From the IMG/VR virus record IMGVR_UViG_3300045988_108148: a DNA stretch of 64,000 nucleotides, one strand, 5' to 3'. The position numbers and the translations under genes were made by a program. Of this stretch, positions 1-64,000 are shown piece by piece; the stretch's first letter is position 1; the number at the start of each line of letters is the position of its first letter. The stretch comes from a virus. The notes below the pieces were generated by a model that was not told where the DNA came from, ran no database searches, and saw nothing but the letters and a program-made list of their open reading frames with translations.

Positions 1-2
1 TA

Positions 3-359
3 CATTTTGGTAGTAATAAAATAGCTACAGTAAAACTTATTAGTCACGAACAAGCTACTAGATTCTTAGAAACTTATAATAATAAACCTTGGATTGAAGA
101 ACCTGTAGCAATACTGGAAGATAATAAGTTAATAGTATTTATAGATAGGGATCTTATGGTAGGTCCCTATACTATAGATATTACTTATCTAGCATACCCA
201 AGAAAGATTAATAATCAAGATATTACGTCTACTCTGGATGAAATCCCAGAGTATATGCAATATGAAGTAGTTAAATTAGCTGCTGACATGGCAATTGAGA
301 ATATTGAATCTCCAAGAACTCAAACACATCCACAGTACGTAGCACAATTATCAGAGTAA
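3..359 (+). CDS. Virion-module protein, paralog 1 of 3 (5' end outside window)
   Basis: Frame 3 is open from nt 3, with no stop before the track Met at 156. The C-terminal motif EIPEYMQYEVVKLAADMAIEN parallels ELPESIHSEIVDLAVNMFI (361..1059) and MPAATHNEIVKLAVELYLEN (1059..1760). Confidence 0.7.
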   Translation, partial: HFGSNKIATVKLISHEQATRFLETYNNKPWIEEPVAILEDNKLIVFIDRDLMVGPYTIDITYLAYPRKINNQDITSTLDEIPEYMQYEVVKLAADMAIENIESPRTQTHPQYVAQLSE

Positions 360-360
360 T

Positions 361-1059
361 ATGAGTAGTAAGGAAATGCAAATGGAATTCGAAAGACGAA
401 TTCAACTTATTAGCCCAGATCTTATTATAGATGAGAAACCTAACTCTGATCTTATATTTTCAATACTAAATGAAGCTCAAGATAGGTATGTAATGATGAA
501 TTATGTTGGTGATGATCAAATGGAAACTGAAACTAACATACATACTAGAAATACAGACTCTATTAAGAGTTTATTAGTAGAAAAAGAGTTAACCGCAACA
601 GGTACTACTCTTAATGGTTTCACAAGATACAGATTACCATATGTACCTACTGAAGAATATTTCTTATATGTACATTCTTTTAGTAAAGTAAAAGGTACAT
701 ATAAACAATACAAAGATTTTGTTAGAGTAGATAATCAATTAGTTAAGTATAGGGATCTTGGTAAGTTTATTAAAACTGCATACAATACACCTATCATTAG
801 GCAACCTGCTGTTGCATTAGTATCAGATCCTACTACTAAATATAACTATATAGAAGTAGCAGTAGATGCATATACTACATTAGGTAATGTTACATTAACT
901 TACTATAGAAAACCATTAAGATTTAATACTACTGATGGAGCTAGTAAATGTGAACTACCAGAATCAATTCATAGTGAAATTGTAGATTTAGCAGTTAATA
1001 TGTTTATTACTGAAGGTAAATATAGATTACAAGTAAAACAACCAAATAATCAACAATAA
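361..1059 (+). CDS. Virion-module protein, paralog 2 of 3
   Basis: 232-aa ORF that starts 1 nt after the previous stop. It shares the YxxKP/YxRTP...(E/D)xP...H(S/N)EIVxLAV C-terminal pattern with both neighbours. Confidence 0.75.
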   Translation: MSSKEMQMEFERRIQLISPDLIIDEKPNSDLIFSILNEAQDRYVMMNYVGDDQMETETNIHTRNTDSIKSLLVEKELTATGTTLNGFTRYRLPYVPTEEYFLYVHSFSKVKGTYKQYKDFVRVDNQLVKYRDLGKFIKTAYNTPIIRQPAVALVSDPTTKYNYIEVAVDAYTTLGNVTLTYYRKPLRFNTTDGASKCELPESIHSEIVDLAVNMFITEGKYRLQVKQPNNQQ

Positions 1060-1760
1060 TGAAGTATATTGAATTACAAACAGCATTTGAATTAGAAATA
1101 GATCAATTAGATGACAATCTAACAAAACCTACTACTTCAGATATTGAGTATTGGTTAATGGCTGGATTAGATAAATTTATCAAAACTAGATATTCTGGTA
1201 TTAATTTCAAGCAAACTGGATTTGAACAAGACCAAAAAAGAATTGATGATCTTCGTACATTAGTTACTAGAAAATCTTATCAATTTACTACATATCCAGA
1301 AGAGTATACAGTTACTCTACCAGATGATTATATGTTTACTGTAGGAGAAACTGCTGTAATATTTAGTTATGATCATTGTTGGCCTGTGGGTCCAAGTGGT
1401 CAACCAAGAACTAAAAATACAGATGTGTTAGAAGCCACAGTAGAAAATATAGATAGACAAAGACAAAACACTTTGTCAGAATATAGATTACATGGTAGAT
1501 CTGCTAGACCATTAAGATTGTATGAAGGAAACGAAATCCATTTATATACAGATGGTAATTATAATATAAGAAATTATATTCTCACTTACTTGAGAACTCC
1601 TAAAAGGATTAGTCTTACTGATGCTCCATTTGATGAGTATACAGATATGCCAGCTGCAACTCATAATGAGATAGTTAAGTTAGCGGTAGAGTTGTATTTG
1701 GAAAATAAGGCTAATCCAAGATATCAATCGTATATGAACGAAGTTAGTACAATGGAATGA
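1059..1760 (+). CDS. Virion-module protein, paralog 3 of 3
   Basis: 233-aa ORF whose ATG overlaps the previous TAA (taATGa). Same C-terminal motif as the neighbours (LTYLRTPKRI...THNEIVKLAVELYLEN). Confidence 0.75.
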   Translation: MKYIELQTAFELEIDQLDDNLTKPTTSDIEYWLMAGLDKFIKTRYSGINFKQTGFEQDQKRIDDLRTLVTRKSYQFTTYPEEYTVTLPDDYMFTVGETAVIFSYDHCWPVGPSGQPRTKNTDVLEATVENIDRQRQNTLSEYRLHGRSARPLRLYEGNEIHLYTDGNYNIRNYILTYLRTPKRISLTDAPFDEYTDMPAATHNEIVKLAVELYLENKANPRYQSYMNEVSTME

Positions 1761-1874
1761 TTATACGAAATAGTTTAGTTTGACGAGGAAATCTGAAACA
1801 CGAAAGTAGAAGAACTAATCAAAATGTTAAGCTAGACGTCTAATTAAAGTTTAACAAAAATAAAAATAAAAATT

Positions 1875-2852
1875 ATGCTTAATCATGTGAATACGGTACT
1901 TATTGGTACTGATGCACCTACATCTTATACGACAGTAGATGCATTGACAGAAGGTCAGATTGCATTATTTGATCAAAATAGAGCAATTGTAAAAGATGCA
2001 GCTGGAGCTAAAGCTGCTAGTTCATTGTACATTGGCGTTTGTGAAGGCAAAGAAGATGTTTATAATGGAGAAGGAACAAAATCAACTAAATCAGTTATTC
2101 GTTTTTCAATGCCTATCATGAAGGGTTCTAAACCTAACATGGTATTTAGTAAATATGTAGCTGCAGCTGAAGATAAAATTGTAATCACAGCTACTAATGT
2201 TACTCCGGAAGTTGGTCATCGTTATGTATTACGTTTAGTGTACAATGACATCTATGAGGCACCTGGGCAATTTACTCATACTTATGAAGTAATTGCAAAG
2301 AGTACTAATGCAACTGATTTGATTACAGCTTTCAAAAACAAAATCAACAAACACAAAGAAGCCAGAGTAGTAGCAACTAGTGATGCTGCTGTTCTTACAT
2401 TGAATGCTAAGGAAATGCCGTATAACGAAGGTATTATGTTAGACTCAAATTATTCTCAGGTTTCTGTGGAAGCATTTATGGGGAAAACTATTCCTTCCGG
2501 TTTGTTGAGTAATGTAATGTATCCTATTGCCAATTTAACGATTGCTAAAACTCAAGGTACTCCAGGTAAGGGTAATCCGAAAATTGTTCGTGATCGTGAA
2601 AATGCAGCTCTTGGTTACAGAGGTATCACACACCGTGCAAATGGTATATATCCGTGCATTGCTCCTGAGTTGAAAGCCGATTTAAGTGCTACTTACGATA
2701 CATTGTCTATCGAATGGGATAATAAATATCTTAGTGATGATAATCAATATATTAAAACAACTCCATTAGCTTGTGAATTGTATGTAAATGCTGGTGAACT
2801 TGATGACTCTGCATTTATGACAGCTTTAAAAGCTTTTGTAGAAGTTGCTTAA
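1875..2852 (+). CDS. Candidate major capsid protein (assignment positional only)
   Basis: 325-aa ORF preceded by a 114-nt spacer and followed by a strong hairpin plus T-run (2875..2916), so it is an insulated and probably highly expressed unit in the virion module. No catalytic motifs seen. Fold not verified. Confidence 0.45.
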   Translation: MLNHVNTVLIGTDAPTSYTTVDALTEGQIALFDQNRAIVKDAAGAKAASSLYIGVCEGKEDVYNGEGTKSTKSVIRFSMPIMKGSKPNMVFSKYVAAAEDKIVITATNVTPEVGHRYVLRLVYNDIYEAPGQFTHTYEVIAKSTNATDLITAFKNKINKHKEARVVATSDAAVLTLNAKEMPYNEGIMLDSNYSQVSVEAFMGKTIPSGLLSNVMYPIANLTIAKTQGTPGKGNPKIVRDRENAALGYRGITHRANGIYPCIAPELKADLSATYDTLSIEWDNKYLSDDNQYIKTTPLACELYVNAGELDDSAFMTALKAFVEVA

Positions 2853-2874
2853 TCAAAAAATATAATTCAAACCA

Positions 2875-2916
2875 AAAAGGGGATTGGGAGTAATATCCCT
2901 TTCCCCTTTTATTTTA
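2875..2916 (+). terminator. Rho-independent terminator after the capsid candidate
   Basis: AAAAGGGGA (2875..2883) pairs with TCCCCTTTT (2902..2910) and is followed by ATTTTAT. Confidence 0.65.
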
Positions 2917-2928
2917 TATACGATTGAT

Positions 2929-3195
2929 ATGGAAATGAATGAATCATTGTATTATGCAGAAATAAAACTGCTAACTACGTATTGCCACAACTGCCTAGAT
3001 AACAAAATGAAGGATAAAATAATGATGTTTCTGTTTAAGAAAACACTTTATGATAATGCTACTACTTTGAATCTTGCAGATGATGCAGAACAGTATTATA
3101 ATGAAATGCTGAATTTACTTGATATGAGAACGTGTAATTGTACTATTGATAACTGTAAAAATTGTAAAGATGGATATTGCGAATTATGTAAGTAA
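2929..3195 (+). CDS. Small Cys-rich protein
   Basis: The track ORF 2884..3195 starts on a non-ATG codon inside the terminator hairpin. The first ATG is at 2929 (MEMNESLYY). Contains CHNC and a C-terminal cluster CNCTIDNCKNCKDGYCELCK. Confidence 0.55.
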   Translation: MEMNESLYYAEIKLLTTYCHNCLDNKMKDKIMMFLFKKTLYDNATTLNLADDAEQYYNEMLNLLDMRTCNCTIDNCKNCKDGYCELCK

Positions 3196-3469
3196 AGTTG
3201 GTGAATTAGTTAATCAGTCTACTAAGTACAATACAAAACTGGATAGAACTTCTATTACTAATTTAGTATTATTGTTACATTTAGACAAATTATCTAGTTG
3301 GGCCAGTACTAAATTGGGTGATGAAGATTTTCCCATTACTCAGGAGGATGTAGATAAAATTATAGGATATATACATTGTTTAAAAAAACAAATTAATTTC
3401 TATCCAGAAAAAGATATCGACAATGATTGTATATTGACAGAAATTGAAGAACACATAATCCAAGAGTAA
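3170..3469 (+). CDS. Hypothetical protein
   Basis: The track ORF starts at TTG 3146. The first ATG is at 3170 (MDIANYV). It overlaps the previous gene by 26 nt and ends 1 nt before the fibre gene. Confidence 0.55.
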   Translation: MDIANYVSKVGELVNQSTKYNTKLDRTSITNLVLLLHLDKLSSWASTKLGDEDFPITQEDVDKIIGYIHCLKKQINFYPEKDIDNDCILTEIEEHIIQE

Positions 3470-3470
3470 T

Positions 3471-6400
3471 ATGAATAAAAAGATATCACAATTTGAACTA
3501 ACAACTAAACTGCAAGAGCAAGACCTCATTACCCTTGTACAAGATGGTAGTAATAAAAATATTACTAGTGGAAGTTTTACTACATCACTATCAGGTACAT
3601 TTGCTACTAATGAGAGAGTAGATGCTGTAGAAGAAGATGTTGAGATACTAGATACTAAAGTAAATGATAACTATAAAGATCTTAGTAATAAGATAGTAGA
3701 AGGAGATACTAGTGTAACTACTAATCTTAATAGTGCTATCACTAGTTACTATGATGTATTGAATAATAAGATCATTACTTTAGATACTAAGCATGACACC
3801 GATATGTCAGAGATTGGTGGTACTATGCAAGAATGGATAGATGATATTGATAATAGATCTACATTACAACAATTACAGGATGCTCTCAATAGACTTACTG
3901 TAGCTGAGAATACTATTACAGCATTATCTGAACTTATTGCAAATGGTGGAGGTAGTGGATCTGCTCCAGGCTATCACACCCAAAGTACTGCTACGATATT
4001 TCCTTTATCTGGTTATTATAAAGCAAATGATGCATCTCCATTAACTACTACAGATACATTAAATCAAGCTTTATCTAAACTTGAAAATCAAGTAGAAGCA
4101 GTAGCTAGCAGTTCTGGTTCTTTACCTGTTATAAAAAGAGGGGAAAGTACTCCACCAAGTGACTATTTTTTATATACCTCTGCAAAAGTAGCAGAAGATT
4201 ATATTAATAAACACGGCGATGAGGTTGATGGAAGAATAGATTATATAACTGGTTGGCAAGGTGGTAAAACATTTAGACAAGGTTGGGATGGAGTTGGAGC
4301 TAGCTTATATCCTCTTGGATCTAAGTGGAATTTAGAACTGGACAATTTATTTGTAAGAGGCAACATGACAGTTAATGAACTTACAGTAAATGAAATCAAA
4401 GCTGTTGGTGGAGATATTCTCGTTACTGTTGCTGACATGAAGTGTGTCAAAGTAGAAGAATTAGCAGACTCTTATAAATGTTATTTTGATACAGAAGATG
4501 GAACTAAACATAATCAATTTATAGCTAATGATTTAGCAATATGTCAAAAATTTGATGGACACAATGTAAAGAGATACTGGCGTAAAGTTAATGCTACAGG
4601 AACAGACTGTATTTATTTATCTAAAGATGTATGTGAACCTGGTAGTGGAAAACCAGAAGCAGATGATGAAATATTGCAATTAGGCCATATGTACGAATCT
4701 GATCCAGACTACAATTTACAAATGGATGAGAGACGTAATGCAATCTTTATTAGTGCTAAAGGTGAAAATGCTCCTAGAATATCATTCTATAAAAATATAG
4801 ATACATTTTCATTAGCAGATGAAGATGGTCTTACTAGAGAAAGAGTAGTTATTGGTGGAAATGAAACTAAATTTATAGGAACTATATCACAAACATCAGG
4901 AAATGATATAGTCAGAGTACCTGTATATAAAGGTGTATGGGTAGCCGGGAATACTTATTTTTATTATGATCAAGTAACTCATAAAGGTAGTTTATGGATT
5001 TGTATGAATCCTAATGGTACTAAGGACGAACCTAGTGAAACAGATGACGAGTGGCAGAAACAAGTAGCAAAAGGAGATGATGGTAAGTCTGGAGATGATG
5101 TTGCTAAATGGGTAGAAATAGTAGGAGACAGATTGTTTTTATTCCAAACTCCTGACTTTTCAGGTGTTCCAGAACCTACTAGCATTCACTTAACTGCAAA
5201 TGTTTATGGCATAGAAGCACCGGTGTATGAGTGGACATATCAAGATGGTTCTGGTACAATTATATCACATCAAAGTTCGATTGATTTTCCATATACATCA
5301 ATGCCTACAAGCTCTCGTACTTTAACGTTAAGGTGTACTGTAACACATTCAGATGGAACTAAATATTATGACGATGTACAATTAGCAAAATTATCAAATG
5401 GTGCTGAGGGTTTAGATGCCTATTATATTGATTTAACTAACGGTACTGTTGCAATACCTTTTGCATCTGATGGTGTGACGCCATTAGTAGATTTAAGTAC
5501 TATTAGTACTGCAGTATATGCATATAGAGGTATTAATCAAGTTGCAATTAAGACGATAACCACTAATACTTCACAAGGTATAGCAACTGTATCTATTAAT
5601 GCTAATACAATAACACTTACCTCAATATCTACAGCAAGTGCGGCAATAGATTTAAATGTTACATTAGAAGATGGTGTCAGTGTAACTAAAACATGGTATA
5701 TTAATAAGACTTCTAATGGAGAAAATGGATTTAATGGTGAAGATGCTACATATGTGACTATGTCAGGAGATCAATTTTTTCATTATAAATCTGGTGCTTT
5801 GATACCAGATCCAACTACTATTACTTTAACTACAGATGCATTTAATTTATTATCTCCTACTTTTCAATGGTATTGGGCAATAGCAGGTACATACGATTGG
5901 CAGTTGCTACAAAATGAAACAAAAAATACATTAGTAGTTTCATATAATGGTGTTTATTTTACTAGTACAGGAAAAGATGAAATAACTTTCAAATGTGAAG
6001 TTAGTGGTTCTGGAACAGTATACTCAGACTTTATGACTATTAATAATGTAAGAGACGGTGAAAATGTATACAGAGGTATACTTACTAACGAAAATGCATC
6101 TGTTCCTGCTGATTCTGCTGGTGTAGTGTCTAGTTATAATACTGCTACTACTCAAGCAAGGTTAAAATATGGTTCACAAGAAATAACTGATTTTAAACTA
6201 ATAACTACATTACAAACCGGTACTGGTACACTATCTTATACACAAAGTACACAAACTATTAAATGTACTCAACTTGGTACTGATTACGCATTATGGAGAG
6301 TTGATTTTGTTACTCCAGCAACAGGTGGTACGGTTGTAGATTCAGTTGATTTTGTACTAACAAAAGCTAAATCTGGTACAGATGGTAATCCTGGTACAAG

Positions 6401-7664
6401 TCCAATACCTATATATTGTAATACTACTGGAAATAAACCTTCTAGACCAACATTCACATCTAGGCCAACTGCTTCTGGGTCAAATAGTGGAGGTAATACA
6501 TGGTATCCAGATGCTACATATAGTGCATCAGCTACTACTTGGATAAGTACCGGTAGTTATGATACAGTAACTAAACAGATTGTATATGATGAAAGTATTG
6601 GTGGTTATTGGACAGATCCTATAAAATTCTCTGGAAAAGATGGTGAGAAAGGTGATAAAGGAGACAAAGGTGATAAAGGAAATACTGGAGCACCTGGTTC
6701 AGATGGATGGAATGGTCCATCTTTAAGTTATCGTGGAGACTTTGATTATAATAAATATTATGCATGGACAGTAAATCCAGATGTAAGAGACACCGTTAAA
6801 TATAACGGAAAATATTACATGGTCGCAGATTCTAGAAGAAATTGGGGTTCGTTTCATAATGTTTATCCTACTAATGAAAGTTATTGGACAGTATTTGGAG
6901 CTAGTTTTGAATCTGTCGCAACTGGATTGTTATTTGCAGAAAAAGCAACTATAGCTGGAATGGATTTTTATAATAATTGTATTCAAGCTCAAACTGGTAG
7001 ATTTTTTATAGATGGGCGTTCAGCTTCTGATCTTGCTGGTTTGCCAATTATGTCATTTGGTGAAAATGCTTCTAAAGATGGAGTTCCGAGTTCTACTGCT
7101 GCAATAAAAATCTATGGTGGGGGTACTATTACTGTTGGTAATGGAACGGTATCATCAAATGCTGGAATAACTGGACAAAATTATCCAACTGGAAATCCAG
7201 TTAGATTTTGGGCTGGAAATACTTTTGAAAGTAGAGAAAATGCTCCATTTATTGTATATCAAAACGGTAGTATAAAAGCAACTAATGCAAATTTAACTGG
7301 AAGTTTTCAAACAACAAGCAGTGGTAATAAAGTAGTTATTAGTAATAGTAACTCTATTTCTATGTACAACTCTGGTGGTCAACTTACATTATCAACTGGA
7401 TTTTCTAGTTATGCATCAGGTTATGATATTGGTAATTTATCTTTTTACGCTAGAAATACATCAGGAAATGTATTAGGGCAAATTACAATGAATGCAGTGG
7501 GTATAACTATTGGAGGTGCTTCGAACGTTTTCCGTTTAGGTTTGTATTCTGCTGGATATATGAGAATGAATCATACTTCCATGCCTAATGATGGTACTTT
7601 ATCTTCGTATCCATCGGGTACTATTTATAGAACATCTGATAATTACTTAAAAATAAAACCATAA
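3471..7664 (+). CDS. Tail fibre/spike protein with collagen-like segment
   Basis: 1397-aa ORF with the G-x-y run GKDGEKGDKGDKGDKGNTGAPGSDG. It has long Ser/Thr/Gly/Asn-rich beta-type regions and repeated Ig-like-looking blocks, as is typical of phage fibres. Confidence 0.7.
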   Translation: MNKKISQFELTTKLQEQDLITLVQDGSNKNITSGSFTTSLSGTFATNERVDAVEEDVEILDTKVNDNYKDLSNKIVEGDTSVTTNLNSAITSYYDVLNNKIITLDTKHDTDMSEIGGTMQEWIDDIDNRSTLQQLQDALNRLTVAENTITALSELIANGGGSGSAPGYHTQSTATIFPLSGYYKANDASPLTTTDTLNQALSKLENQVEAVASSSGSLPVIKRGESTPPSDYFLYTSAKVAEDYINKHGDEVDGRIDYITGWQGGKTFRQGWDGVGASLYPLGSKWNLELDNLFVRGNMTVNELTVNEIKAVGGDILVTVADMKCVKVEELADSYKCYFDTEDGTKHNQFIANDLAICQKFDGHNVKRYWRKVNATGTDCIYLSKDVCEPGSGKPEADDEILQLGHMYESDPDYNLQMDERRNAIFISAKGENAPRISFYKNIDTFSLADEDGLTRERVVIGGNETKFIGTISQTSGNDIVRVPVYKGVWVAGNTYFYYDQVTHKGSLWICMNPNGTKDEPSETDDEWQKQVAKGDDGKSGDDVAKWVEIVGDRLFLFQTPDFSGVPEPTSIHLTANVYGIEAPVYEWTYQDGSGTIISHQSSIDFPYTSMPTSSRTLTLRCTVTHSDGTKYYDDVQLAKLSNGAEGLDAYYIDLTNGTVAIPFASDGVTPLVDLSTISTAVYAYRGINQVAIKTITTNTSQGIATVSINANTITLTSISTASAAIDLNVTLEDGVSVTKTWYINKTSNGENGFNGEDATYVTMSGDQFFHYKSGALIPDPTTITLTTDAFNLLSPTFQWYWAIAGTYDWQLLQNETKNTLVVSYNGVYFTSTGKDEITFKCEVSGSGTVYSDFMTINNVRDGENVYRGILTNENASVPADSAGVVSSYNTATTQARLKYGSQEITDFKLITTLQTGTGTLSYTQSTQTIKCTQLGTDYALWRVDFVTPATGGTVVDSVDFVLTKAKSGTDGNPGTSPIPIYCNTTGNKPSRPTFTSRPTASGSNSGGNTWYPDATYSASATTWISTGSYDTVTKQIVYDESIGGYWTDPIKFSGKDGEKGDKGDKGDKGNTGAPGSDGWNGPSLSYRGDFDYNKYYAWTVNPDVRDTVKYNGKYYMVADSRRNWGSFHNVYPTNESYWTVFGASFESVATGLLFAEKATIAGMDFYNNCIQAQTGRFFIDGRSASDLAGLPIMSFGENASKDGVPSSTAAIKIYGGGTITVGNGTVSSNAGITGQNYPTGNPVRFWAGNTFESRENAPFIVYQNGSIKATNANLTGSFQTTSSGNKVVISNSNSISMYNSGGQLTLSTGFSSYASGYDIGNLSFYARNTSGNVLGQITMNAVGITIGGASNVFRLGLYSAGYMRMNHTSMPNDGTLSSYPSGTIYRTSDNYLKIKP
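6633..6713 (+). repeat. Collagen-like Gly-X-Y coding repeat
   Basis: ggt gag aaa ggt gat aaa gga gac aaa ggt gat aaa gga aat act gga gca cct ggt, in frame within 3471..7664. Confidence 0.85.
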
Positions 7665-7665
7665 T

Positions 7666-8004
7666 ATGAAATTATCTTTAGTAGATAGAGTTATAATAAT
7701 AAATTCTATATTGCCAACCACTGGCACAATTGAACAAATTAGAACAATTCTATCAATAAAAAACAAAATAAAATTAACAGAGCAAGAAAATGCATCTTTA
7801 AAAATAACAGTACCATATAATAATATTATCCAAATTGATAATATTACAGATACAATGTTGTTAAGAGATACAGTATATAGTTTTTCTGTAGCTGAAATAG
7901 AATTATTAAAGTTGTTCTCTAATTCCATTAATTCAAATGGATGGGTAACTGAATCTAGTTTAAGTACAGTAGAATATTTAATCAATTATACAATTGAAGA
8001 ATAA
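7666..8004 (+). CDS. Hypothetical protein between two fibre genes (possible fibre assembly or adaptor factor)
   Basis: 112-aa ORF tightly coupled on both sides. Its stop TAA overlaps the ATG at 8004. The function is a guess from position only. Confidence 0.55.
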   Translation: MKLSLVDRVIIINSILPTTGTIEQIRTILSIKNKIKLTEQENASLKITVPYNNIIQIDNITDTMLLRDTVYSFSVAEIELLKLFSNSINSNGWVTESSLSTVEYLINYTIEE

Positions 8005-11000
8005 TGATTAAGAATAATGTATATTATGAGTGGTTTGCAAGTATAACCGTACCCAATCCAGATCAGGTTGGGTACTGGGTTGACTTGGGAGCAGATTCAA
8101 AAGGTAGAATAATTAAAGTTTACAATCGTGATATAGAAAAATGGATTGTACTCTTTGATGTAAGTAAAGATGACTATGTACCACCATTTATTGGTTCTAA
8201 TGGCAACTGGTGGGTAGACAATAGAGATACTGGGGTAAAAGCTACTGCAGAGACTCCATATATAGGTGAGAATGATCATTGGTTTACTTATGATCCTATC
8301 AACAAAGTATATGTAGATACAGGTATAGAAGCTCGTGGTCTTAGTGCTTACGATATTGCAGTTAAATTAGGTTTCAAAGGTAGTGAACAAGATTGGATTG
8401 ATAGTTTAAGTAAAGCATCTGAAGATGCTGCTGTTGCTGCACTAGATGCAGCTAACAAAGCAAATGAAGCTGCAGATAAAGCTAATCAAGCTGTAACAGA
8501 TATTGAAGGTATAGTTGATGATGCTATCGCTGCTACTGATAAAGCTGAAGAAATTGCTAGTAATCCACCAAAGATCGTAGATAATGATTGGTGGATTTAT
8601 GACTACGATACTAAACAATATGTTAATACTGGTATAGCTGCTATTGGTGATGCTTTCACTTACAAGAAGGAATATCCTTCAGTAGAAGCAATGGAAGCTG
8701 ATTGGGGTACTGCTGATGTAAAGTTAGGTGAGTATGTACTTATTAATACTAATAATGTAGAAGATCCTGATGATGCTAAAGTTTACTTAAAGACTCAAGA
8801 AGGCTGGAAGTTTATTGTTGACTTATCTGGTATGCAAGGTATTCAAGGTTGGTCAGCATATGAACTTGCAGTAAAACATGGTTTTGTAGGTACTGAAGAA
8901 GAGTGGGTTCAATCATTAAAACAACCTGCATTAGATGCAGCAGCAGAAGCATTAGAAGCTAAAGCTCAAGTAGAAGCTACTGAAAAAGCTGTTAAAGAAG
9001 CAGAAGCATTACGTGTTACTGCGGAACAAGGTAGAGTCAATGCTGAAAATACCAGAGTAAGCAATGAGAATACACGCATCTCTAATGAAGATAACAGGAA
9101 AGCAGAAGAGTCTAAAAGGGTAACTGCTGAGAATGCTCGTATTGCTGCTGAAACTTCTAGAAAAGAAGCAGAGTCTAGTAGGGTTAATGCAGAGTCAGAT
9201 CGTGTAGAAGCTGAAGGTGCAAGAGCAGCAGCAGAGCAATTAAGGGCAAATTCTGAAAGTGAACGTAACACTAAGGAAAAAGAACGTATAGCTAATGAAG
9301 CAATTAGAGTTGCATCTGAAAGTGAAAGAGTAACTGCTGAGACTTCTAGAAAGGAGGAAGAAGCTAAGCGTGTAGAAGCAGAAACAGCTCGTGATACAGC
9401 AGAACAGGAAAGGGAATCAAATGAAGCCACTAGACAGGCAAATGAGGCGATTAGAGAGACTCAAGAGGCTGCAAGGGAAAAGAATACAGCTGATGCTATA
9501 ACTGCCGTAAATGAGGCTAAAACAGCTGCACAACAAGCTACTACAAATGCAACTACTGCTGCTAATAATGCTAACACTCAAGCAGCGAGAGCTAAAGAAT
9601 ATGCAGACAATCCTCCCAAAGTAGGAGAAGATGGTTATTGGTATCTTTGGGATGAAGTTGATGATGTATATGTAAATACCGGTTGGCCATCTTCAGGTAT
9701 TATTTTAAAAGGTAGACTTAACAGTCCAGAGGAACTAGGTGATATAGTAGATCCGCAACTTAGTGATTCTTATATTGTTGGTACAGACTTATACTTTTGG
9801 AATGGTACAGAGTGGGTTAACATGGGTAGATTCCAAGGACCTCAAGGAGAACCCGGTAAAGATGCTGAACTTAGTAAAGCAGCTATTGAAGCTGTATTAG
9901 TAGGTGAAGTAACTACTCATACTCATGATACTAGGTATTATACTAAGGATCAAACTGATGCTAATATAAAGGTAGTAGCAGATGATCTTGCTAACAACTA
10001 CTATAATAAATCCCAAGTAGATAGTAAATTTACTTCTGTGTACATCTTTAAGGGATCTGTAGATAGTGTAGAAGATTTACCTACTGAAGGTAATGTGATT
10101 GGTGATGTATGGAATGTTCGTAAGAACGATACTAACTATGCATGGACAAGTGAAGGTTGGGATGCATTAGGAGGTACTGCTGAATTATCTTCATTAACTG
10201 CTAATGGTTTGATGTCCAAAGAAGATTTTGCAAAGTTACAAGGTATTGAAGCAGGTGCACAAGTCAATAAGATTGAAACCATTACTAAAAGAGTACTTTT
10301 GAATGTTGTAGATAAAAATGTAACTATACCAGAAGATATCGCAATTAGTCCAGATGAACCTACCAACAATGAAATCATCTGGATGGATACTGATGAAGAT
10401 TATGACTTTACATTTGATGGGTATAGTAAAGTAGATGCTGATGCAAGATTTGTTCATCAAGTAGAGGGAAAAGATTTATCTACTAATGACTACAGTAATG
10501 CTGACAAAAATAAAGTAGATAATCTTAATAGTTACGTAACTAGTGGTAGTTTTGTACAAGATGCAAATAATGCTGCTATTACGTTGAATATTAAAGATCC
10601 TGTTACAGATAATAATTCCAATCAAGTACTCACTATTAACAAAGCTACCAGTACTACTGCAGGTGTAATGTCTGCTGCTGATAAGACTAAGCTTGATGGG
10701 TTGAGTAATTACGATGATTCTACAATTACTCAGGACATTACCAACATAAAAGCAAACAAACTTGAGACAATTGAAGTAACTGGTACAGGTAATGTAATTA
10801 CTACAGCTACTAAGAATGGTACTAAGATTGCATTTGCTAAAGGTATTACTGCAATGACTCAAGATGCTAGCGATGCCAGATATGTCAAAAAGGCAGGAGA
10901 TACCATGACAGGTGCTCTTAATATAACGGCTGCTGGATACAATACTGAAGTTTCTTTAGATGGATTAAAATTAGAGACTTCTAAAACCAGTGCTAATGCA

Positions 11001-12785
11001 AAAGGTTTATTTTTTAGAAACTTTGATAAAACTGGTTATATTGGTGGAATTGGAATGTTTTCTACTGGAAACGGATCTATATATAGAGCTTATAATGCTT
11101 ATGTAGGATGGGATAATAGTCCTTGGGATAGTGCTAATAATCTTACTGTATCTAAAGATGCATTTACTTATAAGAATAATAAAATATGGCATGCTGGTAA
11201 TGATGGTTCAGGTAGTGGTTTGGATGCTGATTTGTTAGATGGATACCATGCTGGATATAAAAATGGTGATCTTGCATTATATATTAATCTTCCAAAAATA
11301 ACTGATTTAATAAGTCAGGGTTTATTAAGATCAGATTATGAGACAGTTGGCTATCCGACAGAGGATTTTTTGATTGCATTATGTAAATGGGCAATAAACA
11401 ATTATATTGGTGAAACTTCCCATGTATTGCTACAAGGAGAGATTACTCCTGCTGTCTCGGGGTGGTGTGTTTTGGGTCTTTATGCTAATGATGGAAAAGA
11501 TAACGCAACAGGATTACCAAAATATTGTTCAGGTCAAGTAAACTTAATTAATAAAAGCTCCATATTATTCGGTTCTTATAATGGAACCTGGTATTATAAA
11601 ACATTAGTAGATACTTCTAATCTAGAAGATACTCTAGCATACTGGTATGAAAATGATGAAAACAATTCATCCACAACATGTGCAACAGGTGGTAATAGAA
11701 ATGTAATTGAATCATTAAGAAGTAAGTTTAAGAGATGCATCGCTATGCCTAGTGGTGATGATGCTGCATTAATTAGTTATTGTAATGAAGAGGATAGTTC
11801 TAAATGGCCAGATAGTACAAACATTACAATTATGAACAACCATCAAAATAGAATGGTTTATTTTCCAAAATACTATCACAAAACTATAGAGAGAAGCCCT
11901 GGCATTTGGAGAACCTATATATCTGAACAGCAAATAGATAGTAATTACATTGAAGAACCTGAAATGTTATTAGCTTCATTTGAAGGAGCGATAAACATAG
12001 AAGGTATGTTGATAAGTACAGCTTCACAGACAAGTGCAGCTTCAAAAACAATGGCTGAGTTTGTTACAGCAGCTAAAACACATGGATCTTTATGGGGTAT
12101 TGGTGATTATAGATCTCATGCAACTATAGCTAGAATGTTTTGTGCTTACTATAAGACTACTAACATTAGTACAAGTAATAGTGCTATTCCATGTTCTGGA
12201 GGTACTAAGAGATATGACTACGGTAAGACTGGTGGGACAATAGCTCTTGGTAATAAAGACGGTAAAGCTGCAGTTGTAGAAGATACAGGATATTACTCAA
12301 CTAACTTCTTAGGACTTGAAGACTGCTATTACAGTAAGTGGGAGTTTGTACAAGGAATAAACATTTTAAAAGGTAAATACGTTGTATATGACGGAGGTTC
12401 ATTCCCAGATAAGGATGTAGCAGAGCTTGAAGCAGCAGGTGCTACTAATATCAGAGTTGTGGGATATGAACCTAATCCAGCTGCAACAGCAGCATATAAT
12501 GGATGGACTAAAGCCGTAGCTCAAGGCAAATATGGTGATGTAGTTCCTACAGCACATGGTGGATCTGAAACTACTTACTATTCCGATTATAGCTGGTTTA
12601 ATCCAACAGGAAATAGAATCTTTCTACGGTCGGGTCGTTCGGCTAATGGTTCTCGGTGCGGGGTCTTCGTGGCTAGTGCTGGTAATGCTTCCTCGCTGTC
12701 GTGGGCGAATCTCGGTGCAAGATTAGCCTTTTATGGTAAGATCGTTGTAGTTGATTCAGATACATTTAAGAAAATGCAGGCATAG
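8004..12785 (+). CDS. Tail fibre protein, the DGR target (variable region at the C-terminus)
   Basis: 1593-aa ORF with repeated W-x-x-D...TG modules (NGNWWVDNRDTG, NDHWFTYDPINKVYVDTG, DNDWWIYDYDTKQYVNTG, DGYWYLWDEVDDVYVNTG). Also has SAY(D/E)xAVKxGFxG motifs, a long AExxR/SExxR coiled-coil repeat and the LSTNDYSNADKNKV fibre motif. The last approx 100 nt before the C-terminal tail match the template repeat with adenine-specific differences. Confidence 0.85.
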   Translation: MIKNNVYYEWFASITVPNPDQVGYWVDLGADSKGRIIKVYNRDIEKWIVLFDVSKDDYVPPFIGSNGNWWVDNRDTGVKATAETPYIGENDHWFTYDPINKVYVDTGIEARGLSAYDIAVKLGFKGSEQDWIDSLSKASEDAAVAALDAANKANEAADKANQAVTDIEGIVDDAIAATDKAEEIASNPPKIVDNDWWIYDYDTKQYVNTGIAAIGDAFTYKKEYPSVEAMEADWGTADVKLGEYVLINTNNVEDPDDAKVYLKTQEGWKFIVDLSGMQGIQGWSAYELAVKHGFVGTEEEWVQSLKQPALDAAAEALEAKAQVEATEKAVKEAEALRVTAEQGRVNAENTRVSNENTRISNEDNRKAEESKRVTAENARIAAETSRKEAESSRVNAESDRVEAEGARAAAEQLRANSESERNTKEKERIANEAIRVASESERVTAETSRKEEEAKRVEAETARDTAEQERESNEATRQANEAIRETQEAAREKNTADAITAVNEAKTAAQQATTNATTAANNANTQAARAKEYADNPPKVGEDGYWYLWDEVDDVYVNTGWPSSGIILKGRLNSPEELGDIVDPQLSDSYIVGTDLYFWNGTEWVNMGRFQGPQGEPGKDAELSKAAIEAVLVGEVTTHTHDTRYYTKDQTDANIKVVADDLANNYYNKSQVDSKFTSVYIFKGSVDSVEDLPTEGNVIGDVWNVRKNDTNYAWTSEGWDALGGTAELSSLTANGLMSKEDFAKLQGIEAGAQVNKIETITKRVLLNVVDKNVTIPEDIAISPDEPTNNEIIWMDTDEDYDFTFDGYSKVDADARFVHQVEGKDLSTNDYSNADKNKVDNLNSYVTSGSFVQDANNAAITLNIKDPVTDNNSNQVLTINKATSTTAGVMSAADKTKLDGLSNYDDSTITQDITNIKANKLETIEVTGTGNVITTATKNGTKIAFAKGITAMTQDASDARYVKKAGDTMTGALNITAAGYNTEVSLDGLKLETSKTSANAKGLFFRNFDKTGYIGGIGMFSTGNGSIYRAYNAYVGWDNSPWDSANNLTVSKDAFTYKNNKIWHAGNDGSGSGLDADLLDGYHAGYKNGDLALYINLPKITDLISQGLLRSDYETVGYPTEDFLIALCKWAINNYIGETSHVLLQGEITPAVSGWCVLGLYANDGKDNATGLPKYCSGQVNLINKSSILFGSYNGTWYYKTLVDTSNLEDTLAYWYENDENNSSTTCATGGNRNVIESLRSKFKRCIAMPSGDDAALISYCNEEDSSKWPDSTNITIMNNHQNRMVYFPKYYHKTIERSPGIWRTYISEQQIDSNYIEEPEMLLASFEGAINIEGMLISTASQTSAASKTMAEFVTAAKTHGSLWGIGDYRSHATIARMFCAYYKTTNISTSNSAIPCSGGTKRYDYGKTGGTIALGNKDGKAAVVEDTGYYSTNFLGLEDCYYSKWEFVQGINILKGKYVVYDGGSFPDKDVAELEAAGATNIRVVGYEPNPAATAAYNGWTKAVAQGKYGDVVPTAHGGSETTYYSDYSWFNPTGNRIFLRSGRSANGSRCGVFVASAGNASSLSWANLGARLAFYGKIVVVDSDTFKKMQA
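12626..12720 (+). repeat. DGR variable region (VR)
   Basis: Aligns without gaps to 12897..12991 (offset 271). It encodes ...RSGRSANGSRCGVFVASAGNASSLSWANLGAR. It stands out as locally GC-rich in an AT-rich gene. Confidence 0.9.
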
Positions 12786-12896
12786 TCCTGAGTAATATAG
12801 ATAATTAAATATTAATAACAAGGGCGGGATCTAAAAGAATTACTATGAGATGACTTTATAGTAAGACTGCTGTCACATTATTTCATACTTGAAAAA

Positions 12897-12991
12897 ACAG
12901 TCAGGTAATTCAGATAATGGTTCTCGATGCAGAGTCTTCATAGCTAATGCTAATAATGCATCCTCGAATTCATAGACGAATATCAGTGAAA
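12897..12991 (+). repeat. DGR template repeat (TR)
   Basis: Non-coding copy of the VR, 111 nt after the fibre stop and 143 nt before the RT start. It is A-rich where the VR has other bases. In the VR frame it has TAG where the VR has TGG. The 5' boundary may extend to 12892 (aaaaaacag versus tttctacgg). Confidence 0.9.
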
Positions 12992-13134
12992 TTTTGGAAC
13001 TAACAGATACTTTCAGATAATTACAAAAATGTTTGTTGAACTTAGATCAGCCTTACCTCTAGGTAAAAGATAACAGGTGCTTTGAAGAGACCCTAGTAGT
13101 ATTGTGCGAACGGGTCTTACCACCAAAATAGCTT

Positions 13135-14175
13135 ATGAAAAGAATAGGCAATTTATTTAACAGGATAATATCATATGAAAATCTGGTCCGGGCTGAAAAG
13201 AAGGCTAGGCTAGGTAAAACTAAAAGATACGGCGTTAAGAAATTTGACAGGAATCCACATGAAAATCTGGTCCGGTTACAAAAGGCATTAATAGAAGATA
13301 CTTATCGTACTTCGGAATACTGCGTATATACAATCATCGCCGATCGTGGTAACAAAGAAAGAGAAATATATAGGCTACCGTATTATCCAGACAGAATAGT
13401 CCATCATGCTATAATGAATGTTATAGAACCTTACCTTGTTAGTAGATTTACTGCAGATACCTTTAACTGTTTAAAAGGAAGAGGTATTCATTATGGAGTA
13501 AAGAGATTAAAAAGAGATTTAAAAGCTGATAAAGAAGGCACAAAATATTGTTTAAAATTAGATATTAAAAAGTTCTTTCCTTCTATAGATCAAGATGTGT
13601 TATATTCACAATTTGAAAAGGTATTTAAGGATAAGAAACTATTAAGATTATTACATCATGTAGTTTATTCTACACCAAAAGGTTTTCCAATTGGAAATTA
13701 CATATCTCAATTTGCAGCAAATTTGAATTTGACTTGGTTCGATAGGTGGATTAAACAAGTATTAAAAATAAAATATTATTACAGGTATTGTGATGATATT
13801 GTTATATTACACCCAGATAAAGATTACTTAAGATATTGCTTACAAGAGATTGAAAAATATCTAGCTGATAACTTGAAATTAAAAATAAAACGTAATTGGC
13901 AGATATTTCCTGTAGAAGTAAGAGGTATAGATTTTATTGGTTATGTATTTTACCACGGTCATACTTTACTCAGGAAAGATATCAAAAAGAAGTTTATTCA
14001 TAAATTAAGTTATAAAAGTAATAATAAGAGGCTAGCATCACTAGCAGCTTATTGGGGATGGTGTAAATATGGAAGCTGTCATAATTTATGGTATCGCTTT
14101 ACGAGATCTTATAATTTTAAAGATTATAGACAAAAATTATTAAGTGATGATGGAATTAAAAAAAGTACAGGGTGA
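13135..14175 (+). CDS. DGR-type reverse transcriptase
   Basis: 346 aa. Catalytic YCDD (YYRYCDDIVIL). IGNYISQ matches the (I/L)GxxxSQ signature I recall for DGR RTs. N-terminal ENLVRA and the KLDIKKFFPSID motif A region are present. Confidence 0.88.
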   Translation: MKRIGNLFNRIISYENLVRAEKKARLGKTKRYGVKKFDRNPHENLVRLQKALIEDTYRTSEYCVYTIIADRGNKEREIYRLPYYPDRIVHHAIMNVIEPYLVSRFTADTFNCLKGRGIHYGVKRLKRDLKADKEGTKYCLKLDIKKFFPSIDQDVLYSQFEKVFKDKKLLRLLHHVVYSTPKGFPIGNYISQFAANLNLTWFDRWIKQVLKIKYYYRYCDDIVILHPDKDYLRYCLQEIEKYLADNLKLKIKRNWQIFPVEVRGIDFIGYVFYHGHTLLRKDIKKKFIHKLSYKSNNKRLASLAAYWGWCKYGSCHNLWYRFTRSYNFKDYRQKLLSDDGIKKSTG

Positions 14176-14494
14176 TAATATACCTAAAGTAATAGAATAC
14201 CTAGGAATGAATGAATGGGCAGTTAGATGGGATATTGAAGAAGTTAATTCTGAAGATATACATGGTTATGCTTATTATGAATTAAAATTCAATGAAGAAC
14301 CAACCTACGATTCTTTTGTAAGTAAAATCATTAGAACAAAGTATAGTGCAGATGAGGAAGCAGCATTAAAATCTAATATGGTTGAACAATTCATGAATGG
14401 AGAAATAATGCGTAGTCGTTTTGAAGAATGGCAAGCATTCCAAAATTGTAGAGACAATGCCAAATCTGTTGGTAGACAAATATTTAATATCTAA
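14147..14494 (+). CDS. Small acidic protein overlapping the RT 3' end
   Basis: The ATG at 14147 lies 29 nt inside the RT gene. The track start at 14144 is GTG. About 115 aa, rich in Asp/Glu. No motif recognised. Confidence 0.6.
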   Translation: MMELKKVQGDNIPKVIEYLGMNEWAVRWDIEEVNSEDIHGYAYYELKFNEEPTYDSFVSKIIRTKYSADEEAALKSNMVEQFMNGEIMRSRFEEWQAFQNCRDNAKSVGRQIFNI

Positions 14495-14496
14495 TT

Positions 14497-16260
14497 ATGG
14501 TAATTAAAGTAAAAAATAATGGGGAATGGGTTAAGATACCATACCTGAGCTCGGATAACAATCCAATAATTCCAGAAGCTCCATTAGACGGTAAACAATA
14601 TGCTAGACAAAGTGGTGAGTGGACAGTAGTCAACATACCAGAAGTAGATTTTACTGAAATAAATAAAAAAATATCTCAAAACACTGCTGCTATTGCTGCT
14701 AATACTACAGCTATCCAAAGTAAAGTAGATAAGGTAGATGGATTTGGACTTAGTTCTAACGACTACACCTCTCAGGAGAAAACTAAGTTAGCAGGTTTAA
14801 GCAATTACACGTTGCCTACAGCTTCAGACACAGTTAAAGGTGGTATTAAAGTTGGTACAGGTTTAACCATGAATGGGGAAGTACTTAGTGCAACTGGTGG
14901 TGGTATGGCAGATTCAGTTGAATGGGATAATGTATTAAGTAAACCAGAATTTGCTACAGTTGCTACAAGTGGTGCATATAATGACTTAACTGGTAGACCA
15001 AGTTTAGCTACAGTTGCCACTTCTGGTAGTTATGCAGACCTTAGTAATAAACCAACTATACCTACTGTGGATGTAACAAAGTCTTATGTAGATACACAAT
15101 TAGCTACTAAAGCTAATGTAAGTAATGTATATACAAAAGCTGAAGTAGATAGTAAAGTTAGTAGTGTTTATAGAGTAAAAGGGTCTGTTGCTAGTTACGC
15201 TAACTTACCTACTGTGGATGTAACAATAGGCGATGTTTATAATGTTAATGATACTGGTGCAAACTATGTGGCTACATCTACTACACCAACATGGGATAAA
15301 CTCAGTGAAACTGTAGATTTATCTGGTTATGCAACTACTGCTGCAATGAACTCAGCATTAGGTAACAAGGTTGATAAAGTATCAGGGAAATCCCTTAGTA
15401 CAAATGATTATACTACAGCTGAAAAAAATAAGTTAGCTGGTATTGCAGCTAGTGCAAATAATTACAGTTTGCCTGCAGCTACTTCATCTGTGTTAGGAGG
15501 TGTTAAAACTAGTACTGGTATTACTAACTCATCTGGTACAATTAGTGTAACATATGGTACTGCAGCTGGAACTGCTTGTCAAGGAAATGATTCGAGACTA
15601 AGTAATTCTCGTCCAGCATCTGATGTTAGTGCTTGGGCTAAAGCTAGTACAAAACCAACTTATGCTTGGACTGAAATTACAAGTAAACCTAGCTGGATTG
15701 GTTCATCTAAGCCCACCTATACAGCATCTGAAGTTGGTGCGTTAGCTAGTGGAGGTACTGCAGTAAATGCATCGAAAGTTGCCAATTCATTTATATTTAA
15801 AGTAGCAGGAGGAAGTACAGAAGGTACAAATTTGTATACCTTTAATGGATCTGCAGCTAAAACAATTAATGTAGTAGCTGGTAGTAATGTAACCCTTACT
15901 CCTACTGCAGGACAATTAAGTATATCTGCTAAAGATACCACATATGCAGTTGCTACCACATCCGCTAACGGTCTAATGAGTTCTGCAATGGTAACCAAAT
16001 TAAATGGTGTAGCCACTAATGCTAATAATTATTCATTACCAACAGCAACCAGTTCTGTATTGGGTGGAGTAAAAACTGGAAGTAACATTACAAATTCTTC
16101 TGGAACTATTTCTTTAAGCAGTGGTAATGTAACTAGCGCACTAGGCTACACACCTGTTAAAAATGAATCTGGTGTAGCAAGCATTAGGGTTATGACTCAA
16201 TCTGCATATGATGCATTATCAAGTAAATCAGCAACAACGTTATATATAATTACAGGTTAA
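14497..16260 (+). CDS. Tail fibre protein with internal repeats
   Basis: 587 aa. Has LS(S/T)NDYTxxEKxKLAG twice and ATVATSGAYNDLTGRPSLATVATSGSYADLSNKPTIP. The block YSLPxATSSVLGGVKT..ITNSSGTIS occurs twice, with a third degenerate copy (TLPTASDTVKGGIKVGTGLT). Confidence 0.8.
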   Translation: MVIKVKNNGEWVKIPYLSSDNNPIIPEAPLDGKQYARQSGEWTVVNIPEVDFTEINKKISQNTAAIAANTTAIQSKVDKVDGFGLSSNDYTSQEKTKLAGLSNYTLPTASDTVKGGIKVGTGLTMNGEVLSATGGGMADSVEWDNVLSKPEFATVATSGAYNDLTGRPSLATVATSGSYADLSNKPTIPTVDVTKSYVDTQLATKANVSNVYTKAEVDSKVSSVYRVKGSVASYANLPTVDVTIGDVYNVNDTGANYVATSTTPTWDKLSETVDLSGYATTAAMNSALGNKVDKVSGKSLSTNDYTTAEKNKLAGIAASANNYSLPAATSSVLGGVKTSTGITNSSGTISVTYGTAAGTACQGNDSRLSNSRPASDVSAWAKASTKPTYAWTEITSKPSWIGSSKPTYTASEVGALASGGTAVNASKVANSFIFKVAGGSTEGTNLYTFNGSAAKTINVVAGSNVTLTPTAGQLSISAKDTTYAVATTSANGLMSSAMVTKLNGVATNANNYSLPTATSSVLGGVKTGSNITNSSGTISLSSGNVTSALGYTPVKNESGVASIRVMTQSAYDALSSKSATTLYIITG

Positions 16261-16261
16261 T

Positions 16262-16939
16262 ATGATAAAGTTAGGAAGTACAGATATAACAAATGTAATG
16301 TTGGGAACAACTAAGGTGGACGCAATATTTCTTGGCAATACGAAAGTGTATCCAAATCCACCTGTAGTAGAAGGAGTATATGTATATCACGTGGATAAGA
16401 AATTTTATACTTTTCCTGAATTTCAAAAATTATCCAATACTGCTATATCACAAGTTCTTGGATTTGCTATTATAGATAATCAAGGTTCGTTTTTATTGCC
16501 ACCTAGAGTAAATCTATCTAATGGCTACAGGTGGTGTCCTGAAAATTTTGATACTTTCCTAGTACCAGATGTTGGAATTGGTGTTGATGATATTAATGGT
16601 AGACAAAATACAGAAATAATGCACGATACCTTTCAAAATGTTGCTGGATCAAATGAGTATGCTGCTGGATATGCATATCGTTTTACTCCTGTACCGATTG
16701 GTACTAATTGGTATTTACCATCTATTGGTGAACTTATTATAATTTACATGTATATGTCAGAATTGAATGATTGGGTATTTGATACATTTGGCTTTTCTTA
16801 TTTTGGTTATAAAGCTCTTTGGTCTTCCACACAACAAGATGCTACTACAGCTTGGCAATTAGATATTTCTGGTAGTGCATACAATACAGTAGCAAAGAGA
16901 ACCCTCAACGCAGCACTCCCAGTAATTAAATTAGGTTAA
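16262..16939 (+). CDS. DUF1566-like (C-type-lectin-fold-related) putative receptor-binding protein
   Basis: 225 aa. NWYLPSIGELIIIY ... ALWSSTQQDATTAWQLDISGSAYNTVAKRTLNAALPVIKL fits the remembered DUF1566 pattern W.LP(S/T)..EL ... WSST ... AW ... G ... K ... (V/I)(R/K). Confidence 0.5.
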   Translation: MIKLGSTDITNVMLGTTKVDAIFLGNTKVYPNPPVVEGVYVYHVDKKFYTFPEFQKLSNTAISQVLGFAIIDNQGSFLLPPRVNLSNGYRWCPENFDTFLVPDVGIGVDDINGRQNTEIMHDTFQNVAGSNEYAAGYAYRFTPVPIGTNWYLPSIGELIIIYMYMSELNDWVFDTFGFSYFGYKALWSSTQQDATTAWQLDISGSAYNTVAKRTLNAALPVIKLG

Positions 16940-17034
16940 CAATAACCGCTATTACTTAGGATAGTGTCAATTTGTAAATAAAGAACTTTTAAACCTTATT
17001 GACGTTTACTAAATAAACTGTCAAAAGATATCAG

Positions 17035-17073
17035 AACGCTAGCTAATCTTGTATTGGTTAGCGTTTTGTTTTT
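17035..17073 (+). terminator. Rho-independent terminator after the fibre operon
   Basis: AACGCTA (17035..17041) pairs with TAGCGTT (17059..17065). An inner CTAA/TTGG extension is possible. Followed by TTGTTTTT. Confidence 0.6.
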
Positions 17074-17099
17074 CAATCATCCTCTTTCAAATTGTTGTA

Positions 17100-17645
17100 A
17101 TGTTACAAAGACTAAATAATATTATATTAACGGCTCAAAGTGTAGCTACAGTGAATTACTTTAAAGAATTAGTTAATGATGGACCAATTAAATTTATTGC
17201 CTGTTTACTTTCTGGCATAATGGGTTGGTTATCTACATTCTTTGCTCCCATATATGCAGTAATAATTGTAGTATGTGTATTTATATTATTAGACGCAATT
17301 CTTGGTACGAAGGTATCAATTACTCATGGTGGTAAGTTTGAGTCTAGAAGATTGTGGTCTACTTTAAAGAAATTCGGAAATTGTGCAATGATAATTTCTT
17401 GTTGTCATCTTATGGACACGGAGATATTAAAGTCGATAGACATGCATTTGGTAGAAGGATTTTCAGGAATTGTTTGTGGAGTTGAGTTGTGGTCAATGAT
17501 CGAAAATCTCCAAGCAATTGACCCCACTGGACCATGGAAGATCTTCAGTAAGTTCATACGGAGCAAAGGAGAAAAGTATTTGGATATTACAATAGAAAAA
17601 GATGATTTACCAAAGATAAAGAAACTTGTAAAAAAGATAAAATGA
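17100..17645 (+). CDS. Holin-like multi-pass membrane protein
   Basis: ATG at 17100. The track start 17049 is a TTG inside the terminator hairpin. Hydrophobic segments FIACLLSGIMGWLSTFFAPIYAVIIVVCVFILLDAILG, FGNCAMIISCCHL and FSGIVCGVELW, with a Lys-rich C-terminus. Resembles phage_holin_4-type proteins from memory. Confidence 0.4.
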   Translation: MLQRLNNIILTAQSVATVNYFKELVNDGPIKFIACLLSGIMGWLSTFFAPIYAVIIVVCVFILLDAILGTKVSITHGGKFESRRLWSTLKKFGNCAMIISCCHLMDTEILKSIDMHLVEGFSGIVCGVELWSMIENLQAIDPTGPWKIFSKFIRSKGEKYLDITIEKDDLPKIKKLVKKIK

Positions 17646-18250
17646 TATTTTCCAAAGTAAAGATAGCTATTGCTGTTATTTTTAGTTTACTATTGTTTAA
17701 TAATGTCAGACTTGCTAAGAAAGTAAATGACTTAGATAAACAAGTAGGAATTGCAATGAATAATGCTCAAGTGTGGGCAGATATTGCAAATCAAAATAGA
17801 AATGAGGCAAGATTATTGGAATTAACAGTAAATGATTTTAAAAATTCTAATGACAGTCTAATAAAGGTCGCCAGGGATCAACAGAAGAAGCTAAATATCA
17901 AAGATAAGCAACTACGTCAAGTAGCATCCACTGAGACCGTAATTAGAGATACCACAGTAAGAATAATCCCTTCAAAAGAAAAGGATTTCTGTGTAGAGCT
18001 AAAACCAAATCAATTGACAACCATCACGGTGGCTAGAAAAGATAGCGTGTTCACACATACTATGGAAATACTAAATCATCAAGATTTATTTGTATACGAA
18101 GATAAAGTCTATAGAAGACGTTATAAGAATTGGTTTCAAAGATTAATTCACTTCGATTTTAAAAAAGATAAAATCAGTAAATATCAAATTATAAACTCTA
18201 ATGATTTAATTCAAGTATTAGATACTAGAGTAATACATATATCAGAATAA
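17642..18250 (+). CDS. N-terminally anchored membrane protein (spanin-like by position)
   Basis: ATGA start/stop overlap with the holin-like gene. One N-terminal TM segment (IAIAVIFSLLLF) is followed by a charged region that looks helical. Confidence 0.35.
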   Translation: MIFSKVKIAIAVIFSLLLFNNVRLAKKVNDLDKQVGIAMNNAQVWADIANQNRNEARLLELTVNDFKNSNDSLIKVARDQQKKLNIKDKQLRQVASTETVIRDTTVRIIPSKEKDFCVELKPNQLTTITVARKDSVFTHTMEILNHQDLFVYEDKVYRRRYKNWFQRLIHFDFKKDKISKYQIINSNDLIQVLDTRVIHISE

Positions 18251-18297
18251 TTGCAATACATTTCAATTTAGTGTTAATCAATAAATAAATTGAAACT

Positions 18298-19059
18298 ATG
18301 CATTTGAACAAATTATTAGAACAAATTAAACGCCATCAATCCCCTACAGAAGCTATAGATAAGTTGGCAACAGCTTTAGAGAAGCATGAAGGTAGCCTGT
18401 TGGAGAAAGGCTTCACTATTTTAAAGTCAGAATTGGCTGCAAATATGTATGAAGCTATAAATGGCCCTCATTTTGATGAGGAACATGCTCATTACGCAGT
18501 AGAGGGTATGGAAAATGAGGATGGTACAAAAGGACCTCACTGGACGGTTGAAGAGACAACGTCCGTTGCCAATCAAATGGGCATAAACTTAAAATCAGAG
18601 AAACATAACAAGTGGGACTGGTTTGTTGCTATGAATATGATATATTCAGACTTTTATAAAGCAGTAGTAGCAATGACTGGTAGCGCAAATACCAAATATT
18701 TCGCAGAATTAGCTAAAGCTTGGCTTTGTGACAAAGACATTTCAGAAGGCAAGATGTGGCACTACTATGTGTACATTATGTGTGACGACGAAGAAAACGA
18801 TTATAAAGCATACGAACGTATGCACAGAGATCGTGAAGAAGAATATGGTCGTTATGCAAGACGTTCTGGTAGAATGGAATACGCAAATAAAGAAAACGAT
18901 TACCGATATCCTTACTCTAAATATTATGACGAGTATGAAAGACCTGGTCGTAATAGATATTATGAGTTAGATTATGATCGTGAAGATCGTGAAAAAGAAA
19001 TGCGTGACCGTGATAAAGAATCCAGAGATAGACGTAACACATCTGTTAGATATTTCTAA
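18298..19059 (+). CDS. Hypothetical protein with Arg/Asp/Glu/Tyr-rich low-complexity tail
   Basis: 253 aa. The C-terminal third reads REEEYGRYARRSGRMEYANKENDYRYPYSKYYDEYERPGRNRYYELDYDREDREKEMRDRDKESRDRR. Confidence 0.7.
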   Translation: MHLNKLLEQIKRHQSPTEAIDKLATALEKHEGSLLEKGFTILKSELAANMYEAINGPHFDEEHAHYAVEGMENEDGTKGPHWTVEETTSVANQMGINLKSEKHNKWDWFVAMNMIYSDFYKAVVAMTGSANTKYFAELAKAWLCDKDISEGKMWHYYVYIMCDDEENDYKAYERMHRDREEEYGRYARRSGRMEYANKENDYRYPYSKYYDEYERPGRNRYYELDYDREDREKEMRDRDKESRDRRNTSVRYF

Positions 19060-19099
19060 TTATCAAATTATATATAAATCAATTAAATTATAAATCATT

Positions 19100-20044
19100 A
19101 TGTTAGAAAACGAAAGAATTATTGTACAAGACCGTGGTGGTATTGATGCTGGTATCGCTGCGTTAATGCAGAATGCTAATAAAGGTTTTGACCCCGCTGC
19201 TTTAATGGCCATGATGAACAATGGTAATGGCATGTTCGGTGGTAACGGTGGTTGGTGGTGGATCTTCATCATCGTGCTCTTCTGGATGTGGGGCGGATGG
19301 GGTGGAAATGGCTTCGGTCGTGGAAACCAAGCAGAAACAAATTCGGATTTCGCTCGTTTAGCTGCTATGGGTAATCAAAACAACAATACAGACTTATTGA
19401 TGCAAGCAATCAATGGTAATAAAGATGCAATCAATACATTATCTACTAATCTGAACTGCGACGTTAAGTCAATTGACAACGCTTTGTGTTCTATCCAGAA
19501 TGCAATTGGTAAAGTTGGCGGTGAAGTAGGTTTCTCTGCAGAAAGAGTAATTAATGCAGTTAACGCAGGTGACTGCAATGTTATCAAAGCTATTAGTGAC
19601 TGTTGCTGCACAACTCAACGTTCAATTGATTCAGTTAATTTGAATCTGACTCAGATGAATGCTGATAACAGATTGTCTATCTGTCAGCAAACTAATACTT
19701 TGCAGAACGCTATTACTTCAGGTTTCAATACCTTGTCTAGTGAAAATGCTACAAGATTCAACATTCTTGGTGCTAAGATAGATGCTCAGACTCAAATGAT
19801 AAATGACAAGTTCTGTCAATTAGAGATGAGAGAAATGCAGAATAAGATCGACACATTACGTGACGAAAAGAATGCATTGCAATCTTCTGCATTGCTACAA
19901 CAACAGACTTCTAATATCGTTAGTCAAATTAGACCTTGTCCGGTTCCTGCTTACTTAACATGTAATCCTTATGGATGCAATGGTGGGTTGAATGGATACG
20001 GTTATGGTTATCCTTATGGATACGGCGATAGCTGTTGCGCTTAA
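19100..20044 (+). CDS. Hypothetical membrane protein with Gly/Trp-rich TM region, Cys clusters and Gly-Tyr tail
   Basis: 314 aa. Contains GGNGGWWWIFIIVLFWMWGGWGGNGFGRGN and DCCCTTQRS, then Gln/Asn-rich helical-looking repeats, and ends GYGYGYPYGYGDSCCA. Confidence 0.7.
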   Translation: MLENERIIVQDRGGIDAGIAALMQNANKGFDPAALMAMMNNGNGMFGGNGGWWWIFIIVLFWMWGGWGGNGFGRGNQAETNSDFARLAAMGNQNNNTDLLMQAINGNKDAINTLSTNLNCDVKSIDNALCSIQNAIGKVGGEVGFSAERVINAVNAGDCNVIKAISDCCCTTQRSIDSVNLNLTQMNADNRLSICQQTNTLQNAITSGFNTLSSENATRFNILGAKIDAQTQMINDKFCQLEMREMQNKIDTLRDEKNALQSSALLQQQTSNIVSQIRPCPVPAYLTCNPYGCNGGLNGYGYGYPYGYGDSCCA

Positions 20045-20061
20045 TAAGAAAGGAGGCGATT

Positions 20062-20460
20062 ATGTATCCTTTCGTATTTAATCCATTTGGTAGAAATAAC
20101 ACCGTAAATATTTTAGATCTAGTAATACCTAAAGTAAAAACTATAGCAATAGGTGAATCCACTGAAAATGTAGTATTAGGTATCTGCCCTAAAGTATGGT
20201 GTAGATTACCCAAAGAAGGTGTAATTGTTTTGGAAGTTAGACACACAGCAGAAGCTTCAGGAGCTAGTCTACCTGTATTTATCTCGGTTTCTGGTTCTGT
20301 AAGTACTGCTTCAAATACTCGCAATATACCTTTAGTAAATGCTTCAAGTGAGCCAATTACTGGTTCACAAGTTAGTGCTGGGAACAGATACATCGCATAT
20401 TTTAATAAATGTGACAATGTAATACAGTTGATGAATTATACTCCTGCACCAGCTGCCTAA
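20062..20460 (+). CDS. Hypothetical protein
   Basis: The ATG at 20062 is preceded by AGGAGG (20051..20056). The track start at 20035 is upstream. Same orientation as all neighbours. The antisense 162-aa ORF is rejected. Confidence 0.6.
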   Translation: MYPFVFNPFGRNNTVNILDLVIPKVKTIAIGESTENVVLGICPKVWCRLPKEGVIVLEVRHTAEASGASLPVFISVSGSVSTASNTRNIPLVNASSEPITGSQVSAGNRYIAYFNKCDNVIQLMNYTPAPAA

Positions 20461-20522
20461 ATATTAATCAAGATATATGGGCAGCTATGAGAGTTGCCCA
20501 TATTCTTTAAATTTATAAAGAT

Positions 20523-21116
20523 ATGACATTCTCTCAGTTAACGTCGGGTACTAGAATACACGTACTCGAAATAACAGGTACTTTTAAAAAGAACACAACG
20601 TACAGTTTAGGAACGGTAGTCAGTGTATCAAAACCCTATGACGAACCAGTGCCACCGACACAATTTCCGATGCCTATGCAAAATAGACGTAAGCTCGTGG
20701 ATCTAGTGATTTCGTGTGATGGTGAACAAAGAAAACTGTCAGTATCTGAAGATAAAACAATGATGACCGATTCATCCATCGGTCTTACTATAGCCACAGA
20801 AAAATCACAAATTGTTAACATGGTTAGACAATCTCTTGATGATTGTAGAATTAAGAAAGAAAGCTTAAGTAAGATTGATGAGGAGATGAGGAGATGTGAA
20901 GACATCTTAAAAATACTTAATGTAAATTCGGACATAACAACCAATGTGACAAAAGATTTCAAAGAACTTGATGACTTAAAAGCTGAAGTGAAAGAGCTTA
21001 AACAACTTTTACAAAACGTATCTGCTGTTCGTCCGGAAGTAATAAAAAATACTCCACCTAATTCTACTGAAGACAAAAAAGTAGAACCAGAAGGAGAAAT
21101 AAAAAAAGAAATCTAA
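20523..21116 (+). CDS. Hypothetical protein (charged, coiled-coil-looking C-terminal half)
   Basis: 197-aa ORF followed directly by the terminator at 21122..21155. Confidence 0.65.
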   Translation: MTFSQLTSGTRIHVLEITGTFKKNTTYSLGTVVSVSKPYDEPVPPTQFPMPMQNRRKLVDLVISCDGEQRKLSVSEDKTMMTDSSIGLTIATEKSQIVNMVRQSLDDCRIKKESLSKIDEEMRRCEDILKILNVNSDITTNVTKDFKELDDLKAEVKELKQLLQNVSAVRPEVIKNTPPNSTEDKKVEPEGEIKKEI

Positions 21117-21121
21117 AACAC

Positions 21122-21155
21122 AAAGGTTGGCTATTTAGTCAACCTTTTTTATTTT
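21122..21155 (+). terminator. Rho-independent terminator
   Basis: AAAGGTTG (21122..21129) pairs with CAACCTTT (21140..21147) and is followed by TTTATTTT. Confidence 0.65.
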
Positions 21156-21162
21156 AAATAAT

Positions 21163-21576
21163 ATGAGCACATTATACAATAACAAATATGATATCCTAGC
21201 TAGTACAATCCAACCTAATCCTGCTTCTGTTAAATATTGGGCAGATTTATCATCTAACCCAAATGGTGGTGATTTGAAATATTTTAATGGTAATACATGG
21301 GTGCTGGTTAATAACAAAGCCACTGAAGACATCAGTACGTTAAAACAAGATGTTGAAGATTTAAAAACTAATAAAGTTGACAAAGTAGAAGATAAACAGT
21401 TATCGACTGAAGACTATACTACTGCAGAAAAAAACAAGTTAAAAGGATTGTCTAATTACAATGATGCCGAAGTAAGAGAATTAATCTCAGCTTTAGCTCT
21501 TAGAGTGGGAACATTAGAAACTGACTATGAAGCATTAGAAGCTAGAGTTGCTGCATTAGAAACGCCAGCTGCATAA
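21163..21576 (+). CDS. Short fibre-like protein
   Basis: 137 aa. The N-terminus (PNPASVKYWADLSSNPNGGDLKYFNGNTWVLV) resembles the N-terminus of the 8004 fibre (PNPDQVGYWVDLGADSKGRIIKVYNRDIEKWIVL). Has the QLSTEDYTTAEKNKLKGLSNY fibre motif and a C-terminal heptad-like LETDYEALEARVAALE. Confidence 0.65.
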   Translation: MSTLYNNKYDILASTIQPNPASVKYWADLSSNPNGGDLKYFNGNTWVLVNNKATEDISTLKQDVEDLKTNKVDKVEDKQLSTEDYTTAEKNKLKGLSNYNDAEVRELISALALRVGTLETDYEALEARVAALETPAA

Positions 21577-21577
21577 A

Positions 21578-22009
21578 ATGGAATTAAAATTAAATAGAAT
21601 CTTTCTAGGTAGTTCTGCAACCATTGGAGAATTGTATGTTGATGGGGAACACATAGCAGACACTCTTGAAGATAGAGTGAGACCAGAAGGAGAAAAAGTT
21701 TATGGTAAAACTGCAATATCCGAAGGTACTTATGAAGTTAAATTAACTTATTCACCAAGATTCAAGAAAATATTACCAGAAATACTTAACGTACCTAATT
21801 TTAGTGGGATTAGAATTCATAGTTTAAATAAAGCTGAAGAGAGTGAAGGATGTATTGGGGTTGGTGAATGGAATGGCAAAGACACGAATTGGATTTCTAA
21901 TTCTAGGAAAACATTTAATAAATTGTTTGCATTACTAGAAGAAGCAAACAACAATAAAGAAAAAATCACAATAACTATAAATAACTCATGGAAAGCTGTA
22001 AAGAACTAA
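21578..22009 (+). CDS. DUF5675-like protein (possible cell-wall-active enzyme)
   Basis: 143 aa. TIGELYVDGEHIADTLEDRVR...GKTAISEGTYEVKL...VPNFSGIRIHSLNKAEESEGCIGVG fits my memory of the DUF5675 pattern (T.G.L...C.TLE ... IP.G.Y ... VP.F.GI.IH.GN....S.GCI..G). Confidence 0.4.
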   Translation: MELKLNRIFLGSSATIGELYVDGEHIADTLEDRVRPEGEKVYGKTAISEGTYEVKLTYSPRFKKILPEILNVPNFSGIRIHSLNKAEESEGCIGVGEWNGKDTNWISNSRKTFNKLFALLEEANNNKEKITITINNSWKAVKN

Positions 22010-22728
22010 GAGAAAATAACCCATATCTTTTTAATTCTTGGAGAGCTATTCTCTATACAGAGAAAGGAAGGAAAGCAGGAGTTGTTAATGACTGGAGAAA
22101 ATTTCCTGTCTTCTATGAAGATGTGCATAAAAGTTATAAAAAAGGTCTCAGATTGAGTAGGAAAGATAAAAATAAACCGTTTGGACCGGATAACTTTGAA
22201 TGGGTAACTAACTTAGAACTTGCACAAACAAATACACACACAATAAGACTTACTTACAATGGAGAAACTAAAACTTTGCGTGAGTGGTCAGAAGAATACG
22301 GAATGTCTTATAATGGTTTGTTAATAAGATATTTAAAGAATAAGAATTACACAATTGAAGAAATCTTGTTTGGAAAGAAATACAAATCTAAAGGAAAGCC
22401 TAGAGAATACAATTTGTATACAAGAGCTTCTAAATTACTATCTGCATACAAACTAAAAGATTGGAAAGCTGATAGAGAATTTAATTTAGATAGAGACTGG
22501 TTTGTAAAAAATATTCTTAAATCTCAATGTATATACTGCGGAAGCAAAGAAAAACTAGGTTGCGATAGAATAGATAATTCCAAAGGTCACACTTACGACA
22601 ATGTAGTGCCATGTTGCTACGTTTGTAATTGTGCTAGAAATAACAATTTTTCATTTGATGAAATGAAGATTCTAGGTAAGACAATTAAAAAAATAATGGA
22701 GGACAGACTAAGTGGAAATGGTAATTAA
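21988..22728 (+). CDS. HNH endonuclease (free-standing, homing-type)
   Basis: 246 aa. CIYCGSKEKLGCDRIDNSKGHTYDNVVPCCYVCNCARNN is an HNH/His-Me finger motif flanked by two Cys pairs. An upstream helix-turn-helix-like segment reads KTLREWSEEYGMSYNGLLIRYL. Confidence 0.8.
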   Translation: MESCKELRENNPYLFNSWRAILYTEKGRKAGVVNDWRKFPVFYEDVHKSYKKGLRLSRKDKNKPFGPDNFEWVTNLELAQTNTHTIRLTYNGETKTLREWSEEYGMSYNGLLIRYLKNKNYTIEEILFGKKYKSKGKPREYNLYTRASKLLSAYKLKDWKADREFNLDRDWFVKNILKSQCIYCGSKEKLGCDRIDNSKGHTYDNVVPCCYVCNCARNNNFSFDEMKILGKTIKKIMEDRLSGNGN

Positions 22729-22796
22729 TACTAAAAGACATTCGGAGCTTATGAACATATTAGATAGTTCGGAATGGGTTAATAAAGAAGATTATT

Positions 22797-23441
22797 ATGA
22801 CATTTAATTCACTAAACGCAATTATAGACGACATTTATAACATCTTAAGAGATAATAATGTGTCAGAAAGTGAAAATCTAAGTCGTATACAGGTAGAACA
22901 ATGGATTCATCAATACAGAGCTTATCTAATCAAACAAGATTTGGATAAAGGTAGAGATATAAATGAGTCGTATGTTCAAACAATAGGACCATTGCATATT
23001 TCTAAAGTACGCAATTGCCCTACGGATGGATACAATTATAAATCTGACGAGGAATTACCAAAGTTTATAGATTTACATTTTGGATCTGGGTTAATTTGTG
23101 TAAAAGATTTAGATGGTAATTTGATTCAAGTTGGAACTGAAACCAAAGCAAAGTATCAAATTAATAGAAAATATACATGCAATGATTATATTGCATATCT
23201 TAAAGGAAATCATTTGTACATAGTGGGACCAGAACATCTAGAGTATGTAAAAATAGATGGGATTCTAGAAGATCCAACGTCAATTGGTGAATGTTTTGAT
23301 AGGGATGATACACCATATCCTGTTCCTGCAAATATGATACCTACGATTAAAGATATGATCTTTAGTAAAGAATTAAATTTGATGTTACAAATGCCAAATG
23401 ATACTACTAACAATAGTACAAATGATGTAAAAGTTCAATAA
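22797..23441 (+). CDS. Hypothetical virion-module protein
   Basis: 214-aa ORF. Its stop overlaps the next ATG (taATGg). Confidence 0.7.
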   Translation: MTFNSLNAIIDDIYNILRDNNVSESENLSRIQVEQWIHQYRAYLIKQDLDKGRDINESYVQTIGPLHISKVRNCPTDGYNYKSDEELPKFIDLHFGSGLICVKDLDGNLIQVGTETKAKYQINRKYTCNDYIAYLKGNHLYIVGPEHLEYVKIDGILEDPTSIGECFDRDDTPYPVPANMIPTIKDMIFSKELNLMLQMPNDTTNNSTNDVKVQ

Positions 23442-23884
23442 TGGAGACGAAAGCTTATACAGGACACAATTTTTATGATTCATACTCTGAGTATGTGGAA
23501 GATAATCCACTATATCAAGTTGAATATAGAGTATTTAGAGACATAATAAACGATTACTTTAAATATCTTAGAGATGAGTTAATAGAAAACGGAAAAGAGG
23601 TTAAGTTACCTTGTAGAATGGGAACCATTCAAATAGTAAAACACAAACCTAAAGAGTATACTGGGAAGAGTCTTCGAATTGATTATGCTGAGAGTAAGAA
23701 AGCTGGTAAAATTATTTATCATTTAAATGAACATTCCAATTTCTATAAATATAGAGTATATTGGAATAAACAAAATATGATAACCCCAAATAAAACTAAA
23801 TATCAATTAGTAATGACGAGGGATAATAAAAGGCATCTTGCTCAGATTATCAAAAATCATATTAGAGATTATAGAGAATTATGA
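23441..23884 (+). CDS. Hypothetical protein
   Basis: 147-aa basic ORF, translationally coupled on both sides. Confidence 0.7.
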   Translation: METKAYTGHNFYDSYSEYVEDNPLYQVEYRVFRDIINDYFKYLRDELIENGKEVKLPCRMGTIQIVKHKPKEYTGKSLRIDYAESKKAGKIIYHLNEHSNFYKYRVYWNKQNMITPNKTKYQLVMTRDNKRHLAQIIKNHIRDYREL

Positions 23885-24864
23885 TTACAAAATTAACTTC
23901 AATTAAAACGGTAATTGCTAAGATAATTGCTGATCTAGATTTGAAAGAAGATGACATGAGAATAAGTGACATCAGATCTTGGTGTGGAGAAGCAATTGAA
24001 AAGATTGGTGCTGTTACACAATTTATTCCAAAAGTATCTGGTCAAGATGGTACTCCAATTACTAAATTGTGTGGGTATCAAGCATCATTACCATGTGATC
24101 TTCATCAATTGCATCAAGTTGCATACTCTTTTAATTGTGATGGACCTTGGTTTCCTATGAGGAAAGCTACAGGTTCATTTGCTGTTTGGGGACATGGCAA
24201 ATGCTGTTGCAACTGTGACTGTTATGATGAACTTGGACACAAAAAGGAATGTAGGCACAACAATTGTTGTGAACATTGCGATCCAAATATGATTGTACAA
24301 GAAGATACAATGGTAAATTTAGTAGTAGATATGATTGGTAATATTGATAAAACAGAGGCTTTAGAATTGTTAAACACTAATCAAAATTTACGTACAATCA
24401 TTTCAAATCTTATAAATGAACGAACATACAATGATGGATTTAATACTGCAAATCCTAGTGGAGGGCTACAATATAGTATTAAACCTGGATTTATAATGTG
24501 TAATGTTCCATCAGGTTACTTAAAACTATCCTATAGTGCAATACCTACTGATGAAGATGGATATACTTTAATACCAGATTTAACTTCCTATACTGAAGCT
24601 ATATACTGGTATGTTACAATGAAACTGAAATACCCTGAGTATTTGAATGGTAAATTAAATAGAGAAGTATACTATGATATTAAAAGATCTTGGAATTTTT
24701 ATAGAAACCAAGCATATGCTGAAGCATTAATGCCAAATGAAGATGGCATGGAGTCTATTAAAAATAACTGGAATAAAATTGTTCCAGAATTTAGAGATCA
24801 TAATACTTTTTATTCACATACTGGGGAAAGACAAATAATTTATAACGCAAATGAACGCTACTAG
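23881..24864 (+). CDS. Hypothetical virion-module protein with Cys-rich insert
   Basis: 327 aa. Contains GHGKCCCNCDCYDELGHKKECRHNNCCEHCDPNM. Confidence 0.7.
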   Translation: MITKLTSIKTVIAKIIADLDLKEDDMRISDIRSWCGEAIEKIGAVTQFIPKVSGQDGTPITKLCGYQASLPCDLHQLHQVAYSFNCDGPWFPMRKATGSFAVWGHGKCCCNCDCYDELGHKKECRHNNCCEHCDPNMIVQEDTMVNLVVDMIGNIDKTEALELLNTNQNLRTIISNLINERTYNDGFNTANPSGGLQYSIKPGFIMCNVPSGYLKLSYSAIPTDEDGYTLIPDLTSYTEAIYWYVTMKLKYPEYLNGKLNREVYYDIKRSWNFYRNQAYAEALMPNEDGMESIKNNWNKIVPEFRDHNTFYSHTGERQIIYNANERY

Positions 24865-27800
24865 ACAAACAAACACATTTGCTGGTGGACTTAACATGGA
24901 TGTAGACTATTCTGTGTTAAAAGACAACCAGTACATATATGCAGAGAACATTCGGATATTGACGAATGAAGGATCTTCTTTTGCAGCAATGCAGAATATA
25001 GAAGGGTTCTTAGCGTGTAGACCTTCTTCAAATTTGTCTGGTGAAACTATTATACACGTTACCACAGTAAGAGATTGGGCGATTGTTTTTACTAAGGTTA
25101 ATGGTACAAATAACAACAATGTCTATAGAATTGATTTTTCTAGATCCCAAGAGGAACCAATTGTAACAAAAGTAGTAACTAATAGACCTTTAGATATAGA
25201 AGTATCATCTAGTAATGTAGCTGCAATTAGCAGTGTATGTAGATGGGAGTCTGTAGATAATGTCAAAGTATATTGGGCAGATGGGCATGCTCAAATCAAA
25301 GTAATTAACGTAGATGATAGCCATATAAAAAGTAATGAGAATATTACTTCAGATAATATAGTAATGTTACCAAAAGCTACATTAGCACCATTTGAATTTA
25401 ATGGATTTGGGACAGGTAGTTTAGAATCTGGAATGATACAATATTGCTATCAATTGTTTAAAGTGAGAGGTACAGAATCTGCAATATCCCCACTTACTCC
25501 TCTTTATCATTTAAGTGACGGAGATCAGAAAACAAATTATAATGCTGTAAAAGGAAGTTCTAAAGGACAGAATACTGGTAAGTCTATAAAGTTGCAAGTA
25601 AGAAATAATAGCACTGGATTTGATAGACTTAGAATAATCTCTTTATTCTACAAGGCAAAGAATGAAGTACCTGTAATATCTATAGTAGATGATATAGTTA
25701 TTGGCACTGGTTCTGTAATAAACTATGAAGATAAAGGTGGTAGTTTAGTATCAGAATTAAGTATTGATGAATTTAATTCATTAGCTAATTATACGTTTAT
25801 ACCTGAAGTAATAGAATCTAAAGATAACAGATTATTTGCTGCTAATCTTACTGAGGAAACATGGGATGTAGAATATGATGCTAGAGCATTTAGAGCTAAT
25901 TCTTCTGGTAATGTATTATTGTTATCTAACTCTGGTTCTTCGTTAAACTTTGCTCTATCAGCATTAACTACTACAAACATACCTAAAGACCACGATTGTA
26001 TATGCCCATTTAATGTAGATGGTAGTGCATACAAGTATACTACTTCTCCAACAGGAGGATACATACAGGGTGGTAAAGGCAAGAATGTATCATATAGGTT
26101 TATTACTACAGATTTACTAGAAGATGCATCTACTACATCTAGAGGAATGATAAACGAAGAATTTACATTCAATGCTTCTTCAAGATCACTTACTAGTTTA
26201 GGTATTAACTATGAAGGTAATGATAAATCAAATACAATAAGTTTATCATCTGGTAACAAAATACCAAACTATTCTAATGCCGAAATAGAGTCCAAAGTAA
26301 AAGGATATATGAGGGATGAGATTTATAGATTTGGTATAGTATTGTATAATAAGCAAGGTTTGGCATCACCGGTACATTGGATAGGTGATATAAGAATGCC
26401 ATCTAATAAAGATTCTGGTTATAAGTTTTTTACTTCCAATGAGGCTAGTGATTATGGATCTAATTTATCAGTTGTTACTAAACCTCTTGGTATTGAATTT
26501 GAAGTAAAGAATTTACCATCAGACGTAGTAAGATATGAGATAGTTAGATGCGAAAGAACTCTATCTGATAGAACTATATTAGCTCAAGGAGTAGTAAGTT
26601 GCATTACAAATTATGATAGAGATTCTAATATCTTAACACCATTCCCATATCTAGCTTATTCAAATAAGCATGGTTACTATGCAAAGACTCACAACAATGG
26701 AGATTTCCAATATACCTTTAACTTGTCAGATACACAATCTAACAATTATTTCATGTTTGTATCTCCAGAGATAGCAATTAACAGAGAAAATGCAGATGCA
26801 TTAATTGATAAGTTTCAAACAGTTGAAAAGGTAGGGATTATGACATCTCCTATTACTGCAGATGGTGATTGGGGAATAACGAATGGATCTCTAAAAGTAT
26901 TAGCAAATGCCAAATCTATAAAGTATGATGGTACTACAATAAAACCAACCAAAACATTAGGAGGTCAGTCTAGTAATGGTTATGTTGCTAATGGAGCAAT
27001 AGTAATAAATAATGATGATTTCTATTCAGCGTTACTTGCTAAATACTATGGTTTATATGTTGAAAATGGTGTTCAATCTGCTGCAGTAGAGAGTGCAAAA
27101 TATGCAGGGCCAAGCAGTCCTTGGTTAACAAATGGTGATCAACCTTGGTATAATGCCGAAGCAATTACTATTGGTGATAAAGTATATTATAACTGGGTAT
27201 GGGATAATATTAGAACCGCAGGAGATGGTGAAGTAGATAAGACTGATGCAAACAATGTTAGAAAATATGGTCCTCATGGAATATGTTCCATATTTAAGAG
27301 CAACAACATGATTGCTAACATACCATTAGCTGTAAGTACTTCTAGTTACAGATATGTTAATTCAGTTGCTTTGTGTAACATGAAGCAAAGTGTAAATGCA
27401 TATGGTGGTAATTCTTACTCTGCTGTACAGAATTCTGTGTATATTACTACAGGGGCTAGTGCCGAATCTAGTATTTCCACAGTACTATGTTATGGTGGAG
27501 ATACTTATCTAAACATATTTGATTATAATAACTGTATGTTTAGTTATAATACAGATGATTATTATAACAATAAAGCCAATAGATTATTCTTAGGTGCTCT
27601 TATACCATGTGAATCAAGTGTAAACCTAGCATTAACTCATGCTGATTCATCTATAAATAGAACTTATCAAGCCGGTAATGGATATGCTAATCATTTTGTA
27701 GAAGATGATATAATTACTGTTGGTGATTTATATACTCAGAATACTCCATCATATGCATACAATGATGCCTATTCTGCTCAACCTAATGCAAAGAAGTTTG

Positions 27801-28864
27801 TATCTGAATCTATTTATAACATAGATAATCTATTAACAGATACTCGTATCATATCTTCAGAACTAAAGACAAATAATGAAGTTACTGATTCATGGACGAA
27901 ATTTAAAGTAGCTAACTATATTGATGTGGATACTAAATTTGGTCCAATTAATGATATGAAGCTGTTTAAAAACAATCTAGTATTCTGGCAAACCGACGCT
28001 TTTGGCACAGTTGCAGTGAACGAACGTTCTATTATAACTGATAATAATCCCGGTACTCTTACTCTAGGTACTGGTGGTATACTAGATAGATATGACTACT
28101 TTACTACAATGAATGGTGAAAGTCCAAACCAGTTGAGAGCAAATACTCAATCAGATAGTACTGTATACTGGTACGATAGTAAACGTAATGAGATATGTGG
28201 GTTTAATGGTCAATTACAAACAGTATCTAAATTAAAAGGAGTTCAATCTTATTTGAATGAGAATAAAGACTTGTTTAAAAAAGATCCTATTGCAGTTTAT
28301 GATAAGAAATATAATGAAGTTCTGTTTACTCTAGGAGATAAAACATTAGCGTTTAATGAACAATTAGGAGTATTTACTTCATTCTATAACTATAATCCAG
28401 ACTATTACGCAGAATTTAGTGATAAACTATATTTATTTAAATCATTGAAACTGTTTAAATATAATGGTGGTGAACAAGCTGATTTAGATTCTGACAAAGC
28501 AAAGGTATCTGAAATAGAATTTGTAGTTAACAAAGATTATCCACAAACCAAAACATTTGATAATGTTGAATATAGTGGTGATTTTACTACGGATACTAAC
28601 TTTGATTTGATATTATTTACTACAAAAAGACAAACTAGTGAAACATTGACTAGTGAAGATATTGATTACAGAGAGGATACTTATAAATTTGCAATCCCTC
28701 GTAATTCTTTGAAGCTTAATGAAGTAGAACAACTGGCTAACAAATCATACAAAGATAGGATGAAAGGAAAATATCTTATCTGTAATTATAAGTATGATTG
28801 TAATGGTGGTAATGAATTTAAAGTACCATATATTAGCACAGCTTATAGATACTCAATGATATAA
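24851..28864 (+). CDS. Large virion/tail structural protein
   Basis: 1337-aa uninterrupted ORF in the structural block, directly upstream of the giant-protein genes. Beta-rich composition. No enzymatic motif recognised. Confidence 0.75.
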   Translation: MNATRQTNTFAGGLNMDVDYSVLKDNQYIYAENIRILTNEGSSFAAMQNIEGFLACRPSSNLSGETIIHVTTVRDWAIVFTKVNGTNNNNVYRIDFSRSQEEPIVTKVVTNRPLDIEVSSSNVAAISSVCRWESVDNVKVYWADGHAQIKVINVDDSHIKSNENITSDNIVMLPKATLAPFEFNGFGTGSLESGMIQYCYQLFKVRGTESAISPLTPLYHLSDGDQKTNYNAVKGSSKGQNTGKSIKLQVRNNSTGFDRLRIISLFYKAKNEVPVISIVDDIVIGTGSVINYEDKGGSLVSELSIDEFNSLANYTFIPEVIESKDNRLFAANLTEETWDVEYDARAFRANSSGNVLLLSNSGSSLNFALSALTTTNIPKDHDCICPFNVDGSAYKYTTSPTGGYIQGGKGKNVSYRFITTDLLEDASTTSRGMINEEFTFNASSRSLTSLGINYEGNDKSNTISLSSGNKIPNYSNAEIESKVKGYMRDEIYRFGIVLYNKQGLASPVHWIGDIRMPSNKDSGYKFFTSNEASDYGSNLSVVTKPLGIEFEVKNLPSDVVRYEIVRCERTLSDRTILAQGVVSCITNYDRDSNILTPFPYLAYSNKHGYYAKTHNNGDFQYTFNLSDTQSNNYFMFVSPEIAINRENADALIDKFQTVEKVGIMTSPITADGDWGITNGSLKVLANAKSIKYDGTTIKPTKTLGGQSSNGYVANGAIVINNDDFYSALLAKYYGLYVENGVQSAAVESAKYAGPSSPWLTNGDQPWYNAEAITIGDKVYYNWVWDNIRTAGDGEVDKTDANNVRKYGPHGICSIFKSNNMIANIPLAVSTSSYRYVNSVALCNMKQSVNAYGGNSYSAVQNSVYITTGASAESSISTVLCYGGDTYLNIFDYNNCMFSYNTDDYYNNKANRLFLGALIPCESSVNLALTHADSSINRTYQAGNGYANHFVEDDIITVGDLYTQNTPSYAYNDAYSAQPNAKKFVSESIYNIDNLLTDTRIISSELKTNNEVTDSWTKFKVANYIDVDTKFGPINDMKLFKNNLVFWQTDAFGTVAVNERSIITDNNPGTLTLGTGGILDRYDYFTTMNGESPNQLRANTQSDSTVYWYDSKRNEICGFNGQLQTVSKLKGVQSYLNENKDLFKKDPIAVYDKKYNEVLFTLGDKTLAFNEQLGVFTSFYNYNPDYYAEFSDKLYLFKSLKLFKYNGGEQADLDSDKAKVSEIEFVVNKDYPQTKTFDNVEYSGDFTTDTNFDLILFTTKRQTSETLTSEDIDYREDTYKFAIPRNSLKLNEVEQLANKSYKDRMKGKYLICNYKYDCNGGNEFKVPYISTAYRYSMI

Positions 28865-28865
28865 T

Positions 28866-30827
28866 ATGAAAAAGAAAAACAATAAAAAGACTATACCAGC
28901 ATATGCGTTTGGCATGGATCAGTTGTCAAACTACCTTGGTGGAGCTAATGTATTTGGCTCTGCCATTTCTGGTTTATCAGAAGAAGGTTCAACAGGTGAT
29001 GTTGCAGGTAGTACTATTGGCAGTGCAGCTTCGTTAGCCGGTGCTGGTCTCACTGTAGGTGGTCCTATTGGCGCCGCTGTTGGTGGTGGATTAGGATTGG
29101 TAAGTGGACTTATTGGTTCAATTAAACGCAAAAAGCAAATGCAAGCATTACGACGCAGAAAGGAAACCCTCAACAAGACCAAAATAGGTATGAATGCTGC
29201 AGCTGAAACTGAAGGGGAATATTGGGATAATAATGATCTTGCATATACATTTGAGAATGGTGGAATACTCCCAGACTTAGCGTACTTGGACAATAACGAA
29301 GTGGTCAGAGATGACTCTGGTAATATTGTTCAGGTTCCAAACACACAACCTGGCACAGATAATCATCTAGTGGACGCATCTACTTTAGAATCTGTATTAT
29401 CTGACAAGATTAAAAGACCAGGTACAAATCGTACATTTGCTAAGGAAGGACAAATATTATCTAAAATGACAAAACCTAGCAAAGGCAAAGATATATTTGC
29501 TGAAAATACAAACAGATTAAATAAAATAAATGCTAACAAAGCTTATAATAAATTGTTAGCAGAACAAGAAGCCGTTAAAGCTGCAAAGGGTGTTAAACCC
29601 AAAGTAAAAGGAATACCTGCATATGAGGACGGTACCAATAATAGAAAGTTACGTTGGGGCATTTGGAATGTAGAAGATGTCAATTTACCTGATCTTAACG
29701 TACTGGATAGATTGTTTACCAGAGATGCAAAAGATATAAGTGATCCTGATGCTACTGTTACTAAAGGTAGAGCTGGTATTTATGATGTTAAACCAGTAAG
29801 ATACAACCGTAATGCTGCACATAATACTGCATTACAAATGGGTTCTCCTACAACTGGAACATGGTTTGCACCATTACAAACTACCGTAGCTACACCACAA
29901 CAAGTAGATGCAATCACATATGCAAACGATGAACCAATCGCTGTTGATATACCTCTTTTACCGATTGAATCTGAACCAACTTTAACAAACACGTACACAA
30001 ATGCATCGAATAAACAAGTTACAAAAACCCCTAGTACTACTGGTTCTGTAACCACCAAACAGACAACCAAACCTAACATTACTAAAACTACTACTCAAAG
30101 ATTATCTGAACCAGCAATACCACTAGTAAACACTAGTATGGCAATAGATTGGGAGGATGTTGTTACTCCAGTAAATATACCAACGTCTGCAGATGAAGCT
30201 ACTAAGAAACGTGCACTTGGTAAACCAAAAAGTGGGTATTCACCAGATTGGTTATCGTTGGCTCCTACGGTGTATAATACTTTACAATCATTAAGAGGAC
30301 CAGAAGAAGAACCATTAGTATTAAACCCATATGCTGGTGCAGTTAGAAGTACAATGGCTAGACGTAGAATGAACATTGAACCAGCTAGACTAGCTAACAG
30401 TAGATCAAGGGCCATTTCAAATTATAACTTAGCAAATATTAATGCTAATACTGGTGCTAATTTAGCAGCAAGAACTCAAGCTGCTGTTGATGAGTATGCT
30501 TCTAATGCAAACATGTACGCCACTAAACAAAATGCTGACAATGCTTACTTAGGAGAATACGCAAATACTCTTAATAATTTAGGACAACAATTTGTACAAA
30601 GTGAAAATATGTACAACGATCTTAATGCTAGAAACAGAGCTGCTGCTAGAAACTTTGGAGCAACTGCAACTAGTCAACTTGGTAAATGGTCTCAAGTAAA
30701 TAGACAAATGCAAAATCAATACAATAGGGATCAAATGACACTACCATTCTTAGCTGATTTCTTAAGTCAAGGATTTACTAAAGAACAAGTGGATAATTTA
30801 TTAACAAGAACTAGAAATAGAGTTTAA
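28866..30827 (+). CDS. Virion internal/ejection-type protein with N-terminal Gly-zipper membrane segment
   Basis: 653 aa. Contains GSAASLAGAGLTVGGPIGAAVGGGLGLVSGLIGSI followed by a basic stretch. Has a Thr/Pro-rich linker and an Asn/Ala/Gln-rich C-terminus. Confidence 0.6.
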   Translation: MKKKNNKKTIPAYAFGMDQLSNYLGGANVFGSAISGLSEEGSTGDVAGSTIGSAASLAGAGLTVGGPIGAAVGGGLGLVSGLIGSIKRKKQMQALRRRKETLNKTKIGMNAAAETEGEYWDNNDLAYTFENGGILPDLAYLDNNEVVRDDSGNIVQVPNTQPGTDNHLVDASTLESVLSDKIKRPGTNRTFAKEGQILSKMTKPSKGKDIFAENTNRLNKINANKAYNKLLAEQEAVKAAKGVKPKVKGIPAYEDGTNNRKLRWGIWNVEDVNLPDLNVLDRLFTRDAKDISDPDATVTKGRAGIYDVKPVRYNRNAAHNTALQMGSPTTGTWFAPLQTTVATPQQVDAITYANDEPIAVDIPLLPIESEPTLTNTYTNASNKQVTKTPSTTGSVTTKQTTKPNITKTTTQRLSEPAIPLVNTSMAIDWEDVVTPVNIPTSADEATKKRALGKPKSGYSPDWLSLAPTVYNTLQSLRGPEEEPLVLNPYAGAVRSTMARRRMNIEPARLANSRSRAISNYNLANINANTGANLAARTQAAVDEYASNANMYATKQNADNAYLGEYANTLNNLGQQFVQSENMYNDLNARNRAAARNFGATATSQLGKWSQVNRQMQNQYNRDQMTLPFLADFLSQGFTKEQVDNLLTRTRNRV

Positions 30828-30828
30828 T

Positions 30829-32742
30829 ATGGTAAATAGATATGATAATCCTGCACAAGCAGAATTCATAAATACATACGTTCCAATTCCATTTGAACAA
30901 TTGTATACACTTGGGAAGCAGGCAAAAGAAAACGTAGATCAAGCATTAAAAGATTATTCAACAGCTTTGGATAAATGGGCTGAATTTCAATCTCCATCCG
31001 CTGCTGACACAAAAGCATACTATGATGAAACTTATGGTAGAGCTTTGCCTGTGGCTGAAGAATTGTCTAAAAACTTAGACATGATAAAAACTGCAGAAGG
31101 TAGATCTAAGATATATTCAGCAATAAACAATGTAGACAGAGCTAAATTAAGTATGCTTCGTCAAAGTGCTGAAGGTTTAAGAGAGAGACAAAAAGTAAAT
31201 CAACGTCTAATGCTAGAAGGTAAATATAATCCCTTGTGGCACGATGTTGATTTTACTGGTTATAACACACTTACTTCAGGTATTTATAATGATGTATCTC
31301 CACTAGGTTATCAATCAATAAAAGATCTTACAGATAAATATGTAAATAATCTTAAAGATAGCTATTTGGGTAGATCCAACGGTTTTATTCATACTGGTGT
31401 AACTGGGGATCAAATTAAAAAAATATTGGATGAAAATAGAAGTGGTATACTATCTACTCCTGAGGCTCAAATGCATATGCAAGTGTACTTAAAACAGAAC
31501 CCTGGAGCAACCGCTGAAGATGCTGCAAATGCTTTTATGGAAAGAGCATATATAGATAATCAAGAATACATTAGAAATAATATTACAGTAGACCCATATG
31601 CAATGCAAGCTTTGAAAGAACAACAAGCTTTAAGAGTTGCAGCTACACGAAAAGGAAAAAATGGTGAACAACCAACTGATTATCCAGATGCTTATACTAA
31701 ATTGTATAATGACGCAGTAGTTCAAGAAAAGCGTCAAATGCAAAATAATCCAAATCTAACTAGAACAAGATCATTTATAGAAGGTCAAGCATCTATGATA
31801 CAGACTTTGACAGACGCTGCTAATGCTCTAGAATTAGGTGCTATTACTCCAGAAGAATACAACACTATGTATAAGGCATACCAAGAATCTGCATCAAAGA
31901 ACTACAGTAATGAAGCTATGGCAAATGCTTATGCAGAGGATGTTAGGGATATGTTTGCTAAACAATCTGATATATTCCCAGCTGTTGGAGTAAAACAAGA
32001 AAAGTTACCATTGTACTATGATACTGCGTCCAGGGTGTTGAACGAACTTACTTATCCTACTTCAGGATTAGTTATGAACCGTTACAATAAAATAAAATCT
32101 TCTAAAGAAGTAGAAATTAACAGTAATGATGCTATAACTAATGGATTTACTATTCCAGATACTAATGGGTTAATATTGTCCACAGACTTTGTAAACAAAG
32201 TAATGAAGGTTCCTTCTATGAAATACACTGTTCAGGATAATTCAAGACTTAATAGAAACTTTGCAGAAGACCTAAAATCTGGAGTATTCCAAGATGTTAT
32301 AAAGGTGCCTAGAAACAAAATAATGGTAGGTGAATCCAATGGTCAACCACAATTATTTCAAAGGGTTAGTGTTAAGATACCTATTCAGTCTATAAGAAAT
32401 GCTAACTATGATGTTGACAGTTTTAAAGAAATGGTTAATAAAACTATGGGTTTAACATCTGAAGTTGGTTTAAGTGTTAAGCCAATAAAAGGTGAAAGTG
32501 TGGAAGATGCGTGGGGTCACTCTGACACTAGAGGTGGGGCAGCTCTTACTGGAGAATACTTTACATTTGATGCAATGGAACCAATTGATCCACATGGTAT
32601 GACAAGAATGACTTTTGATCAAGAAGTCAATAAAGAACATGGTGGGTCTAAACTACAAAATGATTTATATGATAGTTCATATAACGAATCATATTCTTCT
32701 GATATCGAACTTTATCAAACTATGCTTAATCTGTTACAATAA
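30829..32742 (+). CDS. Virion-associated protein, function unknown
   Basis: 637-aa ORF tightly packed between neighbours. Confidence 0.7.
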   Translation: MVNRYDNPAQAEFINTYVPIPFEQLYTLGKQAKENVDQALKDYSTALDKWAEFQSPSAADTKAYYDETYGRALPVAEELSKNLDMIKTAEGRSKIYSAINNVDRAKLSMLRQSAEGLRERQKVNQRLMLEGKYNPLWHDVDFTGYNTLTSGIYNDVSPLGYQSIKDLTDKYVNNLKDSYLGRSNGFIHTGVTGDQIKKILDENRSGILSTPEAQMHMQVYLKQNPGATAEDAANAFMERAYIDNQEYIRNNITVDPYAMQALKEQQALRVAATRKGKNGEQPTDYPDAYTKLYNDAVVQEKRQMQNNPNLTRTRSFIEGQASMIQTLTDAANALELGAITPEEYNTMYKAYQESASKNYSNEAMANAYAEDVRDMFAKQSDIFPAVGVKQEKLPLYYDTASRVLNELTYPTSGLVMNRYNKIKSSKEVEINSNDAITNGFTIPDTNGLILSTDFVNKVMKVPSMKYTVQDNSRLNRNFAEDLKSGVFQDVIKVPRNKIMVGESNGQPQLFQRVSVKIPIQSIRNANYDVDSFKEMVNKTMGLTSEVGLSVKPIKGESVEDAWGHSDTRGGAALTGEYFTFDAMEPIDPHGMTRMTFDQEVNKEHGGSKLQNDLYDSSYNESYSSDIELYQTMLNLLQ

Positions 32743-32745
32743 TAT

Positions 32746-35700
32746 ATGGAAACATCTATATTAGACAAATACAATGCTGGTTTAATTCCTTCTAAAACCA
32801 ATGCCACTACTGCCGCTATACGGCAAGTAAATGCACAGCATTCCCCTTTAACAAAAATTAAAACAGGGTACGATCGTGAATTGGAACAAACTCCAATTGA
32901 TGATTATGAAGAAATGTATCTATTGGACAAAGAAAATCCAGAGGAAACTCTTAAAGATAAGAGCTACTTAAAAGATGCATGGACCACTTTTATGAATAGT
33001 AGAGATCAAATCAATCTAATGTCGGAAAGAGCTAAATTAGCTAAGGATATAAATCCCGTATTAGATGATATTGATTATGAATTGAATTTTCTTAGTGATA
33101 AGCAAAAGCTTAAAAATCTTGAAAATACTATTCCTACTTTGGATGAGAATTCTGAAGAATACAAAAATGCAATATCTGAATATTTTCAACTTCAAAGAAC
33201 ATTAGCAGATAGACAAGAGCAATACGATAGCATCTTGTCTAAATATGGTGAAAAAGAGGGTGATAACATTGATGCGAGAATTGAATATCTAAGTAATTCT
33301 AGAAAATCGTGGGAAGAAGAAAGATCTAAAGTAAATGAAGAAATAAATAATATATACTCTAACTTACGAGAAAGATCTGAAAATTATACACCGTCTTCTG
33401 AATTTAGAATAAAAGAACAAAGAGCTCAAGACAAACCTTGGTATTCCCCAGATTATTTCTTATACGCTGGTCCAGGTTTAACAGGTTCTTCTATGGCAAC
33501 TGTTAATGGTTATATTGCAGATGCTTTAGCTACTGGAGCTTTATGGTTAGGTAGACACTATGCTACTACTGGAGCATTGAACGCTGTCCCTGGAATTGGT
33601 GCTGCATCTAATCTAATTGGGTGGGGTAGTGCAATTGCAGCTACTGCAGCTAGTGTTGCTGGTAATATATACAGTAGACATAGAGAATCTTTAGCTCAAG
33701 TATATGGTGCGTATAGATCTAGAATTGAAGATAGTTTAAAGGAACAAGGTATTGACATTAAACAATATGCTGAAATTGGTAGAAACCAGTTAAAACAACA
33801 AGACCCCAATATAGATGTTTCTAAGATCTCTGATGATGAGATAATAGATAGAGTTATATCTGGAGAGATAAACATAAATGATGCAACTCTAGCAAATGCT
33901 AAAAGATCTTTAAAAGATGGATTAGAAAGAGTTTATGATAACAACATGGCATTATCTGCTATGGATGTTGCTCAATCTGCTTTAGTATTTGCACCTCTTG
34001 GTAAAGCTATGGGTAAAATAATAACAGCTCCAATTAAAACTGCTTTAAACCCATTGTTAAAAACAGGTACGAAATTAAGCGAAGCTGCAGCAAGTAAATA
34101 TAACAAACTTATAGACGCTTATACTGGGTTTAATGCTAGACTTGCATACAATTCCCCAGTAAAAAATGCTAGTTTACAAGCTGCTAAAGCACTTGGTAGA
34201 TTAGGTTTCTCTGCTACTGGAGAAGCATTTGAAGAAGCTAACCAAGACATATTTGATTATGATTATATTTCTGGTAAGTATGATAAAAAGTCTAGCAGTG
34301 TCTTTCAATCCTTAATGGGGTTAGCTGATGCCAACTATCGTACTGCAAAGATATTATCTGGAATAGATACTGAATCTGAATTAGCAAATGATCCACAATT
34401 TTGGAATGATGTAAAAGGTGGTTTTGCATTAGGTTTATACATGGGTGGACCTACAATTGCTTATCATTCTGGGTTAAAGACTTACAAAGACATGACTGCC
34501 AACTCTTTTGTAAGAGACGTAGTTGCAGATCACATTGGTAAAAAAGATGCAATGATCAAAGCTATGTCCTACTCTGAGATGGCAAACAAAAAATTAAACT
34601 ATCAACAAAATGTACTTGATGTACTTGAAAACTACAAGTACAATCTACCAGAAGGTATCACTGAACAAGATTTAAATGATGAGATAGCTACTGCAAATAA
34701 TATCTTTAGTTTATCTAAATCTAAAGTAAATCAGAACATTGGTAAAACTATTGGTTATAATCCTGGGACTACTGAATATAATACTTTAATTGGGTTGCAA
34801 CACTTGGCAACAATAGATGCACAAGAAGCACTTGACAATGCCAATCAAGCACAAGAGGCAGACAATGCTTTCTATACTACTTTGGAAAATGATCAAATGT
34901 TAAATCATTATTCTCCAGAAGAGAAGCTTACTGCTGTTGCATTAACTAAGTTAAACATTCAAAAGCAAGCATTAGAACAATTAAAAACAGCACTCGAATC
35001 TAAGCCAGAAGAAAATCAACAAAAGTTTGGTATAACGAATGAGTCAAATGCTGTTGGTAAATCTATTTCAAAAGAAATACCTAATATATTAAAAGACATA
35101 GATGCTAAACTAAATCAATTATCAGAAGGTACTAGATTCAGTTCAAACTTCATAGCCACTCCAAATTTGGTTAACAAAGGTATTGATAGTTATGTCAACA
35201 CAATGATTGCAAATCATGACCTTTTGGTAGCTGAGCATAAGATGAACGAAATATTCGGCAATACTTTGGAAGATGGCAAACTTATAAACTTCAACAACGC
35301 TTCTAATGAATCAAAAAAGAATATAGGTAAAAAGATAAAAGAAAGAATTGATAATTATATAAACAATTCAGATGAAGCATCAAAGATAGTAGAAGAAAAT
35401 GCAAAGGATGTTGTTGAAGCAGAATCTGCAAAAGAAATGTCTAGAGAAGCAGCTAATCAAAGTGATGATCAACAACCTATTACTAACAACGAAACTCAAG
35501 TAGATAATCAAGTAGCTACTGAAGTAGAGCAAGAAAAGGCAACGTCTCCAAAAACTCCTATTATGGATGACAGGGCTACTTCTGACATTGATACTAAAAT
35601 ACCAGTAGTAGAGAAGGAAATAAAAGAAGATGAAGAATTTCCTACTAAAGGATTAGAAGAGTTAAGTAAGGAGTTTGAAGAAACCTTAGCCAAAGTAAAA

Positions 35701-38700
35701 GAAAAAAAACAAGAAGATACTGAAAGGAAACCTAAACCTGAGCCTAAACCAGTTGTTGAAACTCAAGAAGACGAAGAGGATGAAATAGAATTTGAGCGAG
35801 CTGATGAAAAAGCTCTGATAGATCTTGCAAATTCTGAAGCTGTTTCAGACGAGGATGATAAAAAAGTATCTGAAACTTATGAAACTTCTAATCCTGAAGT
35901 AACTGAAGAATCTCAAGTAAAATGGGCCCGTAAGAAGATTGCTACAGAATCTAAAATGAACAGAAGAGCAGATATGGACTCTGAGACTAGAGATTTGGAT
36001 GAATCTTTAGAAATTGAGGAAATGGTACAAGATAAAGTATCTCATACACTGTTCTTTAATCCTGATGCTACAACGCCTATTTATCCTGGTACCAAGCCAG
36101 GCAAGGAATTAGCAGAGAGAATAAAAGATCCAAACTTTTTTAATGATAGTTTCTGTGAGTTTGTTATAAATAAAGATTATACAGAAAAGGGGCATAAACC
36201 ATATAAAGAAAATGATCCTAGTACATATGATTCTGCATCTATAATAATGTTAATTCATCATGGCACTGGCGATTATGCAATGGCTTTGAAAACTCCTTCT
36301 GGAGCTAGAACTTTCTTAGCAGCAAAATTAGCTAGCATACCTAAAGAAAGGCTTACAGAAGAGGATATTAATCTTATTAATAATGCTAATGATTTATCTA
36401 TAGCAGATTTACGTAGATTTAGAAATGCAGTAATTTCTACAATAGAGTCTGCGACAAATGATGAAGCTGTAGTACCTAGCACAATAGTTAGAACTAAAGG
36501 AATACCTAATGTTGTTAGAAAAGATGGTAGAGCTGTATTCAGACCAATACACGAAGTAAAAGGCTTACAGATACCAACAGAAATTACTGAGATTACTCCA
36601 GAAAATGTAACATTTGGTATAAGTGATGGTATTGTAAAAGATTCTGATATAATAGGAGCCAATGGTGAAATGTTGCCAGGTAAAGGTGGTAGTGGACAAT
36701 TGTTTATTTATCCACCAAAATCTAGTACTTTATCAAATCAAATGTTGCCATTACAATTAACTCTTCAAAGATTTGACAGGAAGCAAGCTGAGTTTTTAGC
36801 TGACTTGTTAATCAATTATGGCACTAATACTAACTCTGAATATAGAGATACAGGAGTTATTGCTGGAGAATTAATTGACTTTATGGTTAGATTTGGAGAT
36901 GCTACCAAAGTAACCACTGCAGATAAAACATTTGATTGGTTAAAAGAAAAGCAATTGTATATTGATGATAAATCCAATCTAATAGTTGGTGAAAAAACAT
37001 TCAATATAGGCAATTTATCTACTCAGGATAAAAAAGACATAGTTGAAGCTTTAATGGGATTCCATTGGCGTGTAGCTAGAAAGAATTTCTTCAGCCCAAT
37101 AAAAGAAGCATTACCTTCTGTATATGATTATTTTAACAATAATTCTGTTGATTTGCTTGATATCATTCCAGGTATATCTCTTACTAAGGATGATTTCATT
37201 TCTTCTACCCCAGTTTATACTATGGGTGTGTTAGAAAAAGCTGGTATAATAAGAAGTGACTTAGATGATCAACTATTTAAAGATTCTTTCGCATATGCTG
37301 AAGATGTTCAAAAGATACCAAGAAAGATCAATAATCCTGAAGTAAAAGAAGCTGTTGAAAATAAAGCCAGTTCGTTACCAAATATTCCTAGCACCCCAGA
37401 ACCACAGACAGAGGTTACTGAAGATGTTACGACTTCTGAAGTTACAACTCAAGATGATTCTTACATAAAGGAAATAACTAATGATGGAGAAATAGATCCT
37501 TTGAGTTTGGGAATTGATGAAGATTTTGATGTACCTTTTCGTAAAGTTGCAGGAAATATATCAGAAGTAGTAACTCCAGAAGAAATTCAATGGTTTAGAA
37601 ATAAATTAGGATTACCAGAAGATTCTTTACATATCGTTGAAGATGCTATTGCACTTGGTGGTAATGAGTATGCTATGGGTCTTGTTAGAAAAGATTCTAC
37701 CATACTGTGGAAAGGTGCAGAACGTGGTACATTGTATCATGAAGCATTCCATAGAGTATCATTATTAACTATTTCTCCAAAGGAAAGAAAGAAAATTTAT
37801 GAATTCTATAGAAATAGAACTGGTTTTGTTGGAAGTGATAAACAAGTAGAGGAAGCTTTAGCAGAAGACTTTAGGCAGTATATGCTAAATAAAGTAGATC
37901 CTGAATTAAATCTTCTTAAAAGAGCTTGGAAAGCTATTAAGAATTTCATAAGTAAATGGGTTTGGAGAACCGATACTAGTATTGATAATATTTTTAATAG
38001 AATCGATTCTGGTTATTACAATAGATCTAAACAAGATTCGGCTGCTGTAAATGAATTTCTTGCTGCATATAAAGGTGCAGGTGCTCCATTTAAAATAAGA
38101 AACCACAAATTTAAAAACATTACTAACACACAATTCAAAGAAACTGTAAATTCACTTGTAGGTGCTTTATTTACATTAAATAACATAAGACTACGTGATG
38201 ATTTGCAAAATCTTAATTATGGAGTGTTAAAAGCTGCATTAAAACCAGAAATAACAGCAAAGTTAGTTGAAAAAGGAACTATTACTAAGGAGCAAGGGGA
38301 AGTTAGAAATGAAATATACAATACATTTGATACTGTATTTAAACCAGAAATTATAAATAAATTAAATGAGTATCAAATAAGAGCAGTGGATAAGCAGGAA
38401 AATATTGATGCAGAGATTGATGAGAAAGCAGTTGGTAATGATGTAGGTGATCAGATGGCTAACTACATTCAAGAACAATTGGCTGTTTCAGTTAAAGATA
38501 ATGCTCTTGCATCTATAAAGATTTTCATTGCAACAATGCCTAGGACAGAATTTGTCATGAAACAAAAAACAAATCCTGATGGCACTGTGACTCAAGTACA
38601 AGGTGTTGCTGCAATAAAGAGTCCTGTTACAGGCTTACCTCTAATGGTTGACTTTGATAAATCTTGGAATACAATTATTAATGAAATTCACTCTGAAAAT

Positions 38701-41700
38701 ACATTCAAAGGAATGATGGACAAGAGTGCAAAACTTGCTAAAGTAACACCATTATTTAAAACTTTGTATAATGAGTTATACAAGATTACAAATGAATATG
38801 TACAAAAGAAAGGTATTCAAGAGGACGAAGTTCAAAAAATAGCAAGAGAGAATTTACAAACTCAGTTTAGAAACACATTCCGTAAAGCTAGACACAAGTT
38901 AGTTGGTATTTTATCAGAAAAAGTTGAAGATGAAAACGGTAATGAACAAACTAACTTGTATGTTAAAGATGAAAATGCAAATAAAGTATCTAAAAATATA
39001 TTAGAGGGTTGGAATTACAATTTAATAACAAACAGTGGTGTATTAGATACTTCTGATAACTTATTTAAAGCAAAAGTTAGTGAGTCTGAAGAATTCGTAG
39101 CTAGAGAAATCAACAATGAATTCAATAAAATAATAAAGATTGTAGAAAAATACAAAACTACACCTAACAAGAAACTAGTAAATGGTCAAACTTATAAAGA
39201 GTATGTACCAGAGAAGTTAATTACTATTAAGAATAAGATAGTTGATTTACTTAATAAAGTTGGAGTAGAAATTGATTTAGAATCATTAAACTCCTTCCTT
39301 ACTAAGGAATATTATAATTCAGATTCTACTGAGTCATTAGTTTCAATGTTATCAGATAGATCCAATAAAGGTATATATTTCTTCTTTAATTCTAAAGTAA
39401 AGGACTTAGCAAAGATTCAAGAAAGTGGCGTAGTTCCTGGTCAATATAATAGAAGTATTACAAAATATTATGATGACTCTAAATTCTTAGGAAGACTTGC
39501 TGAAACATATGCAATGTTGCATCCTTCTTCTGATGAATTATCAGTATTATCTACTGATGGTAAATTGTTGTATCCTATATCAGAACACAATTATTTGTCT
39601 GACATGGTTCAAAGATTGGATAATGACCCAGCAACAGTAGAAGCACTTACCAAAGTATTATACAATACTGGTAATAATACCAATCCTAATTACTTCAAGG
39701 GTTCTGTATTGTTAACAAATTTATATAATAATGCAGATGCTAAAGGTAAAATAGGATTTGAAACTCTTGTTTATTTTAAAGAACAAGGTAGTGCAGATAA
39801 AGGACGTAAGTACACAGAAATATCCCCTCTTGAAGACTATATTGCTAAGATGACATTCACTAGAGCAGGTAGAATTATCTTACCTACTATGGGTGATTCT
39901 CAAACATATAATACATTATATGGTACTGCAATAAACAACTTTAAAAATCCATTTGACGTAAGTAATGGTGAAATAAAATTCGATGCTCAAATTCTTAAAA
40001 GATTTATTAATTACTTTGAAACTGAATTAGATACCATTGAATTTAATTACAAGAATGAAAATAATTTAACTGAGGAACAAAAAGTAAAGAACTATGATAC
40101 AGGAAATAGAAATGGTTATAGATTCAGATACTTCAATGGATTCTTTAAATTGAAAGAAAGACCTACGTTAAATGGTATTGAATTTGAAAAAGATTTTTCG
40201 AACTTTAACGAAGCATTAGACCTAGCAGAAGATCTTGGTGGTAATGAATATGGAACTTCTATTATTTCTCAAATAAGAAATAATTGGAATAAGTTCAGTA
40301 ATGCTGAAAAAGCAAATCTAATGAATAACTACCTGTGGGATGCATTTAAAGATGAGTTAAATTATGCACAAGAATTAGGTATAATTAAATGGGATGGTAA
40401 TAAAATAGCTAGTGTAACGAGTTTAGCATTGCCCCAGAAGGCATTAGAAGAAGCATCATCACATTATAAAAAATCTGCAACAGTTTCTAATTATAGCGAA
40501 AATCTTGGTGCTGCTGAAATGATTGGTAATTATTTTGCTAATACCATTTCTTCAGTAATTGAATTTGAGAAACTTTTTATAAAAGATCCAGCCTACTACA
40601 AAAATCCTGTAGATAAAATTAAACGTTTACGTGAGGTATTATCCACTGGTGTTACTCCAAGAATAGACTACGAAGAAGGAAATACAATGGCAGATCTCAC
40701 TGAAGTGAACGTAGGTACACTATCAGATAATGTTATCGTAAGTAGACAAGCTGATCAAATTGCAGAGTATGCTAAAAGATCTGCGGCTATACGCTTGCTT
40801 CAGGAAATGCACAATATGACATTAGATGAGGCAATTAGAACTTACGATAGTTCTGAAGCTTTACCTCAGGATGTAGAAGATGCAGCTAATCTTATAGTAA
40901 GAGATAAATTTAATGGTTATCTTAATCCAAAAGGTAAAGTAAACCAAACTGATGCCACAGTACTAATATCTCCAGAGTTTTATAAAGAACTAGTACGTAG
41001 AGTAGATGGATGGACACCGCAAGTAGCAAAAGCATTTGACTTACTTAATGATCCAAATGCAGATCTTGAAGCAGATATGGATACGTATGCAGAAGCATTG
41101 GCGGTTACATTGAAACCTTTGAAATTCATGTATTTTGGTGATCATTACGATGTAGGTGCTAAAAGGGATATACCAATATTTGATAAGATGGCTATGTTCC
41201 CTGTACATCGTATCTTCTCTACTGGGGACATGGGTAAAGTATTGGAAGTTATGCAATCACGTAATATCCATATGCTTGCTTTTGATTCCGCAGTAAAAGT
41301 AGGACAAAGGGCTAAAGAAGTTAAATCAAGAATCTATAAAGATAAGACTAATAAAGAAATAGACATGGACAGTCTGATGTCAATGCCTACTCACAAACAA
41401 TCTTTGGCTAACTTTAGACGTCAGTTAATTACTGATCCTCACCATGCAGAAAGACAAATGTTTGTATCTCAAGCACAAAAAGCTGCCATGGGTAATATCA
41501 GAAGTGCATGGAAATATACTACACCAGATGGTAAAGTATATAATGGTGATGAGTTGATTAATAATTTTAACGGTGCTCACAATGCCATTACTGAAGCTGG
41601 TAGAAGAGAGATAGAAAGAGATTTTGGTATTACTCCAGATAAACCTCAAGTAAGTGTACAAAGATTTGCTGAAATTATGCAACGCAAAGCTTTAAGTTCA

Positions 41701-44700
41701 AACATGAATGACAATGTTATTAATGGTTTGGATGTTGAAAATGGTGAAACTGTTGCACCAATTTCTGGTTTATCTGATAACTCTTGGATAGAAAGTGGTC
41801 TTATATCAATGTTGAATAAGTCAATTGTTGATACTAACTTACCAGGTGGTATGTTTATTCAAATGTCTTCAATATTGTACAATAGAATTGCTGTAACTTC
41901 AGACGCACAAAATGAAAGAAAGCTAAGATTTGCAAACACTGATGGTACTATGGATTGTGTTATTTCAATTAACTTATTGAAACACATAATTCCTGATTAC
42001 GATAAAAAGACTTTCAGTGAAGCTAAAAAGTGGTTGATAGATCATGATATTGTTGGTCCGAATTCTAAAGCTCTTGCAATGGGTTATCGTATCCCTGCTC
42101 AAGGTCAAGCATCAACTGCAGCTCTTAAAGTGGTAGATTTGTATCCTGAACAAATTGGTGATACTATTACATTACCTGATGAATTTACATCTCTTACTGG
42201 TTCTGACTTCGATATTGATAAATTGTTCGTTGCTAGATATAACTATGATAAAAACGGTAATAGAATCAAATTTGAGACTAAAGAAGATTACACTAACAGA
42301 CTCAGAGAAGCTGGCTTAGATGATGAAACCATAGTTCGTAAAGTCTACGAAAGATATAATGGTAAAACTGATTTTGAAGCTAATTCAAAGGAAGCAAATG
42401 AAAATATGCTTCTTGATATGTATATATCAGTTATTTCTAACCCACTGAACTTTGCAGAAGCTAGACAACCACTAGATACAGTAACCGATTACTTAAAAGA
42501 TACTATTCTTAAAGAAGTAGATACAATAACTGGTCAAGGTAAACGTACAAGCAAATCCCAACTGTATTATGCCACTCCAGCATTCCAGAGTAGAACTAAG
42601 GCAGAGTTGAATGGTGGTAAATTTGGTATTGGTCCATTTGCATTAGCAAATGCTCATCAAGTTCTTACTCAATTGGTCAAATTAAGATTTAAACCAAATA
42701 AAATTTTAAGAGACTATGGTATAAGCAATTTGTATGGTATCCAGAGTAATGATAGAAATAAGATTAATATCCTTGACTGGTTATCAGCATTAATCAATGC
42801 TCATGTGGACGTTGCAAAAGATCCATACATCATTCGATTGAATGTAAGGAAGTTAACATTTAATATGACTAACTTCTTGATAAGATCTGGTAAAGGTGAA
42901 AGTACATTCTATTTCTTACCTCAACAAATATTAAAAGACTTTGCAATAGAATACGATAAATACTCTGGCTTTTATAATGTAGATACACAAAACAAAAATC
43001 CTGAAAGTCTAGCATATAGAACTATTTGGAATACATATTTTGAGAAAGCAAAATCTTTATCTAAAGGTAAATATGATCAGCTTTTAGACTTTTTGAATGA
43101 TAAAGGTGTAGGTGTTAAACAAAGAGAAAAGATGTTCGATGTCAATTACTTAAAGAAGCAATTGAAAAAAGAAGAAACATTTGATTGGTACTACAATCAG
43201 TTGCTCATTATGAAGACTTATCAAGAACTTAATCCGTTCTCAAGATCTTTGTCTGAATTAACTACATTGTCTCAAATTGATACTAAGCGCTTTGGTAATA
43301 ATTTTGGTTTACAAAGTGCATTCTTGGATAAATGGAAACAATTCATGGTAGAGCAACAAGTATTTGAAGATCCTATAAAGGTATTCTCAAATACATTCTT
43401 AGGTAAGAAAATGCAAGATGCATTAATATTCCCTAGAATTGCCTTCCAAAACACAATGATTAGACTTACTCCAGAATTTGAAAACTTAAGAACATTAATA
43501 GAATTCTATACTAAAGGTTATGCAATTAGTGATGATACATACATTAATAATATTACCAGAAGTATGGAAGCTACGTATAAAGCTGGTTTCTTTAATAAGT
43601 ATTTAGCTGAAAATGGAATAAAGCTCAGTAGTTTGTTAGGTGGTCCAAATAGTATCTCTAAGAGATTGGATAGAATTAAATCTGATGTAAGAAGTGGCAA
43701 ATATCCAGATTTATTAAGTAGTGATGGTTCATTTGAAAATGTACTTATTAATAACATCTTTAGTAGACCAAAGGAAGATACAACTGAATTAAATGGTCCT
43801 GATTTTATTGCTTACAAACCAAACAAGAGTGGTGATAATAACTTAGAAAATGAGATCATTAGAGCTTGGGAGGAATTGTGGGATAGTGATTATCAGGAAA
43901 TAAGAGATTTTGCAAAAGATCTTGCATTGTATGCTTTCTATACTTCTGGTGATGCATTTGGTAAGAATAATATCTTTAGATATGTACCTAATTCAATCAG
44001 AGAGGAAATAGGTTATTTTGATTACATTAGAGATTTAGAACGAAATCCTGATGATGCAGTTAAAGATATTAAAGTATTCCAAGTAATAAAAGACTTGTGG
44101 TGGAACGACCACGTAGTTCCTACTATTGATTATTACGTATTAGATTCTAGTAGAGAAACTATTGAAGAAGAAGGTAGACCTGTATACAGGGCGTTACCTC
44201 ACGAAGATAGTGGTTTTACTGTAGTAAACAAGAAAGGAGTAGAAGTACAAATTCCTGGCATCATATATGATAAAAAGTCTCAATCTATAATTTCATTCAA
44301 TCAAAATGGTCAACCTATATATCCACCATTTAAAAAAGTAAAATTAGATAGAAATAATGATCCTAGAACTACGTTCCTGTATGAGTACATAGGCATTAAT
44401 GAAGATGATGCCCCAGTGTACAGATTGATTAACAAGAAGGGAATGAGTTATAGAGGAAACATATTAATTGAGAGTGGTAGAAATAGATCTGTTCTTAAAT
44501 ACAACAATGTTGTACCAAAGGGTTATGAAATTATGCCAGAAGAACAAATAACTTGGGTTACTGATCTTACTCCGGTAAAAGCTAGCTTACAAGCAAAGGC
44601 ATTTAATCAAGCTGGTGAATTTAATACAGACATGCTTGCTAATATACAGCAAACGGTTAAAACTCAACAAGCAACTGAACCATTATCTTATCAAGAATGG

Positions 44701-47700
44701 GTTAAAGACTATCAAACTCAAAAAGGTGAAGCTGATGCAGAAGCGGCATATCAACAATATCTGGATAACTTTGAGTACAGTAGATCACAAGAAACACAAG
44801 ATATAAATAACTCTGCAAATACTGATAATGATCCTGCTAATTTTAATGATGCTTCATCAAGTAAAGCAATAATAAGTAGTAATGCAACAATTCTCACAAA
44901 CGAAGAATTAAGGAAACTTAAACCTTTTGTAGGGAATAACCCTAGAATTGGAGTAGCTTCTGAATATACTGATCCCGCATTCTTTAGTAAACAGATAATA
45001 AGGGTTTTAAATGGTGAAGAAGTGATATCAGATAAATTTGGTAGAACTTTTTCTGGAACGGATTTCAATGCTTTATATATAATTACAAAGCACGATGGTC
45101 TTCCAATTGAGAACTTGTTGAAACACAAAATACCTAAAATAATTCATTTTAGTATAACTGGATTGGGTGGTACAAAATATGAGCCAGGAGTAATGAAACC
45201 TAATGATTTACTTGATAGAATTCAAGCTATGTTAAAATTAGGACTTGACCCAGAATCTGTTACAATACGAATAGATCCTATAGTTCCTGGTGTAACTTCC
45301 ACAAAAATGATAGAGAATATTGTAAAGCGTGCTTCAGAAATGGGCATTAAAACAATACGTTTCTCTATAATGGATCAATACAAGACTACCAAAAAGTACA
45401 TGGAGGAATTAGGATACGATTATTCTAAGTTCTATGATGGTGTATCTATGCACGCTAGAGATGACGTACGTGAACAAATAGAGACATTTATGGACTCTCT
45501 TATAGATAAATATGGAGTTACGATGTCTACTTGTGCAGAACCTCTTTCATCGAATAGTAGAATTAAACGTGATGCATGTTTGTCCGTAAATGCTGTAAAC
45601 AACATGTTAGGCACAAATGTACCTCAATCTGCTGGTACAGGTAAACGAAAACTATGTTCTTGTTTTGGTGGTAAAACTGACTTATTGAAATATGATAATG
45701 TGTGTGCATCTAGCTGTGCTTACTGTTATGCTCATCATAATAATGATAACATTCTTAAATATTATAATGAAGATGGTTCATTAAAAGATATACCTCTTAC
45801 CAGAGTGTCTAAAATTGATGAACAGTCTCCAGTACAACTAAATGCATCTGAACAACCCACTACACCTGCAGTAGAACAACCAGCAATTACTGACACTACT
45901 AAAGGATTTTCTCTAGAACCGTTTATAAATAAAATATTTCCAGATTGGAAATCAAAACTTCCAAATTTGCCAGAGGAATTAGCTGCTGAATTCATGTCAT
46001 GGAGTATTGTACCTGGGATAGATGAGTGGTCAATAAAAGATAGAATTGAGAAATATAAAGATTTTGAAATCGAAGAAGAAACACGGGAAGCAATAAAACG
46101 TGGGGATAAAGAAGGAATTGTTCAAGGTATTGCAAACACAATTTCTTATGAATTGGCTAAGGATGGAATCACAGAAAGAGATCTATTTATAAATTTATTT
46201 GGTCAAAGTTATGTAGATAAGGTAGACAGATATGTTGCTGAAATCAAAGCCGAAGTTCAGAAAGAAAAAGATACTACTAAGGAATTCTTAGATTATGCTA
46301 ATCAATTTGGTTTTACTGATGAAGCTGCTTCACTTGCAAAAGACTTACCAAAAGCAGTTGAAGAAGCTAAGAAAGTAGAAGAAGAGTACGTATTTACATT
46401 TAATGATGGGTTTAAGATCAATTTACCATTCTCATTAAATGATCAACAGAAATCAGCTCTATATGAATTAGAGAAGTTTATTGAAGATGGTGGAACTGAA
46501 ATTACTTTATCTGGTTATGCTGGTACAGGTAAATCTACTATCATTGGTATATTTAGTAAGTGGTTGAATAATAGAATTGGTAGAGGCAACATTGTATATA
46601 CTGCTCCTACTCATAGAGCAAATGTTATAACTAAACAAAATAATCTTAATGCTAATGTATATACGCTTTCTGCTCTATTTGGGTTTACTCCAGATACAGA
46701 TATAGCAATGGAACAAGGTTCATTGGATTTAAGAGAACTGGAGTTTAGAGCCAAGAATCAAATGAAATACGAACCAGGTCAATTAATTATCATTGATGAA
46801 GCTTCAATGGTACAAGATGGCTTGTATGAATATATTCAAGAAATTGTAGCTAAACATAACGGTAGTGTAATATATGTTGGGGATTCTGCACAATTGAGAC
46901 CTGTAAAATCAGATCATATTTCTAAAGTGTTTACATCTGATGGAGTACCTCAAATAACTTTAACCAAAGTAGAAAGAACTGGTGATAATCCTATTTTAAA
47001 AGAAGCCACCAGACTTAGACGAGGTGAAGGATTGAGTTACCAAACTGATATAAATGATAAAGGTCAAGGAGTATTGTACACTTCGGATGATGCAATTATA
47101 GATAAAAACCTGAAACAGATTGTTACTTCTGAAGAGTTCAATGCTGATCCTTTACATTTTAGAGTATTGACTGCTACAAATGCTGCAGCATCTACATATA
47201 ATTCAAAGATTAGATCTTTGAGATATGGAAAATTTGCTAAACCATTTGTAAAAGGTGATATTATAATGGGGTATTCAAACAAACTCAGAAAACCCGATGG
47301 ATCTTATAGATTAATAAACTCTGGAGATTATATAGTTCAAAGTGTAAAGGATACCAACATTAAATTCAAAACCGATAAAGGGGATATAGAATTTAAAGCA
47401 TTCAATTTATCAATTAGACCGACTGGTGGTACTATTATGGATGACTTTCAACTTACTGTAATTGACAAAAATGAACCAGATTCTAAGCTATTTGAAGTAG
47501 TAGAATATAAAGATAGATTGTGGAAAATGGCTAAAGAAGCTAAACAAAATGGGCAAATATCTAAATATAGAGATTTAGTTCAAATGGCGTACAATGTTGA
47601 CAATGAACTGAATATTACCAAGAATTTGGAAGATAACCAAGGCAGGTTAAAAATTAGAAAAGCAATTGATTATGGATATGCACAAACTGTTTGGAAATCA

Positions 47701-48015
47701 CAAGGTAGTACGTACAGTAAAGTTTTAATACTCTCCAATGAAATTGATACGTTTGGTTATGGTAAAGATGTAATGCAATTAAGAAATGAGTTGAGATATG
47801 TAGCTGTGTCACGTGCTAAAAACTTTGTTATAATAAATTCAGAAGCAGAGAATAAGAAGAAAGTTTCTATGCGAAATGAAATAGCCGAAGAAGATTTATT
47901 AGACGATATAGAATTTGAACCAGCTACAGAAGAACAAGCAATAAATGCATCTTTGCAGGATTCAATTGATGAGTTAACAGCAAATGGTAAACAACGTAGA
48001 AAAGAATGTGAATAA
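32746..48015 (+). CDS. Giant multidomain virion protein with crAss-type virion RNA polymerase motif, zincin HExxH, DUF1848-like Cys-cluster domain and C-terminal SF1 helicase
   Basis: 5089-aa uninterrupted ORF. GSDFDIDKLF has DFDID at 42205..42219. LYHEAFHRV has HEAFH at 37738..37752. The DUF1848-like region PRIGVASEYTDPAFF...SITGLGG..YEPGV...RIDPIVPG...CSCFGG...CASSCAYCYA spans 44941..45745. Walker A GYAGTGKST is at 46513..46539, with IIIDEASMV, VGDSAQLRPV, QGSTYSKVLIL and YVAVSRAK. A Gly/Ala-rich hydrophobic zone spans 33460..33680. Confidence 0.8.
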   Translation: METSILDKYNAGLIPSKTNATTAAIRQVNAQHSPLTKIKTGYDRELEQTPIDDYEEMYLLDKENPEETLKDKSYLKDAWTTFMNSRDQINLMSERAKLAKDINPVLDDIDYELNFLSDKQKLKNLENTIPTLDENSEEYKNAISEYFQLQRTLADRQEQYDSILSKYGEKEGDNIDARIEYLSNSRKSWEEERSKVNEEINNIYSNLRERSENYTPSSEFRIKEQRAQDKPWYSPDYFLYAGPGLTGSSMATVNGYIADALATGALWLGRHYATTGALNAVPGIGAASNLIGWGSAIAATAASVAGNIYSRHRESLAQVYGAYRSRIEDSLKEQGIDIKQYAEIGRNQLKQQDPNIDVSKISDDEIIDRVISGEININDATLANAKRSLKDGLERVYDNNMALSAMDVAQSALVFAPLGKAMGKIITAPIKTALNPLLKTGTKLSEAAASKYNKLIDAYTGFNARLAYNSPVKNASLQAAKALGRLGFSATGEAFEEANQDIFDYDYISGKYDKKSSSVFQSLMGLADANYRTAKILSGIDTESELANDPQFWNDVKGGFALGLYMGGPTIAYHSGLKTYKDMTANSFVRDVVADHIGKKDAMIKAMSYSEMANKKLNYQQNVLDVLENYKYNLPEGITEQDLNDEIATANNIFSLSKSKVNQNIGKTIGYNPGTTEYNTLIGLQHLATIDAQEALDNANQAQEADNAFYTTLENDQMLNHYSPEEKLTAVALTKLNIQKQALEQLKTALESKPEENQQKFGITNESNAVGKSISKEIPNILKDIDAKLNQLSEGTRFSSNFIATPNLVNKGIDSYVNTMIANHDLLVAEHKMNEIFGNTLEDGKLINFNNASNESKKNIGKKIKERIDNYINNSDEASKIVEENAKDVVEAESAKEMSREAANQSDDQQPITNNETQVDNQVATEVEQEKATSPKTPIMDDRATSDIDTKIPVVEKEIKEDEEFPTKGLEELSKEFEETLAKVKEKKQEDTERKPKPEPKPVVETQEDEEDEIEFERADEKALIDLANSEAVSDEDDKKVSETYETSNPEVTEESQVKWARKKIATESKMNRRADMDSETRDLDESLEIEEMVQDKVSHTLFFNPDATTPIYPGTKPGKELAERIKDPNFFNDSFCEFVINKDYTEKGHKPYKENDPSTYDSASIIMLIHHGTGDYAMALKTPSGARTFLAAKLASIPKERLTEEDINLINNANDLSIADLRRFRNAVISTIESATNDEAVVPSTIVRTKGIPNVVRKDGRAVFRPIHEVKGLQIPTEITEITPENVTFGISDGIVKDSDIIGANGEMLPGKGGSGQLFIYPPKSSTLSNQMLPLQLTLQRFDRKQAEFLADLLINYGTNTNSEYRDTGVIAGELIDFMVRFGDATKVTTADKTFDWLKEKQLYIDDKSNLIVGEKTFNIGNLSTQDKKDIVEALMGFHWRVARKNFFSPIKEALPSVYDYFNNNSVDLLDIIPGISLTKDDFISSTPVYTMGVLEKAGIIRSDLDDQLFKDSFAYAEDVQKIPRKINNPEVKEAVENKASSLPNIPSTPEPQTEVTEDVTTSEVTTQDDSYIKEITNDGEIDPLSLGIDEDFDVPFRKVAGNISEVVTPEEIQWFRNKLGLPEDSLHIVEDAIALGGNEYAMGLVRKDSTILWKGAERGTLYHEAFHRVSLLTISPKERKKIYEFYRNRTGFVGSDKQVEEALAEDFRQYMLNKVDPELNLLKRAWKAIKNFISKWVWRTDTSIDNIFNRIDSGYYNRSKQDSAAVNEFLAAYKGAGAPFKIRNHKFKNITNTQFKETVNSLVGALFTLNNIRLRDDLQNLNYGVLKAALKPEITAKLVEKGTITKEQGEVRNEIYNTFDTVFKPEIINKLNEYQIRAVDKQENIDAEIDEKAVGNDVGDQMANYIQEQLAVSVKDNALASIKIFIATMPRTEFVMKQKTNPDGTVTQVQGVAAIKSPVTGLPLMVDFDKSWNTIINEIHSENTFKGMMDKSAKLAKVTPLFKTLYNELYKITNEYVQKKGIQEDEVQKIARENLQTQFRNTFRKARHKLVGILSEKVEDENGNEQTNLYVKDENANKVSKNILEGWNYNLITNSGVLDTSDNLFKAKVSESEEFVAREINNEFNKIIKIVEKYKTTPNKKLVNGQTYKEYVPEKLITIKNKIVDLLNKVGVEIDLESLNSFLTKEYYNSDSTESLVSMLSDRSNKGIYFFFNSKVKDLAKIQESGVVPGQYNRSITKYYDDSKFLGRLAETYAMLHPSSDELSVLSTDGKLLYPISEHNYLSDMVQRLDNDPATVEALTKVLYNTGNNTNPNYFKGSVLLTNLYNNADAKGKIGFETLVYFKEQGSADKGRKYTEISPLEDYIAKMTFTRAGRIILPTMGDSQTYNTLYGTAINNFKNPFDVSNGEIKFDAQILKRFINYFETELDTIEFNYKNENNLTEEQKVKNYDTGNRNGYRFRYFNGFFKLKERPTLNGIEFEKDFSNFNEALDLAEDLGGNEYGTSIISQIRNNWNKFSNAEKANLMNNYLWDAFKDELNYAQELGIIKWDGNKIASVTSLALPQKALEEASSHYKKSATVSNYSENLGAAEMIGNYFANTISSVIEFEKLFIKDPAYYKNPVDKIKRLREVLSTGVTPRIDYEEGNTMADLTEVNVGTLSDNVIVSRQADQIAEYAKRSAAIRLLQEMHNMTLDEAIRTYDSSEALPQDVEDAANLIVRDKFNGYLNPKGKVNQTDATVLISPEFYKELVRRVDGWTPQVAKAFDLLNDPNADLEADMDTYAEALAVTLKPLKFMYFGDHYDVGAKRDIPIFDKMAMFPVHRIFSTGDMGKVLEVMQSRNIHMLAFDSAVKVGQRAKEVKSRIYKDKTNKEIDMDSLMSMPTHKQSLANFRRQLITDPHHAERQMFVSQAQKAAMGNIRSAWKYTTPDGKVYNGDELINNFNGAHNAITEAGRREIERDFGITPDKPQVSVQRFAEIMQRKALSSNMNDNVINGLDVENGETVAPISGLSDNSWIESGLISMLNKSIVDTNLPGGMFIQMSSILYNRIAVTSDAQNERKLRFANTDGTMDCVISINLLKHIIPDYDKKTFSEAKKWLIDHDIVGPNSKALAMGYRIPAQGQASTAALKVVDLYPEQIGDTITLPDEFTSLTGSDFDIDKLFVARYNYDKNGNRIKFETKEDYTNRLREAGLDDETIVRKVYERYNGKTDFEANSKEANENMLLDMYISVISNPLNFAEARQPLDTVTDYLKDTILKEVDTITGQGKRTSKSQLYYATPAFQSRTKAELNGGKFGIGPFALANAHQVLTQLVKLRFKPNKILRDYGISNLYGIQSNDRNKINILDWLSALINAHVDVAKDPYIIRLNVRKLTFNMTNFLIRSGKGESTFYFLPQQILKDFAIEYDKYSGFYNVDTQNKNPESLAYRTIWNTYFEKAKSLSKGKYDQLLDFLNDKGVGVKQREKMFDVNYLKKQLKKEETFDWYYNQLLIMKTYQELNPFSRSLSELTTLSQIDTKRFGNNFGLQSAFLDKWKQFMVEQQVFEDPIKVFSNTFLGKKMQDALIFPRIAFQNTMIRLTPEFENLRTLIEFYTKGYAISDDTYINNITRSMEATYKAGFFNKYLAENGIKLSSLLGGPNSISKRLDRIKSDVRSGKYPDLLSSDGSFENVLINNIFSRPKEDTTELNGPDFIAYKPNKSGDNNLENEIIRAWEELWDSDYQEIRDFAKDLALYAFYTSGDAFGKNNIFRYVPNSIREEIGYFDYIRDLERNPDDAVKDIKVFQVIKDLWWNDHVVPTIDYYVLDSSRETIEEEGRPVYRALPHEDSGFTVVNKKGVEVQIPGIIYDKKSQSIISFNQNGQPIYPPFKKVKLDRNNDPRTTFLYEYIGINEDDAPVYRLINKKGMSYRGNILIESGRNRSVLKYNNVVPKGYEIMPEEQITWVTDLTPVKASLQAKAFNQAGEFNTDMLANIQQTVKTQQATEPLSYQEWVKDYQTQKGEADAEAAYQQYLDNFEYSRSQETQDINNSANTDNDPANFNDASSSKAIISSNATILTNEELRKLKPFVGNNPRIGVASEYTDPAFFSKQIIRVLNGEEVISDKFGRTFSGTDFNALYIITKHDGLPIENLLKHKIPKIIHFSITGLGGTKYEPGVMKPNDLLDRIQAMLKLGLDPESVTIRIDPIVPGVTSTKMIENIVKRASEMGIKTIRFSIMDQYKTTKKYMEELGYDYSKFYDGVSMHARDDVREQIETFMDSLIDKYGVTMSTCAEPLSSNSRIKRDACLSVNAVNNMLGTNVPQSAGTGKRKLCSCFGGKTDLLKYDNVCASSCAYCYAHHNNDNILKYYNEDGSLKDIPLTRVSKIDEQSPVQLNASEQPTTPAVEQPAITDTTKGFSLEPFINKIFPDWKSKLPNLPEELAAEFMSWSIVPGIDEWSIKDRIEKYKDFEIEEETREAIKRGDKEGIVQGIANTISYELAKDGITERDLFINLFGQSYVDKVDRYVAEIKAEVQKEKDTTKEFLDYANQFGFTDEAASLAKDLPKAVEEAKKVEEEYVFTFNDGFKINLPFSLNDQQKSALYELEKFIEDGGTEITLSGYAGTGKSTIIGIFSKWLNNRIGRGNIVYTAPTHRANVITKQNNLNANVYTLSALFGFTPDTDIAMEQGSLDLRELEFRAKNQMKYEPGQLIIIDEASMVQDGLYEYIQEIVAKHNGSVIYVGDSAQLRPVKSDHISKVFTSDGVPQITLTKVERTGDNPILKEATRLRRGEGLSYQTDINDKGQGVLYTSDDAIIDKNLKQIVTSEEFNADPLHFRVLTATNAAASTYNSKIRSLRYGKFAKPFVKGDIIMGYSNKLRKPDGSYRLINSGDYIVQSVKDTNIKFKTDKGDIEFKAFNLSIRPTGGTIMDDFQLTVIDKNEPDSKLFEVVEYKDRLWKMAKEAKQNGQISKYRDLVQMAYNVDNELNITKNLEDNQGRLKIRKAIDYGYAQTVWKSQGSTYSKVLILSNEIDTFGYGKDVMQLRNELRYVAVSRAKNFVIINSEAENKKKVSMRNEIAEEDLLDDIEFEPATEEQAINASLQDSIDELTANGKQRRKECE

Positions 48016-48017
48016 TT

Positions 48018-51000
48018 ATGCAGTGTTTAAATGTTAAAAATAAAGAGGTTGCAGCTTTACTAAAGCAATATACAAAGATATTGGGTAATGAAAATGCTGC
48101 ATATTATGTGTTATCAGAAAACAATGGTTATGGTTTAGATAAGGCTCCCAATGGGGAGCCATCTAAGCTATTTTCAGATTTAGTTAATCATTTTAATGGT
48201 AATAAGAAAGAAGCTATACGAACAAAGTCATTAATATATTCTGCACAATTTAGACAGATAAGAAACATTGTATTAAATAATGATGGAGAAGTATCTATAG
48301 ATGTGTTATTAAATAATTCAGATAAAATAAATAACCCATCATACGTTCCAAAAAAAATACATGAAACGTATAATAAACTTATTCAAGCTTTGTCAAGGCG
48401 AATAAAAGATATTCAATATGCAAAATATAGTGACAGTAAGAAAGTAGATGAACTAAGAGCATTGGAATTTAAATTAAATCAATTGGAAAACGATCAAGCT
48501 ACTTTTGAATTTGTAGATTATATGGCAAGTGACGTAATATCCGCATTAAATGAAGTAAAGGCTTTACAAACCAAAGTAAATGAAAACCAAAAGTACAATA
48601 ACCCGCTAGATCTAACTTCTGCAGAATTAGATATGATAAAGAAAGGTTATATTGGCTTTTATGGTAACATTGCTACTAATATCCAGAACATGTTGGATGA
48701 TGAATCTACGTTTGACTATTTAAATGATCCTCAATTAGTTGAGGATACAAAACAAAACTTAAAAAGGACTGTAGGTGACTACTATGAATTAGTAAGAAAC
48801 TATAACAATTTAGCAGACATTGTTGCTAAAGATAATTTTATTAGAGAAGCAACTAAAGCCGGTTCATTTACTATAGATCATCTTAAAAAAATATTAGATG
48901 AAGGTGATGTGGATATAAATCTATGGGATCAGTGGGCAGGTAATACACAATATTCTAATAGTGAGTTAGTACGTATAATTCTTAACAAGATAGTTAATAC
49001 TAAAAATAATGTTGCTGAAAAAGAACTAGAAGTAGGTAAAGAGCTTGTAGAAATACTATCACATGTAAATAAATCTAAGTTAGCTTATATGCATGAAAAA
49101 AATAAAGATGGTCATAAAACAGGCTTTATAACAAGAGACTTAAATTACGGTCAACACTATCAAGATTACTTGGAACATCAAAAAAAGTTAGCCGAAAAGT
49201 TAGGATTTGGAGATAAGGATATTGCTGAAGTACCTAGTTTATTGAATCCAGAGCAACTAAAGAAATGGAATAAAGCAAATAATGATTGGGAAGCTAAGCA
49301 TACAATTCGTAAGTTTACTCCAGAGTATTACGAGCTAACTAACAGTCTTAGTGAAGAAGCAAGATCTCGTAGAGATTCCATAAATATGGAAATAAACCTA
49401 TTGTTAAGTACTACCGTTGATAAGAACGGAGATTACCACAGAGAAGATTTATCCGATGAAGATTATCTAAAATTACAAGAGTTAGAAACTAGACGTAGAA
49501 ATTTAGCTAATCCATATTATCCAGATGGTTCAGTAAAAGTTGGATTAGATAAAGAAATAGCAATAGAAATGAGAGAGTATAATGAAAAATTAAGAGAGAA
49601 ATTACATTATACTCCAAATATGGAAAAATTTAACAAAGCTCTACAAAATGCAAAAAAGAACTTAAGTCCAGAAAAATTTGCTAAGTGGGAACAACGCAAT
49701 ACAGTTGATCAAATAATTGAAGAATTCTGGGACGATATTAAAACTCTTTCATCAAACGCAAATAAATCTGATGATCAAACACTATATGAAACGGCTAGAA
49801 AGAACATGTTAAGACTTTACACCAGAGAAGATGGTAAAGTAGATGTTGATAGCATGCCTGACCAAGTAAAGTCGTGGATTAATACTTATGATGAATTGAT
49901 TTCTGAGGAAAGTTTGAAAACTCGTGATAAATCAAAGAAATCCAAAGTAATGGACATAGCTGAATGGGAAGTAAACCCTAGATTCTATGAAGAATTAGAA
50001 AGAGTTGAAAAATTAGGTCAAGCTGAATATAATGCGTGGGTTTCTATAAATGCTAGATATGACTATGAAGGAAATCTTGTACCAGCTTCCTTTTGGAAGA
50101 AATTAGTTCCGAAGAAAGAGTTAAGATCTAAATACATGCGCAAAGTACCTAACAGATCCTGGTCTGAAATCGATAAAGAATCACCTTTCTACGATAAAAG
50201 ATTTACTAAATATGCAGATCGTGGAGAAACAAGAATTCCAAATCCTGAATTGTATGACAACAGTGCAAATTATCGTAAAATAACTTCTGATTCAAACTTA
50301 AAGAAGCTTTATGATAAACTTGTTGATGTAATGGAATTATCAAATTCTAAGATTCAATTCTTAAAGTATGAAAACAAATATAGACTACCACAAATAGAAG
50401 GTGGGGCATGGACACAAATCCGAAGTAAGGACAATATTTTAAAGGGGTTAGCGTATGCAATAGAAGATACTTACACTGTAAAGGATGATGATACTGCATA
50501 TATGTTGGAAAATGCTAAACGATCAGATGGGTCACTTGTTAAACTTATACCTACTAGGTATATTAAGATGTTATCAAATCCAGACGCTTTAACAAACGAT
50601 ATAGTAGGATCTGTCATTGCTTATTACAAAATGGCAGAAAATTATGAACAAATGAGTGAAATTGCCCCAGAATTAGAAGTAGCTCTTGATTTTGTTAGTC
50701 GTACAGATTTTACCGATAAGAAGGGTGGTAGAATACAAGGTTTGGAAAGTAAGACATATGATAAATTAAAATCTGTACTAGATCAATTGGTATATGGTAT
50801 GGAAAAGAATGCATTAGAATTAGATGTTCCTTTACCAAAAGGCAAACATGTGACAGTAAGTGTTGGTAAGTTAGCTGCTAATTTAGCTGCATACACTAGA
50901 ATACAAGGCATAGCTCAAAATATGAATGTGATTCTTACTGGTCTTATTACAAACAAAATACAAAATAGACTCGAAGCAATCTCTGGTATATACTTTGGAA

Positions 51001-52178
51001 ATAAGGAACTTGCACAAGCAACAAAATTAATTATACCGTCATATGCGAATGCAATAAAGAACATAGGTCATTCAAACAACAAAGACAAGGTTCTATGTTA
51101 TATGGAGTATTTAGGTGTAGTAAGAGAAAATGCTCAAACCTTTAGTAAACTTAATCAATCTAGATTTTTAAGAGCATTAAATCAACACTTCTGGTATTTT
51201 GGACATGAAATGTCAGATTATGTAACAAAAGGTAAAATGGCATTGGCAATTGGTCTATACTATAAATATGATCCTGAATCTGGTAAATTCTTAAATAAGA
51301 ACGAATTCCTAAGAAGATTTAAGAGCAAAAAGGAAGGCAATGCCAAATGGAATACTTTAGGTATAACTTTTTATGATGCATTTGAAGTTAAAAACAACAA
51401 ACTAGTAATAAAACCAGAGTACGCTAAATCTCTCGATGAAGCTACTATAAACAAAGTTAGAAATACGGCAAAACAGGTAGGTACCAGAATTGACACGCAA
51501 TTAACAGATTTGGATAGAAGTAAATTACATGCAACTGTGATTGGACAATTGTTGCTTATCTTCCGTAACTTTATTTTGGTTAACTTACAAACTAAGTTCT
51601 TAACTAAACGTCAATTTAACTATTCTACAGGCATGTGGAGCGAAGCTCAAGTACCAGCTGCAGTTAAATATGTATATAGACATTACTTTAATCAGAACAA
51701 AATAGATCAATTAAAGGAACTATATCAAAATCATTATGATGAATTGGACGATTTCGAAAAAGGATGTCTTAAAAGAGTTACTTATGAAGTTTTATTTTCC
51801 ACAGTAGGTTTCATGATCATTTCTTCTCTTATCAGAGCAATGGCAGATGATGACAAACGTAATTGGTGGAAACAAGAAGCAGCGTATCTTACTCTAAGAG
51901 CTTCATTAGAGACACGTGGTAACATATTACCTATTGAAGTAATTAACTTACTTAATACTCCTACTGCTGCATGGTCTACTTTACAATATTGGGGTGACTT
52001 AACTACAATGATGTTGAATGATCCCACACAAGAGATAAAAAAAGGTCCATACAAGGGTATGAACCGATTCCAACGATCCTTAATTAAGGCTACTCCTTTA
52101 AGAAGTATATGGGAAGCACAAGATCCAAGATCAAAAATGGAGTATTACGATAACATGATTTCAATATTTAACTTTTAA
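48018..52178 (+). CDS. Giant virion-associated protein (third of the large-protein block)
   Basis: 1386-aa ORF starting 2 nt after the 5089-aa gene. Mostly helical, charged composition. Hydrophobic segments near the C-terminus (LLLIFRNFILVNL, VLFSTVGFMIISSLIRAMA). Confidence 0.75.
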   Translation: MQCLNVKNKEVAALLKQYTKILGNENAAYYVLSENNGYGLDKAPNGEPSKLFSDLVNHFNGNKKEAIRTKSLIYSAQFRQIRNIVLNNDGEVSIDVLLNNSDKINNPSYVPKKIHETYNKLIQALSRRIKDIQYAKYSDSKKVDELRALEFKLNQLENDQATFEFVDYMASDVISALNEVKALQTKVNENQKYNNPLDLTSAELDMIKKGYIGFYGNIATNIQNMLDDESTFDYLNDPQLVEDTKQNLKRTVGDYYELVRNYNNLADIVAKDNFIREATKAGSFTIDHLKKILDEGDVDINLWDQWAGNTQYSNSELVRIILNKIVNTKNNVAEKELEVGKELVEILSHVNKSKLAYMHEKNKDGHKTGFITRDLNYGQHYQDYLEHQKKLAEKLGFGDKDIAEVPSLLNPEQLKKWNKANNDWEAKHTIRKFTPEYYELTNSLSEEARSRRDSINMEINLLLSTTVDKNGDYHREDLSDEDYLKLQELETRRRNLANPYYPDGSVKVGLDKEIAIEMREYNEKLREKLHYTPNMEKFNKALQNAKKNLSPEKFAKWEQRNTVDQIIEEFWDDIKTLSSNANKSDDQTLYETARKNMLRLYTREDGKVDVDSMPDQVKSWINTYDELISEESLKTRDKSKKSKVMDIAEWEVNPRFYEELERVEKLGQAEYNAWVSINARYDYEGNLVPASFWKKLVPKKELRSKYMRKVPNRSWSEIDKESPFYDKRFTKYADRGETRIPNPELYDNSANYRKITSDSNLKKLYDKLVDVMELSNSKIQFLKYENKYRLPQIEGGAWTQIRSKDNILKGLAYAIEDTYTVKDDDTAYMLENAKRSDGSLVKLIPTRYIKMLSNPDALTNDIVGSVIAYYKMAENYEQMSEIAPELEVALDFVSRTDFTDKKGGRIQGLESKTYDKLKSVLDQLVYGMEKNALELDVPLPKGKHVTVSVGKLAANLAAYTRIQGIAQNMNVILTGLITNKIQNRLEAISGIYFGNKELAQATKLIIPSYANAIKNIGHSNNKDKVLCYMEYLGVVRENAQTFSKLNQSRFLRALNQHFWYFGHEMSDYVTKGKMALAIGLYYKYDPESGKFLNKNEFLRRFKSKKEGNAKWNTLGITFYDAFEVKNNKLVIKPEYAKSLDEATINKVRNTAKQVGTRIDTQLTDLDRSKLHATVIGQLLLIFRNFILVNLQTKFLTKRQFNYSTGMWSEAQVPAAVKYVYRHYFNQNKIDQLKELYQNHYDELDDFEKGCLKRVTYEVLFSTVGFMIISSLIRAMADDDKRNWWKQEAAYLTLRASLETRGNILPIEVINLLNTPTAAWSTLQYWGDLTTMMLNDPTQEIKKGPYKGMNRFQRSLIKATPLRSIWEAQDPRSKMEYYDNMISIFNF

Positions 52179-52201
52179 AGCCACAAAAATTTTAACGGCC
52201 A

Positions 52202-52708
52202 TTACAATAAAGCCCCTTCAGTTTTTACTGTTGGGGCTTTTCTGTATTTTAAATCTTGTAGTGGTATATTTTCACCTGTTGGTTTTACTACTTTTGCTAG
52301 AGGATTAAATAGATACTCATGAACTTTGCTATCGACATTAACATTCCAAAAATTTAATATTTTTAATTTAGCTTGATAACCCAAACGTTCATATAAACCA
52401 AGATTTATCTTGTTTACTATGGAATGAATTGAATAAGCTTTATTAAAAACATATACTCTGTAATTAATACCATAAATAGTTAATGTATAATCGCAATAAT
52501 ATAGTTTGTGCTTTCTTAATCTCTCTATTAAGTAAGATTTAGTATTATGAAATACTAAAAAAATATGATTTGAAAGTAATGGATTATTCATATCACTTGT
52601 GTACATATTTACAAACTCATTACTTTTCAAATCATATTTAGTAAAGGTATCATAAAATATTTGAGGAAGTGAAAATATACTATGCTTTGTATACTTATTA
52701 ATAATCAT
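52202..52708 (-). CDS. Hypothetical protein
   Basis: 168-aa ORF, the last gene of the minus-strand block. ATGA-type overlap with the upstream nuclease gene. Confidence 0.65.
   Translation of the reverse strand: MIINKYTKHSIFSLPQIFYDTFTKYDLKSNEFVNMYTSDMNNPLLSNHIFLVFHNTKSYLIERLRKHKLYYCDYTLTIYGINYRVYVFNKAYSIHSIVNKINLGLYERLGYQAKLKILNFWNVNVDSKVHEYLFNPLAKVVKPTGENIPLQDLKYRKAPTVKTEGALL
52209..52250 (+). terminator. Hairpin plus T-rich tract at the convergent module junction
   Basis: AAAGCCCC (52209..52216) pairs with GGGGCTTT (52233..52240) across a 16-nt loop, followed by TCTGTATTTT. It lies inside the last codons of the minus-strand ORF 52202..52708. Confidence 0.45.
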
Positions 52709-53700
52709 AGTAGTTCTGCTCCATCTCCTTCATAATATTCTTTTACATGATCCCATAAGTCATTATCTCTATGCCAAGCAATACGTTTGATAGCATCTTC
52801 AATAACACACACTTTGGCTTCAATGTATTGATTTTCAATATTAAAAACCTTTACTTCATAACCGTCATGACTTTGAACAGCTATTATATATGTTTCTCGT
52901 GTATATTCTTCTAAATCTAGTTTTAATTCATTTTTAAAATACCAATAAATTGCAAACCAGTAATAAGCTAATTGTCTACAATAGTCAAATTCTTCTATAG
53001 AATGTCTGAAATTATACACATCAGCTGTAGTTTTAATATCAACGAGTACTACTTTCTTATTTGTATGATCAATCATTACTCTATCGAGTAAAGATTTACA
53101 AGGAAAATCTCCTAATTTAGAAGCATTTGGAAATTCCCAATTTATATGAAATTCATTGTGAACTTCAAATGTTTTCGGATAAGCAAATAAAATCTCATTT
53201 GCTTTTTTATGCTCTTGCATATTTTGCTTTATGGTCTTTAGAAGAGCCAAATCAGCAAAAGAAATAACTTTCTTACTATCTTTATTTCTAAAGTATTCAA
53301 TGTAGTTTTTGTATAATTCTACTAGTTCTTTTGCTTCTTGAATTCTTTTATTAATGGGTTTATTATTACTATAAGCTGCATTATAACTCATTAATAATAT
53401 ATCTTCTTCAGTAGCAAAAGGATCGGTTAATCTTGCAGTAGAATAAAACTCTAGAAGATCTTTTTGTTGTTTTACTTTAGGTACTGCAAAGTCTAAAATA
53501 ATATAATCATTCCAGAATTCTTCTGGTTGAAGGATATATTCATGAATCATAGTTCCTTTATCTAAGAAACTTGCTTTTAATCCTTCAATTTTTCCATCTA
53601 GCATATCTTTTAGATATCGGGGTCCCTTTTTAAGGAACCATCCGATATTTGAATTAGATATTCTAGACATATCCTCATAATAAGGTATGCTTATATCCAT
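52705..53700 (-). CDS. PD-(D/E)XK (RecB/Cas4-like) nuclease
   Basis: 331 aa. Has GTMIHEYIL, DRVMIDHTNKKVVLVDIKTT (D...D-x-K) and RQLAYYW (QxxxY). Confidence 0.7.
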   Translation of the reverse strand: MDISIPYYEDMSRISNSNIGWFLKKGPRYLKDMLDGKIEGLKASFLDKGTMIHEYILQPEEFWNDYIILDFAVPKVKQQKDLLEFYSTARLTDPFATEEDILLMSYNAAYSNNKPINKRIQEAKELVELYKNYIEYFRNKDSKKVISFADLALLKTIKQNMQEHKKANEILFAYPKTFEVHNEFHINWEFPNASKLGDFPCKSLLDRVMIDHTNKKVVLVDIKTTADVYNFRHSIEEFDYCRQLAYYWFAIYWYFKNELKLDLEEYTRETYIIAVQSHDGYEVKVFNIENQYIEAKVCVIEDAIKRIAWHRDNDLWDHVKEYYEGDGAELL

Positions 53701-53702
53701 AA

Positions 53703-53897
53703 TTACTCTTCTAACTTACTTAAACGATCTGCTTCTACTAGTTCATTAACGAATGCAATGTCATTAAGTTCGTCTGCTTCAAAGTAAATATCTTGTTCAG
53801 TCTGAGACATTACTTCATTATTCATATTTTGCTCGTCTAATTGTAAGTTAACTAATTCGTAATTCTTCATAATCGTAAATTTTAAGTTATAGTTCAA
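53703..53897 (-). CDS. Small acidic hypothetical protein
   Basis: 64-aa ORF packed between neighbours. Confidence 0.5.
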   Translation of the reverse strand: MNYNLKFTIMKNYELVNLQLDEQNMNNEVMSQTEQDIYFEADELNDIAFVNELVEADRLSKLEE

Positions 53898-54597
53898 ATG
53901 TTAATGGTTTAAAATAAATCGAATAAGATTCATCGAGTATACTTACGTTTGCTACACGTACATTAGTCCATTCTGTATCTTCTTGAAATACATAATCGTA
54001 TACAGGACATGCTGTAATATTATGATTTCCAGTATGAACATGCCCACATAGAGCATACTTTGGCTTTTTTCGTTTAATCTCGTCAGTTAGTGCAGCACAA
54101 CAATACTGTATTTCAGTTCCATTGTCATGAGTAGTTCCTACTTCTGCAAGATTAGATGCTTCGTGAGTCATTAATATGTCTAAGTCTTTTGGTATCTTCT
54201 CATATTTCTTAGCTAATTCAGCATGATTAGCCATAAACGCCCATGGTCCACATTGTTTACACCAAGGTGTTCCATAGATTTTATACCATTTGTCGTCAGT
54301 ACTATTATATACTTTCGTTTCTCCATCAATCAATATAGTTAATTTATTAAATAAGTAAGTATTTGATTGAGTAATCATTTTTTCAAACCAAAAATCATGA
54401 TTACCTGGAGTAAGTATAATAGTAGGGCAATCTATCTTCATTATCCATTCCTGAAATTCATTAAATATCCATTTTGTCATTTGAATATAGTCTCTTTGAA
54501 TCTCTAATGGAGATATATCACCACATATCAATAGTAGGTCACATGGTTCTATATCAATAAGATTACCATGTAAATCACTGATTGCTGTTACTTTCAT
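53887..54597 (-). CDS. Calcineurin-like metallophosphatase
   Basis: 236 aa. ISDLHGN, ICGDIS, PGNHD, MTHEA and CGHVHTG motifs occur in the canonical order. Confidence 0.8.
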   Translation of the reverse strand: MKVTAISDLHGNLIDIEPCDLLLICGDISPLEIQRDYIQMTKWIFNEFQEWIMKIDCPTIILTPGNHDFWFEKMITQSNTYLFNKLTILIDGETKVYNSTDDKWYKIYGTPWCKQCGPWAFMANHAELAKKYEKIPKDLDILMTHEASNLAEVGTTHDNGTEIQYCCAALTDEIKRKKPKYALCGHVHTGNHNITACPVYDYVFQEDTEWTNVRVANVSILDESYSIYFKPLTFEL

Positions 54598-54886
54598 TTT
54601 CTAATCCTAAAATAAAGTTATCATAAGTTGTTTTATATTCTTGTAACAGATTATAATATTTTGTAATATCCTGTTTCAATTCATGATATCTCTTAAATAG
54701 ATTCTTATCATAATAAGTATAAAATAAACTTACTGTATAACTATTTTTACTTTTGGATATATTATCATTATTAAAAAAGTTCTCAAGTTCCATTTCTTTC
54801 TCTAAAATCTTATTTTCGAGTTCTGAAATAGCTAACTTATAATTACTCTTAAATAACTTAATTGTATTTTCAGATATGTTCTTCAT
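54575..54886 (-). CDS. Hypothetical protein
   Basis: 103-aa ORF overlapping both neighbours on the same strand. Confidence 0.55.
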   Translation of the reverse strand: MKNISENTIKLFKSNYKLAISELENKILEKEMELENFFNNDNISKSKNSYTVSLFYTYYDKNLFKRYHELKQDITKYYNLLQEYKTTYDNFILGLENESNSNQ

Positions 54887-55193
54887 TATCTTTATTTGGT
54901 TTTAGTTTTTGTACTTTATCTTCGTGCTCTTTTAGCATTTTATTACATTTATCTCTTAAATATTTTACAAAACATAGACATTCATTTCCTTCAAATTGTT
55001 TAAAGAACTGATCTGCTGCGTCTTTGTAAATTTTTGTACAATACGATTTCTCTCTATAACCTTCATTATCTAGTAATACTATATCTTCAAAGTCATCACT
55101 ATCTTTTGAAAATATGTGAAGAAGAATTGCAGTTCTAGGAGATATTTGTATAAACTTTCTCTTATAGTTCTTGAATTCGTCTAATACATTCAT
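54870..55193 (-). CDS. Hypothetical protein
   Basis: 107-aa ORF. Confidence 0.55.
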   Translation of the reverse strand: MNVLDEFKNYKRKFIQISPRTAILLHIFSKDSDDFEDIVLLDNEGYREKSYCTKIYKDAADQFFKQFEGNECLCFVKYLRDKCNKMLKEHEDKVQKLKPNKDNEEHI

Positions 55194-55569
55194 CAGTTTC
55201 TTTATGATTGTGTACTACAAATAACTTATACTTCTCAGCTAATCCTTTATTTAAAAGATACCACATGAACCATTTCCATTTATATGGCCATACATCATTA
55301 GGTTTTCCTTTAGCTTCGATAATAAAATTATCTCCAACAAAGTCTGGAGTATAAGTCATCGCTCGGATCTTTTTACCACAAAAAGTAAATGCTGGTATTA
55401 ATTCAAACTTAATAGGCTCATATTCTGCTTTGAGATTATGAGCCTTTAATTGTTTATAAACATATGTTTCAAGTATACTTTTAAATTTAATACCATCATA
55501 TACATTAGGGGTAGCGTTCTTAACTTTCTGATTTGTCGTTTTCTTTCTTTTTGTTTTTCTTTGCTTCAT
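55162..55569 (-). CDS. DUF1064-like PD-(D/E)XK endonuclease
   Basis: YTPDFVGDNFIIEAKGKPND matches the Y.PDF....IE.KG core. The probable start is ATG 55569 (MKQRKTKRKK), since the track start 55614 is TTG. Confidence 0.55.
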   Translation of the reverse strand: MKQRKTKRKKTTNQKVKNATPNVYDGIKFKSILETYVYKQLKAHNLKAEYEPIKFELIPAFTFCGKKIRAMTYTPDFVGDNFIIEAKGKPNDVWPYKWKWFMWYLLNKGLAEKYKLFVVHNHKETDECIRRIQEL

Positions 55570-55658
55570 AACGATCAATATATGTACAAAGTAAACTTCC
55601 ACAAAGATTTCCAATAAAACTAATCAGAATTAATTGTAACCACGTTAAGTCTGGTGTA

Positions 55659-56264
55659 CTATTTAACCATTCCATGTTCATTGTCTTTTTCTATTTTTGT
55701 AAGATGATTTGCAAGTTTTTCTAAAGATATTAGATCATAATTAGCTAGATTTCCATCTATACCTACATCTACTCTTAATTCTTTAGAATCTGTATTTATT
55801 TGATCTACTTTTCCATGACAATGACCGTGTATCATAATAGATCCTTTATCTTTGTGTTCCCAACTTAACATCGGAAAATGGCACATTATTACTTCTAGAT
55901 CTTTATGTAAGAAATTATATACAGATTTCTTAAATTTAATATTCTTGATCTGAGTAATATGATTGAAATAGCATTTTAAATGATCTGGTACTTTATCATG
56001 ATTACCAAGTATTAGTACTTTGTTACCATTTAGTCTTTGAAATAGTTTTCTTTTATCTTCTACTTCACCAAATGCAAGATCACCTAAAATATATACAGTA
56101 TCTTTCTTGTTTACTCTAGAATTCCATAACTGTATCATAGCTTCTTTAGCTTTTTCAACAGTACTTCCAAATATCTCTTTTCGCTTAGGATGAAATTCTA
56201 ATATACGGTCGTGAAAGAAATGTAGATCTGAAGTAAACCATATCATAATGTTTCTTTTAACCAA
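55659..56264 (-). CDS. Metallophosphatase (second copy, different subfamily)
   Basis: 201 aa. Motifs TSDLHFFH, ILGDLAF, LGNHDK, MCHFP and HGHCHG. Confidence 0.8.
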   Translation of the reverse strand: MVKRNIMIWFTSDLHFFHDRILEFHPKRKEIFGSTVEKAKEAMIQLWNSRVNKKDTVYILGDLAFGEVEDKRKLFQRLNGNKVLILGNHDKVPDHLKCYFNHITQIKNIKFKKSVYNFLHKDLEVIMCHFPMLSWEHKDKGSIMIHGHCHGKVDQINTDSKELRVDVGIDGNLANYDLISLEKLANHLTKIEKDNEHGMVK

Positions 56265-57208
56265 TTTTTAATTACTTCAAAGCCATTTAGTTTCACCGCA
56301 TCAGATATATCTTTAGCTTTCCATTTTTTATGAATTAGAAAGCCATTTAAACCTGTTTTAAGGCTAATTTTACGCATATTTTTAACTCCAGAAATATCCC
56401 TATCGAAACATATTAAAATGCGCTTAAATCGAAGTTTAAGTGCATCTATAACATCTGGAGTAAGAAATGTACTTTCTGAAGCTGGTGATATAGCAGTATA
56501 ACCCATTTCATATAAACACATAACATCTTTCATAGATTTAGTAATAATTAGTAAATCACCTTTTTTAGGTAATTGTTCATATCCCTGAATATCATATGGG
56601 GTTAAATTATTACGCCATTTAGTATATTTATCTGCTAAAGGTCTATAAATCTTAAATCTATCATATACTTTATATGCATACATAGGATTATTTTCCTTAT
56701 ACACTCCCTTTACTACACCATCACATAAATAATATTTTATACTACTTACACCAAATTTCTTTAAAGTCTTTAGAGAAATTCCAAATTGTGACCAATATTG
56801 TTTATCTATATCTGTCCAGTCTTGTCTAACTACTCCGATAACTGTTTCAGTAGATTTCTCTACTTCTTTATTACTATGCAATACCGTATTATTAGTAATT
56901 TGCATATCCTTTACTATTTGATTTAGTAGATCATTATAATTAGTTATACCAGTATATAACTCTACGAATTTAATTACATCTCCGCATTCTCCATTACCAT
57001 GATCTTTAAATAGTAATTTTCCAGTCTTCTTACTTCGGAATATTCCAAATGAGGGATTCTTATCCTTTCTAAATGGACTATTATAGATAAATCCAACCTT
57101 AAATTGTCCTAGATATCTAGCATAAATATCATATTCTGTGACTTTTGATAAGATATAATCCAAAGTAATAGGATTATCTTGTTTTTTAATTCTTTTAGAG
57201 TCATACAT
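56243..57208 (-). CDS. DnaG-like DNA primase (degenerate zinc finger plus Toprim)
   Basis: SPFRKDKNPSFGIFRSKKTGKLLFKDHGNGECGDVIKFVE looks like a Cys-less CHC2-type finger. Toprim-like IITKSMKDVMCL ... ICFDRDISG (DxD). I placed the start at ATG 57208 (MYDSKR). The track extension to 57289 runs into a structured GC-rich spacer. Confidence 0.6.
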   Translation of the reverse strand: MYDSKRIKKQDNPITLDYILSKVTEYDIYARYLGQFKVGFIYNSPFRKDKNPSFGIFRSKKTGKLLFKDHGNGECGDVIKFVELYTGITNYNDLLNQIVKDMQITNNTVLHSNKEVEKSTETVIGVVRQDWTDIDKQYWSQFGISLKTLKKFGVSSIKYYLCDGVVKGVYKENNPMYAYKVYDRFKIYRPLADKYTKWRNNLTPYDIQGYEQLPKKGDLLIITKSMKDVMCLYEMGYTAISPASESTFLTPDVIDALKLRFKRILICFDRDISGVKNMRKISLKTGLNGFLIHKKWKAKDISDAVKLNGFEVIKNWLKETL

Positions 57209-57229
57209 ATGATATAAATTTGAATAAGT

Positions 57230-57275
57230 GCAATGTGGGGTAACGATCCCCACGAATCTAACCATTAGACATTGC
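57230..57275 (-). other. Closed three-helix RNA-like structure in the primase leader
   Basis: GCAATGT (57230..57236) pairs perfectly with ACATTGC (57269..57275). This encloses two hairpins: GGGG/CCCC with a 7-nt loop, and CTA/TAG with a 5-nt loop. Confidence 0.3.
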
Positions 57276-57412
57276 TCCACCTTTAACAATACCCCCTGTG
57301 TGGTCAGTGCCAGCCTACGATCTGGTTCTCCTGGTGCGCTATCATTGAAGTATTTATCAATATGCTAAGCGTGAGAAGTCTTCGTTCTATTGCGCAAATA
57401 GAATTTATATTT

Positions 57413-58051
57413 TTAAAATGGCAATCCGTTAGGATCGGCATTGTTTGTATTATCTAAAGTTCCATCTACTACGGTAAATGAATCATTAGATAATAGTGGA
57501 TTTGGATTCGATTGTTCAAAATCAGCAATTACTGGTTTCTCAAATTGATCAATATTCAACTTGACAATAACAGACTCATTCTTATCAACAATCGTCATCG
57601 GTTCAATAAATCTATATTTTGCATACTTCGGTAGAGTAGTATAACCACTATTATTATATACTACTTTAATACGAAGCAATGTAGACTTATCTGCATTGTT
57701 AAGCTTTTCAGCTACCCAAGTAATAAACTCCTTAAAGCTTTCGCCATTAAAGACTCTATCTTCAGGATTTGGATAATAACATTCAAGAATCTGGTCAATT
57801 CTTGCAAACTGATTATCACATTTTCTTTGCAAATCTTCATCAGACATATTGTCTGATTTAGACGGTTCCCACTCTGTATGAGTCATAAATTTACCATCTT
57901 TTGCAACGAATTTAAACTCAATAAAATTATTACCATTGAGAGACTTATCTACTCTAATTGATTCTAATACTACATTGTCATGGATACCAGCTGCTAAATA
58001 TGCAATATCTTTTTTCTGGATAGCTTGTGCTCTTTGTGAACTATAAATCAT
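57413..58051 (-). CDS. Single-stranded DNA-binding-like protein
   Basis: 212 aa, adjacent to the Sak4-like ATPase. Its C-terminus NNADPNGLPF resembles the D(D/x)xIPF tails of SSBs. The fold was not verified. Confidence 0.4.
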   Translation of the reverse strand: MIYSSQRAQAIQKKDIAYLAAGIHDNVVLESIRVDKSLNGNNFIEFKFVAKDGKFMTHTEWEPSKSDNMSDEDLQRKCDNQFARIDQILECYYPNPEDRVFNGESFKEFITWVAEKLNNADKSTLLRIKVVYNNSGYTTLPKYAKYRFIEPMTIVDKNESVIVKLNIDQFEKPVIADFEQSNPNPLLSNDSFTVVDGTLDNTNNADPNGLPF

Positions 58052-58068
58052 CTTCTTCTATGTTTTGG

Positions 58069-58812
58069 TTATTCTTGGTCTGGCAAATAAATTTTATCCC
58101 AATATACTGAGATTTTTCCTTCGTCATCACTTTCTGCGATAACAATATTTTGACCTCTTAGGTGTGGAGCTCTCGCTTCAATAGTAATGTTCTCCCCACC
58201 TTTAAAGGATGCAATGGTTTGGTTCTTCTTTCTAGAAATATATGCAATAGCATCAGCTTCTCCACATATGATATTACTTAACTTTCCAGCTAAGTCTAAT
58301 TCCATTTCTGAAAGTTCTTCACCATCTTTGTTTACAAGTTTATCCTTAGTATGACCTATCAGGATAAAATTTTCGCAAAGTTCTCTAAACATATCTAATA
58401 CTTTACGTACAGCTTGTCTTACATAAAACCAGCCACCGCCTTGCGGCAGTAATCGTACATCTCCCTTATAACTCTTCCCCATCGGAGTTTGATTATATAA
58501 AGTGAGAGCATATGATAACGTAATTTCTTCCAAACGTGTTGCGTTATCGATCGTGATATATTTGTAGAAATATCCATTACATTCTTTATTCTTTTGTCTA
58601 ATGGCATTAGCTATTTCACCTAAATCATTAATATTTCTAGCTTGTACTGCTAAGCAATCAATAAATTCAGATCCACCCTCTAGATCGATAATTAAATTAT
58701 TTTCTAAATGAGCTGCTAATGTTGTTTTACCAGATTTCGGTTTACCAAAAAAGATAAGAAATCTTGGATTTCTCACCTTTGCTTTAATTTTCTCAGTAGG
58801 TAATACTATCAT
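58069..58812 (-). CDS. AAA_24/Sak4-like RecA-fold ATPase
   Basis: FLIFFGKPKSGKTTLAA (Walker A) followed by NLIIDLEGG, then ILIGH after a hydrophobic strand. Confidence 0.7.
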   Translation of the reverse strand: MIVLPTEKIKAKVRNPRFLIFFGKPKSGKTTLAAHLENNLIIDLEGGSEFIDCLAVQARNINDLGEIANAIRQKNKECNGYFYKYITIDNATRLEEITLSYALTLYNQTPMGKSYKGDVRLLPQGGGWFYVRQAVRKVLDMFRELCENFILIGHTKDKLVNKDGEELSEMELDLAGKLSNIICGEADAIAYISRKKNQTIASFKGGENITIEARAPHLRGQNIVIAESDDEGKISVYWDKIYLPDQE

Positions 58813-58910
58813 AATGTTAGTCTATCTACTTCTCAGAAAAATTTGAAAGAATTTGATATAGTTTTTGAAAAGTTTTGTAAAAATTCTGAAAAGATTTGTT
58901 ATAAGTTAAA

Positions 58911-59405
58911 TTACGCTGCGATCTCTAATGAGTTAATATTCATTGAGATATTATAAAGAATAATACGATCCTTCTTAGGAATATCATTAAAGAATGACGA
59001 ACTTGTAAACTTCGGGATCAATCGAGAACCTACTTGAATATAATTACCATGGATCTTAACTGGAATATCTCCAATCTTAAAATCATAGGAGGGATTCTCT
59101 GTATAGTAAATATAATCAAACAAGCGAGAAGCCGCTTTGTTCCATTCCAGATTCAATGCTTCCGGAGTAATATCCAAAATTGTATAATTCTCATACGGAG
59201 CATTATCCAATGTCAGAATTGTGTACTTGTTATCATTCTTGTTAGCCCACGGGAAAATAGATTTAATCTTATCCAAAATGCTAATCGTATAATCACTCTT
59301 CTTAGAAGAAGTAGTTGTCGTAAAATACTTACTCAAATCAATCGTATAGTCAAGATTTGTGTTATTCTTTGCCGTGTTGTTTACTGTATTATATTTGTAT
59401 GTCAT
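58911..59405 (-). CDS. Hypothetical protein
   Basis: 164-aa ORF on the same strand as its neighbours. The overlapping + strand ORFs are rejected. Confidence 0.6.
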   Translation of the reverse strand: MTYKYNTVNNTAKNNTNLDYTIDLSKYFTTTTSSKKSDYTISILDKIKSIFPWANKNDNKYTILTLDNAPYENYTILDITPEALNLEWNKAASRLFDYIYYTENPSYDFKIGDIPVKIHGNYIQVGSRLIPKFTSSSFFNDIPKKDRIILYNISMNINSLEIAA

Positions 59406-59444
59406 AATTCGCCTTTATTTAACCAAGATTAATAAAAATCCTAT

Positions 59445-60374
59445 CTATAACTCAATTAGGTTGTTATATTTCAGGTCATTCTCAAATTCAAGTATTGCCA
59501 ATTCTCCTTCTCTTACTTTAAGAAAATGGAGATATACTTTATTTTGTACAGGTAGTCGTTGAGGACCATAAGCGGTGATACCTAAAGTTTCAGGTCGAGA
59601 TAAAACCGCTATAACATCACTTCCTTGAAATACAGAATCAGATGATGATAAATCGCTTCGCATCGGATAGTGACTCGATGGATTATTAATTCTATCAATA
59701 TTTTCTATATTACGATTCATCTGAGATAATTGTATGATACTTGTCATACCAACTTTCTTTGCTTTGATAAATACTCTTTCAAGTTCAGATATAATCATTC
59801 TTTCATCTTTATAGTTATCACTATTTACTAATAAAGTATGATCTAAAATGACTATTAACCATTTATCCTTAGCAATCGTATTTTGAAAATATGTAATTGT
59901 ATCGTCTATCTTTTGTACTGTAGCTGCATCATCCACATAATATATGGGATAATCTTTTAAAGATTCTGCAGTTTCCTCAACTAAGTTGAGTTCATTATCA
60001 GAAAGATCTTCTGATGCTGAGTACAATTGTGTAGTTGTTTGACGCAACTTATTAGATAGTTTTCTTCCTACTTGTGCACGGCTAAGCATCTCAAATGAGA
60101 AAGAAAGTACGACCAATTCCTTGTTAGAATTAAGTTCAATTAAATCAGTTTCGAGCGTATTTACAAACGAAGACTTACCAGTTCCTGATGCTCCTACAAT
60201 TGTATAAACACAACCAGGTTCAATTCCACCACAACACATTTCATTGAATTTATTCCACCTGCTTTTAAGTGGTTCAATTTCATGGTTTTTACGTCTTCGT
60301 ATATATGTAACAGCTTCATTTGCAGCTGTTGATATATGTTTAAACGGTAATGGATTAACGTAGTTTTGTTCCAT
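59445..60374 (-). CDS. DnaB-like replicative helicase (RecA-fold C-terminal domain only)
   Basis: GGIEPGCVYTIVGASGTGKSSFVNTL (Walker A), LIVILDHTLLV (Walker B) and IIQLSQMNR. Confidence 0.65.
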   Translation of the reverse strand: MEQNYVNPLPFKHISTAANEAVTYIRRRKNHEIEPLKSRWNKFNEMCCGGIEPGCVYTIVGASGTGKSSFVNTLETDLIELNSNKELVVLSFSFEMLSRAQVGRKLSNKLRQTTTQLYSASEDLSDNELNLVEETAESLKDYPIYYVDDAATVQKIDDTITYFQNTIAKDKWLIVILDHTLLVNSDNYKDERMIISELERVFIKAKKVGMTSIIQLSQMNRNIENIDRINNPSSHYPMRSDLSSSDSVFQGSDVIAVLSRPETLGITAYGPQRLPVQNKVYLHFLKVREGELAILEFENDLKYNNLIEL

Positions 60375-60921
60375 ACAACATAGTAGTTTCAGATTGGTTA
60401 ATATTCATTTGCTCTTCAATTAATTCCCATTCATGTGAAGTAAGCCATTTCCACATAGTTTTCATATAACCAAGCTTACCGGTCATTGCCTTATCGGAAA
60501 GTTCAAAGTTCAAAGCGGTTATGATCCTATTATGAAGATCAGGATTGCCTTTAACCAATTTGTTATAATACTCTCTACATTTCTTAACATTACTTCTAAG
60601 AAAGCCTTTAGTTCCATCTGGTCTATTAACCATTATTGGATATAATGTATAAAATTGCTCAAAAAGTATATCTTTAGGAGTTAATTTATCTACTAATTCC
60701 TTAGTAGGTTTATACACTAACTTTTTACTATCATCTTTCTTTTGAATTAGATTTCTGTCGATTAAGTCTTGTATTTCACTATCACTGACCAGGCGAATAA
60801 GTGGTGTGATACCTTGATGGAATTTTTGATTCTTATCTAATACAAGACTTAAAAATACTAACTGATTAATTGATATATTGTCTATTATTTCTAATAAACT
60901 TGTATCTAGTTCAATGATCAT
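60355..60921 (-). CDS. Hypothetical replication-module protein
   Basis: 188-aa ORF overlapping the helicase start by 20 nt. Confidence 0.6.
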   Translation of the reverse strand: MIIELDTSLLEIIDNISINQLVFLSLVLDKNQKFHQGITPLIRLVSDSEIQDLIDRNLIQKKDDSKKLVYKPTKELVDKLTPKDILFEQFYTLYPIMVNRPDGTKGFLRSNVKKCREYYNKLVKGNPDLHNRIITALNFELSDKAMTGKLGYMKTMWKWLTSHEWELIEEQMNINQSETTMLYGTKLR

Positions 60922-60965
60922 GCTCTTAAAATTTTAAAAGCTTGTCAAAGATTTGTTATTTTCTG

Positions 60966-62882
60966 CTAATTTTCGTCAAAATCAAACAAACTTAGTTGTC
61001 TAGGTTTTAATTGTTCAATTACTTTAACGCATTGTGTTATATAATATTGATAATCAACATCATATATACTCTGGAATGTTTCTCCTTGAGAATATTTCCA
61101 TTGAAGATCTTCATCAGAATATAATCGATTATGAAGTTTTACCCCATGACCTTTTAGCATATTATGATATGATCTTTTTCCAGTTTCATCTAATTTCCAT
61201 TTCCATAAGTAATATCCACTATTACTAACGTAAAATCGATTAGTTCTCTGCTGAATTTGTTCATTATACTCAACTGTCCACTGTTTACCAGTTTTCTCAG
61301 CTTGTAAGAATTTACGTATATCTCTACATGATTTAATTGTATCTTCTACTGGAATATTATGAACAAAATAGTTAATAATTGCTTCAGGTATTATCTTAGG
61401 TGATAATCCCTTTCCTAAGGTAACGTCAGTAAGAAAAAATCCTTTTTTCTTAATATCGTTATTTATATCTACTCCAAAATAGTCATTTATTGCTAACTGA
61501 TAAAATGAAGTAAATTTTTCAGTTTCTAGAGTAAGTTTAGTAAGATTTTCCCATTCACTTAAAACTGTTTGTAGTTCTTCGTATTTATCCTTTTTACATG
61601 TATATAAGATACCATCAGTATTAATTTGATGTAACTTACATCCTAAAGATAATAGTCTTTCAGAAAGCATTAAAAGTAGTAATTGTCCATTAATTCTAAT
61701 TTGCATTACAGTAAATGGACTATAACACCATGAATGTTCATTTTGTAAATTACCACTTAAACCGTTTAGTGATAATTTAAGTGTTTTATCTATTACTTTA
61801 ATTTTATTCTTTTTAGCAATTAATCTTCTTGTACGAATATTAGAATATGTTTCTAAAAATTCTTTACCTAAATGTGGTGGATATAAATCGTGTTCGATAA
61901 TCATACTTGGGTATAGTGAACTAACATCAGAATCTAATAATAATTCATTTTCTTTAGGCTTAATTATTTCTATACCGCAATCTCCGTGAATACCACCAAC
62001 ACCTACGGTTATTTTCATGTCACCGAATACGAAAGTATTTTCATAACCCTTTCTACCTGGAGAAACATTATGTAATTGCTTCATCTCTTTTAATACGTTT
62101 TGTAATATAGGGCTATTAAATTTTATCCAAGGAAAAATAACTTTCTCTAGATCTATTTGATCACAAGGACTTCTTAGTTGTTCTAATTTATCCTTAGTAA
62201 TACCAGTATGTCTAATATATTCTTGCTCAAGAATTTTCATACCAGTATTTACTCCATCAAGACTTAAACAATTAATTTTATATTCTTGTTCAATAGAAAC
62301 TCTTAGTTCTAAATCACTTTTACATCTATGTAATAATTCTTCAGTAGATTCTACATCATTAATATTATATAATATTAATTTATCCATGTCTTTTTCTGGA
62401 AGATCTTGTTTCCAATCGACTACAAATTCTTCTACATTCTTATATTGCATAGTTACTTGCATCTCTTTTAAAGATACTCGTAGTGCTTTAGAATATAGCA
62501 TTGTTAATAAATCAATTGATAAGAAATTCTTAGCGTATTTATACTCTTTCCATAATCCAAAATCAGAATTTTTATCAATTACTATTTGACTCATTCTGAA
62601 TATAGATTCAGTTATTTCTCTTGTACTAAAGAATTCAAAATATCTTTTTCTATATAAAGAAAAGATATAATTTAATACTGGATTATCATAATGATGATTA
62701 TTATAACCAACATAATAACAATCCTGAGTAAAGTAATTGAGGAGATCTTGAATATCTACTTTTCTAGAAGATATTTCAAATACTTTAATTACTCCTGTTT
62801 CTGTATTCTTACAAGTACAAGTAAATATGTTCTTAAGAACTTCAATATCAAAGACTATACAGGTTTTGTCTTTAATTTTCAT
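60966..62882 (-). CDS. Family B DNA polymerase
   Basis: 638 aa. ExoI CIVFDIEV, ExoII-like LILYNINDVEST, motif A DSDVSSLYPS, motif B KLSLNGLSGN and motif C QINTDGILY. Confidence 0.85.
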   Translation of the reverse strand: MKIKDKTCIVFDIEVLKNIFTCTCKNTETGVIKVFEISSRKVDIQDLLNYFTQDCYYVGYNNHHYDNPVLNYIFSLYRKRYFEFFSTREITESIFRMSQIVIDKNSDFGLWKEYKYAKNFLSIDLLTMLYSKALRVSLKEMQVTMQYKNVEEFVVDWKQDLPEKDMDKLILYNINDVESTEELLHRCKSDLELRVSIEQEYKINCLSLDGVNTGMKILEQEYIRHTGITKDKLEQLRSPCDQIDLEKVIFPWIKFNSPILQNVLKEMKQLHNVSPGRKGYENTFVFGDMKITVGVGGIHGDCGIEIIKPKENELLLDSDVSSLYPSMIIEHDLYPPHLGKEFLETYSNIRTRRLIAKKNKIKVIDKTLKLSLNGLSGNLQNEHSWCYSPFTVMQIRINGQLLLLMLSERLLSLGCKLHQINTDGILYTCKKDKYEELQTVLSEWENLTKLTLETEKFTSFYQLAINDYFGVDINNDIKKKGFFLTDVTLGKGLSPKIIPEAIINYFVHNIPVEDTIKSCRDIRKFLQAEKTGKQWTVEYNEQIQQRTNRFYVSNSGYYLWKWKLDETGKRSYHNMLKGHGVKLHNRLYSDEDLQWKYSQGETFQSIYDVDYQYYITQCVKVIEQLKPRQLSLFDFDEN

Positions 62883-62896
62883 AGCTATAATTTGTG

Positions 62897-62986
62897 TAAC
62901 ACGTCTTGGATTCGAACCAAGTTCCTATATAAGCGCTTATATAGACTACCAACTTTTCCCTTATAGTTTCGGATTATTTACGTGTT
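62897..62986 (-). tRNA. tRNA-like element (atypical, about 90 nt; identity unresolved)
   Basis: On the minus strand, a perfect 7-bp acceptor-type pairing AACACGT/ACGTGTT encloses a canonical T arm CTTGG-TTCGAAT-CCAAG and an AGTTGGTAG D-loop-like motif. The middle contains a 20-nt perfect palindrome (CTATATAAGCGCTTATATAG). I could not fold it into a standard anticodon arm by hand. Confidence 0.35.
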
Positions 62987-63035
62987 ATATTGTGCGTTGA
63001 ACAGACGCACCCCTGTTTCATAGACGAATATCAGC

Positions 63036-64000
63036 TTACGCTGCAGTTTTATCCTGTTTTTGTAAACGAGTAATAGTAACTCCGTCAATCTCTCGATATT
63101 TAGAGTTAACCATCTCCATGATACATACTTCAGGATTATCTGAATCATAAATAAAGTATCCTACTACTTTATCAGATTCCTTTTCCATCATTTTGTTAAA
63201 AGAATATTTTACGATATCCTTTAACTTATCTGGAAGACAGACAATAGCACCAACTCTATCTCCAGTAAGAGATGGTTGGTCGATGTATTGGGTTCTCACA
63301 ATATAACGATGTTTACTACTATCTTGTTTTTTTGGTTGTTCGACAATAGGTCGAATTTCCACTTTGTTCTTTACTTTGGGTAATTGTATACCACCCTTAG
63401 AAAGGTACATTTGACGTCGTTCAAGTTTCTTTTTATTACGACGTTCTTGTGCCAGTTTAAAATGCTCAAGATCTTTTAATGTCTTTTGTTTCTGAGTAAG
63501 TTCTACTCGTTGAAGTTTCTCCATACGAGCTTTACGTTTCTCAGCAAGCATACTTAAACGCTCTTGCTCTGATTTAGCTCTTTTCTCCTGTCGTGCTTGA
63601 TACGCTTTAGGATCTGCTGCAATTTCAGAAGCTTGTCTTTGCATTTCTGCTTTATAGGCTAAATAACCAGCTTTTCTAGCTTCTGCTGCTATTTTTTCTC
63701 TCTCTTCTTTTGTTGTATGTTTTATTTTATCCTTAATTTCCTTATGATGAATAAGCTTAATTACACGCTTTTTATTACGTTCAATTCGCTCTTCCTTAGT
63801 AAGTTTCTGTTGCTTAGGATTAAAGTTTTCAAACTTTGTTTCTATAGCAATCATTTTTTCATCATGTTTTTCCTCGATTGCTTTATCGATAGCTTTCTGC
63901 TTCTTAGAGGTATCCTTAGTAGGGATACTAGCATGAATTTGAATTAGTTTCTTTGCTTTCTCTTCTCGCTTCTTTAAAGCTGCCTCTTTACGCTTTTTAG
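63036..64000 (-). CDS. Lys/Glu/Arg-rich protein (5' end outside window)
   Basis: The reading frame stays open upstream of the track Met (63854) to the window edge (...KKRKEAALKKREEKAKKLIQIHASIPTKD...DEKM). A highly charged helical N-part is followed by a globular C-terminal approx 100 aa. Confidence 0.7.
   Translation of the reverse strand, partial: KKRKEAALKKREEKAKKLIQIHASIPTKDTSKKQKAIDKAIEEKHDEKMIAIETKFENFNPKQQKLTKEERIERNKKRVIKLIHHKEIKDKIKHTTKEEREKIAAEARKAGYLAYKAEMQRQASEIAADPKAYQARQEKRAKSEQERLSMLAEKRKARMEKLQRVELTQKQKTLKDLEHFKLAQERRNKKKLERRQMYLSKGGIQLPKVKNKVEIRPIVEQPKKQDSSKHRYIVRTQYIDQPSLTGDRVGAIVCLPDKLKDIVKYSFNKMMEKESDKVVGYFIYDSDNPEVCIMEMVNSKYREIDGVTITRLQKQDKTAA

Follow-up and report, generated by a model that had tools for sequence, protein, structure and literature searches.

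A diversity-generating retroelement, probably intact and lacking avd, at the 3' end of a tail-protein gene in a gut crAss-like phage

The question raised by this locus is whether a repeat that occurs both at the end of a 1593-codon phage gene and in the intergenic region behind it, and that is followed by a gene for a reverse transcriptase (RT), constitutes a diversity-generating retroelement (DGR) and, if so, whether that element is still intact. The locus lies in the window, as we here call the whole stretch of 64,000 nt that was analysed. An initial annotation had interpreted it as a DGR, and the analyses support that interpretation, with adenine-specific mismatches, a variable repeat (VR) at the 3' end of a tail-protein ORF, a non-coding template repeat (TR) and a DGR-type RT encoded on the same strand. 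We consider it very likely that the element is an intact DGR of the avd-less layout target gene–VR–TR–RT, present in a crAss-like phage that belongs to the Suoliviridae. The coordinates of all features are collected in Table 1.

Table 1. Features of the DGR cassette in the window, with positions, strand and basis or remarks.
Feature	Position	Strand	Basis or remarks
Target gene, 1593 aa, putative tail fibre / tail protein	8004..12785	+	ORF list, PHROG
Variable repeat (VR)	12626..12720	+	Full 95 nt homologous to TR
Diversified VR core	12636..12711	+	22 highly variable nt positions, ~12 variable codons
VR 3' boundary, IMH-like	12712..12726	+	TCGGTGCAAGATTAG, same in all alleles
Template repeat (TR)	12897..12991	+	Non-coding, 33 adenines
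Spacer RNA, Rfam RT-17/RT-18 type	13049..13138	+	Rfam models, folds, covariation
Spacer RNA P1 hairpin	13053-13066	+	
Spacer RNA outer stem	13076-13079 / 13121-13124	+	
Spacer RNA P2	13087-13093 / 13112-13118	+	Encloses UAGUA, hairpin P3, GAAC
Spacer RNA hairpin P3	13099-13107	+	Inside P2
DGR reverse transcriptase, 346 aa	13135..14175	+	Pfam, PHROG, PDB match

The two repeats had been aligned by hand over 91 positions without gaps (12630-12720 against 12901-12991), with 23 mismatches reported, 22 of them at TR adenines, one T>G exception and about nine adenines unchanged. The computed comparison gave the same numbers, with exactly nine unchanged adenines over that span, the adenine mismatches resolved into 15 A>G, 5 A>C and 2 A>T, and the exception located at VR 12698 / TR 12969. 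Using an independent repeat finder, the pair was extended to 95 nt, still without gaps and with 75% identity. Its 24 mismatches comprised 23 at the 33 TR adenines and a single one among the 62 non-adenine positions (Fisher p 3e-13), and the proposed check on how mismatches spread over the template bases thus placed them at template A. The TR is intergenic and must be non-coding because, when read in the frame of the target gene, it contains TAG at 12973-12975 where the VR has TGG, which is the codon pair from which the same had been argued before. Seven TR codons in this frame are AAT, in keeping with the earlier remark that many diversified codons have this form in the template. The VR ends 65 nt ahead of the target ORF stop and lies within the last 54 codons. 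At repeat positions 87-101 the allele comparison revealed no variation among VRs together with fixed differences from the TR, whose counterpart of the VR 3' boundary reads TCAGTGAAATTTTGG (12983-12997). A G+C-rich IMH was absent at this boundary, and the DNA downstream of the VR folded no better than shuffles (z -1.0), with no significant hairpin. An adenine-masked TR scan of both strands of the window found no further TR copy. The Lcl_C/DUF1566-like ORF at 16262-16939 was considered as a second variable target and rejected, having no similarity to the target tip.

As for the target protein, the ORF size given in the initial annotation was correct, while the label of tail fibre derives only from the names of PHROG families: residues 1252-1576 matched the tail protein family phrog_5302 with E 5e-43, a further match was to tail fiber phrog_3904, and Pfam gave none for the 1593-aa protein. 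The peptide quoted for the diversified segment, YYSDYSWFNP...SGRSANGSRCGVFVASAGNASSLSWANLGARLAF, was likewise accurate. The proposal that this segment forms an Mtd-type tip with a C-type-lectin fold was borne out in part. When a model of the last 299 aa was compared with the PDB using Foldseek, the best match was the DGR variable protein TaqVP (E 1.2e-6, probability 1.0, TM 0.44-0.47), followed by Mtd, FGE and C-type lectins, but the model was of low confidence (pLDDT 55.5), and in a second model covering the last 199 aa and built from a deeper alignment (pLDDT 58) TaqVP again came on top only at E 2, which is not significant. Neither single-sequence nor profile searches gave any PDB homologue of the tip. 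That the variable residues are displayed on a C-type-lectin-like fold is suggested by the models, on weaker evidence.

The RT had been described as having YCDD and IGNYISQ motifs and as starting 143 nt past the TR end on the same strand, and both the ORF and the motif coordinates agree with this (IGNYISQ at 13690-13710, YCDD at 13786-13797), the former following the [I/L/V]GxxxSQ pattern typical of DGR RTs. The enzyme matched Pfam RVT_1 (E 2e-16) and phrog_1423 (E 4e-107), and aligned end to end with the solved Bordetella phage DGR RT 8ub7_A (residues 2-326, E 8e-44), the match to a group II intron RT being weaker (E 2.5e-15). The motif-A Asp, the YxDD motif and the equivalents of R74 and I181 were kept in the alignment to 8ub7_A, so that the check suggested earlier found the catalytic residues retained. 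Among NCBIfam models, it scored 103 against group II intron RT/maturase (cutoff 300), 63 against retron St85 (cutoff 235) and 67 against Drt3a (cutoff 200). For Avd, which the Bordetella RT requires, there was no Pfam or NCBIfam match in the two ORFs adjoining the cassette or in ten further small ORFs. An ORF of 116 aa that follows the RT was rejected as a candidate Avd, being kept only in close crAss relatives and not in distant DGRs. About a quarter of DGRs have been reported to be without an accessory gene (PMC7290462). Scans for sigma-70 promoters and terminators gave counts at chance level, with no signal that could be assigned.

The spacer between TR and RT carries a conserved structured RNA of RT-17/18 type. 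It is found at the same place, directly upstream of the RT gene, as the Rfam families RT-17 (RF03020) and RT-18 (RF03021), and has helices in common with them, that is, the P1 hairpin, an A-rich linker and a stem enclosing UUGGUA/UAGUA-hairpin-GAA. It differs from them in scoring below gathering, at 26-30 bits, with full-length matches of 29.8 bits to RT-18 (gathering 41.3) and 26.3 bits to RT-17 (gathering 40.4), and RT-17 exceeded the gathering score in 10 of 19 distant DGR loci. Covariation was seen for the P1 hairpin, and P2 was found in 14 of 20 independent folds, compared with 26% of shuffles. RNAalifold applied to a MAFFT alignment of the spacers gave P1 alone, since the spacers vary in length around P3 and were misaligned there, and independent folds with shuffles and the Rfam models were therefore used instead. 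A global fold of the TR–spacer RNA was no better than shuffles.

Judged over the cassette region alone, the source phage is a gut crAss-like phage belonging to the Suoliviridae (delta) of the Crassvirales. Using a 3-kb query, the cassette was 91.1% identical to cr10_1 (NC_055875, Canhaevirus) over 96% of the query and 95.2% identical to cr50_1 (NC_055868, Cohcovirus) over 64%. The TRs of these two genomes differ from that of the window at 1-2 of 95 positions, their spacers are ~99% and their RTs 96-99% identical to it, and the VR allele is the sole difference between their cassettes and that of the window. In RefSeq both genomes have the RT alone annotated, with the note 'Retron-type reverse transcriptase', and VR, TR and target do not appear as a DGR. 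Reference annotation consequently misses the element, since the closest genomes label nothing but the RT and call it 'retron-type'.

It had been proposed to map reads in order to see whether variation was confined to positions matching TR adenines. In place of read mapping we used an allele census of ~58 related IMG/VR contigs and two RefSeq genomes, and in the 53 VRs compared the variation was indeed so confined. Across 53 related contigs the TR hardly varied, its columns having a mean entropy of 0.04 bit, and the same number of distinct VR alleles was found. Differences from the TR were present at 1184 of 1802 A sites and at 29 of 3233 other sites, thereby placing 1184 of the 1213 at adenines. 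Columns with entropy above 0.9 bit (49 alleles) all fell within repeat positions 11-86, and all 22 of these high-entropy VR columns corresponded to TR adenines. Adenines at synonymous third positions were also mutated, which indicates a mutational input and not selection alone. Genome pairs having only 4-9 differences in 1015 flanking positions showed 9-18 differences in the 95 VR positions, and there was no correlation between VR and flank divergence (r = -0.03). Because near-identical flanks thus carry very different VRs, the DGR has been recently active in the lineage, and VR turnover has likewise been recent, as the divergence of VRs reaches saturation even where genomes are almost the same. 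The TR of the window itself is one position off the population consensus, with G instead of adenine at 12926. Six related contigs had no TR, or neither TR nor RT, yet kept a diversified VR, while the TR of another relative (L007) was itself A-mutated. The cassette is hence dispensable, since several close relatives have deleted TR and/or RT.

With an intact DGR, the TR would be transcribed, as would the structured spacer RNA that follows it, and the RT would bind the spacer RNA and copy the TR into cDNA, with misincorporation opposite template adenines and with priming presumably from the spacer. The cDNA would then replace the VR at the 3' end of the tail-protein gene, for which the invariant, IMH-like VR 3' boundary may, by analogy with BPP-1, provide the homing signal. 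About 12 codons, seven of them AAT, would in this manner be randomised in the C-type-lectin-like tip, corresponding to a peptide repertoire on the order of 10^11, and the phage could change its binding target on the Bacteroidota host. Both the receptor-binding role of the variable tip and activity in this particular genome are what we infer from these features.

The losses seen among relatives also fit a recently inactivated relic, in which the VR was diversified in ancestors and retrohoming has since been lost in the genome analysed here. The six contigs that lost the TR, or TR and RT, with retention of a diversified VR, the A-mutated TR in L007, the failure to find Avd and the off-consensus TR position of the window all point in that direction. 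Against it, the RT ORF is complete and has every catalytic residue, the TR is but one position from the population consensus, the spacer RNA helices are intact and VR divergence is saturated even among near-identical genomes, and we hold the relic to be improbable. The alternative that the RT comes from a group II intron, a retron or an abortive-infection/defence element, with the repeat being a duplication diverged by positive selection, draws on the weak NCBIfam resemblance to RTs of the group II intron, retron and Drt families and on the RefSeq note for the cr10_1 / cr50_1 homologue, but is given next to no probability and can be considered effectively refuted, as all NCBIfam scores were far under the cutoffs, a DGR RT was by far the best solved relative, the mismatches are adenine-specific with synonymous sites included, the TR contains a stop codon and intron or retron RNA families were not found in the window.

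An intact DGR at this locus is of a known kind, and DGRs of crAss-like tail proteins are already published, this phage family included: cassettes have been described in Suoliviridae (Yutin et al. 2021, as related in PMC11054128), and crAssphage LMMB, like related Intestiviridae (Morozova et al. 2020), has the layout target–VR–TR–RT without avd (PMC7290462). The LMMB and window elements share this single-strand, avd-less order, a crAss-like phage tail protein as target, an AAT-rich TR and the occurrence of incomplete cassettes in many relatives of each. They differ in phage family (Intestiviridae for LMMB, Suoliviridae for the window), in target size (486 aa in LMMB, 1593 aa in the window) and in the 3' ends of VR and TR, which show fixed differences in the window, in contrast to LMMB, for which an identical IMH and IMH* have been reported. 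The DGRs that Wu et al. 2018 class as 'lineage 3 / CLec3' also have the order target gene–TR–RT without avd, as described in PMC7290462, a likeness in architecture. With the BPP-1 DGR (Mtd / Avd / TR / bRT), the window has in common the mutagenic, adenine-specific transfer of TR copies to a tail-fibre gene at its 3' end, an RT whose homology spans the whole protein (8ub7, E 8e-44) with the adenine-mutagenesis residues kept, and a structured RNA between TR and RT. Unlike BPP-1, however, the window has its TR directly after the target gene, no Avd found in the cassette, a spacer RNA of a different family (RT-17/18), AAT instead of AAC codons in the TR, and neither the G+C-rich IMH nor the hairpin/cruciform that follows it.

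Since this kind of system, the layout and the occurrence in this phage family have all been published, the cassette adds little as a discovery. Its significance lies in a receptor-binding specificity, as we understand the role of the tip, that could be re-drawn within a few generations, which would help to explain how crAss-like phages persist beside changing Bacteroidota surface structures. The natural series of VR alleles is more useful than the finding of the cassette as such, and the more interesting sides are the loss of TR or RT in relatives, the RT-17/RT-18-type spacer RNA and the behaviour of template adenines that precede G.

TR adenines followed by G were read as G almost always, synonymous sites included, and in this they behave like G, unlike those of BPP-1. 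The synonymous AG sites correspond to 12632, 12641, 12662 and 12671. As a tentative proposal, which we find possible but would not yet favour, the RT of the avd-less RT-17-type DGR clade may read the adenine of a template AG as G nearly every time. If true, TRs would hold 'masked G' positions, whereby Gly, Arg and Trp scaffold codons are written with A and are nonetheless constant in the protein, TAG to TGG (Trp) being among the codons held constant despite a template A. Only adenines before A, T or C would then be truly randomised, and sequence context would provide a built-in sorting of template adenines into fixed and variable ones, well in excess of the graded influence of context that has been published for the Bordetella RT. 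We rejected the account in which the RT, on meeting an adenine, just copies the preceding template base again (AG to GG, AC to CC), since A before C seldom turns to C (2-3%). The 53 VR alleles set against one TR, together with ~90 further TR/VR pairs of the same RT clade, amount to a population-scale error spectrum of the RT, which suggests that errors depend strongly on the base 3' of the template adenine, a dependence that could be used in the design of synthetic DGR templates.

Script-based comparison of the end of the tail-protein gene with the intergenic copy (12630–12720 against 12901–12991) reproduced exactly what the initial annotation had counted by hand, namely 91 gap-free positions with 23 mismatches, of which 22 fell at adenines of the template repeat (TR; 15 to G, five to C and two to T), with a single T-to-G exception and nine unchanged TR adenines. 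An independent repeat finder lengthened the pair to 95 nt, over which 23 of the 24 mismatches were at TR adenines (33 in all) and one was among the 62 remaining positions (Fisher p 3e-13). The TR was indeed non-coding in the target frame, having TAG where the variable repeat (VR) has TGG, and both the ORFs on the plus strand and the peptide quoted for the diversified tip were correct. Synonymous third positions were among the changed sites, such as TCA to TCG, seen four times. Scanning the entire window with adenines masked gave no further TR copy on either strand. With seven in-frame AAT codons in the TR, each giving 15 possible residues, together with GAT, CAA, ATA, ACG and ATC codons giving four to five apiece, the arithmetic peptide repertoire is ~10^11 over about 12 positions. 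Overall, the initial observation was correct and its interpretation as a diversity-generating retroelement (DGR) is supported. The element is a DGR in good preservation that has been active recently and targets a large tail protein of a crAss-like phage of the delta group.

Coordinates of the DGR components and of the context-specific adenine sites
Feature	Position	Strand	Remarks
Target tail-protein ORF	8004-12785	+	1593 aa
VR	12626-12720	+	95-nt repeat, repeat finder
TR	12897-12991	+	95-nt repeat, repeat finder; in-frame TAG 12973-12975
RT ORF	13135-14175	+	346 aa
Spacer RNA, Rfam RT-17/RT-18 type	13049-13138		window copy; full-length sub-threshold match, same helices
AG sites, TR	12899, 12903, 12912, 12931, 12933, 12942, 12974, 12985		adenine then G
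AG sites, VR counterparts	12628, 12632, 12641, 12660, 12662, 12671, 12703, 12714		

The reverse transcriptase (RT) matched Pfam RVT_1 and PHROG 1423 'reverse transcriptase' (E 4e-107), and its closest solved structure was a 328-aa DGR RT (8ub7_A; E 8e-44 over residues 2–326), whereas a group II intron RT reached only E 2.5e-15 in the same search. The NCBIfam families of group II intron, retron and Drt RTs all scored far under their cutoffs. The alignment with 8ub7_A keeps the motif-A aspartate, YxDD (YCDD in the window, YMDD in 8ub7) and IGxxxSQ, as well as the equivalents of R74 and I181, the residues implicated in adenine mutagenesis by the Bordetella enzyme.

A 3-kb cassette query gave 91% identity to crAss-like phage cr10_1 (NC_055875) and 95% to cr50_1 (NC_055868), both Suoliviridae (Boorivirinae) from human faeces. 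In these reference records the RT is the sole annotated part of the cassette, carrying a 'retron-type' note, and the cr10_1 homologue of the target is listed as a hypothetical protein. From upstream of the VR across the TR and the TR–RT spacer, the three genomes share about 99% identity, but many sites differ within the VR. The window also has a giant-protein block typical of crAss-like phages, with a 5089-aa ORF (32746–48015) followed by one of 1386 aa and preceded by ORFs of 1337, 653 and 637 aa.

A VR/flank comparison among related genomes was used in place of read mapping, with 58 IMG/VR contigs recovered by means of an adenine-masked TR pattern. The TR copies were nearly invariant (mean column entropy 0.04 bit, n = 53). 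A pattern-based VR set, demanding an exact non-adenine core, gave 49 distinct alleles, in which all 22 columns with entropy >0.9 bit were TR adenines (repeat positions 11–86, 12636–12711). Because that set was bound to the exact core, the census was redone purely by position, which yielded 53 distinct alleles differing from the TR at 1184 of 1802 adenine sites and 29 of 3233 other sites (A to G 799, A to C 245, A to T 140). Genome pairs with 4–9 differences in 1015 flanking bases had 9–18 differences in the 95 VR bases, and VR divergence did not correlate with flank divergence (r = -0.03), showing that rewriting of the VR greatly outpaces divergence of the genomes.

The few TR polymorphisms among related loci were mostly A/G transitions, and at 12926–12927 the window reads GA, cr10_1 reads AG and most other related loci read AA. 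Fourteen of the 29 non-adenine changes were T to G, 12 of them at a T directly 3' of a TR adenine and forming the third base of an AAT codon; this recurrent class includes window position 12698, the sole exception in the original count, and T to G was also found at homologous VR positions in other loci (L009, L010, L016, L018, L022, L040, L046, L047, L049, L057 and L058). The cr50_1 VR (L002/L033) had an in-frame 3-nt insertion, GCTGCCTCC against GCATCC of the TR, at the counterpart of window 12689–12690, and a VR–TR spacing of 273 rather than 271.

The outcome at TR adenines depended on the following base. At the eight adenines followed by G (AG sites), the VR allele was G in 97% and A was kept in 2% (49-allele table), whereas adenines before A, C or T were kept in 35–73%, with all four bases seen, synonymous sites included. 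Selection at the protein level cannot explain the G at four of these eight sites, since they are synonymous third positions (TCN, GGN, GTN). A first set of independent DGRs of the RT clade had G at 78 of 85 AG sites, and in a set of 92 TR/VR pairs (75 distinct TRs; L103–L213) AG sites were 90% G and 4% A, counting interior sites only. Positions near the repeat boundaries may be fixed differences never overwritten. At four-fold degenerate positions of those pairs, G was found at 48 of 50 AG sites versus 7 of 79 in other contexts, many of the clade-wide synonymous AG sites being homologous and perhaps a handful independent. This looks like near-deterministic, context-dependent misincorporation, of which we found no published report. 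In published work on the Bordetella RT, misincorporation depends most on the base 3' of the template adenine and is dominated by C, but at about 30% overall (PMC12875486; bioRxiv 10.1101/2025.08.18.670894). If the rule is mutational, it accounts for a TR that holds TAG at an invariant Trp codon, and has A in codons for conserved Gly and Arg, with most retrohoming events still being non-lethal. The rule is a lead worth pursuing, as is the Avd-independence of this RT clade.

With regards to the latter, no Avd-like protein was found among 12 small ORFs of the window, the two adjacent to the cassette included. A 116-aa ORF overlapping the RT stop is kept in close crAss-like relatives only and has no counterpart beside distant RTs of the clade. 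The target–VR–TR–RT layout lacking avd is shared with the DGRs of crAssphage LMMB and of 'lineage 3' (PMC7290462), and a passage in PMC11054128, citing Yutin et al., refers to DGR cassettes already reported in Suoliviridae; the element is thus new neither as a kind nor within its phage family. Distant DGRs of the clade (L116, L120, L128–L130, L132, L134, L135) pair each TR with two or three VRs, in tandem small ORFs with VR–TR spacings of about 190, 570 and 950 nt, in contrast to the single large target of the window.

RTs 50–56% identical to that of the window were fetched with their flanks, each having its own TR/VR pair. Their TR–RT spacers had three elements in common, namely a hairpin (P1) whose pairing is kept by compensatory changes (GC in 12 loci, AU in seven), an A-rich linker and a stem (P2). 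P2 encloses UUGGUA (the window has UAGUA), a short hairpin (P3) whose sequence differs between nearly all loci, and GAA. When 20 spacers were folded independently, P2 was present in 14, versus 26% of flank-shuffled controls. Rfam identified the element as its RT-17 motif, which scored above gathering in 10 of 19 distant loci, lying just upstream of the RT genes (L116, L122, L124, L125, L128, L131, L132, L135, L136, L138). Judged by its covariance-model matches (RT-18 29.8 bits, RT-17 26.3 bits), the window copy is a putative divergent, sub-threshold member of this type. By analogy with the spacer region of the BPP-1 DGR, the RNA would probably recruit the RT and supply the priming site.

The target tip had no Pfam family and no PDB relative by sequence. 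Homologues of its last 299 aa were gathered and aligned for an AlphaFold model, which was of low confidence (mean pLDDT 55.5) and had as best PDB fold matches three chains of TaqVP, a DGR variable protein (E 1–3e-6, probability 1.0, TM 0.44–0.47), followed by five Mtd entries and then by a formylglycine-generating enzyme together with numerous C-type lectins. A second, shorter model, built from 82 sequences and covering the last 199 aa, brought no gain (pLDDT 58), with TaqVP as top match at E 2 only. The C-type-lectin fold proposed initially is hence moderately supported as a predicted fold, through the TaqVP and Mtd matches of the first model but with low pLDDT and a second model that did not reinforce it. 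The proposed tail fibre holds as a putative assignment, taken from PHROG family names only. Sequences closely homologous to the last 299 aa (window 11886–12785; P0002–P0030) were mostly in ~470–500-aa proteins on other large contigs, and different phages seem to combine the diversified C-terminal module with different N-terminal parts. Two genes downstream, a 225-aa ORF (16262–16939) had a weak match to Lcl_C (DUF1566-type, lectin-like; E 3e-4, under the Pfam cutoff); it neither matched the TR nor showed detectable similarity to the tip of the DGR target.

The cassette has been lost repeatedly in the lineage of the window. Six relatives have parts of it deleted with a diversified VR kept, the end points being different in most loci: four lack TR, spacer and RT (L005, L025, L048, L059), one lacks the 3' half of the TR, the spacer and most of the RT (L047) and one the TR alone (L051), with window counterparts of deleted stretches at 12785–14146, 12884–14134, 12956–14065 and 12852–12986. 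In a further relative (L007, 2982–3076) the TR had A-to-N substitutions over repeat positions 16–64 with both ends TR-like, which could be due to self-targeting by mutagenised cDNA or to an assembly chimera.
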